The notes below the pieces were generated by a model. The model was not told the origin of the DNA and made no database searches. It was given only the letters and a program-made list of their open reading frames with translations. Source: an uncultured Calditrichota bacterium (GTDB taxonomy: Bacteria; Calditrichota; Calditrichia; Calditrichales; CAYPHA01). From it: a stretch of DNA of 64,000 nucleotides. Shown one piece after another: positions 1 through 64,000 of the stretch (position 1 is its first letter; the number at the start of each line of letters is the position of its first letter). The stretch covers positions 138,924 to 202,923 of the forward strand of contig CAYPHA010000001.1 in assembly GCA_964410215.1 (NCBI GenBank). Direction: 5' to 3'. The translations under genes and the position numbers were made by a program.

Positions 1-943
1 CATCTTTGACGACAATCGTAACATCATCGGTTTTCAGGGGGTGACACGGGATATAACCGATCGAAAAAAAGCGGAGCAAGCCCTGCTCCTGACAAACCAG
101 AAACTGATCGAGGCCAACCGGGAATTAAAAGAAACGCAGGCCCAGCTGATTCAATCGGAAAAAATGGCCTCCCTGGGTCAGCTCACCGCCGGAATCGCCC
201 ACGAAATCAATAATCCGGTAAACTATGTCTATACAAGTGTCTTACCCCTTTCGCGGGACATGGAAGAAATCAAAACGTTCGTCGATAAGTGCCTCCAGTT
301 TGCCGATGGTTCCGACGCGAATATCACAATGGAGGATCTTAAAACGTGCGCGGTGGATCTGGACATCGATTATGTTTTTGAGGAAGTATTTTCTCTTGTA
401 ACAGGTATTCGGGAGGGTGCCAACCGGACAAAAGAGATTGTGGAAGGACTGCGCAATTTCTCCCGCCTGGATGCGGATACACTCAAGCCGGCTGATATCC
501 ATGAGGGGATCGATGCTACATTGAAGCTTCTGCATAACCAGATAAAGCATCAGGTACGCATTCACAAATCATATTCGGATTTACCTCCGATCGACTGTTA
601 TCCGGGCAAACTGAATCAGGTCTTCATGAATATCCTGCTCAATGCACTGCAGGCCATCGCGCATGATGGTGATATTCATATTAAAACCTGGTCTGACGCT
701 GTATATGTATATATTTCGATACGGGATAGCGGGAAAGGCATACCGGCGGACATACAGTCGCGTATCTTTGAACCGTTTTTTACAACGAAGGAAATCGGGC
801 AGGGGACCGGACTGGGCCTTTCTGTCAGTTACGGAATCATCGAGCAACATAAAGGGAATATCCGCGTAAAAAGCAAAGTAAATGAAGGAACGGAATTCAT
901 TGTGAGCATTCCGTTGAATCTTGCTCAAAAAATGAAGGCATGA
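1..943 (+). CDS. sensor histidine kinase, N-terminus lies outside the window (PAS end, HisKA, HATPase_c)
   Basis: The frame is open from nt 2. IFDDNRNIIGFQGVTRDITDRKKAEQAL is a typical PAS end plus linker. H-box ASLGQLTAGIAHEINNP, N-box MNILLNALQA, G-boxes RDSGKGI and GTGLGLS. The GTG at 41 used by the ORF track is internal. Confidence 0.9.
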   Translation, partial: IFDDNRNIIGFQGVTRDITDRKKAEQALLLTNQKLIEANRELKETQAQLIQSEKMASLGQLTAGIAHEINNPVNYVYTSVLPLSRDMEEIKTFVDKCLQFADGSDANITMEDLKTCAVDLDIDYVFEEVFSLVTGIREGANRTKEIVEGLRNFSRLDADTLKPADIHEGIDATLKLLHNQIKHQVRIHKSYSDLPPIDCYPGKLNQVFMNILLNALQAIAHDGDIHIKTWSDAVYVYISIRDSGKGIPADIQSRIFEPFFTTKEIGQGTGLGLSVSYGIIEQHKGNIRVKSKVNEGTEFIVSIPLNLAQKMKA

Positions 944-958
944 TAAGGGAAACGGCAT

Positions 959-2050
959 ATGACGGGTAATGATCAATACGGCATTCTATATATTGATGAT
1001 GAAAAACATAATCTTGTTGCTTTTAAAGCTACGTTTCGTAGAGCATATAAAATATATATCGCTCAAAATGCTGAAGAAGGATTTGAAATTTTAAAAAGGG
1101 AAAATATCGCTTTGATCATTACGGATCAGCGGATGCCGGAAATGACCGGCATACAATTTCTGGAAAAAATAATTCCCATGTATCCCGATGTCATCCGGAT
1201 GATTTTGACCGGATTCAGTGATATGCAGGCGATTGTTGATGCAATCAATACAGGGCGTGTGTTTCGGTATATTAAAAAACCGTGGGATGAGAATGAGCTG
1301 AAAATGACCATCGATAATGCCCTGCATTTATACACACTTCAGCAGATGAACACCGATATCCTGATGGAGTTGCAACAGAAGATTAATGAGCAGGAGCGGA
1401 CGCTTCGCCTGTTTCAGAAGTATGTTCCCCAGGAAGTGGTTGAAAAAACACTCAGGGTCAGTGAGGATTCGATACTCGACGGTGAATTGCGCAATGTGAC
1501 CGTCCTGTTTTGCGACATCCGTGGATTTACAAATCTCAGTGAGCAATTATCGCCTAAGGAAGTCGTTGATTTCCTGAATATTTACTATACCGTCATGAGC
1601 GATGTGATTAAACGGCATAACGGTGCAGTGAATCAATATGTAGGTGATGAGGTATTCGCCTGTTTTGGTGCGCCCAACGTTCTGGCCGATCCGGAGGAGA
1701 GGGCTGTTTTATGCGCCATGGATATGATTGAAACACTTGAAAAACTGAACGAAAAATGCCGGGAACGTTTCAATACCTGTGTGGAAGTCGGGATCGGTAT
1801 AAACAGTGGTGAGGTTGTTGCGGGCAATGTCGGCTCCGAGGTATATATCCGCTATTCCCTTACCGGTGATACCGTGAATACGGGAAAACGTATTGAAAGT
1901 CTGACCAAAGACTTCCCAAACACGATATTACTGAATAAAAATGTATCGGCGCGGGTGAAACACCTTGTTCAATTGAAACCCTGGGAGCCTGTGAAGGTTA
2001 AAGGTAAAAAAGAAAAGCTCTATCTTTTCGAAGTGTCCGGCCGACTGTAA
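959..2050 (+). CDS. response-regulator receiver fused to a class III adenylate/guanylate cyclase
   Basis: Receiver motifs ILYIDDE, LIITDQRMPEMTG and IKKPW. Cyclase motifs VTVLFCDIRGFTNLSE, VGDEVFACFGAP, GINSGEVVAGNVGS and SLTGDTVNTGKRIES. SD-like aaggga upstream; the gene starts 15 nt after the kinase stop. Confidence 0.9.
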   Translation: MTGNDQYGILYIDDEKHNLVAFKATFRRAYKIYIAQNAEEGFEILKRENIALIITDQRMPEMTGIQFLEKIIPMYPDVIRMILTGFSDMQAIVDAINTGRVFRYIKKPWDENELKMTIDNALHLYTLQQMNTDILMELQQKINEQERTLRLFQKYVPQEVVEKTLRVSEDSILDGELRNVTVLFCDIRGFTNLSEQLSPKEVVDFLNIYYTVMSDVIKRHNGAVNQYVGDEVFACFGAPNVLADPEERAVLCAMDMIETLEKLNEKCRERFNTCVEVGIGINSGEVVAGNVGSEVYIRYSLTGDTVNTGKRIESLTKDFPNTILLNKNVSARVKHLVQLKPWEPVKVKGKKEKLYLFEVSGRL

Positions 2051-2068
2051 CGCGGTATTCCTATTGCG

Positions 2069-2917
2069 TTATCTTCTTTTTAACTTTTCCCAGTCTTCCG
2101 GACGCAACTGCTCCAGAAAATTGAACTCGCCTGCTCCGGCCAGCCATTCCCCGCCGTCGATGGTTATGACTTCTCCCGTGATGTAACCGGACTGTTCGGT
2201 TACCAGATAAACAGCCAGGTGGGCCAGCTCCTCGTGTTTACCAACTCGCTTCAACGGGATCCGGTTGACCATATGCTGTTCAAATTTCGGATCCGGCATC
2301 AACCGTTCCCAGGCCCCTTTTGTCGGGAAGGGACCGGGGGCAATGGCGTTTAAGCGGATCTTATATTTTCCCCATTCTGCGGCCAGTGAACGTGTCAGGT
2401 TCAGCACACCGGCTTTGCTGACGGAAGAAGGAACGACATAGCCCGAACCGGTCGAAGCATAGGTCGTAACGATACTGAGAACCGTTCCGGGTATTTTCTC
2501 ACGAATCCAGTATTTACCCATGGCCAGCGTGGCATAATAACTGCCTTTCAGAACGATCTCTACGATGGTATCAAAGGCCCGGTAGCTGAGCTGTTCCGTG
2601 GGTGAGATGAAATTTCCGGCGGCATTGTTCACCAGGATATCGATCTGTCCGAAACGGTCGCACCCGGCCTCTATGGTTTTTTCTATCTGCCGGTATTTCC
2701 GCACATCCAGTTCCAGAGGCAGAACAGGATTCCCGGTCTCTTTCTCGATCTCTGCTGCTGTTTCCTGCAGGATATCCCGTTTGCGGCTGGCTATAATGAG
2801 ATTCGCTCCGAGTCCGGAGAACATGGTGGACATGGATTTTCCCAGGCCGGTGCCCCCGCCGGTAACCAGGATGGTTTTGCCCTTCAGCAATTGTGTGTCA
2901 AATAAGGTGTTTTTCAT
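2069..2917 (-). CDS. SDR-family oxidoreductase (2,4-dienoyl-CoA reductase-like)
   Basis: VTGGGTGLGK Rossmann motif, NNAAGNF, active-site region SSVSKAG and PGPFPT. 282 aa. Confidence 0.85.
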   Translation of the reverse strand: MKNTLFDTQLLKGKTILVTGGGTGLGKSMSTMFSGLGANLIIASRKRDILQETAAEIEKETGNPVLPLELDVRKYRQIEKTIEAGCDRFGQIDILVNNAAGNFISPTEQLSYRAFDTIVEIVLKGSYYATLAMGKYWIREKIPGTVLSIVTTYASTGSGYVVPSSVSKAGVLNLTRSLAAEWGKYKIRLNAIAPGPFPTKGAWERLMPDPKFEQHMVNRIPLKRVGKHEELAHLAVYLVTEQSGYITGEVITIDGGEWLAGAGEFNFLEQLRPEDWEKLKRR

Positions 2918-2973
2918 AACAGCTTTCCAGCCAGTTTTTTGAATAAATATGATGGATTATAGAAATATAGATG

Positions 2974-3041
2974 AACCATAGAGGACAAAAAGTAAACACA
3001 TATCAATATAAAATAATTGTTAACTCTGTGTCCTCTGTGGT
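2974..3041. repeat. small element bounded by terminal inverted repeats, copy A (about 68 bp)
   Basis: AACCATAGAGGACA (2974-2987) pairs with TGTCCTCTGTGGT (3029-3041), 13-bp arms with 1 mismatch. The right end CTCTGTGTCCTCTGTGGT is the reverse complement of the left end of copy B at 45512, apart from 1 mismatch and 1 indel. Confidence 0.45.
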
Positions 3042-3064
3042 AGTTAATACCTTGTTCGAAGGAT

Positions 3065-4834
3065 CTATAATTCGACGATCAACACCTTTTTTTCGCCGTC
3101 GCGCATGACATCCACACTGATACGCTGACCTTTTTTGAACTCCTGCAAACGGTTCATATAATCATAGATGTTGTCGACCGGCTTGCCGTCCATGGCCACG
3201 ATGATATCGCCCTTTTCCATGCCCGCCATGGAGGCCGGGCGTCCGTCCATTACGACTTCCGCGCGTAAACCTTTGATGTCACTGGCGGCGATATCAGGCA
3301 TGATACCCAGGGTAACTTTAAATTTATATCGTCCGCCGGAGGGGCGTTCTTTGGGACCGGCTTCCCGGAAAGCAAAAGATCGCTCCCGGTTGGCGATGTC
3401 GAACACCATATCATAGACCAGGTCCGTGATGGCTTTTAACCCGTCAAATTCGATTTTATCCACATCATCCGCCGGTGTATGGTAAAATTCGGTGGTACCG
3501 GAGAAGAAAAACAGCACGGGAACATCTTTGGCATAAAAAGAGGAATGGTCCGACGGTCCGTATCCTTCTGTGGATTCCTTGATTTCGATACCGCGATCGG
3601 AAGCAAAATTCCTGACCATTTCACTCAATCCGTCACCGGTGCCCGTCCCGCCGATGGTAACGGCTTCATCTTCCCGGTTATATCCGCCGATCATGTCCAG
3701 GTTGATCATGAATGTGGCCTTTTTGAGGTCGGTGATGGCATGCTCGGCATAATATTTGGAACCGAGCAGGCCCATTTCTTCAGCACCAAAGGCGATAAAA
3801 AGAATACTGCGTTTTAACTGATCCTTATTTGCAGCTATTTTCTCCAGTATTTCAACAATAGCCGCTGTTCCGGAAGCATTATCATCGGCTCCGTTATGGA
3901 TAGCGCTTGTGTCCGGCCTGCGCGAACCGCTGCCCGGGCCACCCATGCCCAGATGATCATAGTGCGCGCCAATAATGACATATTCGTTTTTTAATAGAGG
4001 ATCTGAGCCCTCGAGATAGGCCACTACGTTCTGGGTCTTTACATGCTCACGGACAATTTCGGTTTGGGCTGTAATTTCCAGGGGGATCTCGAAACTATGA
4101 GGCGTCTTTCTATCGATTAACTCTGATTCCAGGCTGTCGATAACCTGGTTCGCAGGTTCCAATAACTGATCCGCAATAGACCGTTTTATGTGAAGCACCT
4201 GTAAACCGGCAGGGACACGGGCTTGGTCGATATTGATTTCCATCAGCTCATCGGTTTCATCAAATGTATTACCGGAAACAAAAAGCACCCCCGCGGCGCC
4301 GTGGTCCCGGGCGACCAGAACCTTTTTACGCAAGGATACATAAGGATCATAGGCAGAATCCTCACTATCCGGTCCACCGCGCAAGATCATGACATATTTA
4401 CCCGTAACGTCCACATCATCATAGTCGTTCCAGGAGAGGCTGTCGGTTTCAAAATCGAATCCATATCCGGCAAAAGCAACCGGTGCGGTGATCAGGGTAT
4501 CACGGGTAAAGGAAACCGGCAAAAAATCTTCTCCGGCTATGCCTTTCGATTTGCCAAAGGAAAGCGTATTATCCGGTCCGGCCTGTATAGCGACGAGTAC
4601 GTCGAAATACTGATACCCCTCATCGCCGAGCAGCCGGGCTCCGGTTTTTTTCAGTTGTCCGCGGATGTAGGCCGCCGCTTTCCTGCCGCCATCACTTCCG
4701 GGCTTGCGCCCCGCGAGTTCGTCAGACGCCAGATAGGAAATATGATCCTTGAGCTCTGGAATCGTGATGTCATCCTGGGCGACTACCAGTGAAGAAAGAA
4801 GCAGAAACGATACGAAAATAACGAGCCATTTCAT
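3065..4834 (-). CDS. secreted M28-family aminopeptidase with a PA-like insert and a C-terminal PDZ domain
   Basis: Signal peptide MKWLVIFVSFLLLSSLVVAQD. M28 metal-ligand blocks IIGAHYDHLG, GADDNASG, FGAEEMGLLGS, NLDMIG and SDHSSF. PDZ-like GMEKGDIIVAMDGKPV. ATG at 4834 has gaggg upstream; the track start at 4861 is a TTG. Confidence 0.85.
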   Translation of the reverse strand: MKWLVIFVSFLLLSSLVVAQDDITIPELKDHISYLASDELAGRKPGSDGGRKAAAYIRGQLKKTGARLLGDEGYQYFDVLVAIQAGPDNTLSFGKSKGIAGEDFLPVSFTRDTLITAPVAFAGYGFDFETDSLSWNDYDDVDVTGKYVMILRGGPDSEDSAYDPYVSLRKKVLVARDHGAAGVLFVSGNTFDETDELMEINIDQARVPAGLQVLHIKRSIADQLLEPANQVIDSLESELIDRKTPHSFEIPLEITAQTEIVREHVKTQNVVAYLEGSDPLLKNEYVIIGAHYDHLGMGGPGSGSRRPDTSAIHNGADDNASGTAAIVEILEKIAANKDQLKRSILFIAFGAEEMGLLGSKYYAEHAITDLKKATFMINLDMIGGYNREDEAVTIGGTGTGDGLSEMVRNFASDRGIEIKESTEGYGPSDHSSFYAKDVPVLFFFSGTTEFYHTPADDVDKIEFDGLKAITDLVYDMVFDIANRERSFAFREAGPKERPSGGRYKFKVTLGIMPDIAASDIKGLRAEVVMDGRPASMAGMEKGDIIVAMDGKPVDNIYDYMNRLQEFKKGQRISVDVMRDGEKKVLIVEL

Positions 4835-4909
4835 CAGGAAACCCTCATATAAGAATATCAAAATTCTTTAAAACACAGAAGGGAATTTAATAATTCCAAA
4901 CTGTTATTG

Positions 4910-7900
4910 CTAATGATATTCATCCCAGCTTTTAATCTGCAGGTCCTCCGGCTTTTTACGTGAAATCGCTTCCACAAGGCGCATGGCGATCTGACGGTTG
5001 GTGATCAGCATGACATTATAATCAACCGCCGCGCGACGGATCAGGTAACCGTTGGTCAACTCATCCTTCTGGTAATTTTTCGGGATGTTGATGACCAGGT
5101 CGATTTTCCCGTCCTTTATATAATCGATGACATTGGGCTGTTTTTCATCGAGCGGCCAGTGCAGCATTTTCGCCTTTATCTTATTCTGTTCAAGAAATTT
5201 GGCCGTTCCGCCGGTTGCGAACAGTTTGATGCCCATTCGCTGCAGCAGGGCGACGGACTCCAGCAGTTCCGCCTTCGATTCAATCGGACCGGTCGACAGC
5301 AGAATATTTTTAAACGGGAAACGGTACCCCACGGCGGCCAGGGATTTAAGGTAGGCTTCGTCGAAGTCGTCACCGATACAGGCCACTTCACCTGTGGAAG
5401 CCATTTCCACCCCGAGCGTCGGATCCGCTCCGGCCAGGCGCATAAAGGAAAACTGGGGCGCTTTCACCCCCACATAGTCCAGCTCGAATTGGGACCGGTC
5501 CGGCGTTTTGTAGGGGGCATCCATGATGATGCGTGTTGCCGTTTCGATGAAGTTGAGCTTTAGAATTTTGGAAATGAAGGGGAAACTACGCGACGCACGC
5601 AGGTTACATTCGATGACCTTGACTTCGTTTTGTTTGGCGATAAACTGGATATTGAAAGGTCCATTGATCTTCAGGGCCTCTGCGATCTTATTGGTGATCT
5701 GACGGATGCGGCGGATGGTTTCCAGGTAAACACGCTGCGGCGGAAAGACCAGGGTGGCGTCACCGGAATGGACGCCGGCATTTTCGACGTGTTCCGAGAT
5801 GGCATAGATTTCCACTTTACCGTCTTTGGCCACTGCATCGATCTCGATTTCCTTGGCATTTTCCAGAAATTTACTGATGACCGTCGGATGTACGGGTGAA
5901 ATGGTCACGGCTTTGTTCAGATACCGTTCCAGTTCTTCGTCATTGGAAGCAACGGCCATGGCCGCCCCGCTGAGCACATAGGAAGGTCGCACCAGTACCG
6001 GGTAACGCACCTCTCCGGCAAATTCCAGGGCATCCTGGATGGAGGTCAGCTCTTTCCAGACCGGCTGATCGATATCAAGTTTATCCAGCAATGATGAAAA
6101 CGTATGCCTGTTTTCGGCTTTATCGATGCTTTCCGCCGAAGTACCAAGTACCGGAACGCCGGCCTTGTGCAGGTCCAGGGCCAGGTTATTGGGGATCTGG
6201 CCGCCCACCGAGATAATCACGCCTTCCGGGCGCAGTTTCCTGTAGACTTCGATAACGCTTTCCAGGCTGATTTCATCGAAGATGAGTTTTTCGAACTGAT
6301 CATAATCTGTGCTGACGGTTTCGGGATTATAATTGAGCATGATGGTTTTCAACCCGATGTCTTTCAGGGTGAGACCGGCGTTGACGCAGCACCAGTCGAA
6401 TTCGACAGAGCTCCCGATACGGTATGCACCGGAACCCAGGATCATAACCGATTTTTCGGTATCCGGTTCCGCATCGTCTTCCATACCGTTATAGGTCATA
6501 TAAAGATAATTGGTATGTGCCGGATATTCCGCGGCCAGGGTGTCGATCTGACGGATAAACGGCTGGAGCCCGGCGGCGTGGCGGCAGTCGCGCACCTCCT
6601 TTTCGGTTTTTTGGGAGAGGATGGCAACCTGCCGGTCTGAAAAGCCGGCCTGTTTTGCTTTCAGCAAAAGAGCTCTGGGAATTTGTTGATCATTAAACAG
6701 GGAAATCTGGTCGGCAATTTCGGCAACACGCTGCAACTTGAACAGGAACCACTTATCGATATGGGAGAGGCTGTACACTTCATCGACCGTGAATCCCTGC
6801 TGGAAGGCGGTAACGATGCCGAAGATGCGTTCCTCGGTCGGCGCTTTGAGTTCATCGGTCAGGTCATCGAACTGAAAGGTGGAATTGGCGACGAGGCCGT
6901 TGGCGCCGATTTCCAGCATGCGCAGGCCCTTCTGAAGGGCTTCTTCGAAATGGCGTCCGATAGCCATGATTTCACCGACGGATTTCATACCCGAACCGAT
7001 TTTCCGCGAAACAAGGCGGAATTTCTTCAGGTCCCACCGGGGTATCTTTACCACCACATAATCAAGGGCTGGTTCGAAAAAGGCCGAGGTGGATTTAGTG
7101 ATCGCGTTGCGCAGCTCAGGCAGGGTAAAGCCGAGTGAAAGCTTAGCAGCGACAAATGCCAGGGGATAACCGGTGGCTTTGGATGCCAGCGCCGAACTTC
7201 TTGACAAGCGCGCGTTCACTTCAATAACACGATAATCCTCGGAGCGCGGATCAAGGGCGTACTGGATATTGCACTCGCCGATAATACCCAGGTGACGAAT
7301 CACCTTGATGGCCACATCGCGCAGTTTCTGGTATTCGCGGTTGGTAAGCGTCTGGCTGGGTGCCACAACGATACTTTCTCCGGTATGGATGCCCATGGGA
7401 TCGAAATTTTCCATGTTGCAGACGGTGATGCAGTTGTCAGCCCGGTCACGGACGACTTCGTATTCGATTTCTTTCCAGCCGGACAGGTATTCTTCTATCA
7501 GGATCTGCGGTGTATGGGAGAGCGCTTTCCTGCTCAGTTCCAGCAGTTCCGCCTCATCGGCGCAGACGCCGGAACCCAGGCCACCCAGTGCATAGGCGAT
7601 CCGGACCATGACGGGATAGCCGATATCCTGTGCAACTTTTGTGGCCTCATCAGGGGTGGTGGCAATGCCGCTGCGGCAGGTCAGTACGCCGATTTCGTTC
7701 AGCCGGTCCACGAAACGCTGCCGGTCTTCCGTATCCATGATGGCCTGTACATTCGTGCCGAGCACCTGAACATTGTGTTTTTTAAGAATGCCTTTATGAA
7801 ACAGGTCCAGACCCGCATTCAGGGCCGTCTGGCCTCCGAAGCTGAGCAGAATTCCCTGCGGCTTTTCTTTTTCTATCACTTTCTCGATATACTCGGTGGT

Positions 7901-8101
7901 GACGGGCAGAAAATAGACTTTATCGGCCAGGTGGTCCGAGGTTTGAATGGTAGCGATATTGGGATTAATCAGAACGGTATAGACTTTTTCTTCCTTAAGC
8001 GCCTTGATGGCCTGGCTGCCGGAGTAGTCGAATTCGCCGGCTTCACCGATTTTCAATGCCGCGCTTCCCAGCACGAGTACTTTTTTAACTTTTTTAGCCA
8101 T
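4910..8101 (-). CDS. carB: carbamoyl-phosphate synthase large subunit
   Basis: 1063 aa. N-terminus KKVLVLGSAALKIGEAGEFDYSGSQA, duplicated ATP-grasp halves and an MGS-like C-terminus. The start overlaps the carA stop by 1 nt (TAATG). Confidence 0.97.
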   Translation of the reverse strand: MAKKVKKVLVLGSAALKIGEAGEFDYSGSQAIKALKEEKVYTVLINPNIATIQTSDHLADKVYFLPVTTEYIEKVIEKEKPQGILLSFGGQTALNAGLDLFHKGILKKHNVQVLGTNVQAIMDTEDRQRFVDRLNEIGVLTCRSGIATTPDEATKVAQDIGYPVMVRIAYALGGLGSGVCADEAELLELSRKALSHTPQILIEEYLSGWKEIEYEVVRDRADNCITVCNMENFDPMGIHTGESIVVAPSQTLTNREYQKLRDVAIKVIRHLGIIGECNIQYALDPRSEDYRVIEVNARLSRSSALASKATGYPLAFVAAKLSLGFTLPELRNAITKSTSAFFEPALDYVVVKIPRWDLKKFRLVSRKIGSGMKSVGEIMAIGRHFEEALQKGLRMLEIGANGLVANSTFQFDDLTDELKAPTEERIFGIVTAFQQGFTVDEVYSLSHIDKWFLFKLQRVAEIADQISLFNDQQIPRALLLKAKQAGFSDRQVAILSQKTEKEVRDCRHAAGLQPFIRQIDTLAAEYPAHTNYLYMTYNGMEDDAEPDTEKSVMILGSGAYRIGSSVEFDWCCVNAGLTLKDIGLKTIMLNYNPETVSTDYDQFEKLIFDEISLESVIEVYRKLRPEGVIISVGGQIPNNLALDLHKAGVPVLGTSAESIDKAENRHTFSSLLDKLDIDQPVWKELTSIQDALEFAGEVRYPVLVRPSYVLSGAAMAVASNDEELERYLNKAVTISPVHPTVISKFLENAKEIEIDAVAKDGKVEIYAISEHVENAGVHSGDATLVFPPQRVYLETIRRIRQITNKIAEALKINGPFNIQFIAKQNEVKVIECNLRASRSFPFISKILKLNFIETATRIIMDAPYKTPDRSQFELDYVGVKAPQFSFMRLAGADPTLGVEMASTGEVACIGDDFDEAYLKSLAAVGYRFPFKNILLSTGPIESKAELLESVALLQRMGIKLFATGGTAKFLEQNKIKAKMLHWPLDEKQPNVIDYIKDGKIDLVINIPKNYQKDELTNGYLIRRAAVDYNVMLITNRQIAMRLVEAISRKKPEDLQIKSWDEYH

Positions 8102-9174
8102 TAAGCAAGCCTCCCGATAAATTCATCAAACAAAAACGCAGTGTCATTCGGGCCGGGTGCCGCTTCCGGATGAAACTGCACGCTGGAAAACAGGCCCGAT
8201 GCATGCATGAGTCCCTCGCTGGTCTCATCGTTCAGGTTGATGAACGAGGGTTTCCATTTCGCCGGCAGATCCGTGGTGTCCGTCACATAACCATGATTCT
8301 GGGAAGTGATATAGCATTTAGACGTCTCGAGATGCATGACCGGCTGGTTCTGGCTGCGGTGGCCGTATTTCATTTTAAACGTATCCAGCCCGATGGCCAG
8401 CGACAGGATCTGGTGTCCCAGGCAGATGCCGAAAGTCGGGACGCCGTTGTTAATCAGTCCCTGTACCTGTTCTATGGTTTCCTTACAGGTTTTGGGGTCC
8501 CCGGGACCGTTGGATATCAATACCCCATCTACTTTTTCGTCGAGAGCCGGGTAATTCCAGGGTACCATCAGTACCTCGACGTTACGGTTGATCAATTCTT
8601 TGACGATGCTGCGTTTACCGCCACAATCAATGACCATGATCCGTTTCCCGCCTTTGCCGAAACGCTGCGGTTTATCGATACTGGCCCGGGCGACCAGGTT
8701 GTGCTGCTGGGGATCGAACAGGGGGACGTCTTTGTCATCCAGGATGATCTTTCCCAGCATGGTGCCTTTTTCGCGCAGCCGTTTGGTCAGGGCCCGGGTA
8801 TCGATGCCGGCGATAGCCGGGATTTTCTGGTTATACAACCACTGGGCCAGGCTGGTATCCGCATTCCAGTGATGATACTGATGGGAATAGTCAGAAACGA
8901 CCAGACCGCTGACCTGACCGGATTCCGCCTCATAAAAGGCCGGAAGGCCTTTTATCATCTTCTGGTGATCGGGCATACCGTAATTGCCGATCAGAGGATA
9001 GGTCAGGGTAAGGATCTGACCTTTATACGACGGATCGGTGAGTGACTCCGGATATCCGACCATCCCGGTACAGAAAACCACTTCCCCCGAAACCGATTCC
9101 TGGAATCCGAAGGAAGTCCCTTCGAAGACCGAATCGTCCTCCAGTATGAGTTTTGCACTTTTTTCTTCGATCAT
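8101..9174 (-). CDS. carA: carbamoyl-phosphate synthase small (glutaminase) subunit
   Basis: 357 aa. Class I GATase triad context FGICLGHQIL and VQFHPEAAPGP. SD agggag lies before the ATG. Confidence 0.97.
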   Translation of the reverse strand: MIEEKSAKLILEDDSVFEGTSFGFQESVSGEVVFCTGMVGYPESLTDPSYKGQILTLTYPLIGNYGMPDHQKMIKGLPAFYEAESGQVSGLVVSDYSHQYHHWNADTSLAQWLYNQKIPAIAGIDTRALTKRLREKGTMLGKIILDDKDVPLFDPQQHNLVARASIDKPQRFGKGGKRIMVIDCGGKRSIVKELINRNVEVLMVPWNYPALDEKVDGVLISNGPGDPKTCKETIEQVQGLINNGVPTFGICLGHQILSLAIGLDTFKMKYGHRSQNQPVMHLETSKCYITSQNHGYVTDTTDLPAKWKPSFINLNDETSEGLMHASGLFSSVQFHPEAAPGPNDTAFLFDEFIGRLA

Positions 9175-9216
9175 AAGCTCCCTGCAATTTATTAATGTTT
9201 CTTACTTTTATATTCT

Positions 9217-12200
9217 TTATCCGTTTTCTCCACAAATCCGGGCCATCTGTGTCGTGTAGAAACGAATCAGGTTTTGTTCTGATTCAGAGAAGGCCTGTTC
9301 CTCAATTTTTACGATCTGTTCGACATCCCGCAGGGCCCGGATGATATCGATGGGTACTTCCGACATGGAGCGGGGTACCTGGGTCAGATACTGAACCGCG
9401 GCGATCAGGAACTGGCGCATGGAGTCATCGACAATTCCGCGCAGCAGATCGGCCACCTGGCTGCCCAGCCGGAAGACCTTGGTGGTATCGGCCGGAAAGG
9501 GGAGATCGGTCTGTCCCATACCCGATGACAGGGCATGAATGGCGCCGGCCAGTTCGACAAAACTTTTAACCTGTTGAAAGACACTGTTTTCGATCACTTC
9601 CCAAAGTTGACTTCTCAGTGCCCGGACGTTTTCTGGTATAACAAGCAGGCGACTGACTTCCTCTTTCCATTTTGGATCCACCGGTCCGTCGATCAAACGG
9701 AAAAGCGTTTGCGGATCGGAGTTAAACAAATCTTTCTGCACCAGCACGGCAATCTCCGGATCGAGCGTCGGCAGCAGGGCCGGATTGAATGTGCCGTTCT
9801 CGAAGAAAACACTCGGCTCGATACCGAATCTGCGAATCAGTTCCCGTTGAAAATAGGGTATGAAACCGGTTATGGCATCCGTATCTTCGCGCAGGACGGC
9901 GAAACAGGAATTACCGGGCGGGAAAGCCCTTTCCATACGTTTCAGGTAGGTCTGCTCCCGGTCATGATACAGGCGCAGGCTGTGCAGGATTTCACGCACG
10001 TGCAGGTGAGGCAGTATGCGGTCATTGATCAATGAAACACTGTCACTGTAGCTGGACTGCCGATTGGAAAATTCGTCTATCGCCCGGAACAATCCGGTCG
10101 TAAGCTGGTTGATGCCCAGGATCATTGTCTGTGCGCGGTTATGACCGATGGCACGCAGCAGGCTTCCGTGTGCCGCCATGGGTAGTGTCTGGGCGATACG
10201 GGCGATAATCTTCTGTCCGCGTTGCTCGCTGACATCGCGGCTGGGGCGTACCGTCGGCCGGTCGCGTAATGCCGGCATAGCCCGGGAAATGAAATAGGAA
10301 ATGGCATGGATGCCTACCACATCCGCATCCTGCCCGTAAAGGATCTGGCGAAAATTCTTGGTCACCAGTTCTGAAAATTCATTGTAAAGCGGATCCCGTT
10401 TTCCGGTCGTTCGCAGCTCCAGCTCCTGGTAACCGCGCTCCTGGAAAATCAGGCGGGTATCCAGCAGCGGCTCGCTGGCCCTGACCAGCTCATTATCGTG
10501 AAAGATCTGTGCCGCATGCAGATGATACAGCAGCTGGGCCAGTTCATTTACGGGCAGATGGCGTAACCGCTCAAATATCGTGCTCTGGAAGGTCCGCAGG
10601 TCTCCGGTAGAGAGAATACCCATCAGCGGAATACGGGCATATTCCGCACTTTTCTGAATAGAGGGTTTGATAGTTTGAAAGCGTGTTTTGTTTTCCGTGT
10701 TGAACCGGAACGGCTCTTTTCCGGAGAGGGCGTCGTAATAGCCACCCTGTCGCTGCATCGGTTCACCACTGCCCAGTTTCATGCGGACCTTCTCAACCAG
10801 TCCGCGCTCGGCCAGCCAGCGCACGGCTTTATGCTTTGCTTCCCGGTATAATACGGCTCCACGGGCCTGTCCCACCTGCTGACTGATATCGGAACCGGCG
10901 ATAAACAGTTCACAGATCATATCGGAAAAACGGTCGGCCGCGGCCTGATCGACGCGGCGGCTGCGAATGGCATAGTTCCAGATGCGGTCGAGGTAAGTGG
11001 TAAGCGACTCGATTGTCTCCGTGTCTTCAAACAGGGGTATCAGCCAGATGTTGGGCAGCTCAGTATCCGGGTTTTCGCGTTTCAGCATTTCGTTTCGGGC
11101 CCGCATCTTCGAATCCAGTGAAATCAGTGCTTCCGGTTCGGTGGACATACTCACCTGCAGGGCCAGCACCATTCCGGGGTTGCCGTATTCTGAGGCTATC
11201 TGGTTGATTTCAAACATGTTATGCACGGTCGTGTCGATGGCAAACGGATCTTCGGACAGGATCATTTTCTGGTGGATCCGCGGTGTCAGGATAAAACGTC
11301 TGAGCAGGCTGCGATAGGTACCTGCTTTCAAAGCCACTTCCGGATGCGAAAGCAACCGTTCTATTTCCGGCAGCCGGCTGTGTAAAAACTTGCGCAGTCT
11401 TTTATTCAGGGCAAAATAGTATTCCATAGACTGACGGCGTTCACGACGCAGTTCGAACATGCGTTTTTCCAGGCGGTCGTTATGCTGCCAGAGAGCCGTC
11501 AGCGGATCACGCGCCAACCGCAGTTTTGAAGCAAGGGCATCCAAACGGCCCGAAGGCGCCTGAAAGGGCAGCACACTGCGGTATCGCTTCTCGAGCTGGT
11601 TGGTCAGCGAGGTGATTTTATTGGACAGATTCCAGAAGCCGGCTTTCTGGGCATCCAGCCGCTCGATTTCGCGCCGGAGATCGGCGGGGATAACCAGATC
11701 GCGGTTGTATTTCATCAGAGTGCGGATGATTTCCGCCAGCAGTGATACATTTTTCAACAGTGCTGCGGCTACCAGGCGGTGCCCCTGCCCGGAGGGACGG
11801 GTGCTGCCATCCCAGTCACCCCAGAAAGACAGAAAAGCCGGCTGGTTGAACCGGCCGTTCCAGCGGGCATATTCTTCCGCCCGGATCACGGCACCGAGAT
11901 CGGATACCAGCTCGTCCGCTTCTTCAATGGAATTTACGGCAATATTGGATCCGAGATATTCATGAACAAGGGACAGGGCCAGGCTTTGCGTTTCCTTTTC
12001 CGAAGCACGTCGTCCGAAAAATACCTGTTCCAGCAGGGTGTCGGTTTTCAGGTCGACATCCAGGGCATACATCTGGGTCGGGTGTACCGTCCGGTCAAAC
12101 AGTCTGCGCCGGAAGCGCTGTTGACGGTCCGCAGTATTTTCCTTGTAAAATTCCTGTTCAAGGATGCCCGTGATTCCGGATGGCGATGATACCGATTGTT

Positions 12201-12246
12201 CGAGTATATTTTTATAAAGGTGTACCTGATCCTCATATCTTTGCTG
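9217..12246 (-). other. module 3 of the giant ORF (about aa 860-1868): divergent PEP-carboxylase-like region
   Basis: Blocks are collinear with E. coli Ppc as recalled from memory:
- TVHPTQ (His914, 12082-12084) vs TAHPTE.
- SFWGDWDGSTRP (11791-11829) vs SWMGGDRDGNP.
- VSMSTEPEAL (11125-11160) vs ISMAKTPSDVL.
- IPLFEDTETI (11014-11046) vs APLFETLDDL.
- FIAGSDISQQ (10867-10920) vs MIGYSDSAKD.
- LGSGEPMQRQGG (10741-10782) vs FHGRGGSIGRGG.
- C-terminus ARICGENG vs AGMRNTG.
The GYSDS-to-GRGG spacing is 41 residues in both proteins. Confidence 0.6.
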
Positions 12247-14823
12247 TAACAGGGCCATCTTTTCCGGGAGAAAGTTCGTCAGAAAATGCTCTGTGCGCGC
12301 ATCCCAGCGGATGAGCGATGAAAAGCGCCTGAATTCATCTTTAAAAAGCATTTGCGCGGCCCGGGAAATCCGCCCGGTGGCATCCGTCCAGAGGGCTTCA
12401 CCGGTACCAAGATAGGGCGCGGCTTTCAACCGAAGGGAATGCACCGGAAAACGGTGCCGGTTATAGCGTACCTGCTCATCGGCAATCAGACGGTTCATGT
12501 CGATAAGTACACGACGGGTTTTGGCTTTCAGCTGTTCGGCGGCGTCTTTACCTCCAAGGGTCATCCGGAAGGTTTTCCGGGCCAGCTCGAATCCTTCCGC
12601 CGTGCGGGCAAAGGTGGAAAGGGGTACCAGTCCGATACCGCGCTTGGCCAGATTGGAAGCCAGCCAGTCAAGAGAAATGCCGGGAGGCAGATCGTGAATA
12701 ACCAGTTGGGGATACATACTGCCCGAAGGCCGTTGTATTTCAATGCGAAAACTGTTGCGCTCCCCGGGAAGGTTATAACAGGCTTCCTCGATGGCGGTCA
12801 TCCGTTCATTCAGCAGTGTATTCCTGAGGTACCAGAAAGCCCGCACCTGTTCCGGTTCATTGCGATAGAGCAGATAGGCCATGAAGATGGCCATACTGTT
12901 GGGCCGGACGGTCTCCATACAGGCTGCAAATTTTTGATGCAACCCGGGATCCGGAATTTCGGCAACGGCCAGGCGTCCGCCGGCAAAACAGTCCGTCTTG
13001 GAAAGGGAATGAATAGTAATCAGGAAACGCTTCTGTGATTCCCTGATATAGCCCATGCGGATGCGCTCATTGACCAGCTGTTTCAGCGTGGGCAGGCTTT
13101 CCGTTTGTGCGGACGGCCGGAGATTCTGATAGGAAAGGTCATCGATTACAAAAATATCCCGGTTCAGCAGCCGGGTTAACAGGCCTTTCAGGGCCTCTTC
13201 ATCAAAAACACGACCACTGGCATTATGCGGTGAGTTCAGGACAACGGCACCCCTTTGTTTCCATCCGGGATCTTTTTCCATAAGCCGGTCAAGCCGGGCC
13301 ATAAGACCCTCCGTGTCAATACCCAGGTTTGCATTAAGCGAAACGGTGTGCACGTCTGGGAAGCAATGCTCATAGGTCCAGCTCAGATCCGGGATGATCA
13401 CCGATTCGATACCGCAGTGAAAGCCGAGAAAGCTCATAGCCGTACGTGCCGAACCGCTGACGACAAACGTATCCCTGTCGGAATAATAGGGATGATGATG
13501 CAGAAAGCGCTGCAGGAAATTGGATGCGAGTTCGGACTCTATTTCCGGATCATAAAGCTCTGTAAATACGGTTTCAAATAATTCCCTGGGGGTACGCGCA
13601 GAAAAGGTATCCGCGACCGACGTGGGGATGTGCGGATGTGCATGCATGCGATCCTGGTACGCTTCGGAGTGGGTGGTGTAGGTTTCAGCCATACGTTCCA
13701 CGGAGGTACTGTGAAGCCTGTAAGCCTGCATCATGCGGTCGGTTATGCGGTTAAGAAATGCAGGTGGTTCCGGCAGTGTTTTATTCTCAAATGCAAGTAC
13801 CGGTTTATCGCTACTATCCGCCGGATCAGGATTTCCGGGTTCTTCGGCCTGCGTATGTACCATCCGGTGAGCGAGGTATTTGACTTCTGCGGCCGACGGG
13901 GTTCCCTTGAGCTCAAAATGGACCAGTTCCAGAATTTTAAGTAGTTCCGAATTTCCCAGGACAAATATGATGGAACTGTTCTTCAGGGCGGGATTCATAA
14001 AAGCCGGTGTCATAAAACGGGTTACCCGGTTAAGCATTTTCGCTTCCCGGGCCAGGGAAAGGTGATTCGGGGCATCATTGGTTTCAATAAAGTACAGGGG
14101 GTGCTCCAGGCTGATCATACGCAGCGTCCGCCTTGCTGTCTCAGATAGCGTTCTGCCGATGATCATGTAATTCGGACGCGGGGGAGTCGATTTAAAATAG
14201 TGTTGCAGGGTAACGATAGCCCCTTCTTCATCATCCGGCAAAGCGGTAAAGTCCAGGTTTTCAAAATCATACAAATGGCCCGGCAAATCAAATCCGCACG
14301 TAAAAACGGTAACCGGTGTTTGGTTCGAGAAGCGGCTAATGGCTGTCAGAAATACCCGGACCGTTTCATAGATACCGCCTGCACTGATAATGCATTCACG
14401 TTTACCGCTTTCTTCCCCAAAGTCGTAATGAAGCGGATCTCTGGAGATGGTATTCAGAAAGTCTTTAAACAGTAATGCGAGCGTGCCCGGTTTCTCACGG
14501 GTGTAGCCGCCTCTGGGCAGGTAGGGCACGCACTTGGCGATGGTATCGTAAAAGAAGGACATGTAATCCGGGGTATCCGCCAGCTCTTCCGATGTAGAAC
14601 CGGACTGCGAAGAATGGTCCGGGGCTGGCGTGTCCATCCCTGTCGTGAGTCGAAAATAAGCCTTGTGTAAACGGGAATCCTGTATCGGGTTGCCGATATG
14701 AAAATTTATCCGTTCATTTTCGGGAACCGGCGCAGCAGCGGTTGCCTCGCTGATTTCTGAGACTTTTGCCGCCTTTACCGGCCGTAACTGGAAATATTCA
14801 AGTGGATCCTTGGCACTGTTCAT
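9217..14823 (-). CDS. 1,868-aa multidomain protein: degenerate PLP-fold module, class I/II aminotransferase module and PEP-carboxylase-like module
   Basis: Single uninterrupted ORF, 25 nt after the SPFH gene and 42 nt before carA. Domain evidence is given in the three sub-features below. Confidence 0.9.
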   Translation of the reverse strand: MNSAKDPLEYFQLRPVKAAKVSEISEATAAAPVPENERINFHIGNPIQDSRLHKAYFRLTTGMDTPAPDHSSQSGSTSEELADTPDYMSFFYDTIAKCVPYLPRGGYTREKPGTLALLFKDFLNTISRDPLHYDFGEESGKRECIISAGGIYETVRVFLTAISRFSNQTPVTVFTCGFDLPGHLYDFENLDFTALPDDEEGAIVTLQHYFKSTPPRPNYMIIGRTLSETARRTLRMISLEHPLYFIETNDAPNHLSLAREAKMLNRVTRFMTPAFMNPALKNSSIIFVLGNSELLKILELVHFELKGTPSAAEVKYLAHRMVHTQAEEPGNPDPADSSDKPVLAFENKTLPEPPAFLNRITDRMMQAYRLHSTSVERMAETYTTHSEAYQDRMHAHPHIPTSVADTFSARTPRELFETVFTELYDPEIESELASNFLQRFLHHHPYYSDRDTFVVSGSARTAMSFLGFHCGIESVIIPDLSWTYEHCFPDVHTVSLNANLGIDTEGLMARLDRLMEKDPGWKQRGAVVLNSPHNASGRVFDEEALKGLLTRLLNRDIFVIDDLSYQNLRPSAQTESLPTLKQLVNERIRMGYIRESQKRFLITIHSLSKTDCFAGGRLAVAEIPDPGLHQKFAACMETVRPNSMAIFMAYLLYRNEPEQVRAFWYLRNTLLNERMTAIEEACYNLPGERNSFRIEIQRPSGSMYPQLVIHDLPPGISLDWLASNLAKRGIGLVPLSTFARTAEGFELARKTFRMTLGGKDAAEQLKAKTRRVLIDMNRLIADEQVRYNRHRFPVHSLRLKAAPYLGTGEALWTDATGRISRAAQMLFKDEFRRFSSLIRWDARTEHFLTNFLPEKMALLQQRYEDQVHLYKNILEQSVSSPSGITGILEQEFYKENTADRQQRFRRRLFDRTVHPTQMYALDVDLKTDTLLEQVFFGRRASEKETQSLALSLVHEYLGSNIAVNSIEEADELVSDLGAVIRAEEYARWNGRFNQPAFLSFWGDWDGSTRPSGQGHRLVAAALLKNVSLLAEIIRTLMKYNRDLVIPADLRREIERLDAQKAGFWNLSNKITSLTNQLEKRYRSVLPFQAPSGRLDALASKLRLARDPLTALWQHNDRLEKRMFELRRERRQSMEYYFALNKRLRKFLHSRLPEIERLLSHPEVALKAGTYRSLLRRFILTPRIHQKMILSEDPFAIDTTVHNMFEINQIASEYGNPGMVLALQVSMSTEPEALISLDSKMRARNEMLKRENPDTELPNIWLIPLFEDTETIESLTTYLDRIWNYAIRSRRVDQAAADRFSDMICELFIAGSDISQQVGQARGAVLYREAKHKAVRWLAERGLVEKVRMKLGSGEPMQRQGGYYDALSGKEPFRFNTENKTRFQTIKPSIQKSAEYARIPLMGILSTGDLRTFQSTIFERLRHLPVNELAQLLYHLHAAQIFHDNELVRASEPLLDTRLIFQERGYQELELRTTGKRDPLYNEFSELVTKNFRQILYGQDADVVGIHAISYFISRAMPALRDRPTVRPSRDVSEQRGQKIIARIAQTLPMAAHGSLLRAIGHNRAQTMILGINQLTTGLFRAIDEFSNRQSSYSDSVSLINDRILPHLHVREILHSLRLYHDREQTYLKRMERAFPPGNSCFAVLREDTDAITGFIPYFQRELIRRFGIEPSVFFENGTFNPALLPTLDPEIAVLVQKDLFNSDPQTLFRLIDGPVDPKWKEEVSRLLVIPENVRALRSQLWEVIENSVFQQVKSFVELAGAIHALSSGMGQTDLPFPADTTKVFRLGSQVADLLRGIVDDSMRQFLIAAVQYLTQVPRSMSEVPIDIIRALRDVEQIVKIEEQAFSESEQNLIRFYTTQMARICGENG
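12454..13626 (-). other. module 2 of the giant ORF (about aa 400-790): class I/II aminotransferase with PLP-lysine motif
   Basis: VVLNSPHNASGRVF (NPxNPTG-like), FVIDDLSYQNL (DExY-like) and ITIHSLSKTDCFAGGRLAV (SxSK...GxR). The Lys609 codon is at 12997-12999. Boundaries are approximate. Confidence 0.7.
13834..14721 (-). other. module 1 of the giant ORF (about aa 35-330): aminotransferase-like fold without a recognisable PLP lysine
   Basis: INFHIGNPIQD resembles the aminotransferase N-terminal IxLxxGxP block. RECIISAGGIYETVRVFLTAI resembles the small-domain helix. No NPxNPTG or SxSK equivalents are visible. Boundaries are approximate. Confidence 0.35.
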
Positions 14824-14848
14824 TAAAGACTAACGGTTTCCCCTGATA

Positions 14849-15832
14849 CTATGTGTTGGATGTGTTCTTGTTTTCTTTTTTAACCGACTGCGCATCGAGA
14901 ATGTTCTGTAAAAACGCATGGATGGCAGACATGAACTGTGATCCCTGTGTGAAATCTCCCGGAGAGAGTGAAACAACGGTCCTGGCGTTCTTCAGATTCT
15001 GGCTGGCTTCTGCCAGTCGGGCAACCTGGGGAGTCAGGACAAGCAATTCGGGATTGTTTTTCAACAGCTCCAGTTCCTTGCGGTCAAATTCGAGTTGTTT
15101 ATTGCGCCGTTTCAATTCTTCCGTAATGCGTTTTTCGGCTATTTCGGCTTCGTTCTGTTCTGTAACTTTCTGCATTTCATATTTTTTCACTTCCAGGGCA
15201 TGTTCGGATTTGGAGACTTTTTCATCCGCGTCAATCTTTGCCTTCATGGCGGCAACACGCGCTTCCTGTTTAGTGACTTCCGTTTGTTCCAGGATGCGTG
15301 AAGCTTCCCGCTGCCGCATGGCCTCGGCGATTTCCACTGAAACAGGGTCTATGGCCTGAACCGTCAGCGTTACGATGTCAATACCAAGCGAATCCACGGT
15401 TTTGCCCAGTTTCTTATCGAGATGTGCGGACAGGGATTCCGATTTCAGTTCATCAATTTCATTTTTTTCGACGTATTCTTTAACCAGGGATTGCAGAAGA
15501 ACAATAACTTCCTGCAGGGCTTTGGAAACGCATTCATAGTTCCATCCTCCCACGCGGATGAGCGCGGAAAGATGATCGTTCGATGCGGCGACGGAAACGG
15601 CCAGGCGGACATTCACGGGCAGTTTACCGCTGGCTTCCGCCTCGATGTCAACAATTTTGGAATGAATGGTGCCCGGAATGGCCAGACTGAAATGCCTGGG
15701 ATAGAAACGGGCGCGGCGCAATCGTACTTTTCCGGCGGATTCGTAAAGAATCAGGTTATCGGGGCGGCGTATACGCAGTTCAAGAAGAACAAGGACGACG
15801 AGGATCACCAGGATGCCGACACTGACTAACAT
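14849..15832 (-). CDS. SPFH/band-7 (flotillin-like) membrane protein
   Basis: N-terminal TM MLVSVGILVILVVLVLL, an SPFH core (IDIEAEASGKLPVNVRLAVSV..., GIDIVTLTVQAIDP), then a long EA/K-rich coiled coil. ATG at 15832 follows a strong SD aggagg; the track start at 15859 is less likely. Confidence 0.85.
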   Translation of the reverse strand: MLVSVGILVILVVLVLLELRIRRPDNLILYESAGKVRLRRARFYPRHFSLAIPGTIHSKIVDIEAEASGKLPVNVRLAVSVAASNDHLSALIRVGGWNYECVSKALQEVIVLLQSLVKEYVEKNEIDELKSESLSAHLDKKLGKTVDSLGIDIVTLTVQAIDPVSVEIAEAMRQREASRILEQTEVTKQEARVAAMKAKIDADEKVSKSEHALEVKKYEMQKVTEQNEAEIAEKRITEELKRRNKQLEFDRKELELLKNNPELLVLTPQVARLAEASQNLKNARTVVSLSPGDFTQGSQFMSAIHAFLQNILDAQSVKKENKNTSNT

Positions 15833-15964
15833 ATTTCCTCCTGCGAAGATAGCTGGCATGTATACAAAAAATGCCTACAAGGATGTTGTAGACATTTCCG
15901 GCATAAAATTGTATGTATATTAATTTTGGTGAAAATTTATTAAAAAATAGCAGGTAAATGCAAA

Positions 15965-17239
15965 TTAATTTCCCATGGCATTAATCACATTTGCCGGAGG
16001 AATATCAGCATCGAAATGTGCATTGATGGTTGCTATCCATTCATTGGCGATCAATGCATTGCCGGCATCGGTCGCATGCAGACCGTCGAGACTGAAAAAC
16101 CCGCCTGTAATGAAGGCTCCGTCAAAAGAATGCCCGGTTATATCGATACCGGAGACATTCACACCGGCCATGAAATTATACATGTCAACAACGGGGATAT
16201 CACGGGCCCGGGCCTCATTTTCGATAATCGCATTAAAGGCGATCAATTGTGTATTCAGCACATCCTGTTCGTCCTGGTCCAGGTAAAAGACATCCGGCAG
16301 CGGATCGCCTTTGCCGCCGTTGGCTTCGGGTATACCTGTTCCGCGGGACAGTGTGTCGATCGCCGAAAACAGGACGAGGTCGTTTTCATCAACACCGACC
16401 AGGGGGATGCGTTCATCATTTTCATCCAGAACCGGTTCCAGTGTGGTGAAGTTGAACAGATAGGGTGGAATGGTGGTAAAATAGGCCACATTCCGGTAAC
16501 TGGCAAGGTTCGCCACGACGATTTCCGCACCGGTGGCTGAAAGGGAATCGAGCAGTTCTTTATACAGAAACTCAAAATCCGTTTCCGAAGTGAGCACTTC
16601 TTCGACCGTACCGCCCAGCAGGGCATAAGCCAGCAGGTCGCTGTTACCGATCCAGCAGGTGATAAATGTCGGATCCAGTTCGGCCACCTGTCCGACCAGC
16701 GTTTTTCTCGAACCTGCCGCTTTATCCCTGTTTCTCAGGATCAGATCTATGAACTGTGACTGGCTGAAACTTTCCTCTGTCGTGACGGACTCCAGCAGGT
16801 CGGCCAGCAGAACACCAGGCATGGACAGGTTGTGATAGGGATGCGGGAGATTTTTTATGTCATCCGAAATATACGGTGATGCGGAATCGAAAGAGCTGTA
16901 ATCCGAATAAAATGCCGGTACAAGAGCCAGCGGCAGCAGGGATTCCAGTTGCAGAATGCCGGCACCGATGGGTGTGTAAGAGCCGATCCCGGGGTAATCC
17001 AGCAGCGGTTGTGTGAAATCATCCACCCCGGCCTGCCGGGCTATCTGTGCCGGATAACTGAACTGCTGGTGCATTTCCGTCAGCGCTCCCGATTGAAAAC
17101 CGGAGGACAGGTTTCCGCCTACGGCGACATAGGTCGAAAAATCAGCGGAGCCGGTTGAAAATACCACCGGATCCGCATCGTCAAGCGTGCAACCGGCAAT
17201 CAGAAAAAATGAGAGTAGCAGTATCGTAATATGTTTCAT
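15965..17239 (-). CDS. SGNH/GDSL-fold lipoprotein (divergent block I)
   Basis: Lipobox FLIAGC. Block V DGLHATDAGNALIA and block III-like WIGNSDLL. The block I position reads GGNLSSGF rather than GDSLSxGF. Confidence 0.7.
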   Translation of the reverse strand: MKHITILLLSFFLIAGCTLDDADPVVFSTGSADFSTYVAVGGNLSSGFQSGALTEMHQQFSYPAQIARQAGVDDFTQPLLDYPGIGSYTPIGAGILQLESLLPLALVPAFYSDYSSFDSASPYISDDIKNLPHPYHNLSMPGVLLADLLESVTTEESFSQSQFIDLILRNRDKAAGSRKTLVGQVAELDPTFITCWIGNSDLLAYALLGGTVEEVLTSETDFEFLYKELLDSLSATGAEIVVANLASYRNVAYFTTIPPYLFNFTTLEPVLDENDERIPLVGVDENDLVLFSAIDTLSRGTGIPEANGGKGDPLPDVFYLDQDEQDVLNTQLIAFNAIIENEARARDIPVVDMYNFMAGVNVSGIDITGHSFDGAFITGGFFSLDGLHATDAGNALIANEWIATINAHFDADIPPANVINAMGN

Positions 17240-17259
17240 CAGTCATTCTCCAAACTTAT

Positions 17260-18516
17260 TTAAAACGTCCAGCCAATACTCAATGCGTACATATTTGCCA
17301 GACTGTTATAAACGCCGTTAAAATCCTCGACCGCGTCCGTGATTTCACGTTCTTCCTGACGAAGCAGCATGTAAGCACCATCGATCGTCACATCCAGGAA
17401 ATTTTCAAAGACAAAACGATAACCGAATCCAAGGGAATAAATATTGCGGTTACCCTCCGGTAAAGAAGGCTCTACATACTTATCGGGAACCGCCTGGTTA
17501 TCCCGGATATAACCACCGCGCAGGGCAATAGCATCGCTTAAACGGTATTCCAGTCCGACACGGATACTGTAACTGTCTTCGTAATTGCGCGGATTAACCT
17601 GCCTTGTTACACCGCCGGCAGCGTTTTCGAAATCAAGAACCATCTCATCATAACTGCTCCAGCCAATATGCAGATAGTCCACTTCTGCCGTCAGTTTTTC
17701 AAAAGGTGTATAAGCAATACCCGCTCCCATCATCACCGGGAGTTCCAGTTCCGATCTGACTTTCATCGGGGGATACAGAAATCGAATTTCACCATCTCCC
17801 TGAGAACTTCCGGTGCCTGGGAATTTGAAGTCAACATCGCCGTCTGTAAAATCAAGTTGTACATTACTCCTGTAGACAGCACCCAGCGAAAGCGAACGTA
17901 CCGGCTGAAGGCGGATACCCAGGTTGAATCCATAGGAATAGGTATTGGCACCGAGTGAGGACAAACCAAAAATATCATGCGGTGCGTAATATACATTTTT
18001 TTCAAGGGTCACGGAACCGTAAACCAGGTTAAAGCCTGCCGCGATTGAAATAAAATCCCATGGTTGATAAGAGAGGACCGGATTCAGATAGAAGGTTGTG
18101 ATATTTGAATACGTGGCCAGGGTGCGGCCGACCCATTCCTCGCCCCAGTTGGTTCCCAGTCCGAACAGGGAATAGAAGCCGAACCCGGCATGCAGTCCTT
18201 TTATCACGGGAAAGGTCAGATAAAATGTTGAAGGGGGAAACCAGTCGCTTTCCGTTTTATGAAACGCGTAGGGGTCGATACGTTCATCTGCCTGAAAGGA
18301 AGCACGCGGCATGATAAGTGTTGTACCGAAATAATAGTGGGTGCCGGACAACTGATTAATACCAGCCGGATTATAAAAGACAGCCGAAGCGTCATTTGCC
18401 TGGGCCATGAACGCACCTCCCATGGCGGTAGCCCTGGCGCCATGCTCATAGATCGAGAAACCTGAACCGTAAGCGATGGACAGGGGCAAAAGGAAGAAAA
18501 GAATCTTTTTCAGCAT
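17260..18516 (-). CDS. FadL/OmpP1/TodX-family outer-membrane hydrophobic-compound transporter
   Basis: Signal peptide, then GSGFSIYEHGARATAMGGAFMAQANDASAVFYNPAG (family N-terminal hatch motif). Beta-strand periodicity and a C-terminal aromatic residue (WTF). ATG at 18516 has gggaga upstream; the track start at 18534 is a TTG. Confidence 0.9.
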   Translation of the reverse strand: MLKKILFFLLPLSIAYGSGFSIYEHGARATAMGGAFMAQANDASAVFYNPAGINQLSGTHYYFGTTLIMPRASFQADERIDPYAFHKTESDWFPPSTFYLTFPVIKGLHAGFGFYSLFGLGTNWGEEWVGRTLATYSNITTFYLNPVLSYQPWDFISIAAGFNLVYGSVTLEKNVYYAPHDIFGLSSLGANTYSYGFNLGIRLQPVRSLSLGAVYRSNVQLDFTDGDVDFKFPGTGSSQGDGEIRFLYPPMKVRSELELPVMMGAGIAYTPFEKLTAEVDYLHIGWSSYDEMVLDFENAAGGVTRQVNPRNYEDSYSIRVGLEYRLSDAIALRGGYIRDNQAVPDKYVEPSLPEGNRNIYSLGFGYRFVFENFLDVTIDGAYMLLRQEEREITDAVEDFNGVYNSLANMYALSIGWTF

Positions 18517-18760
18517 AGTGTCTCCCAGGTACAAAATACAAAAGATGAAGGATGATAACAGTACAATCGTATCTTAACAATTTATTACATACGACAAAAA
18601 AAGGCAATTGTTGACTCTTTTATCAAATATTTAAAAATACGACTTTTTTTTATACAATTTGTTGACCAAAACCATAATTTCTTTAACGAAATACAATTAT
18701 ATTCCGTTTATGGGAATTAAGTAAACTCAGTGAAAAAAGCAACAGGGGAAACACAGGGAT

Positions 18761-20575
18761 ATGGAAAGAAAAGGTATATTAATTCTGGTGATGACGGCTA
18801 TTGCCAGTGTATTAATTATTCAGTTGCCGGTCTTTGCACAGTATGAAAATGACATTTTTACCGGACCTGTTCAGGCATTCGGTGGGCACGAGACGCAGGG
18901 TGTGGCCTGGGGGGACTATAACGCTGATGGTTACGTGGATTTATACCTTTCCAACGGGCGTGTCCGTGTACCCTGGGAAGGACTCTTATATAAAAACAAC
19001 GGCGATGGTACTTTCGATTCCGTGGCCACTGCCGGTGTCATCGTCACCGAAACCTATATATCCGGTGGCTGTTCATGGGGTGATTATGATAACGACGGGG
19101 ATCTTGACCTGTATGTGGCCAATGCTATTAACGGGTTCAGCACACCGCCGAACAGTCTTTACCTGAATAATAATGACGGGACTTTTTCCAATGCTACCGC
19201 GGGTGACATTGTCGCCTCCGGTAAATCCTATTCAGCAGGCGTAGGCTGGGTGGATTTCGATGAAGACGGCTGGCTGGATGGTTTCAGCAGTGACCTGAAT
19301 CAGTTCAGTAAACCAACCAACCATTCGTTATACCGGAATGAGAAGGATGGCAGCTTTGTTAAGGTGGAAAACCAGTTGACCACGGGTATCTCCGGTCTGG
19401 GAGGATTTTCCTGGATTGATTTTGACATGGATGGCGATATGGATGTCGTGACTCTTTCCGGCGGGATCGGGGCCAGTAACGTTCTGTGGGTTAATAACGG
19501 AAACGACTTTACTTCTGAAATCCTGCATGAAGATATGGAATCCCAGGGAGCAAGCTGGGGCGATTATGACAATGATGGTGATTTTGACCTGTTTATTACA
19601 AACTTCAGCAATGAGACCGGGGCCGAACGCAATATTCTCCTGCGCAATGATGGAACGGAAGCCGATGTCCCCCTGTTCCATCAGGTAACGGAAGGTGATG
19701 TCGTAGCGGATTCTGATTTTTCGCACAGCAGCGCCTTCGCCGACTTCAATAACGATGGTTACCTGGATCTGATTGTTGCCAATGACGGCGGTTATAAAGA
19801 AGGATACCGCAGCCGTTTGTATATGAACAACGGTGCAGGCGAATTAATCAGGTTCGATGGAACCATATTCAGCGATAGCGCCAGTTTCTGCCGTTCGGTG
19901 GCCTGTGCCGATATTGATAATGATGGCGATATCGATGTCATCGTAGGCAGAGACGGTAAAAACCGTCTGTTCATAAACAAGGGTAATGACAATAATTATG
20001 TCCAGTTTTCATTAAGCGGAAATCCCGAAACTGGAATAAATGCATCTGCAATTGGGACTATTCTTAAGCTGAAGGCGAACGGTTTCTGGCAGTTACGTGA
20101 TCTTTCTTCGCAAACCGGACGCGGCGCACAGAACAGCCCGGTCGTACATTTCGGTTTAGGGGATGCCGCTATTGTTGACTCGCTGGTTATCCTGTGGCCC
20201 GATGCAGCCAACACCAGAAGTGTATATACCGGTCTTGCCGTTAATACAATACATCGTTTCGATGCAACAACAATCGATCCGTCCGATAGTCGCGTCCTTA
20301 ATAATTTCCAACTTTATCAGAATTATCCGAATCCGTTTAATCCGGTAACGACCATCTGTTATACTGTTGGGGCGTATGGCAATACGCCCCAACGCGTCGA
20401 ATTAACCATCCATAATATTTTGGGGAAAAAAATGGCGACGCTGGTGGATGGGGTGCAAAATGCGGGATATCATACCGTACAGTGGAATGCGGTTCCGGTT
20501 CCGGCCGGTGTATATTATTACAGTTTGAGAACAGACCTGGGAACAATTACACGGAAAATGGTGTATATAAAGTGA
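18761..20575 (+). CDS. secreted FG-GAP/VCBS-repeat protein with ASPIC/UnbV-like region and a T9SS C-terminal sorting domain
   Basis: Signal peptide. Repeated WGDYDNDGDLDL, WIDFDMDGDMDV and ADIDNDGDIDV motifs. GRGAQNSPVVHFGLGDAAIVDSLVILWPD is UnbV/ASPIC-like. C-terminal LYQNYPNPFNPVTTICY...GVYYYSLRTDLGTITRKMVYIK. Confidence 0.9.
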   Translation: MERKGILILVMTAIASVLIIQLPVFAQYENDIFTGPVQAFGGHETQGVAWGDYNADGYVDLYLSNGRVRVPWEGLLYKNNGDGTFDSVATAGVIVTETYISGGCSWGDYDNDGDLDLYVANAINGFSTPPNSLYLNNNDGTFSNATAGDIVASGKSYSAGVGWVDFDEDGWLDGFSSDLNQFSKPTNHSLYRNEKDGSFVKVENQLTTGISGLGGFSWIDFDMDGDMDVVTLSGGIGASNVLWVNNGNDFTSEILHEDMESQGASWGDYDNDGDFDLFITNFSNETGAERNILLRNDGTEADVPLFHQVTEGDVVADSDFSHSSAFADFNNDGYLDLIVANDGGYKEGYRSRLYMNNGAGELIRFDGTIFSDSASFCRSVACADIDNDGDIDVIVGRDGKNRLFINKGNDNNYVQFSLSGNPETGINASAIGTILKLKANGFWQLRDLSSQTGRGAQNSPVVHFGLGDAAIVDSLVILWPDAANTRSVYTGLAVNTIHRFDATTIDPSDSRVLNNFQLYQNYPNPFNPVTTICYTVGAYGNTPQRVELTIHNILGKKMATLVDGVQNAGYHTVQWNAVPVPAGVYYYSLRTDLGTITRKMVYIK

Positions 20576-20598
20576 CCCCAGGATAACCTCCTGTTTAG

Positions 20599-20634
20599 AA
20601 CCCGTCGAGCTCTCCGGAGCCGGCGGGTTTTTTT
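20599..20634 (+). terminator. rho-independent terminator after the FG-GAP gene
   Basis: AACCCGTCG (20599-20607) pairs with CGGCGGGTT (20621-20629), 1 mismatch. The loop has an inner GCTC/GAGC pair. A T7 run follows and overlaps the stop of the convergent kinase gene. Confidence 0.65.
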
Positions 20635-22885
20635 ATTGCAGCGCCCGCTCCGGAATAATGCGTTTGAACTCCTGAGCCAGGGATTCCATGTTCAAAGGCT
20701 TTGAAATATGTCCGTCCATGCCGTTTGCCAGGGACCGTTCCCGGTCCCCCGTCATGGACTGCGCCGTCAAAGCGATAATCGGGGTATGTTTGCCGGTTTG
20801 TTTTTCTTTTTTCCGGATGGCCGATGTTGCTTCATAACCGTTCATCACAGGCATCTGTATATCCATTAAAATCAGATCATACTCATGTGTCTGCCAATAT
20901 TCCAGGGCTTCTTTACCGTTTTGAACGATGTGTGTCCTGTGTCCGAGTCGTTTTAAAATGCGTTGGGCTAGCTTCTGATTGATGGTATTATCTTCTGCAA
21001 GCAAAATACTTAACGGATGAGAATCGGTACCGGGATCAGAAAAGGTTTCAGCAACGGGAGACGGTTCTGCCTCGGGCGTTATATTTTTACCAACTAATGA
21101 TACGATCGAATCCAGGAGCTCGGAAGGTTTTGCCGGTTGTTTCAGAAAGCGGTCAATTCCGTTTTCCTTAAAATCCTCATAATACACATCATTAAAATCG
21201 GATGATATGGCAATGCAATAGGCTTGCATCCCTTCACTCACCTGCCTGAATGCAGTACCCATTTCCAGGCAATTCGTATTGTATTCGGAGCAGTCTATAA
21301 TAATCAGATTAAATGGTTCATTCCGTTCAAAAGCATTTCTCGTGGCCTCAAGCGCCTTTTCTCTGTCAAAGAATAAGCGGGGTGACATTTCCCACTGGTA
21401 AATCAGACGCTGTAGCTGGCGCGCACTGATCTCATTGTCACTGTAGATGAGAACACGCAATCCATCCAGCAAGGCCAGTCTGTTTGGCTGCTCTGATTTT
21501 TCTCCGGGCCTATCTTCGTGATCAAGGCGGAGAGTAAAATAAAATGTGGAACCCGGGGTCCCGGAATCGGATTTTAGAAAAGGAGAAGGGCTTTCTAGCC
21601 ACATTTCGCCATTCATTAAGGTGACCAGTTTATGCGCTATGGATAAACCTAATCCAGCCCCGCCATAGCGACGTGATGTTACGGAACCGGCTTTTTCCAG
21701 ACTCCTGAAAATGAGTTCCTGCCTGTCTTTTGGAATTCCTATCCCGGTATCGGTTACGGAGAACAACAGGACAATACCATCTTCGCTGTCTGAAACATGT
21801 TTGTCGATACGTAACGTGATGCTGCCCTTTTCGGTATATTTAATTGAATTGCTTACCAGGTTACTGATGATCTTCCGTATCCTGCCGGCGTCGCCAATAA
21901 GGACATCCGGTATTTTAGAGGAGATCATGTAGGAAATCCTGATGTCTTTTTTTCCGGCACGGCTGTCAACCGCTTTCTTGGAATCATCGATGATATCACG
22001 GAGCCGGAATCTCGTTTTTTCCAGTTCGAATGTACCGGTATTCAGTTTGGCAAGATCCAGGATCTCGTTTAACAGGCTGAGTAAGTTTTCCGAGGATGAT
22101 TTGACAATATGAAGGTTCTCTTTTTGAAAGGGTGTCAGTTCGGTAGACAAAACCAGGTCGGTCATTCCCATGATGCCGGTCATGGGTGTTCGTAATTCAT
22201 GACTTAAATTGCTCAGGAAAGCGTATTGATTAATGAAATCGTTTGCCGGTTCATCCGTTTCTTTTGTTTTCTGTGTTTGCTCGACATGGTTTTCTTTCAT
22301 TGTAATGCTGAATTCATCAGAAGAGATCGGTGAAATTTTGATGATCCGGTTTACCGATTTCACAGCGCCATGGGATATATTGTCGGTGTATAATTCCTGG
22401 GAGGAACCTGTATACTGCGCAAGTTGCAGTTTTTCCTCGAAAAGCGAGATATAATCGGGATGAAGAAGGGATACGAAGGGCCGGCTGTGTATTGTTTCAT
22501 CAGCATCATTGGATATTAAAATCCTTCCTTTGCGGTTGATAATATAAATGGGCTCAGATAGTGTATTGATCATCGCCCGGAGTTTTGTCAGATTATGACA
22601 GCTATTATCCGCTCTTCCCCTGAAGAACCGGAATCCTGCAATCATTGAAGGGAGTGCTGCTGAAGCGAGCAGGGGAATGGAGAAGGTTGAATTCATGTCC
22701 ACCACATAAAGGAGGGAGATAAAAAAAATAATAGATAGATAGTGGAAAATCCTGTATCTTCTTCCCTGAAGTTGGATATTCACCGGCGACTCCATTTCTT
22801 TAAAGTCCGTTTTTACTATATAGTGTTTTCGGAATGCAACAACATTTCTGAACTTTAGGCATGGTGTTGGTAAGAAAATTCTCAC
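20633..22885 (-). CDS. hybrid sensor histidine kinase (TM, PAS-like, HisKA, HATPase_c, degenerate receiver, receiver)
   Basis: LSNLSHELRTPMTGIMG (H-box), GGAGLGLSIAHKLV, and a terminal receiver ILLAEDNTINQ...LILMDIQMPVMNG...KP. The middle receiver-like segment is RVLIYSDNEIS...LIIIDCSEY. The true start may be the internal MESPVN (near 22795). Confidence 0.9.
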   Translation of the reverse strand: MRIFLPTPCLKFRNVVAFRKHYIVKTDFKEMESPVNIQLQGRRYRIFHYLSIIFFISLLYVVDMNSTFSIPLLASAALPSMIAGFRFFRGRADNSCHNLTKLRAMINTLSEPIYIINRKGRILISNDADETIHSRPFVSLLHPDYISLFEEKLQLAQYTGSSQELYTDNISHGAVKSVNRIIKISPISSDEFSITMKENHVEQTQKTKETDEPANDFINQYAFLSNLSHELRTPMTGIMGMTDLVLSTELTPFQKENLHIVKSSSENLLSLLNEILDLAKLNTGTFELEKTRFRLRDIIDDSKKAVDSRAGKKDIRISYMISSKIPDVLIGDAGRIRKIISNLVSNSIKYTEKGSITLRIDKHVSDSEDGIVLLFSVTDTGIGIPKDRQELIFRSLEKAGSVTSRRYGGAGLGLSIAHKLVTLMNGEMWLESPSPFLKSDSGTPGSTFYFTLRLDHEDRPGEKSEQPNRLALLDGLRVLIYSDNEISARQLQRLIYQWEMSPRLFFDREKALEATRNAFERNEPFNLIIIDCSEYNTNCLEMGTAFRQVSEGMQAYCIAISSDFNDVYYEDFKENGIDRFLKQPAKPSELLDSIVSLVGKNITPEAEPSPVAETFSDPGTDSHPLSILLAEDNTINQKLAQRILKRLGHRTHIVQNGKEALEYWQTHEYDLILMDIQMPVMNGYEATSAIRKKEKQTGKHTPIIALTAQSMTGDRERSLANGMDGHISKPLNMESLAQEFKRIIPERALQ

Positions 22886-22964
22886 TATCTATCGAAATTT
22901 TATGAAACCAGGGGTGTGCACGGCAACAGACAACGTGAATTACTCAAAAATGAGGGAGGTCAAA

Positions 22965-24644
22965 ATGCCCGGAATGTACCGCAACCTTTTTCCTGTTCTC
23001 ATAATTGCGATTCTTTTTTTTATTTTTGGTCTTTATTTTAATGACGTAATTTCTACAAACAATATTACACCATCTGCCGTCAGCAAAGCAGAAATCGTTT
23101 CCGGACTGTCTTTTTCGCAATCCGAACGGGATTCCATGCTGGATGCACTGAAAGAACAGTTGGGAAATTATGAATCCATCCATACAACCGACTTGCAGAA
23201 TGATGTCCCTCCGGCCATCCGGTTTAATCCCCTGCCGGCGGGATGGACACCGGACCATCTCCCTGAAACGTTTAAACTGAGTGACTATTCACGGGTAGAG
23301 ATTCCGTCTGAAAGAAACGATCTTGCGTTTTATACAGTAGGTGAATTAGCCTTTCTCATACAAAATGGTAAGCTGTCATCGGCCGAGCTAACAGCGTTTT
23401 TTATCGATCGGTTGAAGCGATTCAGCCCTGAGCTGGAATGTCTGATCACGCTGAACGAAGTAAAGGCGCTGGAAGCCGCTGAAAAAGCCGATCAGGAAAT
23501 CGCATCCGGGATGTACCGCGGCCCGTTGCACGGTATCCCCTACGGTATCAAAGATCTGTTTGCGACGAAAGGATTGAAAACCACCTGGGGTGCAAAACCG
23601 TTCGAAGATCAGATTTTGAACTATGACGCTGCTGTGGTCGAAAAACTGAGGGATGCCGGTGCCGTGATGGTAGCCAAGCTGACCATGGGCGCTCTGGCCT
23701 GGGGGGATGTCTGGTTCGGGGGCAAGACGCGTAATCCCTGGGATCCGGAACAGGGTTCCAGCGGGTCTTCGGCCGGCTCCGCTTCAGCCGTCTCCGCGGG
23801 GCTGGTTCCGTTTGCCATCGGGACGGAAACATGGGGGTCGATCGTTTCACCCTCAACCGTATGCGGAGTAACGGGGTTACGTCCCACCTATGGAAGAGTC
23901 AGCCGTTACGGCGCGATGGCGCTGAGCTGGTCCATGGATAAAATCGGCCCGATCTGCAGGAATGCCGAGGATGCCGCCATGGTGTTCAAGGCCATTGCCG
24001 GCCCGGACGGCAGAGATCTGACTGTTTATGATTTCCCGGTTTCCTATGATGCCGGTCAGCCCGTTAGTGATCTGCGTATCGGGTATGTACGCAGCGATTT
24101 TGAATCGGACTATGCCTTCCGGAATCAGGATTCTCTTTCGCTGGTCCGAATGGAGGCGATGGGCGTTGATTTAATACCGTTAGAGCTGCCGGACCTACCG
24201 GTCGGAGACCTGTCATTCATCCTTAACGCGGAAGCGGCCGCGGCATTTGACGCTCTGACACGCAGCAACCGGGATGATCTGCTGGTTCGACAGGTGAAGA
24301 ATGCCTGGCCCAATGTGTTCCGGGCGGCACGATTTATCCCGGCGGTGGAATATATTAACGCCAACAGGGTACGCAGCATGCTGATTAATGAGATGCAGGA
24401 CGTGTTCGAAAAAGTGGACCTGTTCCTGGCCCCTTCATGGCAGGGAAACACGCTCCTGCTGACCAACCTGACCGGCCATCCCTGCGTGGTGGTGCCTAAT
24501 GGCTTCGATGATGACGGGCATCCGACGAGTATCACCTTCATCGGAGATCTGTTCATGGAAGGAGAAATTCTGGCCGTGGCAAAGACATTTCAGGATGCGA
24601 CCGGCTTTCATCTGAAACATCCCTCATTGGCCTGGGAGGATTAA
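22965..24644 (+). CDS. amidase-signature (AS) family amidase with an N-terminal membrane anchor or signal
   Basis: GIPYGIKDLF and the GSSGSSAGSASAVSAGLVPFAIGTETWGSI (AS Ser-cisSer-Lys) region. ATG at 22965 lies 5 nt after the SD gagggagg; the ORF is open from 22902. Confidence 0.9.
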   Translation: MPGMYRNLFPVLIIAILFFIFGLYFNDVISTNNITPSAVSKAEIVSGLSFSQSERDSMLDALKEQLGNYESIHTTDLQNDVPPAIRFNPLPAGWTPDHLPETFKLSDYSRVEIPSERNDLAFYTVGELAFLIQNGKLSSAELTAFFIDRLKRFSPELECLITLNEVKALEAAEKADQEIASGMYRGPLHGIPYGIKDLFATKGLKTTWGAKPFEDQILNYDAAVVEKLRDAGAVMVAKLTMGALAWGDVWFGGKTRNPWDPEQGSSGSSAGSASAVSAGLVPFAIGTETWGSIVSPSTVCGVTGLRPTYGRVSRYGAMALSWSMDKIGPICRNAEDAAMVFKAIAGPDGRDLTVYDFPVSYDAGQPVSDLRIGYVRSDFESDYAFRNQDSLSLVRMEAMGVDLIPLELPDLPVGDLSFILNAEAAAAFDALTRSNRDDLLVRQVKNAWPNVFRAARFIPAVEYINANRVRSMLINEMQDVFEKVDLFLAPSWQGNTLLLTNLTGHPCVVVPNGFDDDGHPTSITFIGDLFMEGEILAVAKTFQDATGFHLKHPSLAWED

Positions 24645-24698
24645 TACCATGAAAGCATATTTTTTACTTTTTATTTTGTATTTTTTATTGTCACTTAC

Positions 24699-24866
24699 AG
24701 CGGCATACCTTATGAGAGTGTTCGGGAATTGGTAAAAATGGGTCATACGGTCCGTCACCGGGTTGGCGGGTTCGGCGGATACCAGGCGATCATGTATGAC
24801 GAGGAAAACGGCATCTATTATGGCGCTTCTGAAAGCCGGAAGGACGGTCAGGCTGCCGGGTATTAG
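24699..24866 (+). pseudogene. C-terminal relic of a gamma-glutamyltransferase gene
   Basis: Translation is SGIPYESVRELVKMGHTVRHRVGGFGGYQAIMYDEENGIYYGASESRKDGQAAGY*. It matches the extreme C-terminus of GGT small subunits (...GASDPRxxGxAxGY*). No upstream GGT coding sequence is present. An AT-rich filler precedes it. Confidence 0.6.
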
Positions 24867-25017
24867 AAAATCGGGATATCAGGTAACCGGGAAAGTGATA
24901 CCGGAGCCATCACAGTGGAGCAGTATGGTCAGAAACTTACCACGATGATCTGTTGGCTTCAGATACAACTTCCACGTTCGAAAATGATAATAATCCAATC
25001 ATGGGAGTCGTGTTTCT

Positions 25018-25215
25018 ATGCGTGTCATCAAACATCTTTTAAAAAAGAAAGTCAGGCGGGATGATGACGGCTATGTATATGATCCGGGAGTGGAAATGGA
25101 ACAGGATCTGAAGGACTCCAGAGATCATTTTTCAAAAGATTTTTCTGATTTCATCGACGACAATCCAAAAGAAGAGGCTTACTCCAGCCTGTCAGAATTC
25201 GTTAATGGTGTGTAA
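25018..25215 (+). CDS. hypothetical small acidic protein (weak call)
   Basis: 65-aa ORF with gggag 13 nt upstream. No recognisable motif. Confidence 0.3.
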   Translation: MRVIKHLLKKKVRRDDDGYVYDPGVEMEQDLKDSRDHFSKDFSDFIDDNPKEEAYSSLSEFVNGV

Positions 25216-25280
25216 ATTCGATTTGAATATAGCCTATCTTAAGTATATTCAAGATCATACTATTTGTTCTAAAGAGTCAT

Positions 25281-25309
25281 TTGACTGTACCGAATATCAG
25301 TAAATATAT
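25281..25309 (+). promoter_or_regulatory. candidate sigma70-type promoter for the 25330 gene
   Basis: TTGACT (25281-25286), 17-nt spacer, ATATAT (25304-25309). The SD aaggag follows before the ATG at 25330. Confidence 0.35.
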
Positions 25310-25329
25310 GTATTTCAGAAGGAGCAACC

Positions 25330-25722
25330 ATGTATAAAATTGAGAAAACGGGATACGGATACAAGCTGACATTTAGCGGTTTCATGACGGCGGATGAAAT
25401 GTCAAAGTGGGTGGAAGAATCCAAACAGACATTAGTTTCACAAACAGGACGATTTGGTGTTTATGTTGATATGCGGATGTTGAAACCATTGCCACCGGAT
25501 GCTCAAAAACACATGCAGGAGGGACAAAAGATCTTCAAGCAAAAAGGAATGGAAAAATCGGTAGTCATTCTTAATGACACCATTTTGACCATGCAATTCA
25601 AACGTATCGCCAAGGAAACCGGAATTTATGAGTGGGAACGTTATGTGGATGCGTCTAAAGACAATAACTGGGAGCAGAAGGGTCTGAACTGGATTAAAAA
25701 CGGCGTCGATCCGGATAAATAA
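25330..25722 (+). CDS. hypothetical protein (130 aa)
   Basis: Good SD (aaggag) and a terminator directly downstream. No catalytic motif recognised. Confidence 0.6.
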   Translation: MYKIEKTGYGYKLTFSGFMTADEMSKWVEESKQTLVSQTGRFGVYVDMRMLKPLPPDAQKHMQEGQKIFKQKGMEKSVVILNDTILTMQFKRIAKETGIYEWERYVDASKDNNWEQKGLNWIKNGVDPDK

Positions 25723-25765
25723 GCGAAAGTCAATAATCATCATTCTATAAAATTCTTCATAAATG

Positions 25766-25800
25766 GGCCGAACCTTTTTTATTCGGCCTTTTTTATTTTT
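25766..25800 (+). terminator. rho-independent terminator
   Basis: GGCCGAA (25766-25772), 9-nt loop, TTCGGCC (25782-25788), followed by a T-run. Confidence 0.65.
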
Positions 25801-25968
25801 TTAACGATTTATTTACAACCTTCCGGTAACTTTATTTATAAAAACATTGCATTCATTTGAAGACGGAGCCTTGCTCCATTAAATTAAAAACAATGAAACT
25901 AATATTTCCAGCCGCAAAAAAGCGGAAAAAGGAACTATTCATCTAACCATAACTACCCGGGAGATGCC

Positions 25969-27759
25969 ATGCGTGTGACACTCTATTCCTGTTTATTTGT
26001 ACTAATTATAAGCTATGCTTTATCCTCACAGGGTGCTGAATCCAAACTGGAAACGCCTTCTCTGAAACCGGCACCGTGGAACCATCTGAAAGTCAATGAT
26101 GCAGAAAAGCAGTTTCAGTTCGCCATTGTTTCGGACCGCACAGGGGGGCTGAGGCCCGGTGTGTTTGCCAACGCGATCGATAAACTGAATCTTCTCCAGC
26201 CGGAATTTGTTCTCAGTATCGGCGACCTTATCGACGGCTATACGGAAGACACCGCGCTGATGCAGAGTCAGTGGAAGGAGTTAGATGCATTGATTGACGG
26301 GCTGGACGTTCCGTTCTTCTATCTACCCGGGAATCATGATATTACAAATGCAAAAATGGTAAAATTATGGCAGGAGCGCCTCGGACCAACCTATTATCAT
26401 TTCATATATAAAGATGTTCTTTTTTTGTGCCTCAATACGGAGAACCGCGAAGGGGACCGGATCGATCCTGGTCAGGTCGCCTATTTTGATTCGGTCATAA
26501 CCGCCCATGATGACAGCCGGTGGATCATGGTGTTCATGCACAATCCGCTGTGGGATTACAAAAATAAAAGTGGCTATGAAAAAATCGAAAAGCTGCTGGA
26601 CGGTAAACAATACACCCTTTTTTCGGGCCATCGGCATCAGTACCTTTATGATGAAAAAAATGGCAAGGAACATTTTGTGCTGGCAACAACAGGAGGGGGC
26701 AGTGCATTGAGGGGCGCCCGTTTCGGTGAATTCGATCATATTACCTGGGTGACCATGAAGGAGACGGGACCGGTCATCGCCCATCTTACCCTCGATGGTA
26801 TTATGGATAAGGAAATTGTCACGCGAGATGATTTTTCAAGGGTACAAACCTTGCGAGACGGATCGTGGTTTTACATTGAACCGGTTGTGAGCCCGGAATC
26901 AGCATTCGAAACGCTGCAAACATACATCATTTTAAGAAATCCAACGGACCATCCCATGACCGTGAACGGGAAACTCGCTTCAGTTGATGGGCTGGAATTT
27001 GACCCGGCCCGGATTGACTGTCAGCTTGCGTCCCAATCTGAAGAAAGGGTACCGCTTACGTTGAACGCCGGAGAAAAGCCGGTATCCATTCCTGACCTGA
27101 AACCCGTCCGGGTCGAATTGACGGCACAATTCAATGAGGAACTGGCCCTGCCGGCTACAAAGGAATTGATTATGGATTGGATTCACGAATGTCCTTCCGG
27201 TAATACCTCTTTCGATCTTGATGGCAACCTGGTGGACTGGACGGATATTCCTTTTATCGATGTCAGGTATCCGCAGTTCCTGCAGGAAGGGTGGGATTGG
27301 CATGGTGCTGAAGACGGATGGTTTCGATTCGCCGTCACCTACGATAATGATTTTCTTTACGTCGCCTTCCAATCGTTCGATGATGTAATCCTGATGGCAC
27401 CGGAGAAAGCAGGTGGTGCCCGTGATCGGTTTTATCTGCATGTCGATTTGGGGTACAGTGGAAACGCGTCCGGTGCAACGCCTTCGGAATGGCGGAAAAA
27501 CTATACGATTCCGGGGGAAGCGGAGCAGGATGGTATCACCTGTGAGACCCGTCTCGGAGGAAACGGGCTGATTGCGGAATGTGCCATACCTGTGCAGCAA
27601 TTCTTCAGGAATGCTGACGGAAAGCGGACTTTCCGTTTGAATGCCGGCTATATGGATCATGACAACCCGCAGAATACGGAACCGTCCATAATCTGGTGGC
27701 GCCCCCTCTGGGACCATCGTGCAGACTACGCCGGATCCGGCGTGTTTATTGTAGATTAG
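25969..27759 (+). CDS. secreted calcineurin-like metallophosphoesterase with a C-terminal beta-sandwich (CBM9/DOMON-like) region
   Basis: Signal peptide. Motifs VSDRTGG, GDLIDGY, LPGNHD, VFMHNPLW and SGHRHQ. SD gggaga upstream. Confidence 0.85.
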   Translation: MRVTLYSCLFVLIISYALSSQGAESKLETPSLKPAPWNHLKVNDAEKQFQFAIVSDRTGGLRPGVFANAIDKLNLLQPEFVLSIGDLIDGYTEDTALMQSQWKELDALIDGLDVPFFYLPGNHDITNAKMVKLWQERLGPTYYHFIYKDVLFLCLNTENREGDRIDPGQVAYFDSVITAHDDSRWIMVFMHNPLWDYKNKSGYEKIEKLLDGKQYTLFSGHRHQYLYDEKNGKEHFVLATTGGGSALRGARFGEFDHITWVTMKETGPVIAHLTLDGIMDKEIVTRDDFSRVQTLRDGSWFYIEPVVSPESAFETLQTYIILRNPTDHPMTVNGKLASVDGLEFDPARIDCQLASQSEERVPLTLNAGEKPVSIPDLKPVRVELTAQFNEELALPATKELIMDWIHECPSGNTSFDLDGNLVDWTDIPFIDVRYPQFLQEGWDWHGAEDGWFRFAVTYDNDFLYVAFQSFDDVILMAPEKAGGARDRFYLHVDLGYSGNASGATPSEWRKNYTIPGEAEQDGITCETRLGGNGLIAECAIPVQQFFRNADGKRTFRLNAGYMDHDNPQNTEPSIIWWRPLWDHRADYAGSGVFIVD

Positions 27760-27811
27760 GTAAAATCGTTATGGGTTTTTATAAAAGTAAGCAGAAATAA
27801 AACAATTTGTA

Positions 27812-27916
27812 ATTTAAATCACCTGCCGGGCTGACGGCGTGGCAAGCGGCATCTATTTTTATACCATTGAAGCCGGCCCCTATCATGCCGTACGAAAAAT
27901 GATACTTTTGCAGTGA
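27812..27916 (+). pseudogene. orphan relic of a T9SS C-terminal sorting domain
   Basis: Translation is FKSPAGADGVASGIYFYTIEAGPYHAVRKMILLQ*. This is the canonical last strands of a T9SS CTD. It lies 52 nt after the phosphoesterase stop, has no start codon, and follows an in-frame TAA at 27809. Confidence 0.55.
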
Positions 27917-28047
27917 GTGGGAATAAAAACGGGAAGAAATGCTTACACTTAGTTGTTAATGTGATGAACAGCATAGCTTATGCGTTCTGAATATGATACT
28001 CTTGAAAACCAAAACAACAGTGTAGTAACAATAATTAAGGGGGACAT

Positions 28048-28848
28048 ATGTCACGCTTACGCATTTTTTCTATTTTACTTTTATCTGCTTCTTTTCTGAT
28101 GGTTTCCTGTTCAGATGATAAGGGTACGGATTCCAATCAGAGTGCTATTCCGGACAATGCTGTGGAATTTCAATCATCCGAGGAAGTTGCCATCTATTCT
28201 CAATCCGTGTTTTACAGTGTTGCCGCTTTCATGTCTCAGGGAAAATCATACCTGACTGTCAAAGAAAGTAAAGGAACCCTGGAGAAGACCACCACAACCC
28301 AGGACGGCGACACAACCTATTTTGACGAAGATACAGGCACCTGGATTTCAGAAGGTTTTGTTGACATGGAACAGGAAGGTAACAATATCGACATGGGATA
28401 TTACCATGAGATTCAATTTCTGAGCGGCGAGGAAGCGCAGCAATTTCCTGTTAATATCGATGCCATGCATATCCTGATGGATGTTGTCGGAAATTATAAC
28501 ATCTCCAGTGAAGGCAATACCTACATAATGGATTTAAAATACCACCTGGACCTTACCTATACCGGTTTGCAGGGCACGGCGGTTGTGATAAACGGGAATG
28601 GCCTATATGATTATGAGTTTGAATTTTCCGGACAGCAGAACAGTAAAAGCCGGATATATTTTCTGTATACCCTCAACAATATGACCATACCGGAAGAGGG
28701 CTATCCTGTCGGTGAAATGAGCCTTGAGACCAAACGCTGGTCGGTCGATATCGTCTTCGACGGTTCGGACTCGGCAATACTGACGATTATGGATTCCGGC
28801 AGGCTTGTCAATACGGATGATTTCTATCTGGGAGATTTTTATTATTAA
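28048..28848 (+). CDS. hypothetical lipoprotein
   Basis: Signal plus lipobox LMVSCSDD, SD aaggggg, and a terminator downstream. Confidence 0.7.
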   Translation: MSRLRIFSILLLSASFLMVSCSDDKGTDSNQSAIPDNAVEFQSSEEVAIYSQSVFYSVAAFMSQGKSYLTVKESKGTLEKTTTTQDGDTTYFDEDTGTWISEGFVDMEQEGNNIDMGYYHEIQFLSGEEAQQFPVNIDAMHILMDVVGNYNISSEGNTYIMDLKYHLDLTYTGLQGTAVVINGNGLYDYEFEFSGQQNSKSRIYFLYTLNNMTIPEEGYPVGEMSLETKRWSVDIVFDGSDSAILTIMDSGRLVNTDDFYLGDFYY

Positions 28849-28876
28849 TCCAGGATTTCAAAATAATTCAGTTATT

Positions 28877-28905
28877 AAAGCCCCGACTCCGGGGCTTTTT
28901 GTGTT
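28877..28905 (+). terminator. rho-independent terminator
   Basis: AAAGCCCCG, loop ACTC, CGGGGCTTT, then TTTGTGTTTT. Confidence 0.75.
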
Positions 28906-29017
28906 TTATAGCAGATAAAGAATCATTTGAACGGGAAGCTCTCCTTATTTAGCTTACCGGTTATTCAGTCATTTATAGGAATACATCGGTTATCTTATTA
29001 TACATGGAGCTTCACCT

Positions 29018-30118
29018 ATGCGATTAAATGTTGGTATGTTCCTGCTGGTTATCAGTGTTTCTTTCCTTGCTTTATCTTGTGAAAGCCCCCGCGAGGTACC
29101 GGATACTTATACAAATACCCTCGTTCTGGTCAACCCCGATGTGGGTGACCTGTCTTCCTTTTTATCGATGATGGACGATAACATCGTTGACCTGCCGGAT
29201 ACCGAGCTCCATGTTGTCCATTATCAGCCGGTCCGGAACCGTTATGAGACCACGAAAGAATACGTGGAAGAAAACGGATACACAAACGTACGGTTTGAAC
29301 AGATCGAGGGCGTCCTGAATGCGGATAACCTCTTTCAGGAAAACGACTGCAGTGCCGATTTTTGGCGGATCTTTGAAAACAGTAACGGGGCTCTCTTTTT
29401 CGGCGGAGCGGATTTTCCACCCGTTGTGTACGGGGCAAGGACCAATCTGCTGACCGCTATACGCACCCCTTTCCGGCACTATTTTGAACTGTCATTTTTA
29501 TTTCACCTGCTGGGCGGCTCTCAGGATACAACCCGGGCACCTTTGCTGGAAGAAAATCCCCAATACGTGGTCTACGGTTTCTGTCTGGGAATGCAGACCA
29601 TGAGTTCAGCGACCGGCGGTACCATGTACCAGGATATTCCAACCGAAGTTTACGGATTGAAATATGTGGAGGATGTCGTGGAGCAGGATCCGGATGCCAT
29701 GCACCGTAATTACTGGCGGAATCTCGCACCGCGGGAAGATCTCATCTGGTGCAATTTTCATCGTATCCGCTTTATTGCGGAGCGTTTTTTTATTTCAGAA
29801 ATGGATTTAATACCGGATTTTAATCCTTATGTCTGCAGCAGTCATCATCAGGCGGTCAAAGATCTGGGCAGGGGATTCGAAATTACGGCCTGGTCCATGG
29901 ATGGTAAAGTAGCAGAGGCGATAGCGCACAAAAAATATCCAAATGTGATTGGTGTGCAATTTCATCCGGAAGCATATGCTATCTATTCACCGGAAGCGGG
30001 GAAACACAAACGCTCACCTGCCGATACGGTGCTGGTTTCCGAATATGATGTCATTAATGAGAAAAACAGTCTGGATTTTCATAAAAAATTCTGGATGCAT
30101 TTTTCGGAATCGTTTTGA
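29018..30118 (+). CDS. lipoprotein; peptidase C26 / class I glutamine amidotransferase-like gamma-glutamyl hydrolase
   Basis: Lipobox FLALSC (Cys21). Nucleophile elbow YGFCLGMQTM and His block IGVQFHPE. Confidence 0.8.
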   Translation: MRLNVGMFLLVISVSFLALSCESPREVPDTYTNTLVLVNPDVGDLSSFLSMMDDNIVDLPDTELHVVHYQPVRNRYETTKEYVEENGYTNVRFEQIEGVLNADNLFQENDCSADFWRIFENSNGALFFGGADFPPVVYGARTNLLTAIRTPFRHYFELSFLFHLLGGSQDTTRAPLLEENPQYVVYGFCLGMQTMSSATGGTMYQDIPTEVYGLKYVEDVVEQDPDAMHRNYWRNLAPREDLIWCNFHRIRFIAERFFISEMDLIPDFNPYVCSSHHQAVKDLGRGFEITAWSMDGKVAEAIAHKKYPNVIGVQFHPEAYAIYSPEAGKHKRSPADTVLVSEYDVINEKNSLDFHKKFWMHFSESF

Positions 30119-30229
30119 CCCACACATCAAAGATCCCTAAAGGATAACAGGATAGCAAATTACCTTTTATATCATAGAATTTTTTAAACGTTACTAGAAA
30201 ATAACACAGGTGCTGAAAGGAAAAAGCGA

Positions 30230-31717
30230 ATGAAAAAACGCCCCTTTAATCTTTTACCTTTAATCTTTAATCTTTCTTTGCTCCTTCTCTTCTCCTGCAG
30301 CTCCGAAAAGCAAGTGGCAAAAGACATCACCGATGTCATATTAAATAACAAAAGCAGCTATTTTTATCTGGACACAGAGCGTTATCCCATAAATGACAAG
30401 ACGCTGCCTATTGGCATTTTTGACTCCGGAACAGGCGGGCTGACGGTCCTGGATGCGATCATTACATTTGATCAGCATGATAACGGGAGTCATGAGTCAA
30501 AAGAAACCGGGGATGGCGTTTATGATTTCCAGTCCGAATGTTTTATTTATCTCGGCGATCAGGCCAATATGCCTTATGGAAACTATTCCCGGGAAAACAA
30601 TGCGCCCTTACTGGAGGAGCATATTATTAAAGATGTTCAATTTCTTTTGGGAAACCGTTATTACCGAAATGCACAAGATAAATCGTTTCAAACGGATAAA
30701 CAGCCGGTCAAAGCCATCGTCATTGCCTGCAACACGGCAACGGCCTATGGAAAAACCAAAATAGAAGCGTTCCTTGAAAAAGCAGATCTGGATATCAAGG
30801 TCATCGGGGTGATCGATGCAGGCGTGCGCGGGGCGCTGGCAACACTGGACAAGGATGAGGATGCGGTCATCGGTGTGATGGCGACAGCGGGAACCGTCTC
30901 ATCAGGCGGGTATCCCAAGGCGCTGAAGCGTTGGAGCGAAGAATTGGGATATAGCGGTGATATCGCGGTTTTCCAGCAGGCCGGGATTGGCCTGGCCGGG
31001 GCAATCGACGGCTCATCGGAATACATCGCGCTGGATACGAATAAACCTTCCGAAACATACAAAGGGCCTTCGGAGATGAATCAGTCCTGCCCGCTTGATC
31101 TGACTTTGAGCGACCAGTACGACTTTGACTGGGATAAAGGGAAGATGCTGTTTGATGGTGACCGGGAACATCCGGAGAATATCCAAATAAATTCGGTCGA
31201 AAATTATATTTCCTATCATGTGGTTTCCCTCCTGGAAACGATCCGGAAGAATAGTAAAAAGGGAAAATTGAAGGCGATTATCCTGGGGTGCACCCATTAT
31301 CCCTTCTATACCGATGTGTTTGAACAGGAACTGAAACGGCTTTATCATTTTAAGGAAGACGGGCGTTATGTGTACAGACCTTACATGACGGAACAGATTA
31401 CACTGATCGACCCGGCTGTCAACACGGCACGGGAACTTTACAACCATATGAAAGCAACACATTTGTTTAACAATTCCGACCTGACAAAAAGCCGGTTCTT
31501 TATCAGTGTTCCGAATCCGCACAATGAAGGCAATGAATTAGATGCGGCAGGCAAGTTTACCTATGAATTCAAATACGGGCGCAAAGCCGGTTACATGCAG
31601 GAATATGTAAAACGTGTGCCGTTCAGCCACCGGTCCGTCTCTCCGGATGTCCTCAAACGCCTGGAAAATAAAATGCCGCATGTTTATGATCTTTTTAGAG
31701 AAAATATCGAATACTAA
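30230..31717 (+). CDS. lipoprotein; extended glutamate-racemase (Asp/Glu racemase) homolog, 495 aa
   Basis: Lipobox LLLFSC (Cys23). MurI motifs IGIFDSGTGGLTVLDAI, YLGDQANMPYG, AIVIACNTATA (Cys167) and AIILGCTHYPF. Large insertions relative to 260-290-aa MurI proteins. Confidence 0.8.
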   Translation: MKKRPFNLLPLIFNLSLLLLFSCSSEKQVAKDITDVILNNKSSYFYLDTERYPINDKTLPIGIFDSGTGGLTVLDAIITFDQHDNGSHESKETGDGVYDFQSECFIYLGDQANMPYGNYSRENNAPLLEEHIIKDVQFLLGNRYYRNAQDKSFQTDKQPVKAIVIACNTATAYGKTKIEAFLEKADLDIKVIGVIDAGVRGALATLDKDEDAVIGVMATAGTVSSGGYPKALKRWSEELGYSGDIAVFQQAGIGLAGAIDGSSEYIALDTNKPSETYKGPSEMNQSCPLDLTLSDQYDFDWDKGKMLFDGDREHPENIQINSVENYISYHVVSLLETIRKNSKKGKLKAIILGCTHYPFYTDVFEQELKRLYHFKEDGRYVYRPYMTEQITLIDPAVNTARELYNHMKATHLFNNSDLTKSRFFISVPNPHNEGNELDAAGKFTYEFKYGRKAGYMQEYVKRVPFSHRSVSPDVLKRLENKMPHVYDLFRENIEY

Positions 31718-31739
31718 TCTATTCTCCTGAGAGCGATTA

Positions 31740-32708
31740 ATGCCCTTAATAGATACATCTTCCTACCGGCCTCCTCTTATGTTTAGTAACGGGCATATTC
31801 TGTCTATCTATCCCTCCGTGTTTCGTAAACTCAGCGCTGATTTCTATACCAGGGAACGTATAGAAACCCCGGATGATGATTTTCTGGACCTGGACTGGTC
31901 CCGCGTCGGCAGTGATAAACTGGCCATTATCTCCCATGGTCTGGAGGGGGATTCTCACCGGTCCTATGTCGTCGGTATGGTCAGGGAATTGAACCGGCAT
32001 GGCTGGGATGTCCTGGCCTGGAATTTTCGTTCCTGCTCCGGAGAAATGAACCGTCAGTTGCGCTTCTATCACAGTGGCTCCATCGAAGATCTTGAAGTGG
32101 TCGTGAACCATGCCCTATCTCAAAACCGTTATAAAACAATTGCCCTGACCGGTTTCAGCATGGGTGGTAACCTGACCCTGGTCTATCTGGGGAAAAAAGC
32201 GGATATACTGGATTCCCGAATACGGAAAGCAGTGGTTTTCTCGGTACCATGCGATCTGGGCTCCAGTGCCGCGCAGCTTGCAAAAAAGCGGAATATGATA
32301 TACATGAAACGCTTTTTAAATCTGCTGCATCGCAAAGTACAGGCCAAGATGGCCATCATGCCTGAACGGATTAATGATGACGATTACCATCTCATTAAAA
32401 ATTTCAGGCAATATGATGACCGGTATACCGCCCCCATCCATGGCTTTAAAAATGCGGAAGATTACTGGCGGAAATGCAGCAGCAGGCAGTTCATTCCTTC
32501 CATCCGTATTCCCACGCTAATCGTGAACGCACATAATGATCCTTTTCTCGGAGAGACCTGCTATCCTTATAGGGAAGCCGGCAGCAGCCCCTCTGTTTTC
32601 CTGGAAACTCCGAAATCAGGCGGACATGTGGGATTTATAGAATGTAACAGGGATAACAGGTACTGGTCGGAAAAGCGGGCCGTCGCCTTCCTGAATACCG
32701 GTCAATAA
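31740..32708 (+). CDS. alpha/beta hydrolase, YheT/ABHD1-3-like
   Basis: ISHGLEGDS, nucleophile elbow TGFSMGGN, and NAHNDPF with GGHVGF at the C-terminus. Confidence 0.85.
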   Translation: MPLIDTSSYRPPLMFSNGHILSIYPSVFRKLSADFYTRERIETPDDDFLDLDWSRVGSDKLAIISHGLEGDSHRSYVVGMVRELNRHGWDVLAWNFRSCSGEMNRQLRFYHSGSIEDLEVVVNHALSQNRYKTIALTGFSMGGNLTLVYLGKKADILDSRIRKAVVFSVPCDLGSSAAQLAKKRNMIYMKRFLNLLHRKVQAKMAIMPERINDDDYHLIKNFRQYDDRYTAPIHGFKNAEDYWRKCSSRQFIPSIRIPTLIVNAHNDPFLGETCYPYREAGSSPSVFLETPKSGGHVGFIECNRDNRYWSEKRAVAFLNTGQ

Positions 32709-32801
32709 CCATTTACACTTCTTTTACAATCGCATGTCTGCATTATTCTAAATTTGTTGACATTATTCATCACCGGTTGATTTTACCATAATGGACAGGT
32801 C

Positions 32802-33443
32802 ATGGGAACAGCATTCAGAGATCCGTTAAGTGGTCTGACACATTGTATCGGTGCCGGCTTATCCATTGCCGGATTAGTGTTTCTGCTGTCACGTCCATTC
32901 GGGCCGTTTACGACCTATCATGCGGTTTCATTCGCCATCTTTGGCGGTGGGATGATCCTTCTATATACGTTCAGTACCTTTTACCACTGGCTGCCTTTGT
33001 CCGGGAAAAACCGGGAGCTGTTCCGAAAACTGGATCATATGATGATTTTTGTGTTTATCGCGGCTTCCTATACACCGGTTTGCCTGGTAATCCTGCAGGG
33101 TGCCTGGGGCTGGTCGATATTCGGAACGGTTTGGGGGGTAACCGTTTCAGGGATCATACTGAAAGTCTTCTGGCTACACGCTCCCCGGTTTTTATACACC
33201 TCGATTTACCTGCTGATGGGATGGATTATCGTCATCGGAATATGGCCGCTCTCGCAGAAAATGGATCCGGCGGGCCTGATGTGGATGGTCATCGGCGGAG
33301 TGTTTTATTCCGTTGGGGCTCTCATTTACGCGATAAAAAAACCCGATCCGTGGCCCGGCCTCTTCGGCTTTCATGAAATCTTTCATATCTTCATCATGCT
33401 GGGCAGTGTTTCCCATTACTGGATGGTGTACCGCTATGTCTGA
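32802..33443 (+). CDS. hemolysin III / PAQR-family membrane protein
   Basis: 7 TM segments. Motifs RKLDHMMIFVFIAASYTP and FHEIFHIFIMLGSVSHY. Confidence 0.9.
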   Translation: MGTAFRDPLSGLTHCIGAGLSIAGLVFLLSRPFGPFTTYHAVSFAIFGGGMILLYTFSTFYHWLPLSGKNRELFRKLDHMMIFVFIAASYTPVCLVILQGAWGWSIFGTVWGVTVSGIILKVFWLHAPRFLYTSIYLLMGWIIVIGIWPLSQKMDPAGLMWMVIGGVFYSVGALIYAIKKPDPWPGLFGFHEIFHIFIMLGSVSHYWMVYRYV

Positions 33444-33457
33444 TCGGTGTCTTCCGG

Positions 33458-35548
33458 TCATGTCGAACAGTATCTGTCCCTGAGTTCCTGAATCCCTTTC
33501 GGATAGCTGATAATGGTCAGTCGATCCTGTTCCAGAAGGACGGTCCCTCCCGTTGGTACGATGATCTGTCCTCCCCTGTGGATGATTGTAATCAGACTGC
33601 CCTGGGGCAATGAGATGTCACGAACCGCCTGCCCGATCAGCTCTTCCACAGGGGTGCCGCTATTCAGGACGAGGGAGATATAATGATCCTCCCGCAGCAT
33701 GACCTCTTTAAGGTCCTGTTCATTTTTTGCTTCCAGCCATTGATTGATAAATTTTTCATCGTCGACATGACTGGCAATCTGGGCAAGAATGCGCAAATGC
33801 TGTCCGGGGTTTTCCTCCGGGCTGGCCAGGAAGAAAAACGCATAGATCGGTTTCCCGATATCCTGTTCGGCGATAAAACTGGTGTCGATATTGATTTTTA
33901 TACCGAAGCGGGAACGCACCATGATCATTTCGGAGTGTTCAATTCCCTGAATGCGGATGTGTGGAAGCGCCGCACCATGAGAAACCGGCGTGGCACCGAC
34001 CTGTGTACCTTCCATAAATGATTTTTCAAATAAGGCGGCCTCACCACCTACGATGGCGGACAGATGCCGGGAAGCGATGCGTACGACCTCTTCAAAAGAC
34101 GTCTTTTCATTGAGTTCTATGAACCTGGAATTGGCAACCACGGTATCGAACGGATCCTGATCGCGCAGACCCTTTTCCTTTAAAATACTTCTCAGCTCGA
34201 TATCCAGTCCTTCGAACCGGCGCTGACCCAGCCGGGCAAAGATATGATAGATAGCGCCGTCGCGAACGACGCGGTCTTTCCCGTAATAAAGATACCACCC
34301 AATGCCGAGGATGACGAACATAACAGTAAAAAGTGTCGGCAGCCAGCCCATTTCGAATATCAGCCAGAAGGGGGCGATTATCCCAAGAATCTGCATCCAG
34401 GGATAAAATGGAGAACGGAAACCGGGATCATACGAATCCAGACGGCTTTCGCGCATGACGATGACGGCGAGGGAAATAAGGGCAAAGAGGAGAAGCTGAA
34501 AAGCCCCGGCCAGTTTGGCAATTTTGGTAGGATTCAGAACCAGCAGAATCAGTATAACCATAAATACCGTCAGGATAATGGCATATTTCGGTGTTTTTTG
34601 TTTTGTAAATGCTCTCAGAAAACGGGGCATCAGGTGATCGCGGCTCATGGCCAGCGGATAACGCGAACAACTCATAATTCCGGCATTGGCCACGGAGAAA
34701 AATGCGATAATGGCTGCGGTCGTCATGAGGATCTTACCCGGTTCACCCATAATAATAGTGGCGGCACTTGCCACAGGCGTAAGGTCTCCTGAAAGGTGAT
34801 CGCCGGCCATGACACCAATGATAACCATTGTGCCCACCGCATAAACAAGCATGGCCGTTCCAAGGGCCAGGAACATGGCCAGGGGAATATTTTTATCCGG
34901 ATTTTTAACTTCTTCCGAGACGCTGGCAATTTTAGATAATCCAACATAACTGACATATACCAGACCGGCAGTGGCGAAGAGGGAATCGATTCCCCTCTCA
35001 AAAAAACCATTGAAGTGTTGCATATTAATTTTGGGAACGCCATAACCTGAGAATATACTCAGCAGCAAGAGGAGGCCGATCACCAGGATACCCTGGAAAA
35101 ATCCCGCTAGTTTTGCTCCCATCAGGTTGATAACGCCGAATAACAGGGCGAAAAAAACAGCCAAAGGTATCATGGGTACCTGCGGCAGGAAGAGACTCAT
35201 ATAGGCCCCGATACCGACCAGGGCAAAAGCGGTTTTAAGGATAAGGGCCAGCCAGGTGCCGAGTCCGCCGATGGTGCCCATCATGGGACCCATACTGCGG
35301 TCCAGGAAAAAATAAACCCCGCCGGCCCGGGGCATGGCGGTCGACAATTCGGCGGTGCTGAATAAGGCGGGAATAACCGGTACGGCGGCGATAATATAAC
35401 TCAGTATCATGGCCGGTCCGGCCTGGGAATACGCCAGACCGGGTAACAGGAAAAAGCCGCTTGCTATGGTTGCACCGGTGGCAATGGCGTAAATATTGAA
35501 CAGGTTCAATTCCTTTTTTAACCGTTTAGCATCATTCAGTATAGCCAT
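33458..35548 (-). CDS. APC-superfamily amino-acid permease fused to PTS-EIIA(type 2)-like and TrkA-C domains
   Basis: About 12 TM segments (IYAIATGATIASGFFLLPG...). The cytoplasmic tail has GATPVSHGAALPHIRIQG (EIIA-2 His loop) and a terminal ISLPQGSLITIIHRGGQIIVPTGGTVLLEQDRLTII (TrkA-C). Confidence 0.85.
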   Translation of the reverse strand: MAILNDAKRLKKELNLFNIYAIATGATIASGFFLLPGLAYSQAGPAMILSYIIAAVPVIPALFSTAELSTAMPRAGGVYFFLDRSMGPMMGTIGGLGTWLALILKTAFALVGIGAYMSLFLPQVPMIPLAVFFALLFGVINLMGAKLAGFFQGILVIGLLLLLSIFSGYGVPKINMQHFNGFFERGIDSLFATAGLVYVSYVGLSKIASVSEEVKNPDKNIPLAMFLALGTAMLVYAVGTMVIIGVMAGDHLSGDLTPVASAATIIMGEPGKILMTTAAIIAFFSVANAGIMSCSRYPLAMSRDHLMPRFLRAFTKQKTPKYAIILTVFMVILILLVLNPTKIAKLAGAFQLLLFALISLAVIVMRESRLDSYDPGFRSPFYPWMQILGIIAPFWLIFEMGWLPTLFTVMFVILGIGWYLYYGKDRVVRDGAIYHIFARLGQRRFEGLDIELRSILKEKGLRDQDPFDTVVANSRFIELNEKTSFEEVVRIASRHLSAIVGGEAALFEKSFMEGTQVGATPVSHGAALPHIRIQGIEHSEMIMVRSRFGIKINIDTSFIAEQDIGKPIYAFFFLASPEENPGQHLRILAQIASHVDDEKFINQWLEAKNEQDLKEVMLREDHYISLVLNSGTPVEELIGQAVRDISLPQGSLITIIHRGGQIIVPTGGTVLLEQDRLTIISYPKGIQELRDRYCST

Positions 35549-35789
35549 GAATATCCCTTTTTTTGCCGGTCATGATAATTATAGTCTTTAAAAAGATTGC
35601 ATGCAATGCTTTTCGAATAGGGCATCAGCCTATCCGTTATATCGGCAGGAAAGGTTCGATGTTACAGATTGCGACAGATATTTATTGCTTGGTTTAGAGT
35701 CGAAGCAGGGTTAAATTGGATAAAACAGCATTGATGCATACCCGTTCCTGCGGTAGTCGCCTTGAAACTAAACCAATAAAGAGTATGAA

Positions 35790-36632
35790 ATGCCTGAAAT
35801 AGGGAAAAGAAACCACCTGGTCATTCTGAAAGAAGTTGAATTCGGCCTTTACCTTGACGGCGGGGATTGGGGAGAAATTCTGCTTCCGCGAAAATACCGG
35901 CCGGAAAAATGCTCTCCCGGAGATATCCTGGATGTATTTCTTTATCGCGATTCGGAAGACAGGCTCATTGCCACGACACAGGTCCCGCTTGCCATGGCCG
36001 GTGAATTTGCCTGTCTGAAGGTTGTATCGGTTACTTCCCTGGGTGCTTTTCTGGACTGGGGACTGGAAAAAGACCTATTTGTCCCTTTCAGAGAACAGAA
36101 ACAGAAAATGAAAAAGGACCATTCCTATGTGGTGTATATCTATCTCGATACGAAAAGTGATCGCATAGCAGCTTCCTCCAGACTGGATAAATTTCTGAAC
36201 AGAGAACCGGCAAACTATGAAACGGGGCAGAAAGTCACTCTTCTCATCGTCAATGAAACCGGCGTCGGATACAGTGCGATCGTGAATGGCAGCCACTGGG
36301 GATTGCTGTTCAAAGAGGACGTCTTTCAGTCACTGGACATTGGACAGCAATTGCCGGGATATATTAAAAAGGTACGACCCGACAAAAAGATCGATCTGAG
36401 TCTGCATAAAGCGGGTTATGATAAAATCGAAAACATATCCGGAAAGATTCTGCAAATCATAAAACAGCAGGGAGGATCTGTGGATGTTACCGATAAAAGT
36501 TCTCCTGAGATTATATCCGAAATGTTCGGTGTCAGTAAAAAAACCTTTAAAATAGCTATCGGAGCCCTCTACAGGAAAAGGCTGATAATAATTGATAAGG
36601 ACCACATATCACTTATCTCTCCAAAGGTATGA
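35790..36632 (+). CDS. S1-domain RNA-binding protein, CvfB/YitL family
   Basis: 280 aa. Repeated S1-like segments (GLYLDGGDWGEILLPRKY..., VTSLGAFLDWGLEKDLFVP, GYSAIVNGSHWGLLF) and a C-terminal winged-helix-like tail. The stop overlaps the next start (ATGA). Confidence 0.8.
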   Translation: MPEIGKRNHLVILKEVEFGLYLDGGDWGEILLPRKYRPEKCSPGDILDVFLYRDSEDRLIATTQVPLAMAGEFACLKVVSVTSLGAFLDWGLEKDLFVPFREQKQKMKKDHSYVVYIYLDTKSDRIAASSRLDKFLNREPANYETGQKVTLLIVNETGVGYSAIVNGSHWGLLFKEDVFQSLDIGQQLPGYIKKVRPDKKIDLSLHKAGYDKIENISGKILQIIKQQGGSVDVTDKSSPEIISEMFGVSKKTFKIAIGALYRKRLIIIDKDHISLISPKV

Positions 36633-38359
36633 AAAATACAATTGCTTTATTTAACCAGTTCGAAAATGAATGGCACGTATTTAAATCACCCGTTATGGTT
36701 TTAGAGACTTTTTCTATTGAGGAAGTCATTCCCTTATTGGAGAAGATCGAAGATTATGTTTCAGATGGATTTTTTGCCGCGGGTTTTCTAAGCTATGAAG
36801 CTGCTCCGGCTTTCGATTCAGCCTTTGTGGTAAAGGAGACAAAAGACTTTCCCCTCTGCTGGTTTGGTATCTATAAAAGCTTCTCCACATTTAATCCAAT
36901 GGTATATAAAAAACAAGAATATAAGATAAGTGCCTGGGAACCTTCCATTACAGGAGAAATATATAATCAACGTATCCGGAAAATAAAAAGCTATATCAAA
37001 GACGGGTATTCTTACCAGGTAAACTACACCTACCGTTTGCATGCCGCCCTTACGGGTGATCCCTTTTCATTTTTCCTGGATCTGCTCGTGAACCAGGAAA
37101 CGGAAAATGCCATTTATATCGATACAGGCGATTTTGCGATTTGCTCTGTTTCACCGGAATTGTTTTTCCGGCTTGATGGGAGGGAAATTGTTGCCCGGCC
37201 CATGAAAGGTACCTTGCCGAGGGGTAGATTTCTCGAAGAAGACAGGGTCAGAATTAAGCGTCTTGCCAATTCGGAAAAAGACCGGGCGGAAAACATAATG
37301 ATTGTCGATATGGTTCGGAATGATCTGGGCCGTATTGCACTTACTGATACGATAAAAGTTAAATCACTCTATGATGTTGAGCGGTACAGGACGGCACTGC
37401 AAATGACATCCACCGTAAGCGCACAGACAGAGGCAACTATCAGTCAAATCCTATCGGCTTTGTTTCCGTGCGCCTCTATTACCGGGGCCCCTAAAGTTCA
37501 GACCATGAAAATCATTGCTGAAATGGAAACTTCAGCCCGCCGGATCTATACCGGTAGCGCAGGTTTTGTCATGCCGGGCAGGAAAGCCCAATTTAATGTG
37601 TTAATACGCACCGTTCTGGTTGAACATAAAAATTCATATGCTGAATATGGCGTCGGGGGCGGGATTATGTGGGAGTCCGATCCGCAAGCTGAATTCGACG
37701 AAAGTCAAACCAAGGCGAAGGTGTTAACCGAAAGTAATCGTCAATTCAGCCTGCTGGAGTCAATCTTGTGGACACGGGAAGAAGGCTATTTCCTTCTCGA
37801 CTACCATCTGAAAAGAATGGGTGAATCGGCAGTATTCTTCGATTTTCCTTTTGAATCAGAGAAGATAATACAGGCGTTACAACGGATGACCAGAAAATTT
37901 GGAAATCATCCGTATAAGGTACGTATTCTTCTCGAAGCGGATGGCAAAATAAAAGTGGAATATTCTATTATTGATAATTCCGAAAACACTCCTCCTTTGA
38001 GGCTGGCGTTCGCCGCATACCGTGTCGATTCAGCAAATCCGATGCTGTTCCATAAAACAACGTATCGCAAAATCTATCAGGAAGCGAGACATTCACAAGC
38101 TGAAGGTGATGATGTCATATTGATAAATGAAAATGGAGAGATTACGGAAACCTGCGTATACAACATTTTACTGAGAATAGGGGAAGATTATATAACACCG
38201 GCTGCAAAGTGTGGCTTATTGCCCGGTAGCTACCGGGCATGGCTTCTGGATAATGGTCTTGCCAGAGAAGAGATTGTAAAGCCACGTGATCTTAAGTCGT
38301 GTGATGATATTTTTGTTATAAATTCAGTAAGAAAATCGCAAAAAGCTATTATAATATAA
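36629..38359 (+). CDS. pabBC: aminodeoxychorismate synthase component I fused to an aminodeoxychorismate lyase-like class IV aminotransferase
   Basis: PabB blocks SYQVNYTYRL, SPELFFR, RPMKGT, SEKDRAENIMIVDMVRNDLGRI, FPCASITGAPK, RRIYTGSAGF and GVGGGI. The C-terminal roughly 200 aa have a class IV fold (ILINENGEITETCVYNI...). Confidence 0.88.
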   Translation: MKNTIALFNQFENEWHVFKSPVMVLETFSIEEVIPLLEKIEDYVSDGFFAAGFLSYEAAPAFDSAFVVKETKDFPLCWFGIYKSFSTFNPMVYKKQEYKISAWEPSITGEIYNQRIRKIKSYIKDGYSYQVNYTYRLHAALTGDPFSFFLDLLVNQETENAIYIDTGDFAICSVSPELFFRLDGREIVARPMKGTLPRGRFLEEDRVRIKRLANSEKDRAENIMIVDMVRNDLGRIALTDTIKVKSLYDVERYRTALQMTSTVSAQTEATISQILSALFPCASITGAPKVQTMKIIAEMETSARRIYTGSAGFVMPGRKAQFNVLIRTVLVEHKNSYAEYGVGGGIMWESDPQAEFDESQTKAKVLTESNRQFSLLESILWTREEGYFLLDYHLKRMGESAVFFDFPFESEKIIQALQRMTRKFGNHPYKVRILLEADGKIKVEYSIIDNSENTPPLRLAFAAYRVDSANPMLFHKTTYRKIYQEARHSQAEGDDVILINENGEITETCVYNILLRIGEDYITPAAKCGLLPGSYRAWLLDNGLAREEIVKPRDLKSCDDIFVINSVRKSQKAIII

Positions 38360-38378
38360 TTGAGTAGAGTGCTGAAAA

Positions 38379-40217
38379 TTGCCATGCACAAAGCTATTAC
38401 GTGCGTACAAAAAAGCATTTCAGGCAAACCGTATGTTAATGAATGAAAACAACACGGAGCGCACCAGGGATATCTATGAGATAATCGGAGGATATCCGAA
38501 GCCACCGCTGATACCAATTGAAGATCTATATAATGATCAATCCTTCGTAAACCATGATTTTAAACCTGGCTCGTTTGCACTGACAATGACTCGCGCCATT
38601 CTGAAAATGGTCGGATTTCATGCGCTTTACGAGACCCTGCCGCAAAATCTTGAATCAATGTTACGTACCCGGCATACCCGTCTGCCGGGACTTTACGCCC
38701 CCGTAATCGCGGCCACCCTTGCCCTTAAGGATGATCCGTCGAAGTCCGGTCCCCTGGAAAGGGCGGCTTCTATAATTATTGCGGCATACCGGTTCCATGA
38801 GGAACTGCTGAAAGCCGAAGTGGAGCCGGACCGCTATGAAGGCCAGGTGCTTGAAATGGGACTTTATCCGAACCTGTTCTCAACATCCCTGCAAATCACG
38901 GAATCGGATGTACGTCTTCATAAAAGCAGGAAAAAAGATACCATCATTGTACTTGCGAACCGGCAGTTTTTCGAGGTGACAGTATACCGGGATGGTAAAC
39001 AGCTTTCCTTTGCTGAGATTTGTCATTTGTTGGGGATGGTTGCTGAAGCAGCCTGTCAAAATCCCAGGCAGTCGGGAAACCATTCACCAGGAATGGTAAC
39101 GGCAGCATCCGATAGAACGCAAATAAAGGCCTTCCGTCACATGCTTAAAACGTCGGCAAATAAAGAAATACTTGCACGGCTGGACACGGCATTTCTAACG
39201 GTCTGCCTGGACCTGGATTCGTTTCCGGCATCCTATGAGACGGCCGCTTACCTGGCGCACAGCACCAATCAGGGAAACCGCTGGTATCATTCGGCTACAC
39301 AATTTATAATATTCGGAAATGCAAAAGCCTGTGTGATTAATAACTTTACGGCTTATATCGACGGCGCCACGATGGTTCGTGCTTCAATGGAGATATACCG
39401 GCGGGCGGCGCAGGTGGCAACGGTAAAGGACCAGGCAAATGACGCTCTCCCGGCAGGTACACATGGTATGCGCCTGCTCGACTGGCACTTTCCGCAGCGT
39501 TTCTTCCAGGCCGTATTAAATGATATTCGTCTGGTCACGGATAATCAGCAGGCCACGTTTCGCTTGAAGGGATTGGGCCGGCGTGCATTCGGGACTTATG
39601 CCTCGGATACCATTCCTGTTTTTGTTGCGGCATTACAGATAACAGCCGCTCATTTCATCGGGGGAGTGGTTTACATCAACCAGTTTGTAACCATGTCCCG
39701 CTATCGCTGTATGGGACTGGAAATCAGCAGTGTGACCACGAGGGAAATGATCAGGCTGGTGGAAATATTCGAGGATGCCGGTACATCTGCAGAAGCCATG
39801 TTTGCTTATCTTCGGGAGGCTGTTGAATCACAACGACAGATCATTCGCCAAAAGCGCAGTCACATGACACTGGATTCATTGTTTTCTTATTTCATGGTAG
39901 AAGGCGGCATGCTGAGAAAGGGCTTTCTGTATACGCTGATGCTCCTTTCGGCCCCATTCCGGGGACGCATCCGGTTGTTTAAACAGAAGCCAAATGACAT
40001 TATCATTTCCCATCCACCTGTTTATGAGGAAGTGCCGGTGCTGGGGCGTCCCGGCGTGCGTATTCCGTATGCCCGCTATTTCGGACTTCATTACCAGGTC
40101 TTTGAGGATGACATCATTGTGACCATGATGCCCACCCGTAACTGGGATATACCGAATGCTGAATTTGTTGCCACATTAGAGCGGACGCTGGAAAGACTGC
40201 AGGCCGTATACCCATAA
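38379..40217 (+). CDS. choline/carnitine O-acyltransferase-like protein (catalytic His position is Thr)
   Basis: YPKPPLIPIEDL (LPxLPxP-like), IIVLANRQFFEVTVYRDGKQLS, and GNRWYHSATQFIIFGNAKACVINNFTAYIDG aligned to RWxDK...EHSxxDG. Start is uncertain: TTG at 38379, or ATG at 38433 or 38439. Confidence 0.6.
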   Translation: MPCTKLLRAYKKAFQANRMLMNENNTERTRDIYEIIGGYPKPPLIPIEDLYNDQSFVNHDFKPGSFALTMTRAILKMVGFHALYETLPQNLESMLRTRHTRLPGLYAPVIAATLALKDDPSKSGPLERAASIIIAAYRFHEELLKAEVEPDRYEGQVLEMGLYPNLFSTSLQITESDVRLHKSRKKDTIIVLANRQFFEVTVYRDGKQLSFAEICHLLGMVAEAACQNPRQSGNHSPGMVTAASDRTQIKAFRHMLKTSANKEILARLDTAFLTVCLDLDSFPASYETAAYLAHSTNQGNRWYHSATQFIIFGNAKACVINNFTAYIDGATMVRASMEIYRRAAQVATVKDQANDALPAGTHGMRLLDWHFPQRFFQAVLNDIRLVTDNQQATFRLKGLGRRAFGTYASDTIPVFVAALQITAAHFIGGVVYINQFVTMSRYRCMGLEISSVTTREMIRLVEIFEDAGTSAEAMFAYLREAVESQRQIIRQKRSHMTLDSLFSYFMVEGGMLRKGFLYTLMLLSAPFRGRIRLFKQKPNDIIISHPPVYEEVPVLGRPGVRIPYARYFGLHYQVFEDDIIVTMMPTRNWDIPNAEFVATLERTLERLQAVYP

Positions 40218-40246
40218 TCTTAATTACGAAAGAGGAATATTTTACG

Positions 40247-42043
40247 ATGCAATTTAAATGGTTACCGTTCACTGTTCTGGTAATATCAAGCATATTACTG
40301 ATAATGATGGCTGTTTCCTGTGTGATGCAGCCGGACGCATCCGCCGGGATACTGGTGGAAGCGGAATCTTTCAGCGACAAGGGCGGCTGGCTGGTCGACC
40401 CGCAGTTTGTCGAACAGATGGGATCACCCTATCTGCTGGCCCATGGATTGGGTGAGCCGGTAGTCAATGCCCGGACCCGGGTCACGTTTCCATCAACCGG
40501 TACGTACCATGTCTGGGTACGGTCCAAAAACTGGGTTCCGGGTGACTGGGAAGCGCCGGGACGTTTCCGTCTCATTATTGATGGAATTGTTATGGATGAA
40601 ACGTTAGGAACGGAGACCGGCTGGAAGTGGCACTATGCCGGGGAAACGGTTGTAGAATCGGATACGCTTTCTGTGGAACTTCAGGACCTGACCGGATTCG
40701 ACGGAAGGTGCGACGCGGTTTATTTCAGCAAATGGAAGCAACCGCCGCCTGAAGATCCGGATGGGCTCCGGAAATGGCGCGAAACACTGAAAGAAAAGAA
40801 GAATGTGCCGGTGAACGACGATTTTGATGTGGTGATTGTCGGAGGGGGTATTGCCGGCTGTGCAGCGGCTATCGCGGCAGCGGAACAGGGGATGAAAGTG
40901 GCGTTGATTCATGACCGGCCCGTGCTGGGCGGTAATGCCAGCAGTGAGATACGGGTGCATACGGAGGGCATTCCGGGAAATGCGGAACGGATCATATCGA
41001 TGATCAATACCCGGCACTGGCCGAACGGGTCGCCGGATGCACGGGAGGATGATATTAAACGGCATCGAAATATCGAAAAATATGATAATATCCATCTTGC
41101 TTTAAACTGGCGTGCCTATGATACGGAAACACGGGGAAATGTCATAACTGCTGTAAAAGCCCGTCATACATCCTACGGAGAGGAAATGATATTCAAAGCC
41201 CCCCTGTACATCGATTGCACCGGTGACGGCTGGATCGGCTACTGGTCCGGAGCGGAAACGATGTACGGACGCGAACCGGCTTCTGAGTATGACGAGTATT
41301 GGGATAAATACGGCGATCTGTGGAGTCCGGAAAAGGCAGACAATCGTGTCATGGGATCTTCGGTGTTGTGGCGGTCAACGGACGCCGGAGCGGATACGGC
41401 TTTTCCGGAAGTGGCCTGGGCAATGGATGTGGCCGGTGATCATGCCGCGGTAAACGGGTCATGGCGATGGGAGTTTTCCAGGAACGATCTCCACCAGATT
41501 GACGATGCGGAGCAGATACGCGATTACATGTTCCGGGCTATATATGGTTCGTTTTATAATGCGAAACAAAAGCCGGAAAATGTGTCCCTTAAGCTGGAAT
41601 GGGTATCGTATCTGATCGGTAAGCGGGAATCACGGCGCATCGTGGGTGACTATATCTATACCTTTAATGATGTCCGGGAAATGAAAACATTCGATGATGC
41701 TGTCGTTGTGGAAAAACGACCGGTTGATGTCCATTATCAGCAGAACCGGAAAGATCCATCCCGTCCGGATTTCCTGTCAGAGGCGCTGTACTACCGCGTG
41801 GAATTGTATTATCTGCCTTTTCGTACGCTTTATTCAAAGGATATTGAAAACCTGTTCATGGCCGGACGCTGTTTCAGTTGTTCCCATATTGGTCTGGGCG
41901 GACCGCGTGTGATGCATACGACGGGACAAATGGGCGTAGCCGTCGGCTATGCGGCCGCGCTGTGCAAGAAATATGAGACGACGCCCAGGGGAATCTATGA
42001 AAACCATATAGCAGAGCTGCAGGCGCTCATTGAAAGCAACTGA
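40247..42043 (+). CDS. exported FAD-dependent oxidoreductase (PF12831-like) with an N-terminal beta-sandwich
   Basis: Signal/lipobox MMAVSC and dinucleotide motif DVVIVGGGIAGCAAAIAAAEQG...GGNASSE. 598 aa. Confidence 0.8.
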   Translation: MQFKWLPFTVLVISSILLIMMAVSCVMQPDASAGILVEAESFSDKGGWLVDPQFVEQMGSPYLLAHGLGEPVVNARTRVTFPSTGTYHVWVRSKNWVPGDWEAPGRFRLIIDGIVMDETLGTETGWKWHYAGETVVESDTLSVELQDLTGFDGRCDAVYFSKWKQPPPEDPDGLRKWRETLKEKKNVPVNDDFDVVIVGGGIAGCAAAIAAAEQGMKVALIHDRPVLGGNASSEIRVHTEGIPGNAERIISMINTRHWPNGSPDAREDDIKRHRNIEKYDNIHLALNWRAYDTETRGNVITAVKARHTSYGEEMIFKAPLYIDCTGDGWIGYWSGAETMYGREPASEYDEYWDKYGDLWSPEKADNRVMGSSVLWRSTDAGADTAFPEVAWAMDVAGDHAAVNGSWRWEFSRNDLHQIDDAEQIRDYMFRAIYGSFYNAKQKPENVSLKLEWVSYLIGKRESRRIVGDYIYTFNDVREMKTFDDAVVVEKRPVDVHYQQNRKDPSRPDFLSEALYYRVELYYLPFRTLYSKDIENLFMAGRCFSCSHIGLGGPRVMHTTGQMGVAVGYAAALCKKYETTPRGIYENHIAELQALIESN

Positions 42044-42062
42044 GTCCGTCGCACACGGTCCT

Positions 42063-42968
42063 TTAAAAATTGTATGAAATGCCGGTCAGCTTTTCCGAAA
42101 TATCCCACAGTTTGTTCGCGATAACGGTGTCGTGTGAGAGGGTATTGGATTCGACTTTTTTCGGATATCCTCTGATCTCTTTGAAGCCGGATGGTCCGAA
42201 ATAGTCACCGCTTTTGACATCGGGAGCGACCGCCGCATAAAGCGTTGGCAGGGCACCCATTTCGATTTTCTGGGCGAAGAGGTTGCTCAGAAAACTAACC
42301 AGGCCGGAATGCCGCTGCAGGTCAGTGGCGGTCACGCCGGGATGGGCGGCCACGACGAGAGGTGTCTTGTCAGCGGAATCCATTTTCCTGTTCAGTTCAT
42401 AGGTGAAATAGAGATTGGCGATTTTGCTGTCGCCATAGGCATTCCAGGGTGCATACGTGCGTTTTTCCCAGTTGAGATCATCGAAATTAATATTGCCCTG
42501 GGTATGCGCCATACTGCTGACGTTGACGATACGGCTACCGGCTGTTTTTTTCAACAGGTCCAGGAGCAGGCCGGTCAGGGCGAAATGACCGAGATGGTTG
42601 GTGCCGAACTGGAGTTCGAAACCATCAGTGGTTTTGGAATAGGGCGGAATCATCACCCCTGCATTATTGATCAGTAAATCCAGTTGCTCATATTCTTTTT
42701 TAAAGGCTTCGGCGAACTGCTTCACCGATTTCAGGTCGGCCAGGTCGAGTTCCATGATAACAAGGTCCGCTTTTTCGTGTCTGGTTTTGATTTTTTCGGC
42801 GGCTTTTTTCCCTTTGTCCAGGTTACGGACGGCAATGATCACTTTCGCATTTTTTTCTGCCAGGACCCGCGCTGTTTCATAGCCGATACCGCTGCTGGCC
42901 CCAGTTACGACGGCAACGCGCCCGTTTTGATCCGGCACGTCATTTGAATTCCATTTATCCTTACTCAT
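42063..42968 (-). CDS. SDR-family oxidoreductase (retinol-dehydrogenase/WWOX-like)
   Basis: VAVVTGASSGIGYETA, NNAGVM, and YGDSKIANLYF (YxxxK). ATG at 42968 lies 6 nt after the SD aggag and overlaps the MBL gene stop. Confidence 0.9.
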   Translation of the reverse strand: MSKDKWNSNDVPDQNGRVAVVTGASSGIGYETARVLAEKNAKVIIAVRNLDKGKKAAEKIKTRHEKADLVIMELDLADLKSVKQFAEAFKKEYEQLDLLINNAGVMIPPYSKTTDGFELQFGTNHLGHFALTGLLLDLLKKTAGSRIVNVSSMAHTQGNINFDDLNWEKRTYAPWNAYGDSKIANLYFTYELNRKMDSADKTPLVVAAHPGVTATDLQRHSGLVSFLSNLFAQKIEMGALPTLYAAVAPDVKSGDYFGPSGFKEIRGYPKKVESNTLSHDTVIANKLWDISEKLTGISYNF

Positions 42969-44127
42969 GTTCAACTCCTGTCGGTTTTTGTTTCAAATGT
43001 ACGTTTAATGTGTCATCCCACCAGTGTGTGGATGGTATATAGCTATTATACCGGGATGTTTCCCCGACAACGGGTGTCGCTGTTCTGATATTCAGCGAAT
43101 CGGCAGCCTTTGCCAGGCGCTGCATTGGTTCATACCAGGGGTGCAGCGACAGGTTAAATGTACCCCAGTGGATCGGATGCAGAATATCGCCTTTCAGATC
43201 CAGATGTGCCTGGGCCGTTTCTTCCGGGAACATATGAATATGGTACCATTGTTCGTTGTAGGCGCCGCATTCCAGGAACGTCATATCAAAGGGGCCGTAT
43301 TTTTCACCGATCTGTTTAAAACCGGTAAAATAACCGGAATCGCTTCCGAAATATATTTTATGAAACGGTGCCGATACGATAAAGGAGCCCCACAGGGTTT
43401 CATCACGGTCAAACAGCCCCCGTCCGGAAAAATGCTGTGTCGGCGTCAGAGCGATCATCAGATGCGCATCGAATCGATATTCATCCCACCAGTCCAGTTC
43501 AACGATTTTTTCCGGCGGCACACCCCATGACTCGAGCTGCGGGCCCACGGCAAGCGGGGTGATGAACAGGCCGGTTCGTTCATGAAGCGCTTTGATGGTG
43601 AATTCATTCAGGTGGTCGTAATGGTTATGAGAGATCAGGATAATATCGATTTCACCGATGGCTTCGATATCGACCGGCACTTCGCCGTTGAACCGTGACG
43701 GTCCGAAAAAGGTAATTTTCTTCTCGAGAACCGGATCGGTAAGGATTTTATAACCATCGATATTGATCATCAGGGACGAATGTCCCAGCCAGGTGACATT
43801 CAACTGATCGCTTCCGCTGTCATTGAAATAGCGCAGATCGGCCTGTTGGCGCGGTAATTCGATGTCAGGTGTGCGCTGATCGCCGCCGAACAGGAATTTC
43901 CATCCGGTGGACAGGCCATCGACAAACGAGGGTTGTTTCCATTCTTTCATATTATAAAATTTCCCGTCCTGATATTGCGGGGATTGTTCTATTTTATTCA
44001 TATTGCGTTCCCTGACCGTATTTCTGCCGGATGAACAGGCGGGATTAAAACCTGATATAATCAACAGTATAACCAGCAGGCTGATACGGTACACGTTATC
44101 GTTTTTTGATTTTTGTATTTTATTCAT
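42961..44127 (-). CDS. MBL-fold metallo-hydrolase (NAPE-PLD-like), probably exported
   Basis: TWLGHSSLMI, ILISHNHYDHL, and the DSGY with HWGTF blocks. N-terminal hydrophobic segment with Cys (NPACSSG). Confidence 0.85.
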   Translation of the reverse strand: MNKIQKSKNDNVYRISLLVILLIISGFNPACSSGRNTVRERNMNKIEQSPQYQDGKFYNMKEWKQPSFVDGLSTGWKFLFGGDQRTPDIELPRQQADLRYFNDSGSDQLNVTWLGHSSLMINIDGYKILTDPVLEKKITFFGPSRFNGEVPVDIEAIGEIDIILISHNHYDHLNEFTIKALHERTGLFITPLAVGPQLESWGVPPEKIVELDWWDEYRFDAHLMIALTPTQHFSGRGLFDRDETLWGSFIVSAPFHKIYFGSDSGYFTGFKQIGEKYGPFDMTFLECGAYNEQWYHIHMFPEETAQAHLDLKGDILHPIHWGTFNLSLHPWYEPMQRLAKAADSLNIRTATPVVGETSRYNSYIPSTHWWDDTLNVHLKQKPTGVEHE

Positions 44128-44174
44128 AGCTACACTTTAAATGAATGTTCATTTAGTAATATTTCCAAAATTTT

Positions 44175-44768
44175 TTATAATTTAATCGCATCCCAGGACA
44201 AATCGAAGGCTGTTTCGATATTCCGGGAAGTTTTTTCAAATGTATTGCAGATCCGCGCATTGGAAAGTGTAAAGATCGGGTAGAAGGCAAAAGCCGTCAG
44301 CACATCAAAGGGGACGTCCTTAATTATTTTCTGTTCGATGCCAATATTCATGATACGAATCAGTGGTTCAAAAGACTGTTCGATCTCATCTTTTTTCACC
44401 AGTTCCGTAAAAGGAGAGTTGGCAAATTGTTCCGTAAATTCAAATAAATCAAGGTTATTCTCAATAAAATCAAACATATTGAACCAGACATTTCTGAATA
44501 TATCCCGGATCGGCAATTCGGGATCAAAATCCTTGAGCACCGCTTTCCCCATCTTGTCTTTGATGGCAAGATAGGTGGAAACAAGCAGGTCTTCCTTATT
44601 TTTATAATAGATATAAATCGTCGCGGGTGAAACGTTTGCCTCTTTCGCAATTTTCGAAACAGAACTGGAAACAAACCCGATTTTGTTGACCAGTTTGACG
44701 GTGGCCCGGATAATGGCGTCCTGTTTGTATTCATCTTTGTGTCGCATGGGTCTAAAATAAATGATCAT
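44175..44768 (-). CDS. TetR/AcrR-family transcriptional regulator
   Basis: N-terminal HTH IIRATVKLVNKIGFVSSSVSKIAKEANVSPATIYIYYKNKEDLL. 197 aa. First gene of a TetR-MBL-SDR string. Confidence 0.9.
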   Translation of the reverse strand: MIIYFRPMRHKDEYKQDAIIRATVKLVNKIGFVSSSVSKIAKEANVSPATIYIYYKNKEDLLVSTYLAIKDKMGKAVLKDFDPELPIRDIFRNVWFNMFDFIENNLDLFEFTEQFANSPFTELVKKDEIEQSFEPLIRIMNIGIEQKIIKDVPFDVLTAFAFYPIFTLSNARICNTFEKTSRNIETAFDLSWDAIKL

Positions 44769-44875
44769 TCATTTAAAATCAAGTATTATTCTAATACCAC
44801 AGCAATTTTTTAGATCGATGGTAAAAACGGTATCATTTTATTGAATCTTGATGTATAATGAATAAAAAATGACCG

Positions 44876-44911
44876 CCTTGCAGGGATGCAAGATTTTGGG
44901 TCCCTGCAAGG
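44876..44911. promoter_or_regulatory. perfect 11-bp inverted repeat in the TetR/mgsA divergent region
   Basis: CCTTGCAGGGA (44876-44886), 14-nt spacer, TCCCTGCAAGG (44901-44911). The TGCAAG half-site occurs three times. Candidate operator or 5-prime-UTR hairpin. Confidence 0.4.
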
Positions 44912-44935
44912 ACCATCCCCATAAAAGGAATACAA

Positions 44936-45406
44936 ATGGAAAAGGCGAAACATATCGCCCTGGTTGCCCATGATAATCGTAAGAATGTCCTGGCTGAATG
45001 GGTGGAATGGAACTACCGTATACTGCAGGGACATAATATCATATGCACCGGGACGACGGGTAAAATGATCGAAAAGGTTCTTAAAGACAAACACCGCAGA
45101 GAAAAGACGGGTAAACGTATCAATCCGATCAAAAAACTGAAATCCGGACCGCTGGGGGGCGATCAGCAGCTCGGGGCGCTGATAGCCGAGGGCAAAATCG
45201 ATATCCTGATCTTTTTCTGGGATCCGATGGAACCGCAGCCCCATGATGTGGATGTGAAAGCCCTGCTACGGATCGCCGTATTGTACAATATCCCGGTCGC
45301 TTCCAACCGTTCTTCCGCCGATTTTCTGATCTCTTCACCCCTTATTTCAGAGAAATATGAGCCGGAAGAAACGACCTATGCCGACTACCTGAACCGCCCG
45401 ATCTGA
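44936..45406 (+). CDS. mgsA: methylglyoxal synthase
   Basis: [43 protein letters not shown], and [22 protein letters not shown] roughly 20-aa basic insert relative to E. coli MgsA. Confidence 0.92.
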
Positions 45407-45511
45407 TAGCCGGCAAGATTTCACTTTTACGTTATTAAAATAGCATGATTAGACTTTCCTTGTAGGATTCTTTGTCTTAAATTATGGTCAAATTATACGT
45501 CATTTTTTATT

Positions 45512-45655
45512 AACCAAAGAGACACAGAGGTAAAATAATTACTATTATGAGTCACTATATAAAGTTAAATACTGTATAATTATTGTAATGAAAATCAATC
45601 ACACGTATCGTTTCGCTTTATTTGTATATTCATGCACTCTGCACTCTCTGTGGTT
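45512..45655. repeat. small element bounded by terminal inverted repeats, copy B (about 144 bp)
   Basis: Left end AACCAAAGAGACACAGAGG (45512-45530). Right end GCACTCTGCACTCTCTGTGGTT (45634-45655). The ends are an imperfect inverted repeat and match the ends of copy A (2974-3041). Confidence 0.4.
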
Positions 45656-45703
45656 ATAACCTGTTTCGTGAACCAATGATCCATATTCAATTGGAGGGAA
45701 TCC

Positions 45704-45892
45704 ATGTCTGATCATAATTGCGGTGATTGCGCCTTCCGGGCCAAATATGATGCCAATCCGAAATCTTTTCTGGGCCGGCTGTGGCGCTGGCATGCCAACT
45801 GGTGCCCGGGATGGAAAGGTTTTATGGAATCGCTGCAGGAAGAGGAACGCAAACGCATTGCAGAACAGTATGACATGAAAAAATTCCATTAG
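45704..45892 (+). CDS. small Cys/Trp-rich hypothetical protein (62 aa)
   Basis: SD ggaggg 5 nt upstream. Sequence MSDHNCGDCAFRAKYDANPKSFLGRLWRWHANWCPGWKGF..., with a CxxC pair plus a third Cys. Confidence 0.6.
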   Translation: MSDHNCGDCAFRAKYDANPKSFLGRLWRWHANWCPGWKGFMESLQEEERKRIAEQYDMKKFH

Positions 45893-45940
45893 GTCTCGCA
45901 CAGATGAGACTGTATAAAGTTTTCATCGCCGTTCTCTTTT

Positions 45941-46318
45941 GTGTTTATACTTTTTCATGTGAGGAGGAGCCGCGTCTACCTGACCGGTCTCAGCATGGGC
46001 GGCGAAGGGACCTGGTATATTGCTGAGCAGTATCCGGAGGTGTTTGCTGCCATCGCGCCGGTTTGCGGACGTTCCGGTGCCATTGAGCGTATCCGCAGGG
46101 ACGCCGGAAAGATCACCGGCATTCCGACCTGGATCTTTCACGGCGCGAAAGACCGTGTTTACAGCGTGGAGGAGTCCGATGTTATGTTCAAGCGGTTGTG
46201 GGATGTCAATCCGGATCTGCGTTATTACCGCTATCCGGACCTCGGGCACGGGGCAACCCACGCTGCAGCCTACCGGGATAGTGCGCTGTATCGATGGTTC
46301 TTGGAGCAAAAGAAATAG
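45941..46318 (+). pseudogene. N-terminally truncated alpha/beta-hydrolase (carboxylesterase/peptidase S9-like) fragment
   Basis: It begins right at the nucleophile elbow RVYLTGLSMGGEGTW and continues through IPTWIFHGAKDRVY and DLGHGATH to a normal C-terminus. The roughly 100-150 aa normally preceding the elbow are absent. Only a GTG start is available. Confidence 0.6.
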
Positions 46319-46456
46319 AAGAATGAGCAGTGACTGTTCTTGCAACGCCCACCTTTTTATGACGCAAATCCTGCCTGATTTAAGAAAAATTCTCATCACT
46401 CTGGGTGGAACAATTCGTAAGTATGTCCTATATTGATCGGAAAAAGGTTACATTAC

Positions 46457-47068
46457 ATGAATGAATTTTTCCGTTCCACAACCCTGTTACTGGTGCTGCT
46501 CAATCCGTTCCTGGTCATTGTCTACCTGGTCGATATCGTCCAGAAGATAGACCGGGCCAGATTCCACAGCGTGCTGATCAGGGCGGGCGTGATTTCAGCC
46601 TTTGTCTTCTGCACCTTTGCCATACTGGGTGATGCGGTCTTTTCCGGCATCATGCAGGCCCAGTTTGCGTCGTTTCAGATTTTCGGCGGTATTATTTTTT
46701 TTCTGATCGGCACCCAGTTTGTCTTCCGCGGACCAGCTGCTATCGAAATCCTCAGGGGGGAGTCTAAGCACATCGCCGGCGCCATCGCCATGCCGGTGCT
46801 GATCGGTCCGGGTACGATCAGTGCCAGCGTCGTTATCGGTCAACGCCTGGATCCGCTGCCGGCCTGTGCCGCCATCGTTTTTGCTTTGATCGTCTGTCTC
46901 GTTGTAATCGCCCTGCTGAAGGCGCTGCATGACCATGTGCGCCGGCGCAGAGAGGAACTGATCGAACGCTATATCGAGATCGCCGGACGCATTACGGCCC
47001 TTTTTGTCGGCACCATCGCCATCGAGATGATCATGCAGGGTATTCGTACATGGGTGGCAAAGTTTTAA
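46457..47068 (+). CDS. MarC-family (UPF0056) integral membrane protein
   Basis: Six TM segments, LLVLLNPF near the N-terminus, and the IGPGTIS motif. ATG at 46457 is preferred over the TTG at 46433. Confidence 0.85.
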   Translation: MNEFFRSTTLLLVLLNPFLVIVYLVDIVQKIDRARFHSVLIRAGVISAFVFCTFAILGDAVFSGIMQAQFASFQIFGGIIFFLIGTQFVFRGPAAIEILRGESKHIAGAIAMPVLIGPGTISASVVIGQRLDPLPACAAIVFALIVCLVVIALLKALHDHVRRRREELIERYIEIAGRITALFVGTIAIEMIMQGIRTWVAKF

Positions 47069-47159
47069 TGAACGAAAGGGAAATCGTCTGGCTGTCCTTT
47101 TGAACCATTTCTTCTTATCTTTGGGATGCCTCTATTAATCCGTTATCCGGGAGGTTCAC

Positions 47160-48896
47160 ATGATGCCCTCACCGATTCTAAAACAAAGATTTAGCTCCAT
47201 CGATAATCAGGACTACGGTGACTGTCAGATGCTCCTGGGCAGATACGATTTTAAACTGTTCACTCTGATTATACAGCAGATTCCCAAGGATCCCTATGCG
47301 CCGCCCCATACGGGCATCTACCGCATCCAGGCCCGGCGGGATGATCCGCGGATCGTGGCCCTGAAGACAGCTGACACGGTGCAGACCATTGCCAGTGCGG
47401 ATTTTCTGGCCCGCTGTTTTTTTCGGGCCGGGCAGGATATCTGTAAAGGCATCCGGGGAACCGGATACAGCGGACTGATTACGATCAACGAGCCCGGCCA
47501 GGCCATTCTGGAACGGAACAGTGTGATTATCACGGATCAGTTGATTGAGATCCGCTGCTTCCTGGGCATTCCGGCCGACGGGAGAAAAATCAATGCCAAC
47601 CTAGCCAAGACCATGTTTTTCGAAGAACTGCCCGAAATTGTCCGTGCGGCCCTGCTGAAGGAGAATATTAATTACGACAGCTACACGCACCATATTAATG
47701 CGATGGAGGACGCCGAATTTATACGTCATCAGCTTAAGGAACGCGGTCTCGTCGCCTTTATCGCCAATGGTGCCATCCTGCCCCGGGAAAGCGGCACCAG
47801 CGACCGGCCATTGGATTCCGGCAAGGCCGTGCCGTTCAAAGCACCGCAGGCCTTCGGGGTCCAGATCGAGCTGCCCCATCATGGCCGTATCAGCGGGATG
47901 GGCATTCCCGAAGGAATAACCCTGATCACCGGCGGAGGCTATCACGGCAAGTCAACCCTGCTCCGGACACTGGAACGGGGCATTTACAATCATATCCCCG
48001 GGGACGGCCGGACGTATTGTGTCTCCAATCCGCAAACGGTAAAAATACGGGCCTACAGCGGCCGCAGGGTGGTTAAAACGGATATCTCCCCGTTCATCCG
48101 GAATTTGCCTTTCAAGCAGGACACAACGGCTTTTTGCACGGAAAATGCCAGCGGAAGCACATCGCAGGCGGCTACTATCATCGAAGCCATCGAAGCAGGG
48201 GCCGGGGTGCTGCTGATGGATGAAGACACCTGTGCCACCAACTTCATGATCCGCGACCGCAAGATGCAACAGCTCGTCCGCAAGGAGGATGAACCGATCA
48301 CGACCTTCATCGACCGGGTGCGTCAGCTCTACGCAGAAAAGGAAATCTCAACCATCCTTGTTTTAGGGGGTATCGGGGACTATTTCGATGTGGCCGATCA
48401 TGTCATTCAGCTCGTCAGCTATGAACCGCGCGATGTAACCTCTGAAGCGCACCGTATCGCCGAAACCTTTCCGGAAAAGCGCATGACTGAGGATGCAACT
48501 TATCCGATACAACTGCGAGAACGCATTCCCCTTGCCGGGAGCATCGATCCCTGCAATCACTATGGTAAATTCAGCATCTACGCAAAGGAAGTTTTTCGTC
48601 TGAATTTCGGTGGCGAGACTGTTGACCTGACGGATCTGGAGCAGCTTATTGAGCTTTCACAGACAAAAGCACTGGGTTTTGCCGTCGAATACGCCAGAAA
48701 ATATATGGATGGGCATTTAACGCTTCGCGAAGTGGCTTTAATAGTGCAGGAGGATATTGAAAAAAACGGTTTGGATGTATTGAGCGACCGGATTTCGGGT
48801 CATTTTGCGCGTTTTCGTTCACTGGAGCTGGTTTCTGCATTGAACAGGATCAGGGGCTTCGATGTCATTCAGGCGGGTACTCAGGGTGACAACTGA
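47160..48896 (+). CDS. predicted ABC-class ATPase (COG3044-type, uncharacterised family)
   Basis: SD gggagg. GGGYHGKSTLLRTLERGIYNHIPGDGR (P-loop variant), LLMDEDTCATNFM (Walker B-like), and N-terminal YGDCQMLLGRYDF. Confidence 0.8.
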   Translation: MMPSPILKQRFSSIDNQDYGDCQMLLGRYDFKLFTLIIQQIPKDPYAPPHTGIYRIQARRDDPRIVALKTADTVQTIASADFLARCFFRAGQDICKGIRGTGYSGLITINEPGQAILERNSVIITDQLIEIRCFLGIPADGRKINANLAKTMFFEELPEIVRAALLKENINYDSYTHHINAMEDAEFIRHQLKERGLVAFIANGAILPRESGTSDRPLDSGKAVPFKAPQAFGVQIELPHHGRISGMGIPEGITLITGGGYHGKSTLLRTLERGIYNHIPGDGRTYCVSNPQTVKIRAYSGRRVVKTDISPFIRNLPFKQDTTAFCTENASGSTSQAATIIEAIEAGAGVLLMDEDTCATNFMIRDRKMQQLVRKEDEPITTFIDRVRQLYAEKEISTILVLGGIGDYFDVADHVIQLVSYEPRDVTSEAHRIAETFPEKRMTEDATYPIQLRERIPLAGSIDPCNHYGKFSIYAKEVFRLNFGGETVDLTDLEQLIELSQTKALGFAVEYARKYMDGHLTLREVALIVQEDIEKNGLDVLSDRISGHFARFRSLELVSALNRIRGFDVIQAGTQGDN

Positions 48897-48959
48897 TCCA
48901 TTTTCCATGTACCTGCCGGTTCTATTATAAAACGGAAGCGATCGTGCAGCCGGTTTTAG

Positions 48960-49823
48960 TCATTTTCCCTGTCTTGTGAGACCCGGTTCCAGCAGACCGC
49001 TGTAAAAGGTTGCCAGTTGCTCTTTATATACATTTTTCAAAGGCAGGTCGTTGTGTCCGCCGTCTTCGATAATATAAAGGTTTTTCCGGGAAACAACCGC
49101 TTTTTTATAAAGATCTTCAGCCATTTCCTTTGGTGTTACCTGATCATCCTCTCCGGTAATGATCAGAACCGGTTTCTCCAGCTTCTTAATTTCCTCGCGA
49201 TTACCCACCTGAAGCAGCTCCTCATCCAGCTTAAAAGATATGAAGGGTTTCAGGAAAAAGGGCACCAGTCGATCGGTCAGGTCTTTTACATCGGTAACCG
49301 GGCTCTCCAGCACCACTCCGGCGGCCGGATTCTGATTGGCCAGCCAGAGAGCCAGCATCGAGCCCATGGAATGTCCGTGGATAATCAACTGATCCGGATG
49401 AATCTGTTTTTGTGTCGTAATGTACTGGTATGCGGCCTGAGCATCGTGCTTGAGTCCGTCAACGGATGGCCGGCCGGAACTCTGACCATAACCCCGGTAA
49501 TCAAAAGCGAACACATTCATTCCCTGCTCGTAAATAGAACCCAGAATATCCCCGGCGATGGCCAGCAGAAATCCGTTGCCGCCCAGGTACAGAACTGTAC
49601 CGCGGGCATCTTCCCGGGTCAGATACCATGCATGTATCAGCGTTGTATCATCCGGCTGGAAGGTGATTTCGTCAACCGCGATGCCGGTTGATTTTAACAG
49701 ATCCGCGGTCACTGTTTTTTTAGCGTCAAAGGCATCCTGTTCTTTAATATTAATGGTCTTACAGGAATTCAATGAAAACAACATCAGTAACACCATCAGC
49801 AATTTTAAAAAAAGCCTTTTCAT
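48960..49823 (-). CDS. alpha/beta-hydrolase lipoprotein
   Basis: Lipobox FSLNSC. LYLGGNG, nucleophile elbow IHGHSMGS, and GEDDQVTP with GGHND. Confidence 0.85.
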   Translation of the reverse strand: MKRLFLKLLMVLLMLFSLNSCKTINIKEQDAFDAKKTVTADLLKSTGIAVDEITFQPDDTTLIHAWYLTREDARGTVLYLGGNGFLLAIAGDILGSIYEQGMNVFAFDYRGYGQSSGRPSVDGLKHDAQAAYQYITTQKQIHPDQLIIHGHSMGSMLALWLANQNPAAGVVLESPVTDVKDLTDRLVPFFLKPFISFKLDEELLQVGNREEIKKLEKPVLIITGEDDQVTPKEMAEDLYKKAVVSRKNLYIIEDGGHNDLPLKNVYKEQLATFYSGLLEPGLTRQGK

Positions 49824-50177
49824 GTCCAGTTTTTCCCCCGTTTATGCATAATATAGTTTTACCACCACATTGTGGCACGTTCGCCTTTAAACGGACCGAC
49901 AATGTTTTTTGTAATCCATCCCCCGTAAAATCCCCCTGGTTGCGTTGAAAACCTTGAATTCACCTTCGACAATTTTTGGTACTTTCCTTAATTAATTTTA
50001 TTCTATGAACAACCTTTATCTTAATTATAAACCTGGCGGAAATGTAAAAGTTCGTCTAGAAATTGTCAAGAAAAACGAGTCTTTTATTATTGTGTTTTTT
50101 CGGAGAACAAATTGATATATTCCATAATATATTGATAATAATTAAATTAAATGCATAACATCTTATATGATTTTATT

Positions 50178-50206
50178 TTGACAATTATTAGACATTTATG
50201 TATATT
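50178..50206 (+). promoter_or_regulatory. near-consensus sigma70 promoter placed to give a leaderless MerR-B12 transcript
   Basis: TTGACA (50178-50183), 17-nt spacer, TATATT (50201-50206). The ATG at 50212 lies only 5 nt after the -10 hexamer, and no SD is present. Confidence 0.55.
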
Positions 50207-50211
50207 CGGTC

Positions 50212-51135
50212 ATGGAAAGTGAAAAAAAATACCCCATTAAAGTCGTATCGAATAAGACCGGATTGAGTTTGCACGTAATCCGTGCCTGGGAAAAGCGCTA
50301 CAATGCGGTTCAGCCGCGGCGTACGGAAACAAACCGGCGCCTGTACAGTGAAGAAGATATCACCCGGCTTTCGTTATTAAAAGAGGCTACCGGGCAGGGG
50401 TACAGTATCGGGAACATCGCCGGGCTATCTCTTTCCGAGTTGCAGCAGATGATGGAGACGGTAAGGGAGGGCCCTTCAAGGGAAGTCTCGGCGGAACATT
50501 CAGCGGATCCTGCCGGTTTTTATAAAGAGTCATTGGACGCCATATTCGCATTTGATGCAAATACGTTTGAAAAAACGCTGACCCGGGCCTCGGTTTTGCT
50601 GACGCAACCGGTTTTGATCGATAAAGTGGTTGTTCCCGTTGTTGAACAGATCGGACGCTTATGGCGGGATGGAACGCTCCGGATCATGCACGAACATATG
50701 GCTACGGCGATCATGAAAACGTTTCTGTCCAATCTCAGGAACGGTTATCGTCCGGCTCCTAATGCGCCGGGGCTTATAGTAACGACACCAATTGGTCAGC
50801 TTCACGAACTCGGTGCACTGATTTCGGCGCTTGTGGCTGCAGCGGAAGGATGGGATGTGACCTTTCTTGGCGCAAACCTTCCCGCTGAAGAAATTGCTGC
50901 GGCGTCGATTACAAAGAAAGTCAAAGCGGTAGTGCTCAGTATTGTTTACCCGGCTGATGATCCATTATTATACCATGAACTCGGGAATATACGGAAACTG
51001 GTTCCGGAAAATGTACAGATTATAATGGGGGGGAGGTCGGCGGTTCATTATAAAGAGGCGATCGATAAAATTCACGCGCAGTTGAGTACGGATTTGTCCG
51101 ATTTCCGTGACCGTCTTCAGGTTATCGAAAAATAA
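50212..51135 (+). CDS. CarH/LitR-type MerR-family regulator with adenosylcobalamin-binding photosensor domain
   Basis: MerR HTH YPIKVVSNKTGLSLHVIRAWEKRY. W151-x9-E161-H162 (LWRDGTLRIMHEH). B12 motif QLH198ELG, then x41, S243IV, x27, G273G. Confidence 0.85.
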   Translation: MESEKKYPIKVVSNKTGLSLHVIRAWEKRYNAVQPRRTETNRRLYSEEDITRLSLLKEATGQGYSIGNIAGLSLSELQQMMETVREGPSREVSAEHSADPAGFYKESLDAIFAFDANTFEKTLTRASVLLTQPVLIDKVVVPVVEQIGRLWRDGTLRIMHEHMATAIMKTFLSNLRNGYRPAPNAPGLIVTTPIGQLHELGALISALVAAAEGWDVTFLGANLPAEEIAAASITKKVKAVVLSIVYPADDPLLYHELGNIRKLVPENVQIIMGGRSAVHYKEAIDKIHAQLSTDLSDFRDRLQVIEK

Positions 51136-51147
51136 GGACTCACATTT

Positions 51148-51355
51148 ATGAATAGACGAACATATCTGGTAATCGGTGCTTCTTCAGGTATTGGTAAACA
51201 GGTTTCCGAACAGCTTTTAAAAACCGGGAACCGTGTCATAGGAACCTGCAATAAAAACAGGACGGAAGGTTCGAATGATAAGATCACCAAAGTCCTCATG
51301 GATAAGCGGGCACATATTTCATGTTGATGGCGGCATGTCATCCTTTAAGGTTTAA
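51148..51355 (+). pseudogene. collapsed SDR gene (N-terminal Rossmann end joined to the C-terminal end, frameshifted)
   Basis: MNRRTYLVIGASSGIGKQVSEQLLKTGNRVIGT...KVLMD runs into a stop. In another frame it continues as SGHIFHVDGGMSSFKV*. About 180 aa of a normal roughly 250-aa SDR are missing. Confidence 0.65.
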
Positions 51356-51358
51356 CCG

Positions 51359-52786
51359 ATGAAAATCCTTCTAACCGGTGCCACCGGATATATTGGTCAG
51401 AGGCTGTTGCCCTCACTTCTGCAGGCGGGCCATGAGGTTGTATGCTGTGTCCGTGATACCTCCCGGTTTGACCTGAACCGTTATCATACGGAAAAGATAC
51501 AGGTTATTCAGACTGATTTTCTTGATGTATCTACTTTGTCTGATATCCCGAAAGACATTGATGCCGCCTATTACCTGCTTCATTCCATGGCGACGACGTA
51601 TAGTAATTTCGAAGAGATGGAGCAACAATCGGCCGGGAATTTTAAAAGGGCGCTGGAAAAAACGGATGTCAGGCAGGTTATATACCTTAGCGGTATTGTC
51701 AATGAAAATAAACTTTCCAAACACCTGCAATCCCGGAAGAAAGTGGAGGAGATACTCGCATCCGATACCTACAGCCTGACAACCCTGCGGGCGGGTATCA
51801 TCGTCGGATCCGGCAGTGCTTCTTTCGAGATCATTAGGGACCTGGTCGAAAAATTACCGGTTATGATCGCGCCTAAATGGCTGAACACCAAATCCAATCC
51901 CATCGCTATCCGTAACGTGATTGCCTTTCTGAAAGGCGTTTTGATGCGGCGGGAAACCTTCAACAAAAGTTTTGATATCGGCGGACCGGAAGTGCTTACC
52001 TACAAGGATTTATTATTGAAATTTGCCGGCATCCGTCATTTAAAACGAATGATCTTTACCGTTCCGGTGATGACGCCGCGATTATCTTCCTACTGGCTGT
52101 ATTTTGTGACGTCCACCTCCTATGACCTGGCCAGAAACCTGGTGGACAGCATGAAGGTGAACGTTGTCTGCCGGGATCATACCCTGGCAGAGTTGCTTGA
52201 CATTAAGCTGATTTCCTATGAAGAGGCCATTCGCCGGGCTTTTGACCGTGTCGAGCATCACCAGGTGGTATCGAGCTGGAAAGATGCACTGAATATGACG
52301 TCACTCGATCATAACCTTACCAGGTATTTCGAAGTGCCGGTATACGGCTGTTTCAAAGATGTGCATACCTTGAAAATAAACGATCCGGAGCAGGTTCTGA
52401 ATAAAATCTGGTCTATTGGTGGAACCGAGGGCTGGTATCATGCCAATTGGCTCTGGGAACTGCGGGGATTTCTGGACCAATTGGTCGGTGGTGTTGGATT
52501 GCGCCGGGGACGGAAAAACCAGACTGAACTTGCCAATGGGGAGGCACTTGATTTCTGGCGCGTGCTGATTGCCGACAAAAAACAAAAGCGATTACTGCTG
52601 TTCGCCGAAATGAAACTGCCCGGAGAAGCGTGGCTGGAATTTAAGATCGATACCGATAATGTATTGCATCAGACGGCAACATTCCGACCCCTGGGACTTC
52701 TGGGACGGTTGTACTGGTATGCAGTTTTACCTTTTCACGGTTATGTTTTCAAGGGAATGATACGTAAACTGGCCCAAGAATCATAA
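51359..52786 (+). CDS. NAD(P)-binding atypical SDR fused to a DUF2867-like C-terminal domain
   Basis: ILLTGATGYIGQRL. C-terminal ALDFWRVLIADKKQKRLLLFAEMKLPGEAWLEFKI is typical of the DUF2867 family as I recall it. Confidence 0.8.
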   Translation: MKILLTGATGYIGQRLLPSLLQAGHEVVCCVRDTSRFDLNRYHTEKIQVIQTDFLDVSTLSDIPKDIDAAYYLLHSMATTYSNFEEMEQQSAGNFKRALEKTDVRQVIYLSGIVNENKLSKHLQSRKKVEEILASDTYSLTTLRAGIIVGSGSASFEIIRDLVEKLPVMIAPKWLNTKSNPIAIRNVIAFLKGVLMRRETFNKSFDIGGPEVLTYKDLLLKFAGIRHLKRMIFTVPVMTPRLSSYWLYFVTSTSYDLARNLVDSMKVNVVCRDHTLAELLDIKLISYEEAIRRAFDRVEHHQVVSSWKDALNMTSLDHNLTRYFEVPVYGCFKDVHTLKINDPEQVLNKIWSIGGTEGWYHANWLWELRGFLDQLVGGVGLRRGRKNQTELANGEALDFWRVLIADKKQKRLLLFAEMKLPGEAWLEFKIDTDNVLHQTATFRPLGLLGRLYWYAVLPFHGYVFKGMIRKLAQES

Positions 52787-52982
52787 AGGATCCAATCCTG
52801 ATACTATGAAACCGGTTACTCTCGTATTTCCGCGCCTTCCCCGGTATGTACTGAAAAAACACCGGTTTTTTGTGAAGTGAATACGATTCCTCTGAATTCA
52901 TTCGAGGGATATTTACGTCGGCTCATCGGGTGCCGCGAGTTCATCAGTGGTTTACGGAAACGTTTATTAAGGACCTGACGGG

Positions 52983-53759
52983 ATGAAATATACTGATCAA
53001 ATGGGGTATAAGCTCACCCTTAAAGATACGCCCCGCCGGATCGTATCTCTGGTACCTTCCATAACGGAATTGCTCTTTGATATGGGCCTGGAAAATGAAA
53101 TCGTTGGTATTACGCGCTACTGTGTATACCCGAAAGACAAAGTCGGCGGGAAACCCCGTATCGGCGGAACAAAACTATTCGACTATGGCCAAATCAACCT
53201 GTTGAAGCCGGATCTGATCATCGCGAGTAAGGAAGAGAATTACCCGGAAGGTATCCATTGGTTGAAGCAACGCTATCCGGTCTGGATGAGCGATGTCAAT
53301 ACACTGGAAGATGCCCTCGAAATGATCCGAACCATGGGCCGGATGCTGAACCGGTATAATGTCGCTGAACAAATGGCCGGTTTGATCAACAGGGCAATGG
53401 AAAAACTCTCCTTTACACCTCAGATAAAAACGGCCTACCTGATCTGGAAAAATCCTTTTATGGTGGCTGGTGGTGCAACGTTTATCAATGACATGCTGGA
53501 GAAGTGCGGATTCCGCAATCTATTCAGGGAAAGGCCACGTTATCCTGTAATCACAATAGAAGAGCTGAAGGGGGCGGAACTGATTATCTTGCCATCGGAG
53601 CCCTATCCATTTGGAGCTGACGACAGGGAATCGATTAAAATGGTATATCCGGGAAAAAGGATTGAGAGGGTAGATGGGACCTGTTTTTCCTGGTATGGGA
53701 GCCGGTTATTGAGGGCGGCCGATTATTTCCGGGATTTTCGTTGCAAAATTGCAAAATAA
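52983..53759 (+). CDS. BtuF-like cobalamin/iron-complex binding protein (class 8 periplasmic-binding fold) without a signal peptide
   Basis: PRRIVSLVPSITELLFDMGLENEIVGIT and KPDLIIAS. 258 aa. The N-terminus MKYTDQMGYK is not hydrophobic. Confidence 0.75.
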   Translation: MKYTDQMGYKLTLKDTPRRIVSLVPSITELLFDMGLENEIVGITRYCVYPKDKVGGKPRIGGTKLFDYGQINLLKPDLIIASKEENYPEGIHWLKQRYPVWMSDVNTLEDALEMIRTMGRMLNRYNVAEQMAGLINRAMEKLSFTPQIKTAYLIWKNPFMVAGGATFINDMLEKCGFRNLFRERPRYPVITIEELKGAELIILPSEPYPFGADDRESIKMVYPGKRIERVDGTCFSWYGSRLLRAADYFRDFRCKIAK

Positions 53760-54191
53760 TCAATTGTCGCGGCAATCCGGGCAGACGACGTTAAAATGGA
53801 CACTGTAGTAGAGCAGATCGTTCTCCTCAGTCACGGACTGCGGGATGCTGATTTTATCCAGGCCTTCGTCAAACAGGTCGACCACCTTTTTACATTTGAC
53901 ACACACGACATGATGATGTTGTTCGGTCACCGGATCGTAACGTATGGTATTGTGCAGGTTCGTGACGAGTGAGACAATGCCGTTTTTTTCAAACGTTTCC
54001 AGGGTTTTATAAACGGTGGCAAACGAGATCGTCGGATTCTCGGTCTTTATTTTCTTATGGATATGTTCCGGGTTGGGATGTGAATTGTCATTGACCAGCG
54101 CCTTGAATATAGCCAGACGCTGAGGTGTTACACTGAGATTGCGTTCCCTGCAATTCTGTATAAACTGATCGATTTGTTTTTGATCCTTCAT
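53760..54191 (-). CDS. Fur-family metalloregulator (Fur/PerR/Zur class not resolved)
   Basis: LSVTPQRLAIFKAL, FATVYKTLETFEKNGIV, HHHVVCVKCKKVVD and CPDC. Confidence 0.9.
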   Translation of the reverse strand: MKDQKQIDQFIQNCRERNLSVTPQRLAIFKALVNDNSHPNPEHIHKKIKTENPTISFATVYKTLETFEKNGIVSLVTNLHNTIRYDPVTEQHHHVVCVKCKKVVDLFDEGLDKISIPQSVTEENDLLYYSVHFNVVCPDCRDN

Positions 54192-54258
54192 CGCTCACCA
54201 AATAAGTGTATAAACATTTTTTTATAGTAATGGTTATCGCTTCAAAATGCAATAACAA

Positions 54259-54277
54259 AATAATGATTTTGAATATT
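54259..54277. promoter_or_regulatory. Fur-box-like 19-mer upstream of the fur-family gene
   Basis: AATAATGATTTTGAATATT matches GATAATGATAATCATTATC at 13 of 19 positions. It lies in the fur/lipoprotein divergent region. Confidence 0.35.
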
Positions 54278-54381
54278 TCTTGAGAACCAACCATTGATTC
54301 AGATACAAATTTCTCAAGTAAATTTGTTGTTTTAGATGAAAAATTGTTATTTTAATCCGCAAGCAATATTGAGGTGATACG

Positions 54382-54843
54382 ATGAAAGTAAATAAGATAA
54401 TGGCAGCTGTTGTTCTGCTGGGTGCCTGGTTTTTTTATTCAGGTTGTGAAGATAATCCCATTTCTGAACTGAGCGGTGACGAGAACTATGAATTAAATTT
54501 ACGGGTCTTTAACGATCTCGCAGCATGGCCAGGCCAAATCCTGACCATTACGGCAACGGACAGCATCTATTATGAAAGCCCGGAGTTTAAGATCCGGAAA
54601 CGTTTTGATGAAGAAGACAAAAGTGCATTATTGTATTTTCTTCAGCGGCACCGTTTTTTTTCTCTGGATGAAGGTTATGGCAGCGGCGGGATGATGGCTG
54701 ATAAAACGTACGACATTTCCTATGAATCCGCATCCAAAACAAAGATGATCATAGCTGATCGTGCCCTTGTACCTGATGAATTAAAACAGATCATTGAATA
54801 TTTGGAAGACATTATCACAGATTTGGAAAACAGTGCTTCCTGA
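54382..54843 (+). CDS. hypothetical lipoprotein
   Basis: SD gaggtga and lipobox FFYSGC. 153 aa. Confidence 0.6.
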   Translation: MKVNKIMAAVVLLGAWFFYSGCEDNPISELSGDENYELNLRVFNDLAAWPGQILTITATDSIYYESPEFKIRKRFDEEDKSALLYFLQRHRFFSLDEGYGSGGMMADKTYDISYESASKTKMIIADRALVPDELKQIIEYLEDIITDLENSAS

Positions 54844-54864
54844 CAGGATAAGGAAAGATCCTGC

Positions 54865-55296
54865 ATGGAAGCCTTAACAGATTTGGGGTATATCGGTCTT
54901 TTTACCGCTTCATTTCTTGCTGCGACGATATTGCCTCTGAGCTCGGAGGTCGTATTGTCAGTTTTGCTGCTGAATGGCTATAATCCTTCCCTGTCCATCG
55001 GTGTCGCAACCGCCGGTAATGTAAGCGGTGCCCTGCTCAATTATGCCATCGGCCTGTGGGGCAGTGCGTTCCTCGTCCAGAAAGTTCTTCGTATTTCACA
55101 ACGTGAAATGAAAAACGCACAGGAACGATTCAAAAAATGGGGCGTCATCAGCCTCTTTTTTGCCTGGGTCCCGGTCATCGGCGATCCGCTGACCGTCATT
55201 GCCGGTGCACTGAAAGTCAGGATGTCCCTCTTTCTGCTGCTGGTGACCGCAGGTAAGTGTATGCGGTATGTTCTGATATATCTTGCGATTAAATAA
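54865..55296 (+). CDS. YqaA/DedA-related membrane protein
   Basis: YIGLFTASFLAATILPLSSEVVL, WVPVIGDPLTVIAG, and 4 TM segments. Confidence 0.8.
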   Translation: MEALTDLGYIGLFTASFLAATILPLSSEVVLSVLLLNGYNPSLSIGVATAGNVSGALLNYAIGLWGSAFLVQKVLRISQREMKNAQERFKKWGVISLFFAWVPVIGDPLTVIAGALKVRMSLFLLLVTAGKCMRYVLIYLAIK

Positions 55297-55397
55297 AGGG
55301 TTACCCGGTAACGGATTATAACAGATCCATGAACGGTCCATTCTGACAAACATCGTATTGTTTTATTTATATAACGATAGGCCCGGAGGTTTCATTT

Positions 55398-58112
55398 ATG
55401 AAGTTACGAGTTTTAATGATTCTTTTACTGACACAATTACATGCCGGTGAAAAGCGGCCGCTTACTTTTCAGGATATTATGACGTTTAATGAAATCAGCT
55501 CACCGGTGATCTCTACGGACGGTAACTGGGTGGCTTATGGTCTCCGGCCTGACCGTGGTGACGGCAACGGTATCGTGGTGCATACGGAACATGCGACGAC
55601 CTATGAAGTGGAAAGAGGGGAAAAGCCTCAAATCACCCGTAACAATGCCTGGGCCGCTTTTCGTGTTGTCCCGCCCATGCTGGAATCGGAAAACGCCGGG
55701 AAGGAAGATAAACCTGAAGCCGGTTTGACGCTGGTACAGCTTGATACAGGGAAGCGTTATCATTACAATAATGTGGAACAATATATCCTTTCTGAGGATG
55801 GAGAATGGCTCGCTGTTCATTTTACGGATACGACAGCATCAAAAAAAAATGCGTCACCACTTAAAACGGGGACAGAACTGCTGCTGAACTACCTTCCGGA
55901 TTCGATGACCATTTCGATTCCTTTTGTGACCGAATATGCGTTCGATTCCTCTTCAACCAGCCTGGCGGCCGCGATCCGTGATACGGCATCGCTTGAAGAC
56001 CGGCTCGTTCGGATAAGTCTGAATACGGATAATCCGGAAATGACAGTAGTTACGGCGGATACGTTTACGTGTTACAGTGCGCTCAACTGGGACAGGCAGG
56101 GTAGCCAACTTGCTTTCGTCGCCTCTCTTTATGATAGTGCCGGTTATCCGCAACCGGGCAGGATTGGCTACTGGAACAGGGAAGATGGCTACAAAGTGCT
56201 TCTCACCGGAAACAGCGTCGGCGTGGGTTGGACGATTCCTTTCAAAAACGAACTGACCTTTACGCGCGACGGGTCACGGTTGTTCTTCGGCCGTCTGCCG
56301 GAACAACGATATAATGATCTGTATACGGAAAAGGAAGAGGTGAAATTCGATACGGTAACCAGTGAAAGCACACTTTTGAAGAAGACAGATGTGGATATCT
56401 GGCACGGGAAAGACGGACGGATTAATTCACACCAGAAGAAGGAATGGGAGAAGAATGCCGGCCGGACGTATCCATCCGTTTATCATCTTGAAAAGGACCG
56501 GTTTGTCGCGTTGACTGATGAAGCGATGCCACATCTGGAATGGAACGAAAGCAGCCCTTATGCCATCGGTCGCAGTGATGAACCCTACCTGAAATACATC
56601 ACCTGGGAGGGTCATTTTTATGATTATTACCGGGTTGACCTGGGAAGCGGAAAGCGTGATAAAATTGCCGAACGCGTGACCCGGTCAGCAGATTTTTCAC
56701 CGGGCGGTAACTATGTTATCTATTACGACGCAACAGACTGGTTTTCGGTCAATCTGCAGACTTTGGAAACGACTAATCTTACGAAGGAACTGGACGTACC
56801 GTTTGAAAACGAGGATCATGACTATCCGATGCCGGCACCCGGATATGGCACGGCCGGCTGGTGTGCAGATGATGCGGCTGTCCTTATTTACGATAAATAT
56901 GACATCTGGAAATTCCCTCTCGATGACGGAGAACCCATGCGTGTTACGGAAGGCCGTAAAGAGGAGATGACGTTCCGTATCAAAACCCTGGATCCGGATA
57001 AAGAGTTTTTCGGCCCCGATGAAAAAGTGCTCCTGGAGGGCTATCATCAGAAACAGAAATATACCGGTATTTACAGCACGCATCTGAATAACCGGTATAC
57101 GAAGAAACTATTTCAAAACAAGAGCAAGGCAAAGCTGATCGCTAAAGCGGAAGACGGCGACCAGCTTCTTTACAGTGAGCAGACTTATAACCGGTTTCCA
57201 GATTTACAAATTACTGATGGCAGCTTTTCTTCTTCAAAACAAATTACGGATGCCAATCCGCAGATGGCCCGATTCCTGTGGGGTGATGCGGAACTGGTGG
57301 AATGGAAAACAGAAGACGACATCGACTTGCAGGGGGTATTGATCAAGCCGGCGAACTATGAAAAAGGTAAGCGCTATCCCGTACTGGTCTATTTTTACCG
57401 GTTTTTTTCGCAGCGATTGTACGATTTCAATCAGCCGCAAATCAACCACCGCCCCTGCTTTCCGCTTTACACCAGCAACGGTTATGCGGTCTTCCTGCCC
57501 GATATCCGATTCGAAATCGGCGCACCCGGGCCGTCAGCCACAAAGTGCCTGGTCTCCGGCATTGACCACCTGATCGGGGAGGGAATCGCCGATCCGGATG
57601 CCATCGGTCTGCACGGTCATTCATGGAGCGGTTATCAGACGGCTTTTGTGATCACGGAGACAGATAAATTCGCCTGTGCCGTCGCCGGGGCACCGGTCTC
57701 CAATATGACCAGCGCCTATAGCGGTATCCGCTGGGGCTCGGGACTAGCCCGCCAGTTTCAGTACGAAATGACACAGAGCCGTATAGGCGGCAGCCTGGTG
57801 GAAATGCCGGAGAAATACATCGCCAACTCACCGGTGTTTTTTGCAGAACAGATAAACACACCTTTATTACTCATGTTCGGTGATGTGGATGAAGCCGTAC
57901 CCTGGTATCAGGGCATTGAATTGTACCTTTCCCTGCGCAGACACGATAAAGATGTAATTTTCCTGCAATACCGCGATGAGCCGCATCATTTGAAGAAATA
58001 TCCCAACAAACTGGATTATGCAAAGCGGATGAAGGAATACTTTGACTATCATCTGAAAGGCGCTGAGCCGGCGGCATGGATTACAAATGGTGTTCCTTAT
58101 TCGGGAAAATAG
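55398..58112 (+). CDS. secreted S9-family serine peptidase (beta-propeller plus alpha/beta catalytic domain)
   Basis: SD ggagg and a signal peptide. Catalytic region GLHGHSWSGYQTAF, MFGDVDEAVP and YRDEPHHL. 904 aa. Confidence 0.9.
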   Translation: MKLRVLMILLLTQLHAGEKRPLTFQDIMTFNEISSPVISTDGNWVAYGLRPDRGDGNGIVVHTEHATTYEVERGEKPQITRNNAWAAFRVVPPMLESENAGKEDKPEAGLTLVQLDTGKRYHYNNVEQYILSEDGEWLAVHFTDTTASKKNASPLKTGTELLLNYLPDSMTISIPFVTEYAFDSSSTSLAAAIRDTASLEDRLVRISLNTDNPEMTVVTADTFTCYSALNWDRQGSQLAFVASLYDSAGYPQPGRIGYWNREDGYKVLLTGNSVGVGWTIPFKNELTFTRDGSRLFFGRLPEQRYNDLYTEKEEVKFDTVTSESTLLKKTDVDIWHGKDGRINSHQKKEWEKNAGRTYPSVYHLEKDRFVALTDEAMPHLEWNESSPYAIGRSDEPYLKYITWEGHFYDYYRVDLGSGKRDKIAERVTRSADFSPGGNYVIYYDATDWFSVNLQTLETTNLTKELDVPFENEDHDYPMPAPGYGTAGWCADDAAVLIYDKYDIWKFPLDDGEPMRVTEGRKEEMTFRIKTLDPDKEFFGPDEKVLLEGYHQKQKYTGIYSTHLNNRYTKKLFQNKSKAKLIAKAEDGDQLLYSEQTYNRFPDLQITDGSFSSSKQITDANPQMARFLWGDAELVEWKTEDDIDLQGVLIKPANYEKGKRYPVLVYFYRFFSQRLYDFNQPQINHRPCFPLYTSNGYAVFLPDIRFEIGAPGPSATKCLVSGIDHLIGEGIADPDAIGLHGHSWSGYQTAFVITETDKFACAVAGAPVSNMTSAYSGIRWGSGLARQFQYEMTQSRIGGSLVEMPEKYIANSPVFFAEQINTPLLLMFGDVDEAVPWYQGIELYLSLRRHDKDVIFLQYRDEPHHLKKYPNKLDYAKRMKEYFDYHLKGAEPAAWITNGVPYSGK

Positions 58113-58155
58113 AAAGAAAGAAAAAAGAAAAAAGAAAAAAGAAAAAAGAAAAAAA
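58111..58155. repeat. purine-rich simple repeat, (AGAA)2(AGAAAAA)5
   Basis: AGAAAGAAAGAAAAAAGAAAAAAGAAAAAAGAAAAAAGAAAAAAA starts inside the S9 peptidase stop codon. Confidence 0.85.
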
Positions 58156-58177
58156 TAAATCTAAAATATAAGAGGGA

Positions 58178-58740
58178 TTATTGCATCATCCAGTCGGAAA
58201 TGTATGCCAGCGCGGATGGGGCAATAGTTTCTTCTATCTTTCCGTATTGGAACGGCGTATCATTGATCACCGTCTGGAAGAAATGATTCAGACCCTGCTG
58301 CGAGTCTTTCTATCATGTCGCCTTCACTGTGACCGATCAGGTTCGTATAGCGTGGTGATTCTTTTCAAATGTACCGGCTGCAGATGGATCCCGTGGCGCC
58401 ATTCACCCCTGATCAGGGAATCCTGAAGATTCAAACGGCCGCTGAAAGTGCATTTCAGTGATGAGATCTTCATCTGAAGGAGGGAACCATCGTAATTGAT
58501 TTGATCAACCGGGATCACGTTTTCATTTTCATCCGGTTTCCTGAGTGTCGCATCCAGCCGGCCGTCCGGATCTTCTTCAATAGTGAATACGAGACGTGAG
58601 TCGAAACCCGGGAAGCGTAATGTCCCTTCCCAGGTTCCGGTGACAGGATCGGTGGTTTTCTCCTGTGAGCAGGCGAAAATTATTACGGCAAAGAAAATGG
58701 ACAGAGACCATATCAGCTTTTTCATTGGTTCCTCACTCAT
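58178..58740 (-). pseudogene. collapsed alpha/beta-hydrolase lipoprotein gene (N-terminal domain intact, catalytic domain mostly deleted and frameshifted)
   Basis: The 58324-58740 ORF encodes a lipobox (IIFACS) plus a lipocalin-like N-domain ending ...VHLKRITT. Overlapping in another frame is RYTNLIGHSEGDMIERLAAG (nucleophile elbow). A third frame gives QGLNHFFQ...ALAYISDWMMQ* ending at 58178. Confidence 0.5.
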
Positions 58741-59168
58741 TCGTCTGTTTCCAATACGATGATCTTCTCACTCCATCCGGCAATCGCTGCCGGTAATGTA
58801 TGAGCAAGGTACAGCAAGCCGCCGGCCAGCAATACATCAATAGGATGAAATTTTGCCAGTGCAAAGGCGTAAATCAGAACCAGGGCGATAATCGTAAACG
58901 CCGCGTAGGCGTACCGGACAGCCTGGAGCACAAGCTGTACTTCCCTTTCATCGAGCTGAGCCTGGGATGTGTGTACCAGCTTCCAGTAACCGGTTTGCAG
59001 AAATCCTCTGCTGAAGGAGTACAGAAAAACCAGGATAGAAACGGCTTCCAGTACGATCAGGGATACCGGCCATCCGGTTAATTTGCCTGCGTAAAACAGG
59101 ATCAGCAGACACACCAGTGCCGTGTAATTGATAAGTACCCATAATCTGTTTTTGAGGTATTGTTTCAT
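58737..59168 (-). CDS. hypothetical 4-TM membrane protein coupled to the XRE regulator
   Basis: 143 aa with four hydrophobic segments. It starts 1 nt after the XRE gene stop, and its own stop overlaps the next ORF start. Confidence 0.65.
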   Translation of the reverse strand: MKQYLKNRLWVLINYTALVCLLILFYAGKLTGWPVSLIVLEAVSILVFLYSFSRGFLQTGYWKLVHTSQAQLDEREVQLVLQAVRYAYAAFTIIALVLIYAFALAKFHPIDVLLAGGLLYLAHTLPAAIAGWSEKIIVLETDE

Positions 59169-59169
59169 T

Positions 59170-59430
59170 TTATTGACCTCCTTTTAATTTTGTTTTAAGC
59201 TCAATGATTTCCTGACTGAGCGGTTTCAGGGGATATGGGGAAAAAATCAGTTCAATCGGCAGTCCGAAATATTCGCTGATTTTAAAAGCCAGATCCAGGC
59301 TGGGATTATACTCTTCACGTTCCAGGTAACCGACAGTCTGGAAATTAATCCCGACGATGTCGGCCAGTTCTTTGCGTGAAATTTTACGTTCCTGTCTGAG
59401 CACGGAAATCTCCTCAAGGGACATTTTCAT
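59170..59430 (-). CDS. XRE/Cro-type helix-turn-helix transcriptional regulator
   Basis: ISRKELADIVGINFQTVGYLEREEYNPSLDLAFKISEYFGLPIELIF. 86 aa. Confidence 0.9.
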   Translation of the reverse strand: MKMSLEEISVLRQERKISRKELADIVGINFQTVGYLEREEYNPSLDLAFKISEYFGLPIELIFSPYPLKPLSQEIIELKTKLKGGQ

Positions 59431-59504
59431 AATTTTGATTCATTGTTACATTCTATTGTATATTTATAAAAATATCGTAACACCTATTTAAACCGGAGCG
59501 TACC

Positions 59505-60407
59505 ATGGCCAAAAAACTCATAATCTGTGCTCACGGCGTCGGGGATCATCAGAAAGATTTTTATACGTCGTGGGAAGAGGTGCTGGTCCGTAACCATGAT
59601 GCCGACCGTTTCAAGGTGGTCGGTCTGCACTGGGATGACATTCAGGATGAATTATACGACAAGTTTTTTGATTTGCCGGAGGAACTGCAGGGGCTTGCGG
59701 AAGATACTTTTCTCGAAAATGTATACATGTATCTTGATAATCCGGATAATGAGCATTTGGTCGCTTTCCTGAAAGAAAATGCTTTCGATGCCGCGAGTTA
59801 TCTGCTTCTGAAGGAATTCCGCAATGCCATCCTCTGGCCCAAATGTATGGTGCGTTTGCTGGAGCTGATCAATGCGCATAAAACATATCAGCCTGTTCTC
59901 ATCGGGCACTCACTGGGTTCGGTTATGCTGACCCATACGAGCTGGTTTATCCGGCAGGAGACCGGCTCTCTGAAATACCATGACTTTTTCCTGATCGGAT
60001 CGCCGATCGGGCTCCGTTCACCGGTTCAACTGATACCCGATTTTCTCAATCTGCTGGCCGATGTGGGAAACCATGCCAGCCGTCTCGATGCACTCAGTAT
60101 CTGGGCCGGCGAATGGTACCATCCCCGCAGAAACCGTCTGCATATTATTATCAATGAAAACGATCCCATTGCATGGGATGTAAAGGCTGCTATTGAGGTA
60201 GAAGGTGTCCTGATGGATCTGGATATCATTCCCATCCGCCAGGGGCTCGACGCCAAAGAAATAAAACGCATCGAGGAAGCCAATCCGGAAACGGTGAAGC
60301 GGTTTACGGAAGGCGATAACGCATTGTCTGAACTGATCGCTAATCATGATGCTTTGATGTACCTGGACAGTGACCCGTTTAAAAGCGCCTTTGACGCCAT
60401 GCTTTGA
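59505..60407 (+). CDS. alpha/beta-hydrolase-like protein (uncharacterised)
   Basis: LIICAHGVGDH, nucleophile elbow VLIGHSLGSV, and candidate Asp (NENDPIAWD) and His (IANHDAL). SD ggag. Confidence 0.6.
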   Translation: MAKKLIICAHGVGDHQKDFYTSWEEVLVRNHDADRFKVVGLHWDDIQDELYDKFFDLPEELQGLAEDTFLENVYMYLDNPDNEHLVAFLKENAFDAASYLLLKEFRNAILWPKCMVRLLELINAHKTYQPVLIGHSLGSVMLTHTSWFIRQETGSLKYHDFFLIGSPIGLRSPVQLIPDFLNLLADVGNHASRLDALSIWAGEWYHPRRNRLHIIINENDPIAWDVKAAIEVEGVLMDLDIIPIRQGLDAKEIKRIEEANPETVKRFTEGDNALSELIANHDALMYLDSDPFKSAFDAML

Positions 60408-60422
60408 GGTTCGGGAGGAAAG

Positions 60423-61340
60423 ATGAGACCATTCATTCATAGCCTGATATTTTTCCTGTGCATACCGGTTTTCGTTTTCGCTGAGGATCGTTTACCAACA
60501 GAAGAAGCGATCCGGGCATACCGGGATAGTCTGGAGGTTTATCAAAAACAGATCCGGCGCGTGCTGGCAGAAGAAAGACCCGAAAATGCCATCGCCCTGG
60601 AAGACTATATCAATATCTGTATGGATGTTTCCCGGGCCTATGACGCATTGAATCAACAACTGGTTTCGGATGAGGCGCTTTTTCAATCGATCCGGCGGCG
60701 GGTTGACAAACGCGATGATTTGCTGCTGATGTTCCGCAGAGCGGCCGCATTTCCCGGTGAGCGGGAGATTCTTTTTTTGGAGGGTCAGGCATACGAAAAA
60801 CTGGGACAACTTCCTGCAGACCGTTTACTCGGTCGGCTGAGGGCGCGGATTCTGCTTTCCGACCGCAAATATTTTGAACCGGATGACAAATCGAAAGCAT
60901 CACCGCTGGAAATCGTTTTAAATGGTCTGTTCGGTTTTACTTCTACGGAGCTCTATGATCTTTCCGGCCCGCATTACGGAATCAAACCATGGGAAATGAA
61001 CGCCCGTTTTGAACCGGTTGGTTTTGTTAAACAAAAAAATATGACGGGGGTGATGTTCTCTATGGGAACGATTTATAATTTGTTTCCTGAAGTATCGGTG
61101 GATGCCTCTACCGCTCATCTCAGGGAAAACTTCCTCTCCCGAAACATAAAGCGCATCGGATTTAAGCTCGGTGCTGGTGCCCGTTTGAAGGACCGGCCGG
61201 AGTGGGTGGCCGGTACGGGTATACAGATCCGTGCTGTGACGGTCTGGGGCCTGTATGGTTTCGACACGGAAAAAATGGAAATCGCTTTCGGGCTCAATGA
61301 CATAAGCTGGCTGAAATATGTGCTTCCGTATATGGATTAA
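60423..61340 (+). CDS. secreted hypothetical protein
   Basis: SD gggaggaa and signal peptide MRPFIHSLIFFLCIPVFVFAED. The C-terminal half has alternating beta-like periodicity. Confidence 0.6.
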   Translation: MRPFIHSLIFFLCIPVFVFAEDRLPTEEAIRAYRDSLEVYQKQIRRVLAEERPENAIALEDYINICMDVSRAYDALNQQLVSDEALFQSIRRRVDKRDDLLLMFRRAAAFPGEREILFLEGQAYEKLGQLPADRLLGRLRARILLSDRKYFEPDDKSKASPLEIVLNGLFGFTSTELYDLSGPHYGIKPWEMNARFEPVGFVKQKNMTGVMFSMGTIYNLFPEVSVDASTAHLRENFLSRNIKRIGFKLGAGARLKDRPEWVAGTGIQIRAVTVWGLYGFDTEKMEIAFGLNDISWLKYVLPYMD

Positions 61341-61459
61341 AACATCCCCTTGGCCCCGTTTTCTAAGCGGGCGATTTATGTATCATCAATAAAAATAGTA
61401 TGTTAAATGATAATAATATTAAACCTTTGATACGAGTAACGATAAAACATGGAGAAATC

Positions 61460-64000
61460 ATGAAAGGTGCTGTACTCTTTTTAACGGTTATTTTAATGGC
61501 TCTGAATCTGAATGCTTCATCCACAGAAGGCAACGATCCCTGGGTGAGCGCGACATTTAACGGATTAAAATTCCGCTGTATCGGTCCGGCGGTGACGTCA
61601 GGCCGGATCGGCGATTTTGCCGTGAATCCGGAAAATCCGGCTGAATACTATGTTGCCGTGGCTTCCGGCAATGTCTGGAAAACCGATAATGGCGGAACGA
61701 CCTTTCAGCCGGTTTTTGACGATGAAGGTTCCTATTCCATTGGGTGCATCACGATGGATCCCAGCAATCACAATGTCATCTGGGTGGGAACCGGAGAAAA
61801 TAACAGTCAGCGCAGCGTTTCCTACGGTGACGGTGTGTATAAATCGGAAGACGGTGGTAAAAGCTGGAAGCACATGGGACTGCGGCAATCCGAGCATATT
61901 GCCAAAATTCTTATTGACCCGCGTGATTCCGATGTGGTTTTTGTCGCCTCGCAGGGACCGTTGTGGGGCCCCGGCGGCGAAAGAGGTCTCTATAAATCGG
62001 TCGACGGCGGCAAATCCTGGGAATTGATCCTTGAGATCAGTGAAAACACCGGGGTGACCGACATTGTCATGGACCCCAGAGATCCGGATGTTATCTATGC
62101 CGCTTCCTACCAGCGCCGTCGCCGGGTATGGACACTGATCAACGGGGGGCCTGAATCGGCCATCTATAAGACCACCGATGGTGGCGAAAACTGGGAAAAA
62201 CTGGAGTCCGGTTTGCCGAATGTGGACATGGGCCGGATTGGACTGGCCGTTTCACCAGCGGAACCGGACATTGTATATGCCATTATCGAAGCGGCTGATG
62301 ATCAGAGTGGATTTTACCGTTCCATTGACCGGGGGGCATCCTGGGAAAAAAGGAGCGATCATATTTCCGGCAGTCCGCAGTATTATCAGGAAATCGTAGC
62401 GGACCCCAAAGATCCGGACCGGGTCTATTCCCTGAATATCTATACCATGGTTACCACGGATGGTGGTAAGACATTTGAGCAATTGGGACGCGATTACCGT
62501 CATGTTGATGATCATGCCCTGTGGATCGATCCGGACAACACCGATTACCTGTTGATTGGTGGTGACGGCGGCGTATATGAATCATATGACGTGGGTAAGA
62601 ACTGGCGGTTTATGGAAAACCTGCCCATCACCCAATTCTACCGGGTTTCCGTGGACAACGATTTCCCTTTTTACAATGTTTATGGTGGCACACAGGATAA
62701 TTTTTCCCTGGGCGGACCATCACGGACGACGAGCAGCGTGGGCATCGTCAATGCCGACTGGTACGTGACAAAGGGAGGCGACGGGTTCGAAACCCAGGTG
62801 GATCCGGAAAATCCGGACATCGTCTATTCACAGTCACAGTATGGCTGGCTGACCCGCTATGACAGGAAGAGCGGGGAAAATACAGGTATAAAACCCATCG
62901 AGGGACCGGATGATGATCCCCTGCGCTGGAACTGGGACTCCCCGTTAATTATCAGTCCCCATTCCAATACCCGCTTGTATTTCGCGTCAAATAAGCTGTT
63001 CCGGAGCGATGACCGCGGCAACAGCTGGACTGCCGTCAGCGGTGATCTGACACGCCGGATCGACCGAAATAAACTGAAGATAATGGACCGGGTCTGGAGT
63101 GTCGATGCCGTTTCCAAGAACAGGTCGACTTCCCTTTATGGTAATATTGTCGCCCTGACGGAATCCCCGCTGAAGGAGGGGCTTATCTATGCCGGTACGG
63201 ATGACGGGTTGATACAGGTAACGGAGGACGGCGGGGAAAACTGGCGGAAAATTGAAAAAGTATCCGGTGTCCCGGAAATGACGTATGTGAGCTTTCTCAT
63301 GGCTTCCTCGCATGATGCACATACGGTTTACGCGGCGTTCGATAACCATAAAAATGCGGATTTCAAGCCCTATATCGCTAAAAGTACGGATCGCGGTAAT
63401 AGCTGGAAAGGTATTGCGGAATCATTACCGGATACGGGCACGGTATACGCCATCGTTGAGGACCATGAAAAGCCGGATCTTCTTTTCGCCGGGACGGAGT
63501 TTGGCGTTTTTTTCACGATTGATGGTGGGGAAAAATGGATTCAGTTAAAATCGGGGGTTCCAACCATTGCCGTCAAAGATATTGCCATTCAGGAACGGGA
63601 AAACGACCTGGTGCTGGGCACGTTCGGCAGAAGTTTTTATATTCTGGATGACTATTCCCCGCTTCGGCATCTTTCGGCGGAATCCCTGGAACAGGAGAGC
63701 ATGTTATTCCCTGTAAAAGACGCCTGGATGTATATTCCGGGTCGAACAGGTACCAATCATCAGGGCGCTTCGTTCTATGCTGCGGAAAATCCCCAGCCCA
63801 GTGCTGTTTTTACCTATTATCTCAAAGATAAAATAAAAACCCGCAGGGAGATCCGTAAAGAAAAAGAGAAGGAACTCATTGAAAAGAACAAACCGGTACC
63901 CTATCCCTCCTTTGATGAACTGCGCCTGGAAGACCAGGAAGAAAAGCCCTATCTCATCTTCACCGTATTTGATGAAACAGGGAATGCTGTGCGTCGACTG
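61460..64000 (+). CDS. secreted BNR/Asp-box repeat (sortilin-Vps10-like) protein, C-terminus outside the window
   Basis: Not in the ORF track because it runs off the edge. SD ggag, ATG at 61460, signal peptide. Eleven Asp-boxes were read directly: KTDNGGTTF, KSEDGGKSW, KSVDGGKSW, KTTDGGENW, RSIDRGASW, TTDGGKTF, SYDVGKNW, RSDDRGNSW, TEDGGENW, KSTDRGNSW and TIDGGEKW. The frame is open for 847 codons to nt 64000. Confidence 0.88.
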   Translation, partial: MKGAVLFLTVILMALNLNASSTEGNDPWVSATFNGLKFRCIGPAVTSGRIGDFAVNPENPAEYYVAVASGNVWKTDNGGTTFQPVFDDEGSYSIGCITMDPSNHNVIWVGTGENNSQRSVSYGDGVYKSEDGGKSWKHMGLRQSEHIAKILIDPRDSDVVFVASQGPLWGPGGERGLYKSVDGGKSWELILEISENTGVTDIVMDPRDPDVIYAASYQRRRRVWTLINGGPESAIYKTTDGGENWEKLESGLPNVDMGRIGLAVSPAEPDIVYAIIEAADDQSGFYRSIDRGASWEKRSDHISGSPQYYQEIVADPKDPDRVYSLNIYTMVTTDGGKTFEQLGRDYRHVDDHALWIDPDNTDYLLIGGDGGVYESYDVGKNWRFMENLPITQFYRVSVDNDFPFYNVYGGTQDNFSLGGPSRTTSSVGIVNADWYVTKGGDGFETQVDPENPDIVYSQSQYGWLTRYDRKSGENTGIKPIEGPDDDPLRWNWDSPLIISPHSNTRLYFASNKLFRSDDRGNSWTAVSGDLTRRIDRNKLKIMDRVWSVDAVSKNRSTSLYGNIVALTESPLKEGLIYAGTDDGLIQVTEDGGENWRKIEKVSGVPEMTYVSFLMASSHDAHTVYAAFDNHKNADFKPYIAKSTDRGNSWKGIAESLPDTGTVYAIVEDHEKPDLLFAGTEFGVFFTIDGGEKWIQLKSGVPTIAVKDIAIQERENDLVLGTFGRSFYILDDYSPLRHLSAESLEQESMLFPVKDAWMYIPGRTGTNHQGASFYAAENPQPSAVFTYYLKDKIKTRREIRKEKEKELIEKNKPVPYPSFDELRLEDQEEKPYLIFTVFDETGNAVRRL

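Follow-up and report, generated by a model that had tools for sequence, protein, structure and literature searches.

The string of four minus-strand genes described here is best explained, with a probability of roughly 0.6, as two pairs, each conserved independently of the other, that adjoin one another in this species alone: a cassette encoding an SPFH-like membrane protein and a giant fusion protein, which would together lead from PEP to aspartate, and an ordinary carAB pair. The genes lie in a 64,000-nucleotide stretch of an uncultured Calditrichota genome (the window), with the following features.

4910-8101, minus strand: carB, large subunit of carbamoyl-phosphate synthase, 1063 aa (TIGR01369, 1496.9 bits; cut-off 1027)
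8101-9174, minus strand: carA, glutaminase/small subunit of carbamoyl-phosphate synthase, 357 aa (TIGR01368, 435.8 bits; cut-off 307)
9217-14823, minus strand: giant gene, three-part fusion protein, 1868 aa (ORF)
9220-12426, minus strand: predicted PEP-carboxylase-like domain, aa ~800-1868 (AF2 model and motifs)
12454-13686, minus strand: aminotransferase domain of class I/II (fold type I), aa ~380-790 (Pfam, PDB profile, Foldseek)
13789-14823, minus strand: predicted N-terminal alpha/beta domain with seven strands, aa 1-345 (AF2 model)
14849-15859, minus strand: SPFH-like ORF at its full extent, 336 aa
14849-15832, minus strand: SPFH (Band 7)-like membrane protein gene from its likely start, 327 aa
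15776-15829, minus strand: single N-terminal transmembrane helix of the SPFH protein, LVSVGILVILVVLVLLEL
15866-15899, minus strand: hairpin and U-run in the GDSL lipase/SPFH interval, GGAAAUGUCUACAA-CAUCC-UUGUAGGCAUUUUUU (sequence and fold)

The conserved unit is the SPFH-giant pair. Relatives of the giant gene are encoded in 328 species representatives; the synteny analysis covered 80 of these loci, which span at least five phyla. At 75 of the 75 loci with upstream DNA, the gene immediately upstream of the giant gene, on the same strand, is an SPFH gene, with a median gap of 24.5 nt and an overlap in six pairs. These loci carry the labels Ignavibacteria/Melioribacter (30), Chloroflexota (18), 'Bacteroidota' (13), Calditrichota (8), Acidobacteriota (6), KSB1 (1) and Kryptoniota (1). 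The first-pass annotation had called the SPFH gene unexpected in this string; it is in fact the giant gene's constant partner. Pairwise identities of the SPFH and giant proteins correlate with r = 0.94 over 2080 pairs, and each neighbour family other than SPFH occurs at no more than 7 of the 80 loci. At the loci analysed, the linkage is strict across phyla, with no carAB linkage outside this species, and the pair is a widespread, undescribed two-gene cassette; a literature search found no paper on the giant family. At one locus, a Y1 transposase follows the cassette.

The first-pass annotation had proposed a single functional operon of SPFH, fusion, carA and carB, in which aspartate from the fusion and carbamoyl phosphate from CarAB would meet in the first step of pyrimidine synthesis. 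Its account of the layout agrees with the ORF coordinates: the genes all point the same way, separated by 25 nt (SPFH/giant) and 42 nt (giant/carA) and, at carA/carB, overlapping by 1 nt. A consensus scan likewise found no terminator-like sites in the three gaps, the hairpin and T-run matches lying only inside ORFs and at chance level (25 against 18.9 ± 4.4 in shuffles). The SD that it assigned to every gene is present for SPFH, carA (AGGGAG) and carB (GGGAGG); that of the giant gene is weak, just GGGG ~20 nt upstream. The fusion domains are compatible with aspartate formation, and the gene order is repeated only in a second assembly, obtained independently from this species, in which it can be followed through carA and into the first 1.2 kb of carB. 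Bacteria often have four co-directional genes with small gaps, so that chance could produce the layout taken by itself. The same-strand run is longer than the first-pass annotation gave: it extends over 2069-18534, taking in an M28 peptidase, a GDSL lipase, a FadL-type porin and, at 2069-2917, an unannotated ORF. A metabolic operon of all four genes is not supported, failing the synteny check that the first-pass annotation itself had named: carAB adjoins the giant gene at 0 of 80 related loci, the gene downstream of the giant gene is on the opposite strand in half of the cases (37/73) and varies in family, and carAB stands behind unrelated genes in the three nearest carB relatives. carB and carA are canonical, both profile scores being far over the cut-offs, and form a conserved pair by themselves in relatives. 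The named nearest relatives of carB are Calditrichota (70-77% identity); in the three nearest (77-78% identity), unrelated genes precede carAB and the cassette adjoins it in none. Moreover, no pyrB was identified among the annotated ORFs of the window, and arginine synthesis is another use of carbamoyl phosphate. A functional four-gene operon is therefore highly doubtful, and carAB is outside the conserved SPFH-giant unit. In this organism, carAB may be reached by read-through from the cassette, and co-transcription of all four genes is possible.

The start of the SPFH gene is most likely ATG 15832 rather than 15859. The former has AGGAGG 5 nt upstream, whereas ATG 15859 lacks an SD and lies 7 nt past the hairpin and U-run; family N-termini start 0-6 residues ahead of the membrane helix, and gene calls from two independent contigs give 327 aa. 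The 132-nt intergenic region containing the hairpin folds with -25.3 kcal/mol (z = -2.3), and the hairpin is likely the end of an upstream unit or a leader element. The N-terminal membrane helix of the protein is joined to a divergent SPFH domain, a helical region rich in Glu, Lys and Ala, and a C-terminal segment, NPELL..TPQ.ARLAEASQNLKNA, that is highly conserved. Pfam Band_7 gives the protein 25.0 bits, with the cut-off at 23.6, and matches 16 of 25 family members (best E 2.3e-9), which bears out the SPFH identity at family level; no NCBIfam or PDB profile matched the protein. An N-terminal 18-mer with a Kyte-Doolittle mean >2.0 is present in 25/25 family members, and after the helix comes the basic motif E-[YL]-R-x-R-[KR]-P-D, which is conserved. 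Because of these positive charges and the positive-inside rule, the SPFH domain and helical part are predicted to be on the cytoplasmic side.

The giant protein belongs to a closed family. Homologues number 728, the best 120 of which are full length, all but two with 1837-1904 aa, and a phmmer search of 1.84 billion proteins returned only the family itself (206 representatives). All full-length members share one architecture, with a mean column identity of 62% over all 1870 residues, indicative of strong purifying selection. Pfam and NCBIfam models cover just the aminotransferase stretch. This region (aa 380-790) is a complete PLP aminotransferase domain, as predicted from the matches to Pfam Aminotran_1_2 (PF00155, E 2e-9, over cut-off) and PDB profile 3b46 (E 1.8e-8), and from the Foldseek alignment with class I aminotransferases (E 3e-15, ~400 columns). 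The PLP lysine is K609 in SLSKTD; together with N534, D561, Y565, R617 and the carboxylate-binding R753, it is invariant in 20 giant-family sequences. The N-terminal domain, modelled with pLDDT >90 across aa 90-320, had no Pfam or PDB profile match, and hhalign detected no similarity to the aminotransferase half. Going by the order of its secondary structure elements, it may be a degenerate PLP-transferase-like domain lacking the Schiff-base lysine.

The AF2 model of the C-terminal domain (pLDDT 80.4, pTM 0.82) resembles PEP carboxylase (PEPC). All 45 top Foldseek matches in the PDB are PEPCs (E 1.7e-9 to 1.2e-6, probability 1.00), the first non-PEPC match having E 0.03; the TM-scores are modest (0.35-0.41, and ~0.5 against the archaeal type). 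No sequence method (Pfam, PDB profiles, phmmer, hhalign) ties the domain to PEPC significantly: Pfam found nothing, the PDB profile search with the giant protein returned aminotransferases only and no PEPC, and hhalign against a 10-sequence PEPC profile gave E 0.012 and a probability of 3.5%, with an ISMA-PLFE-GYSDS-GRGG core. The motifs of the domain are TVHPTQ (912), WGDWDGS (1001), PLFE (1263) and AGSDxSQQ (1309), followed by GSGEPMQRQGG (1351), RDRPTVRP (1520), LRAIGH (1556) and a C-terminal ENG. The E. coli metal ligands E506 and D543 correspond to E1266 and D1312, and the catalytic H138 (TAHPTE) to H914; R587 corresponds to R1358, R699/R703/R713 to R1522/R1526/R1557 and the C-terminal G883 to G1868, this map being motif matching by eye outside the hhalign core. 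Across 20 family members, none of the mapped counterparts varies. What each residue does in the E. coli enzyme was reportedly set out by Kai, Matsumura and Izui in 2003, a work cited in PMC8100219. Other PEPC-invariant residues are replaced (R253W, Y541G, K546Q, G583E, G588Q, P716G and W717H; H579 is variable), and therefore the carboxylation chemistry may be altered. Judged by the AF2 model and the colinear motifs, the assignment of aa 800-1868 as a predicted, very divergent PEPC fold holds at the fold level. The first-pass reading of the fusion as an aminotransferase joined to a bicarbonate-using domain is sustained at that level by the Pfam and PDB profiles, the PLP residues, AF2/Foldseek and the motifs.

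The cassette likely serves to convert PEP and bicarbonate via oxaloacetate into aspartate, with the SPFH protein as scaffold. The small SPFH/Band-7 protein would be held in the membrane by its one N-terminal helix and, as other SPFH proteins, is probably a membrane-attached oligomer; its partner would be a soluble protein of ~1870 residues. The PEPC-like domain would bind PEP and a divalent metal and form oxaloacetate from PEP and bicarbonate, the fused aminotransferase would turn this unstable 2-oxo acid straight into aspartate with a donor such as glutamate, and the SPFH protein may hold or regulate the giant enzyme at the cytoplasmic membrane face.

The PEPC-like domain might instead be catalytic and non-carboxylating, producing pyruvate from PEP or acting on another enol-phosphate, with alanine or another amino acid as the aminotransferase product. 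The Gly-rich lid loop, which shields carboxyphosphate in PEPC, is remodelled from GRGGxxGRGG to GSGEPMQRQGG, K546, Y541, H579 and R253 are replaced as well, and the divergence is extreme, with HMM-level similarity absent. However, the invariant residues include the TAHPTE catalytic His, the two metal ligands, the C-terminal glycine and the loop and phosphate-binding arginines, and we regard this alternative as unlikely. Alternatively, the aminotransferase-fold part could be a ligand sensor that imposes amino-acid allostery on the PEPC-like domain, in the manner of the malic enzyme PTA domain or of the aminotransferase fold in MocR/GabR regulators. Canonical PEPCs are inhibited by aspartate, which favours such a role, as does the extra N-terminal domain with no detectable catalytic signature. 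The title of a reference in PMC8100219 (bib43) describes aspartate inhibition of an archaeal-type PEPC as well, and malic enzyme sets a precedent for a fused non-catalytic domain that mediates allostery (PMC8100219). Nevertheless, all residues that PLP catalysis requires (K609, D561, Y565, N534, R617 and R753) are invariant in the family, and a sensor is distinctly improbable.

A mobile conflict or defence cassette, in which a membrane SPFH sensor is paired with a metabolite-depleting effector, would fit the patchy spread over phyla, the variable neighbourhoods and the single transposase-flanked locus. PADLOC returned no significant match, however, no copy was found on viral contigs or plasmids, and the strong purifying selection over the full length and the single architecture also argue against this proposal, to which we give very little credence. 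The preferred reading remains that of two juxtaposed pairs, with the cassette directed at aspartate.

Compared with bacterial/plant-type Ppc (EC 4.1.1.31; E. coli 1jqn/1fiy, maize 6v3o), the giant's domain has a similar predicted overall fold (Foldseek probability 1.00, E ~2e-9). Its motif order is identical to that of E. coli Ppc, namely TAHPTE (136), GGDRDGNP (250), ISMA (~473), PLFE (503), GYSDS (540), FHGRGGxxGRGG (578), GSRPxxRRP (697), LRAIPW (712) and a C-terminal Gly, and the domain retains the key arginines, the catalytic His and the metal ligands. In contrast, identity is 10-14%, without HMM-level similarity, neither PROSITE-type signature is intact (A137V; Y541G, K546Q), the lid loop has been remodelled, ~140 additional residues follow LRAI, and the domain always stands behind ~790 residues of aminotransferase-type domains and beside an SPFH gene. 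Archaeal-type PEPC (PepcA, 3odm) gives a fold match with the best target-normalised TM-score (0.49-0.52) and is likewise hard to detect by sequence, its lineage being too divergent for easy detection (PMC8100219); it is a stand-alone protein of 55-60 kDa, whereas the giant's domain has ~1070 residues and is fused. The aminotransferase domain shares the PLP Lys, Asp, Asn, Tyr and Arg and the carboxylate Arg with class I enzymes (AspAT subgroup I-gamma, kynurenine AT/Bna3, LysN and ACC synthase; Foldseek E ~1e-15), but is flanked by an extra N-terminal domain of 345 residues on one side and by the PEPC-like domain on the other.

As in other SPFH-partner operons (stomatin/YbbK-NfeD, YqiK-YqiJ, FloA-NfeD and HflKC with FtsH), the gene for a membrane-anchored SPFH protein stands in tight linkage with a specific partner gene and is probably co-transcribed with it. 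The partner trees correlate, as they do for SPFH-NfeD (PMC2636767). Here, however, the SPFH domain is very divergent and the partner, a giant soluble enzyme, is neither NfeD nor a protease; NfeD was not among the conserved neighbours at the 80 loci. In C4 mesophyll, PEPC and then aspartate aminotransferase act as separate enzymes, converting PEP and bicarbonate to oxaloacetate and aspartate. The reaction order proposed for the giant protein is the same, but both predicted activities would reside on one bacterial polypeptide.

The SPFH gene and the giant gene constitute a strict two-gene unit, found in at least five phyla, that combines a membrane-anchored SPFH protein with an aminotransferase/PEP carboxylase (PEPC)-fold fusion (probability about 0.9). 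One genome per GTDB species was scanned; 328 species proved to encode a relative of the giant protein, and the best 80 of these 328 loci were compared. By record title they belong to Ignavibacteria/Melioribacter (30), Chloroflexota (18), 'Bacteroidota' (13), Calditrichota (8), Acidobacteriota (6), KSB1 (1) and Kryptoniota (1), with three unclassified. A tblastn search with the window proteins placed an SPFH-like gene immediately 5' of the giant gene, on the same strand, in all 75 loci with upstream DNA; the remaining five of the 80 end at a contig edge upstream of the giant gene. The median gap between the two genes is 24.5 nt, six pairs overlap, and the pairwise identities of the two proteins correlate with r = 0.94 over 2080 pairs. 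Clustering of all 1035 ORFs revealed no other neighbour family in more than seven of the 80 loci. In 37 of 73 loci the gene 3' of the giant gene is encoded on the other strand, and its Pfam families are heterogeneous, each being present in at most 4 of 61 loci. Directly 3' of the giant gene, and on its strand, four of the loci carry an ordinary class I/II aminotransferase gene of 405 aa (L020, 15747-16964; L022, 9839-11056; L029, 15808-17025; L049, 5725-6942).

The window places this pair in front of carA and carB, with the following features.

4910-8101, minus strand: carB, 1063 aa
8101-9174, minus strand: carA, 357 aa
9217-14823, minus strand: giant gene, 1868 aa
14849-15859, minus strand: SPFH ORF in its longest form, 336 aa
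15866-15899, minus strand: A-tract/hairpin/U-run, GGAAAUGUCUACAA-CAUCC-UUGUAGGCAUUUUUU, between the GDSL lipase and SPFH genes

The first-pass annotation had described these four minus-strand ORFs, with gaps of 42 and 25 nt and a 1-nt overlap, and its positions proved exact. Both carB (TIGR01369, 1497 bits against a cut-off of 1027) and carA (TIGR01368, 436 bits against 307) are canonical by equivalog models. No hairpin plus T-run had been seen inside the string; a consensus scan gave no terminator-like site in the three gaps, and hairpin plus T-run matches within the ORFs occur at chance level (25 versus 18.9 +/- 4.4). A Shine-Dalgarno (SD) sequence had been assigned to each gene; this holds for the SPFH gene, where AGGAGG precedes the ATG at 15832, and the SD of the giant gene is weak. 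Since the family N-termini and two independent gene calls likewise give 327 aa, the SPFH protein probably starts at 15832 rather than at 15859, where the ATG has no SD and lies 7 nt downstream of the hairpin and U-run. The 15866-15899 element probably either terminates the FadL-GDSL unit or acts as a leader. Rfam models identified neither a riboswitch nor a leader in window positions 1-20000, and a search of the gaps for the Bacteroidota-type -7 promoter motif was uninformative. The same-strand run is longer than four genes, with eight consecutive minus-strand genes at 2069-18534: an unannotated ORF (2069-2917), an M28 peptidase with a PDZ domain, carB, carA, the giant gene, the SPFH gene, a GDSL lipase and a FadL-type porin. 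In one relative with 75% identity (locus L085), the gene in front of the SPFH gene is likewise the GDSL lipase.

Conservation of the four-gene order, which the operon proposal would predict among relatives, was not observed: carA or carB adjoins the cassette in none of the best 80 of the 328 loci (tblastn). The nearest named carB relatives are from Calditrichota, at 70-77% identity, which makes an origin of the window in this phylum probable. Three of the closest carB relatives (77-78% identity) keep the carA-carB order, and in these the gene upstream of carAB is a DsbD-type gene, a T9SS-tailed protein or a sulfotransferase, the cassette adjoining carAB in none of the three. The order SPFH-giant-carA-carB is repeated only in a second assembly of the same species. 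Thus, with SPFH in 75 of 75 loci, carAB in 0 of 80 and carAB located behind other genes in relatives, the conserved units are SPFH plus giant gene and carA plus carB, and the adjacency of the two units is specific to the species of the window. A Logan contig of the same species (L082) shares 95.7% identity with window positions 24708 to 6902, and in the remainder of carB the identity falls to 66% (window ~5280-6902 versus L082 17922-19562); at the protein level carA is 99% identical and carB only 71%. This break inside carB reflects either recombination or an assembly chimera joined at a conserved stretch.

Homologues of the giant protein number 728; the best 120 are full length (all but two comprise 1837-1904 aa), share 47-51% identity and are named only 'aminotransferase'. 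Residues ~380-790 match Pfam PF00155 (E 2e-9, 37.6 bits versus a curated cut-off of 19.7), and the whole-family HMM profile matches the yeast aminotransferase Bna3 in the PDB (3b46, E 1.8e-8). The AF2 model of residues 1-800 has a pLDDT of 86.8, and Foldseek aligned its aminotransferase fold with class I aminotransferases over ~400 columns at E 3e-15 (order of 1e-15). Invariant among 20 diverse members are N534 (NxPHNAxG), D561 and Y565 (DDLSY), K609 (SLSKTD), R617 (K+8) and R753 (FRLTLGG). We take K609 to be the Schiff-base lysine of an SxSK motif, D561/Y565 to form the D-x-x-Y motif and N534 to belong to N-P-x-N-x-x-G; R617 is presumably the phosphate arginine (K+8) and R753 the carboxylate arginine. 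Residues 1-345 form a confidently modelled seven-stranded alpha/beta domain that yielded no sequence relative in Pfam at E <= 10 or with the domain profile against the PDB, and hhalign detected no similarity between it and the aminotransferase half. In the order of its elements the domain may resemble a PLP-binding domain without the lysine; given that neither profiles nor hhalign gave a match, it could at most tentatively be called a duplicated aminotransferase. For the giant and SPFH proteins, NCBIfam yielded nothing except weak aminotransferase matches.

The remainder of the giant protein (residues ~800-1868) was modelled by AF2 with a pLDDT of 80.4 and a pTM of 0.82. All 45 PDB matches at E <= 1e-3 are PEP carboxylases, from maize, E. 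coli, Arabidopsis, Flaveria and the archaeal type (E 1.7e-9 to 1.2e-6, probability 1.00), and the next match has E 0.03. The TM-scores are modest, at 0.35-0.41 and about 0.5 versus the archaeal type, with 10-14% identity. Pfam gave no PEPcase (PF00311) match to the giant protein even at E <= 10, nor did NCBIfam, and the whole-family profile, considered as a link to PEPC, returned only aminotransferases from the PDB. A phmmer search of the domain against 1.84 billion representatives retrieved no canonical PEPC and only 206 proteins, all of them family members or fragments, which indicates an isolated lineage, encountered almost exclusively as part of this fusion. The hhalign comparison of the family with E. 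coli Ppc alone was not significant, and that with a profile of ten canonical PEPC sequences, from plasmid and chromid ppc genes, was marginal (E 0.012, probability 3.5%). Its core aligns giant residues 1216-1361 with Ppc 466-590, with 10 of 23 PEPC-invariant positions identical. Together, the uniformly PEPC structural matches and this core identify the fold as that of PEPC. Kept in the core are the metal ligands E506 and D543 together with L504, S475, G580, G582 and R587; altered are Y541G, K546Q, H579 (variable), G583E and G588Q. The ligands correspond in the alignment to E1266 (PLFE) and D1312 (GYSDS), both invariant in the family. Also invariant and colinear are H914 (TVHPTQ), R1522/R1526 (RDRPTVRP) and R1557 (LRAIGH), which are matched by motif only and lie outside the statistically aligned core; in E. 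coli Ppc we take the histidine of TAHPTE to be catalytic and R699 and R713 to bind phosphate. Signature 2 (M-x-G-Y-S-D-S-x-K-D-x-G) reads F-I-A-G-S-D-x-S-Q-Q-V-G in the family, and the glycine-rich lid GRGGxxGRGG reads G-S-G-E-P-M-Q-R-Q-G-G, with R587 kept.

Table. Invariant family motifs colinear with E. coli Ppc, the reference. Numbers give the first residue of each motif; beyond the hhalign core the residue map rests on motifs.
E. coli Ppc TAHPTE 136; giant protein TVHPTQ 912
E. coli Ppc GGDRDGNP 250; giant protein WGDWDGS 1001
E. coli Ppc PLFE 503; giant protein PLFE 1263
E. coli Ppc GYSDS 540; giant protein AGSDxS 1309
E. coli Ppc FHGRGGSIGRGG 578; giant protein KxGSGEPMQRQGG 1349
E. coli Ppc GSRPAKRRP 697; giant protein LRDRPTVRP 1519
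E. coli Ppc LRAIPW 712; giant protein LRAIGH 1556
E. coli Ppc C-terminal NTG; giant protein C-terminal ENG

One copy of the PEPC-like domain appears to be truly stand-alone. This 994-aa protein (P0266; locus L099, 412-3396, JGI 3300005077, contig Ga0071116_1001641) shares 41% identity with giant residues 912-1868, lacks the aminotransferase portion and is the single example observed; no recognisable SPFH gene occurs in the 411 nt upstream, where the contig starts. A second candidate, P0246, is cut by a contig end, and a 904-aa ORF in the window (55398-58112), considered as a canonical PEPC, encodes an S9 peptidase. Other multidomain products of the window include a PabB-PabC type fusion of a chorismate-binding enzyme domain with a class IV aminotransferase domain (36629-38359, plus strand) and an amino-acid permease with PTS EIIA-2 and TrkA-C domains (33458-35548, minus strand), which suggests a transporter with regulatory modules. 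The plus-strand ORF at 38379-40217 (612 aa) belongs to the choline/carnitine O-acyltransferase family (E 9e-38), which is mostly eukaryotic.

The SPFH protein of the window matches Band_7 (PF01145) with 25.0 bits versus a cut-off of 23.6, over profile positions 94-174 only, and 16 of 25 family members match it (best E 2.3e-9); the predicted assignment is thus borderline for this one protein and well founded at family level. All 25 members have one strongly hydrophobic N-terminal 18-mer helix followed by a conserved basic motif, EYRxRKPD. By the positive-inside rule, this motif would place the rest of the protein in the cytoplasm, the compartment of the giant enzyme. The most conserved part is the C-terminal segment NPELL..TPQ.ARLAEASQNLKNA, and the family profile gave no match in the PDB.

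These features suggest, tentatively and at somewhat below even odds, a specific chemistry for the giant protein. The PEPC-like domain would form oxaloacetate from PEP and bicarbonate, the fused aminotransferase would trap this labile product as aspartate, and an SPFH oligomer would tether or regulate the enzyme at the membrane. Judged from residue comparison, the PEPC-fold domain keeps the putative metal- and PEP-binding residues, and its core PEP/metal site appears preserved. It has a remodelled lid loop and departs from the PEPC signatures (PROSITE PS00781, PS00393), and a PEPC-like domain with altered chemistry is a rather unlikely alternative. It is quite unlikely that the aminotransferase fold serves as a sensor; the residues predicted for PLP chemistry are complete (Schiff-base Lys, Asp/Tyr, Asn, phosphate Arg and carboxylate Arg), with roles assigned from motif knowledge. 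The first-pass proposal, that the fusion and carAB form one operon supplying aspartate and carbamoyl phosphate for pyrimidine synthesis, draws on the shared strand and the short, terminator-free gaps, but is very unlikely given an order absent from all 80 loci and all three contexts of the nearest carB relatives, and confined to one species. A defence cassette is barely plausible, as PADLOC gave no significant match and searches of viral contigs and plasmids found no copy.

If the proposed chemistry is correct, the giant protein would, in nature, take PEP to an amino acid on a single polypeptide. Four PEPC types, all of them unfused, appear in a 2020 review of the PEP-pyruvate-oxaloacetate node (PMC8100219), and the giant family would add a lineage that is invisible to sequence profiles and, L099 apart, always fused to a complete aminotransferase. 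In Pfam (2025) and NCBIfam (2026) the aminotransferase stretch alone is recognised, weakly so in NCBIfam, and the 'aminotransferase' label hides about 60% of the protein. Full-text literature searches returned no paper on an aminotransferase-PEPC fusion or an SPFH-aminotransferase pairing, and none on the PEPC content of Melioribacter, Ignavibacterium or Caldithrix. Thus, the folds are known, and the architecture and the SPFH partnership are undescribed in the literature found. The cassette occurs in Ignavibacteria, Calditrichota, Anaerolineae and Bryobacterales, in at least 328 species representatives; these lineages are environmentally abundant and mostly uncultured. It is also present in Melioribacter (the genome record of Melioribacter sp. 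OK-6-Me and a M. roseus MAG). Since M. roseus has been described and is in culture, experimental work could be possible should the cultured strains carry the cassette.

SPFH proteins are ubiquitous and poorly understood. Their strict cross-phylum pairing with a 210-kDa metabolic enzyme represents a new, testable client relationship. A 2009 survey of prokaryotic SPFH operons reported links to NfeD and FtsH only, and the dedicated partners of SPFH proteins so far are NfeD proteins and FtsH-type proteases (PMC2636767). Whereas operons of the SPFH-NfeD type (SPFH1/2/5) carry an adjacent NfeD gene (PMC2636767), the SPFH-giant cassette does not: no NfeD-family neighbour is conserved, the giant gene being the only family in more than seven of the 80 loci. 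By likeness to HflK/C, which forms a ring or cage around FtsH, it is conceivable, if rather improbable, that a membrane-attached SPFH ring or cage on the cytoplasmic face docks or encloses oligomers of the giant enzyme, creating a metabolic microcompartment at the membrane in which a fifth, hitherto unrecognised type of PEPC would pass oxaloacetate directly to the fused aminotransferase. It would be the first case of an SPFH assembly that serves a biosynthetic enzyme instead of a protease or channel.

Follow-up and report, generated by a model that had tools for sequence, protein, structure and literature searches.

A probable CarH/LitR-type adenosylcobalamin photoreceptor heads an eroded photoprotection operon in an uncultured Calditrichota bacterium

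In the 64-kb stretch of DNA analysed here (the window), which comes from an uncultured Calditrichota bacterium, the open reading frame at 50212..51135 on the plus strand encodes a 307-aa protein that is very likely a class I CarH/LitR-type repressor with adenosylcobalamin (AdoCbl) as its light-sensing chromophore. The original prediction of such a photoreceptor is supported by the domains, motifs and fold of the protein, by the operator upstream of its gene and by the gene neighbourhood of the subfamily to which it belongs; AdoCbl binding, the oligomeric state and the light response would be as in the homologous CarH proteins of Thermus thermophilus, Bacillus megaterium and myxobacteria. The operon downstream of this carH-like gene has been eroded, and what it once contained can be read from relics in the window and from a close relative in which the ancestral operon is intact.

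The protein consists of a MerR helix-turn-helix (HTH), a bundle of four helices and a Rossmann B12-binding domain, and the corresponding matches (MerR_1, B12-binding_2 and B12-binding) all scored above the Pfam gathering cut-offs. The MerR-type winged-helix DNA-binding domain covers residues 7-72 (50230..50427, plus strand; PF13411, 63 bits, cut-off 21.6), the B12-binding_2 domain covers residues 108-175 (PF02607, 40 bits), and the Rossmann B12-binding domain, which includes S243-x-V245 and G273-G274, covers residues 189-282 (50776..51057, plus strand; PF02310, 38 bits). CarH homologues have been defined by the co-occurrence of Wx9EH and D/ExHx2G-x41-SxT/V-x22-27-GG, and the Wx9EH cap has been described as the feature that sets photoreceptor CarH apart from other B12 binders (PMC8156234; PMC9304148). 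In the window protein, the adenosyl-group cap W151-x9-E161-H162 is located at 50662..50697 (plus strand), with codons determined by script to start at nt 50662 for W151 and 50692 for E161 and to occupy 50695-50697 for H162; the loop Q196-L-H198-E-L-G201, located by residue script and supported by alignment to T. thermophilus CarH (TtCarH) and by homologue conservation, is encoded at 50797..50814 (plus strand). The regular expression.H..G-x41-S.[VLI]-x27-GG had a single match in the protein, with spacings of 41 and 27. Every residue named in the original prediction, which had listed a MerR HTH, Wx9EH and a B12 motif with canonical spacings, was confirmed by script. His198, which is aligned to H177 of TtCarH, is the predicted lower axial cobalt ligand. 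The recognition helix of the window protein reads R24-A-W26-E27-K28-R29-Y30; the MerR recognition-helix motif of CarH is RxWERRY (PMC9304148).

Sequence and fold comparisons both identified TtCarH as the best match in the PDB. A phmmer search against all PDB sequences returned T. thermophilus CarH entries as the best matches (E 2e-25), with a gapless alignment that takes in the four-helix bundle and extends through the His loop, so that neither motif is interrupted and W151, E161, H162 and H198 are positionally equivalent to TtCarH W131, E141, H142 and H177. For the TtCarH sequence in the homologue alignment, reliance was limited to the region aligned by phmmer. An AlphaFold2 model built on 40 homologues (mean pLDDT 87.7) was compared with the PDB by Foldseek; the top 44 matches were all TtCarH structures, and the cobalamin-binding domain of the model superimposed on that of TtCarH with a TM score of 0.85 and an rmsd of 2.5 A. 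The best NCBIfam match was the equivalog model NF052513, "HTH-type transcriptional repressor CarH", over the full length of the protein (124.5 bits, E 4.6e-36); the curated cut-off of 400 bits was not reached, which places the protein among homologues beyond the curated equivalog. No record was returned when the exact protein sequence was looked up.

A homologue search identified 2,642 proteins at E <= 1e-10 among 8,000 scored candidates, and the best 120 of these were used to assess conservation. All 120 have the same domain set, save one that lacks only the MerR (PF00376) match, and W151, E161, H162, H198, G201, S243, G273 and G274 are invariant among them, as are R24, W26, E27 and R29 of the recognition helix; Y30 is found in 119/120, and Lys replaces the second Arg of RxWERRY in 114/120. 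Residue 196 is Gln in 116/120 and His in the other four, so that none of these homologues has an acidic residue two positions before His198. The original prediction had named Gln in place of Asp/Glu at this position as the only deviation from CarH; the substitution is real, but it is a hallmark of the subfamily, and Arg152, at the position of TtCarH His132, had been overlooked. The residue that follows the cap Trp is Arg in 45, His in 39 and Lys in 25 of the 120 homologues. A His directly after this Trp is common in CarH but does not define the family. In TtCarH, His132 is the upper Co ligand of the bis-His light state and couples photochemistry to the full conformational response (PMC10442372). 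Conserved extras of the subfamily are His160 (98/120) and Arg157 (119/120). The Gln-type subfamily, which is large and is marked by G-Q-x-H-E-x-G and a conserved His160-Glu-His162, with the window protein additionally lacking His after the cap Trp, was found in Calditrichota, Ignavibacteria, Latescibacterota, Poribacteria, Gemmatimonadota and Verrucomicrobiota. Judged by these alignments, the differences from characterised CarH appear to mark a distinct subfamily, not another kind of protein. Gln196 could hydrogen-bond the cobalt-ligating His without carrying a charge; more tentatively, the Gln-type subfamily may use a light-state chemistry without a His132-type bis-His adduct, and perhaps another oligomer switch, under the same operator logic.

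CarH operators are built from 11-bp direct repeats in tandem, nnnnTnnACAn, and the -35 sequence TTGACA usually falls within one of these; B. megaterium CarH (BmCarH) uses four full repeats and TtCarH three, and experimental mapping has also revealed operators that combine one or two full repeats with pseudo-repeats (PMC9304148). Pattern search, promoter scan and cross-locus conservation identified a predicted CarH operator, TTGACAATTATTAGACA, over the -35 box of carH at 50174..50206 (plus strand), and this operator is consistent with those published (PMC9304148; PMC8156234). It starts with two perfect tandem 11-bp repeats, tattTtgACAa (50174-50184) and ttatTagACAt (50185-50195); a pseudo-repeat, which includes the -10 box, comes next. 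The carH promoter (TTGACA at 50178-50183, a spacer of 17 bp and TATATT at 50201-50206) is the best sigma-70-like site in the region and matches at 11/12 positions. We infer that carH and the genes downstream of it are co-transcribed and, because the ATG at 50212 follows the -10 box after only 5 nt, that the carH mRNA is leaderless. A near-identical site in the opposite direction, 125 bp upstream, was recovered by pattern search and promoter scan as a divergent promoter with a predicted twin operator, TTGACAATTTCTAGACG (50041..50069, minus strand; repeats 50069-50053, -10 box TACATT 50046-50041); it points to a DUF427 relic and a hydrolase gene.

Within the window, TnnACA-N5-TnnACA occurs five times against 1.19 expected, and the core TTGACANNNNNTAGACA at <=1 mismatch has only two matches against 0.27 expected by chance; both, the carH site and its minus-strand twin, lie in the intergenic region upstream of carH, and a search of the 64 kb for other copies of the operator at this stringency thus yielded these two alone. 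A further TnnACA pair at 32712-32728, upstream of an HlyIII gene, lies about 40 bp upstream of the likely -35 box, has no TTGACA/TAGACA core and is probably a chance occurrence. The repeat pair is conserved among homologous loci, with 58/83 having one within -200 to +25 of the start codon (background 0.010 per 225 bp). A group of 24 loci, which come from Calditrichia, Ignavibacteria, Latescibacterota and other phyla, has the pair at -31 to -42 with the consensus TTGACAAnTATTAGACAa, followed by a -10-like ttAttTT; many homologous loci share with the window a further pair on the minus strand, at roughly -150 to -190. A strict repeat pair was found upstream of carH in 55/79 loci and upstream of four kinds of divergent neighbour, namely idi (10/10), fasciclin (15/17), RpoD-like sigma (10/12) and ECF sigma (8/14) genes, as compared to 12/847 for all other genes. 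Direct CarH control of the standalone photolyase and DUF2867 genes found at other loci is unsupported, as these have a strict pair of their own in 0/19 and 1/13 cases, respectively. An Rfam scan of the whole window found no cobalamin riboswitch or other RNA.

Downstream of carH, reading frames and Pfam domains agree with the original prediction of a short-chain dehydrogenase (SDR) relic followed by an NAD(P)-binding/DUF2867 gene. The SDR relic (51148..51355, plus strand) carries an internal deletion of about 500 bp and a frameshift; its N-terminal GASSGIG frame starts at 51148 and runs into a premature stop, and a different frame, which extends to 51355, holds the C-terminal HVDGGMSSFKV. The NAD(P)-binding (NAD_binding_10) plus DUF2867 gene (51359..52786, plus strand) encodes a protein 98% identical to that of the close relative and is the only intact downstream member of the carH operon. 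It is followed by an FeS-BCP/CryPro (6-4) photolyase gene that survives only as a relic (PF04244; 52806..52951, plus strand); its two fragments, 52806-52833 and 52839-52951, are equivalent to nt 1-28 and nt 820-933 of the intact gene and are 80-86% identical to it in the relative. In the divergent unit, the last 86 nt of a DUF427 gene (PF04248; 49859..49944, minus strand) are left, the rest having been deleted, and an alpha/beta hydrolase gene (48960..49823, minus strand) is the remaining member. A domain search identified the gene at 52983..53759 (plus strand) as encoding a binding protein of TroA-like (BtuF-related) type that lacks a signal peptide; no terminator-like site was found between 52786 and 52983, and transcription from the carH promoter may read through into the gene. 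As a conserved CarH partner, this gene was considered and rejected, since no other surveyed locus has a homologue of it.

The closest homologue of the window protein (P0001) is a 97% identical CarH encoded on the metagenome contigs L001 and L002, which are organized as two divergent units. The leftward unit consists of DUF427, alpha/beta hydrolase and PNPOx genes; the rightward unit consists of carH, an SDR gene (234 aa), an NAD/DUF2867 gene (475 aa) and a gene for a PF04244 protein (493 aa), separated by gaps of 12, 3 and 18 bp. The PF04244 protein of L001 matches FeS-BCP/CryPro (6-4) photolyases and CryB (7ykn, 4dja and 3zxs, E 1e-72 to 6e-78). Shared segments of the window and L001 are 94.6-98.9% identical. 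Relative to L001, the SDR relic arose by the internal deletion in the 234-aa gene, and the PNPOx gene, present in L001, is absent from the window; on this comparison, the SDR, photolyase, DUF427 and PNPOx genes have been removed or gutted by deletions in the window strain. Exact look-up of the DUF2867 and binding-protein sequences identified one further contig, L085, from another read set, which is 100% identical to window positions 50735-56267; because this contig, which may come from the same sample, shows the same eroded layout, that layout is not a one-off assembly error.

This decay raises the question of whether carH itself is a functionless leftover of a photoprotection locus that is being lost, not yet disabled by mutation; we consider this improbable, though of the competing explanations it is the one that fares best. 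It would account for the loss of the SDR, (6-4) photolyase, DUF427 and PNPOx genes in comparison with a 95-98% identical relative and for the T-to-C change in the leftward -10 box (TACATT in the window, TATATT in the relative), and the omega of 0.22 for carH against the relative, calculated from only about 20 substitutions, is a weak test of selection. However, the carH reading frame is full-length, all 8 amino-acid substitutions relative to P0001 fall outside the motif residues, both the operator and the promoter next to carH are intact and fit the cross-phylum consensus, and the DUF2867 gene, taken as co-transcribed, is under clear purifying selection (omega 0.11). A working CarH repressor is the better reading of these data, even if the decay of its operon means that light sensing might be on its way to becoming useless to this lineage.

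A survey of the genes within 10 kb of carH at 77 homologous loci on genome contigs, where more distant homologues are encoded, places the window operon in a wider context. A carotenoid, photolyase or CFA-cluster gene is present at 56/77 loci: crtI at 29, crtB at 25, a lycopene cyclase gene at 21, a class II photolyase gene (TIGR00591, E 5e-109) at 19, and CFA synthase and amine oxidase genes at 12 each, with DUF1365 at 10 and DUF1295 at 9; amine oxidase, DUF1365, CFA synthase and DUF1295 co-occur as one cluster. In tblastn searches of the 64 kb for genes of these kinds, representatives of crtI, crtB and lycopene cyclase, of class II photolyase, and of CFA synthase, DUF1365 and amine oxidase had no match, and the photolyase relic at 52806-52951 was the one trace of photoprotection in the window itself, the intact gene being found in the 97% identical relative. 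The original prediction had regarded the light-regulated output as atypical. This relic, the intact operon of the relative and the 56/77 loci with photoprotection-type genes instead indicate that the output is an eroded form of the typical one. DUF2867 genes lie within 10 kb at 12/77 loci, and the window locus raises the possibility that NAD(P)-binding/DUF2867 proteins belong, so far unrecognised, to bacterial light regulons; literature searches found no relevant connection between DUF2867 and light, or between CarH and the phyla of the subfamily. An SRPBCC-like protein is often encoded downstream of Ignavibacteria carH (cluster c7), and no similarity of it to the DUF2867 domain was found.

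The same neighbourhoods bear on a second alternative, that the protein is a cobalamin-responsive regulator without a light response that senses B12 availability, for instance for the TroA/BtuF-like gene. The B12-binding domain, the location of the BtuF-related gene 1.8 kb downstream within possible read-through, and Gln196 and Arg152, which are unlike the photochemically characterised TtCarH, would all fit this explanation; yet the Wx9EH adenosyl cap is invariant, the recurrent neighbours of the subfamily are photoprotection genes, and the binding-protein gene, found beside carH at no other surveyed locus, has been reduced to a relic in the close relative, which together make a light-independent B12 sensor quite unlikely. 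In CarA, the Trp of Wx9EH is missing along with flanking residues (PMC9304148), and class II LitR has kept the four-helix bundle and lost the Rossmann B12 domain (PMC9758184). A CarA-like or class II-V LitR-like regulator, which would need no B12 but a partner such as an anti-repressor or a LOV protein, is therefore very improbable even though the MerR DNA-binding domain and the operator type are common to such paralogues, as the window protein has both the Trp within a complete Wx9EH and the PF02310 Rossmann domain with all ligand residues, these residues are invariant, and no LOV or CarS-like gene was detected near carH. The points that count against the CarH assignment are Gln196, Arg152, the NF052513 score below the cut-off, the presence of only two full repeats in the operator, the failure to find a B12 riboswitch or any crt, photolyase or CFA-cluster gene in the 64 kb, and the decay of the operon around carH.

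By analogy with characterised CarH proteins, a mechanism can be proposed. In the dark, the AdoCbl-loaded protein would oligomerise, and the oligomer would occupy the tandem 11-bp TnnACA repeats over the -35 boxes of two back-to-back sigma-70-type promoters, both of which lie within the 388-bp region upstream of carH. Near-UV to green light would cleave the Co-C bond, causing the oligomer to dissociate and both promoters to open. The rightward promoter would then produce a leaderless transcript of carH, providing autoregulation, and of the downstream genes. The ancestral output would have comprised the SDR, the NAD(P)-binding/DUF2867 protein and the (6-4) photolyase on the rightward side and DUF427, the alpha/beta hydrolase and PNPOx on the leftward side; the present output would be limited to carH itself, the DUF2867 protein, the hydrolase and perhaps the TroA-like binding protein.

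Light sensing in a heterotroph of this kind, which had been put forward as ecologically informative, is expected; CarH homologues number in the hundreds and are widespread in non-phototrophs (PMC8156234). The findings on the window CarH do not overturn current understanding and extend a well-understood photoreceptor family to Calditrichota-like heterotrophs. What is modestly new is the Gln-type subfamily, the cross-phylum operator with its leaderless design, the recurrent DUF2867 partner and the gene-by-gene erosion of the operon. Gln in place of Asp/Glu and Arg in place of His132 represent natural variants at positions relevant to CarH photochemistry and to optogenetic engineering, the cross-phylum operator TTGACAAnTATTAGACA inside a leaderless promoter could serve for predicting light regulons in uncultured lineages, and a photoprotection operon dismantled gene by gene, with the sensor surviving, provides a small, clean case of regulon erosion.

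Among known systems, TtCarH (PDB 5C8A/5C8D/5C8E/5C8F) is the closest point of comparison. It shares with the window protein the three-module architecture and, in gapless alignment, the Wx9EH cap and the His-x2-Gly...SxV...GG motif, and it shares with the window locus an operator of tandem 11-bp TnnACA repeats with the -35 sequence TTGACA within one of them. The two proteins are, however, only about 25-27% identical; Glu175 and the light-state upper ligand His132 of TtCarH are replaced by Gln196 and Arg152, His160 and Arg157 are conserved extras of the window subfamily, and the recognition helix reads RQWERRY in TtCarH and RAWEKRY in the window protein. In addition, the TtCarH operator has three full repeats as compared to two full repeats plus pseudo-repeats in the window, and the target operon is a carotenoid operon in TtCarH as opposed to a photolyase/SDR/DUF2867 operon at the window locus.

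The CarH proteins of M. xanthus, Cystobacter, Sorangium and Haliangium and the CarH/LitR of B. megaterium (class I LitR) are AdoCbl-dependent repressors with the same two signature motifs; their operators have one to four full repeats plus pseudo-repeats over the -35 and/or -10 boxes, and divergent promoter pairs are common (PMC9304148). These proteins have D/ExH where the window protein has Gln-x-His, their oligomeric state varies (tetramer or dimer), and they regulate crt genes directly, whereas no crt gene lies within the 64 kb of the window. In Pseudomonas, class II LitR controls light-inducible photolyase/CryB-type, SDR, FAD-oxidoreductase and fatty-acid-modifying/CFA-type genes that lie beside the regulator (PMC9758184), an output comparable to that of the ancestral window operon and to the clusters of amine oxidase, DUF1365, CFA synthase and DUF1295 genes beside the homologues; class II LitR works with a LOV protein on which it depends and is devoid of the Rossmann B12 domain, whereas the window protein has a complete B12 module.

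The stretch of the window from 45200 to 56700 could be compared over approximately 12 kb with two metagenome contigs from a relative (L001 and L002), with 95-99% identity outside the missing pieces. Seven gene-sized pieces of these contigs are absent from the window, specifically (i) 280 bp within an esterase gene, of which the fragment at 45941-46318 is the remnant, (ii) OmdA and DUF123, (iii) PNPOx, (iv) DUF427, (v) the middle part of the SDR gene, (vi) most of the length of the (6-4) photolyase gene, and (vii) a hypothetical gene of 281 aa; the ratio of large deletions to substitutions is unusually high. Gene erosion is reciprocal: the window has an intact TroA-like gene (52983-53759) at the end of the B12-photoreceptor operon, and its counterpart in L001 (11541-11878) has been reduced to three collinear fragments, corresponding to aa 1-22, 76-100, and 184-258. 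It follows that the ancestor carried both the photolyase and the TroA-like gene, the stop codon of the former overlapping the start codon of the latter (ATGA). The TroA-like protein is a "helical backbone metal receptor" by its match to NF038402 and weakly resembles BtuF; inspection by eye revealed no signal peptide at its N-terminus, which suggests a cytoplasmic location. TroA-like homologues were not found in the remaining surveyed carH loci.

With regard to the leftward promoter, which is divergent from carH, the -10 box (50041-50046) reads TACATT in the window and TATATT in the relative, where the DUF427 gene persists; TACATT may represent a weakening mutation. A further TnnACA-N5-TnnACA pair, TTTACACTTCTTTTACA (32712-32728), is located in the intergenic region upstream of an HlyIII-family gene (32802-33443), with a TTGACA box approximately 40 bp downstream of the pair, and probably reflects chance.

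Among 77 loci surveyed for neighbors of carH homologues, proteins combining NAD(P)-binding and DUF2867 domains were found at 12; proteins of this kind occur in the window (51359-52786) as well as in L011, L014, L022, L054, L060, L062, and L065. Their closest solved relatives are complex I subunits of the NDUFA9/39-kDa type (E 8e-9), and no literature tying them to light was found. Three further groups recur beside carH homologues across L005-L084: fasciclin-domain proteins and TonB-dependent receptors, each at 18 of the 77 loci, and, at 13 of them, DUF4397 proteins that carry T9SS sorting tails. Of 17 fasciclin genes, 15 have an operator in common with the carH homologue; none of these three groups has a known light connection. 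The original prediction had described the organism as T9SS-bearing, which the window supports only in part, through a weak, sub-cut-off match (E 1e-4) to the Por_Secre_tail C-terminal sorting domain in an FG-GAP/ASPIC protein (18761-20575).

Finally, across L005-L084, genes encoding ECF and RpoD-like sigma factors were present at 14 and 12 of the 77 loci, respectively, often divergent from the carH homologue with a common operator region. Standalone photolyase and crt genes in these loci lack a repeat pair of their own, and the overall arrangement suggests a cascade from regulator to sigma factor, as in Streptomyces LitR-LitS.
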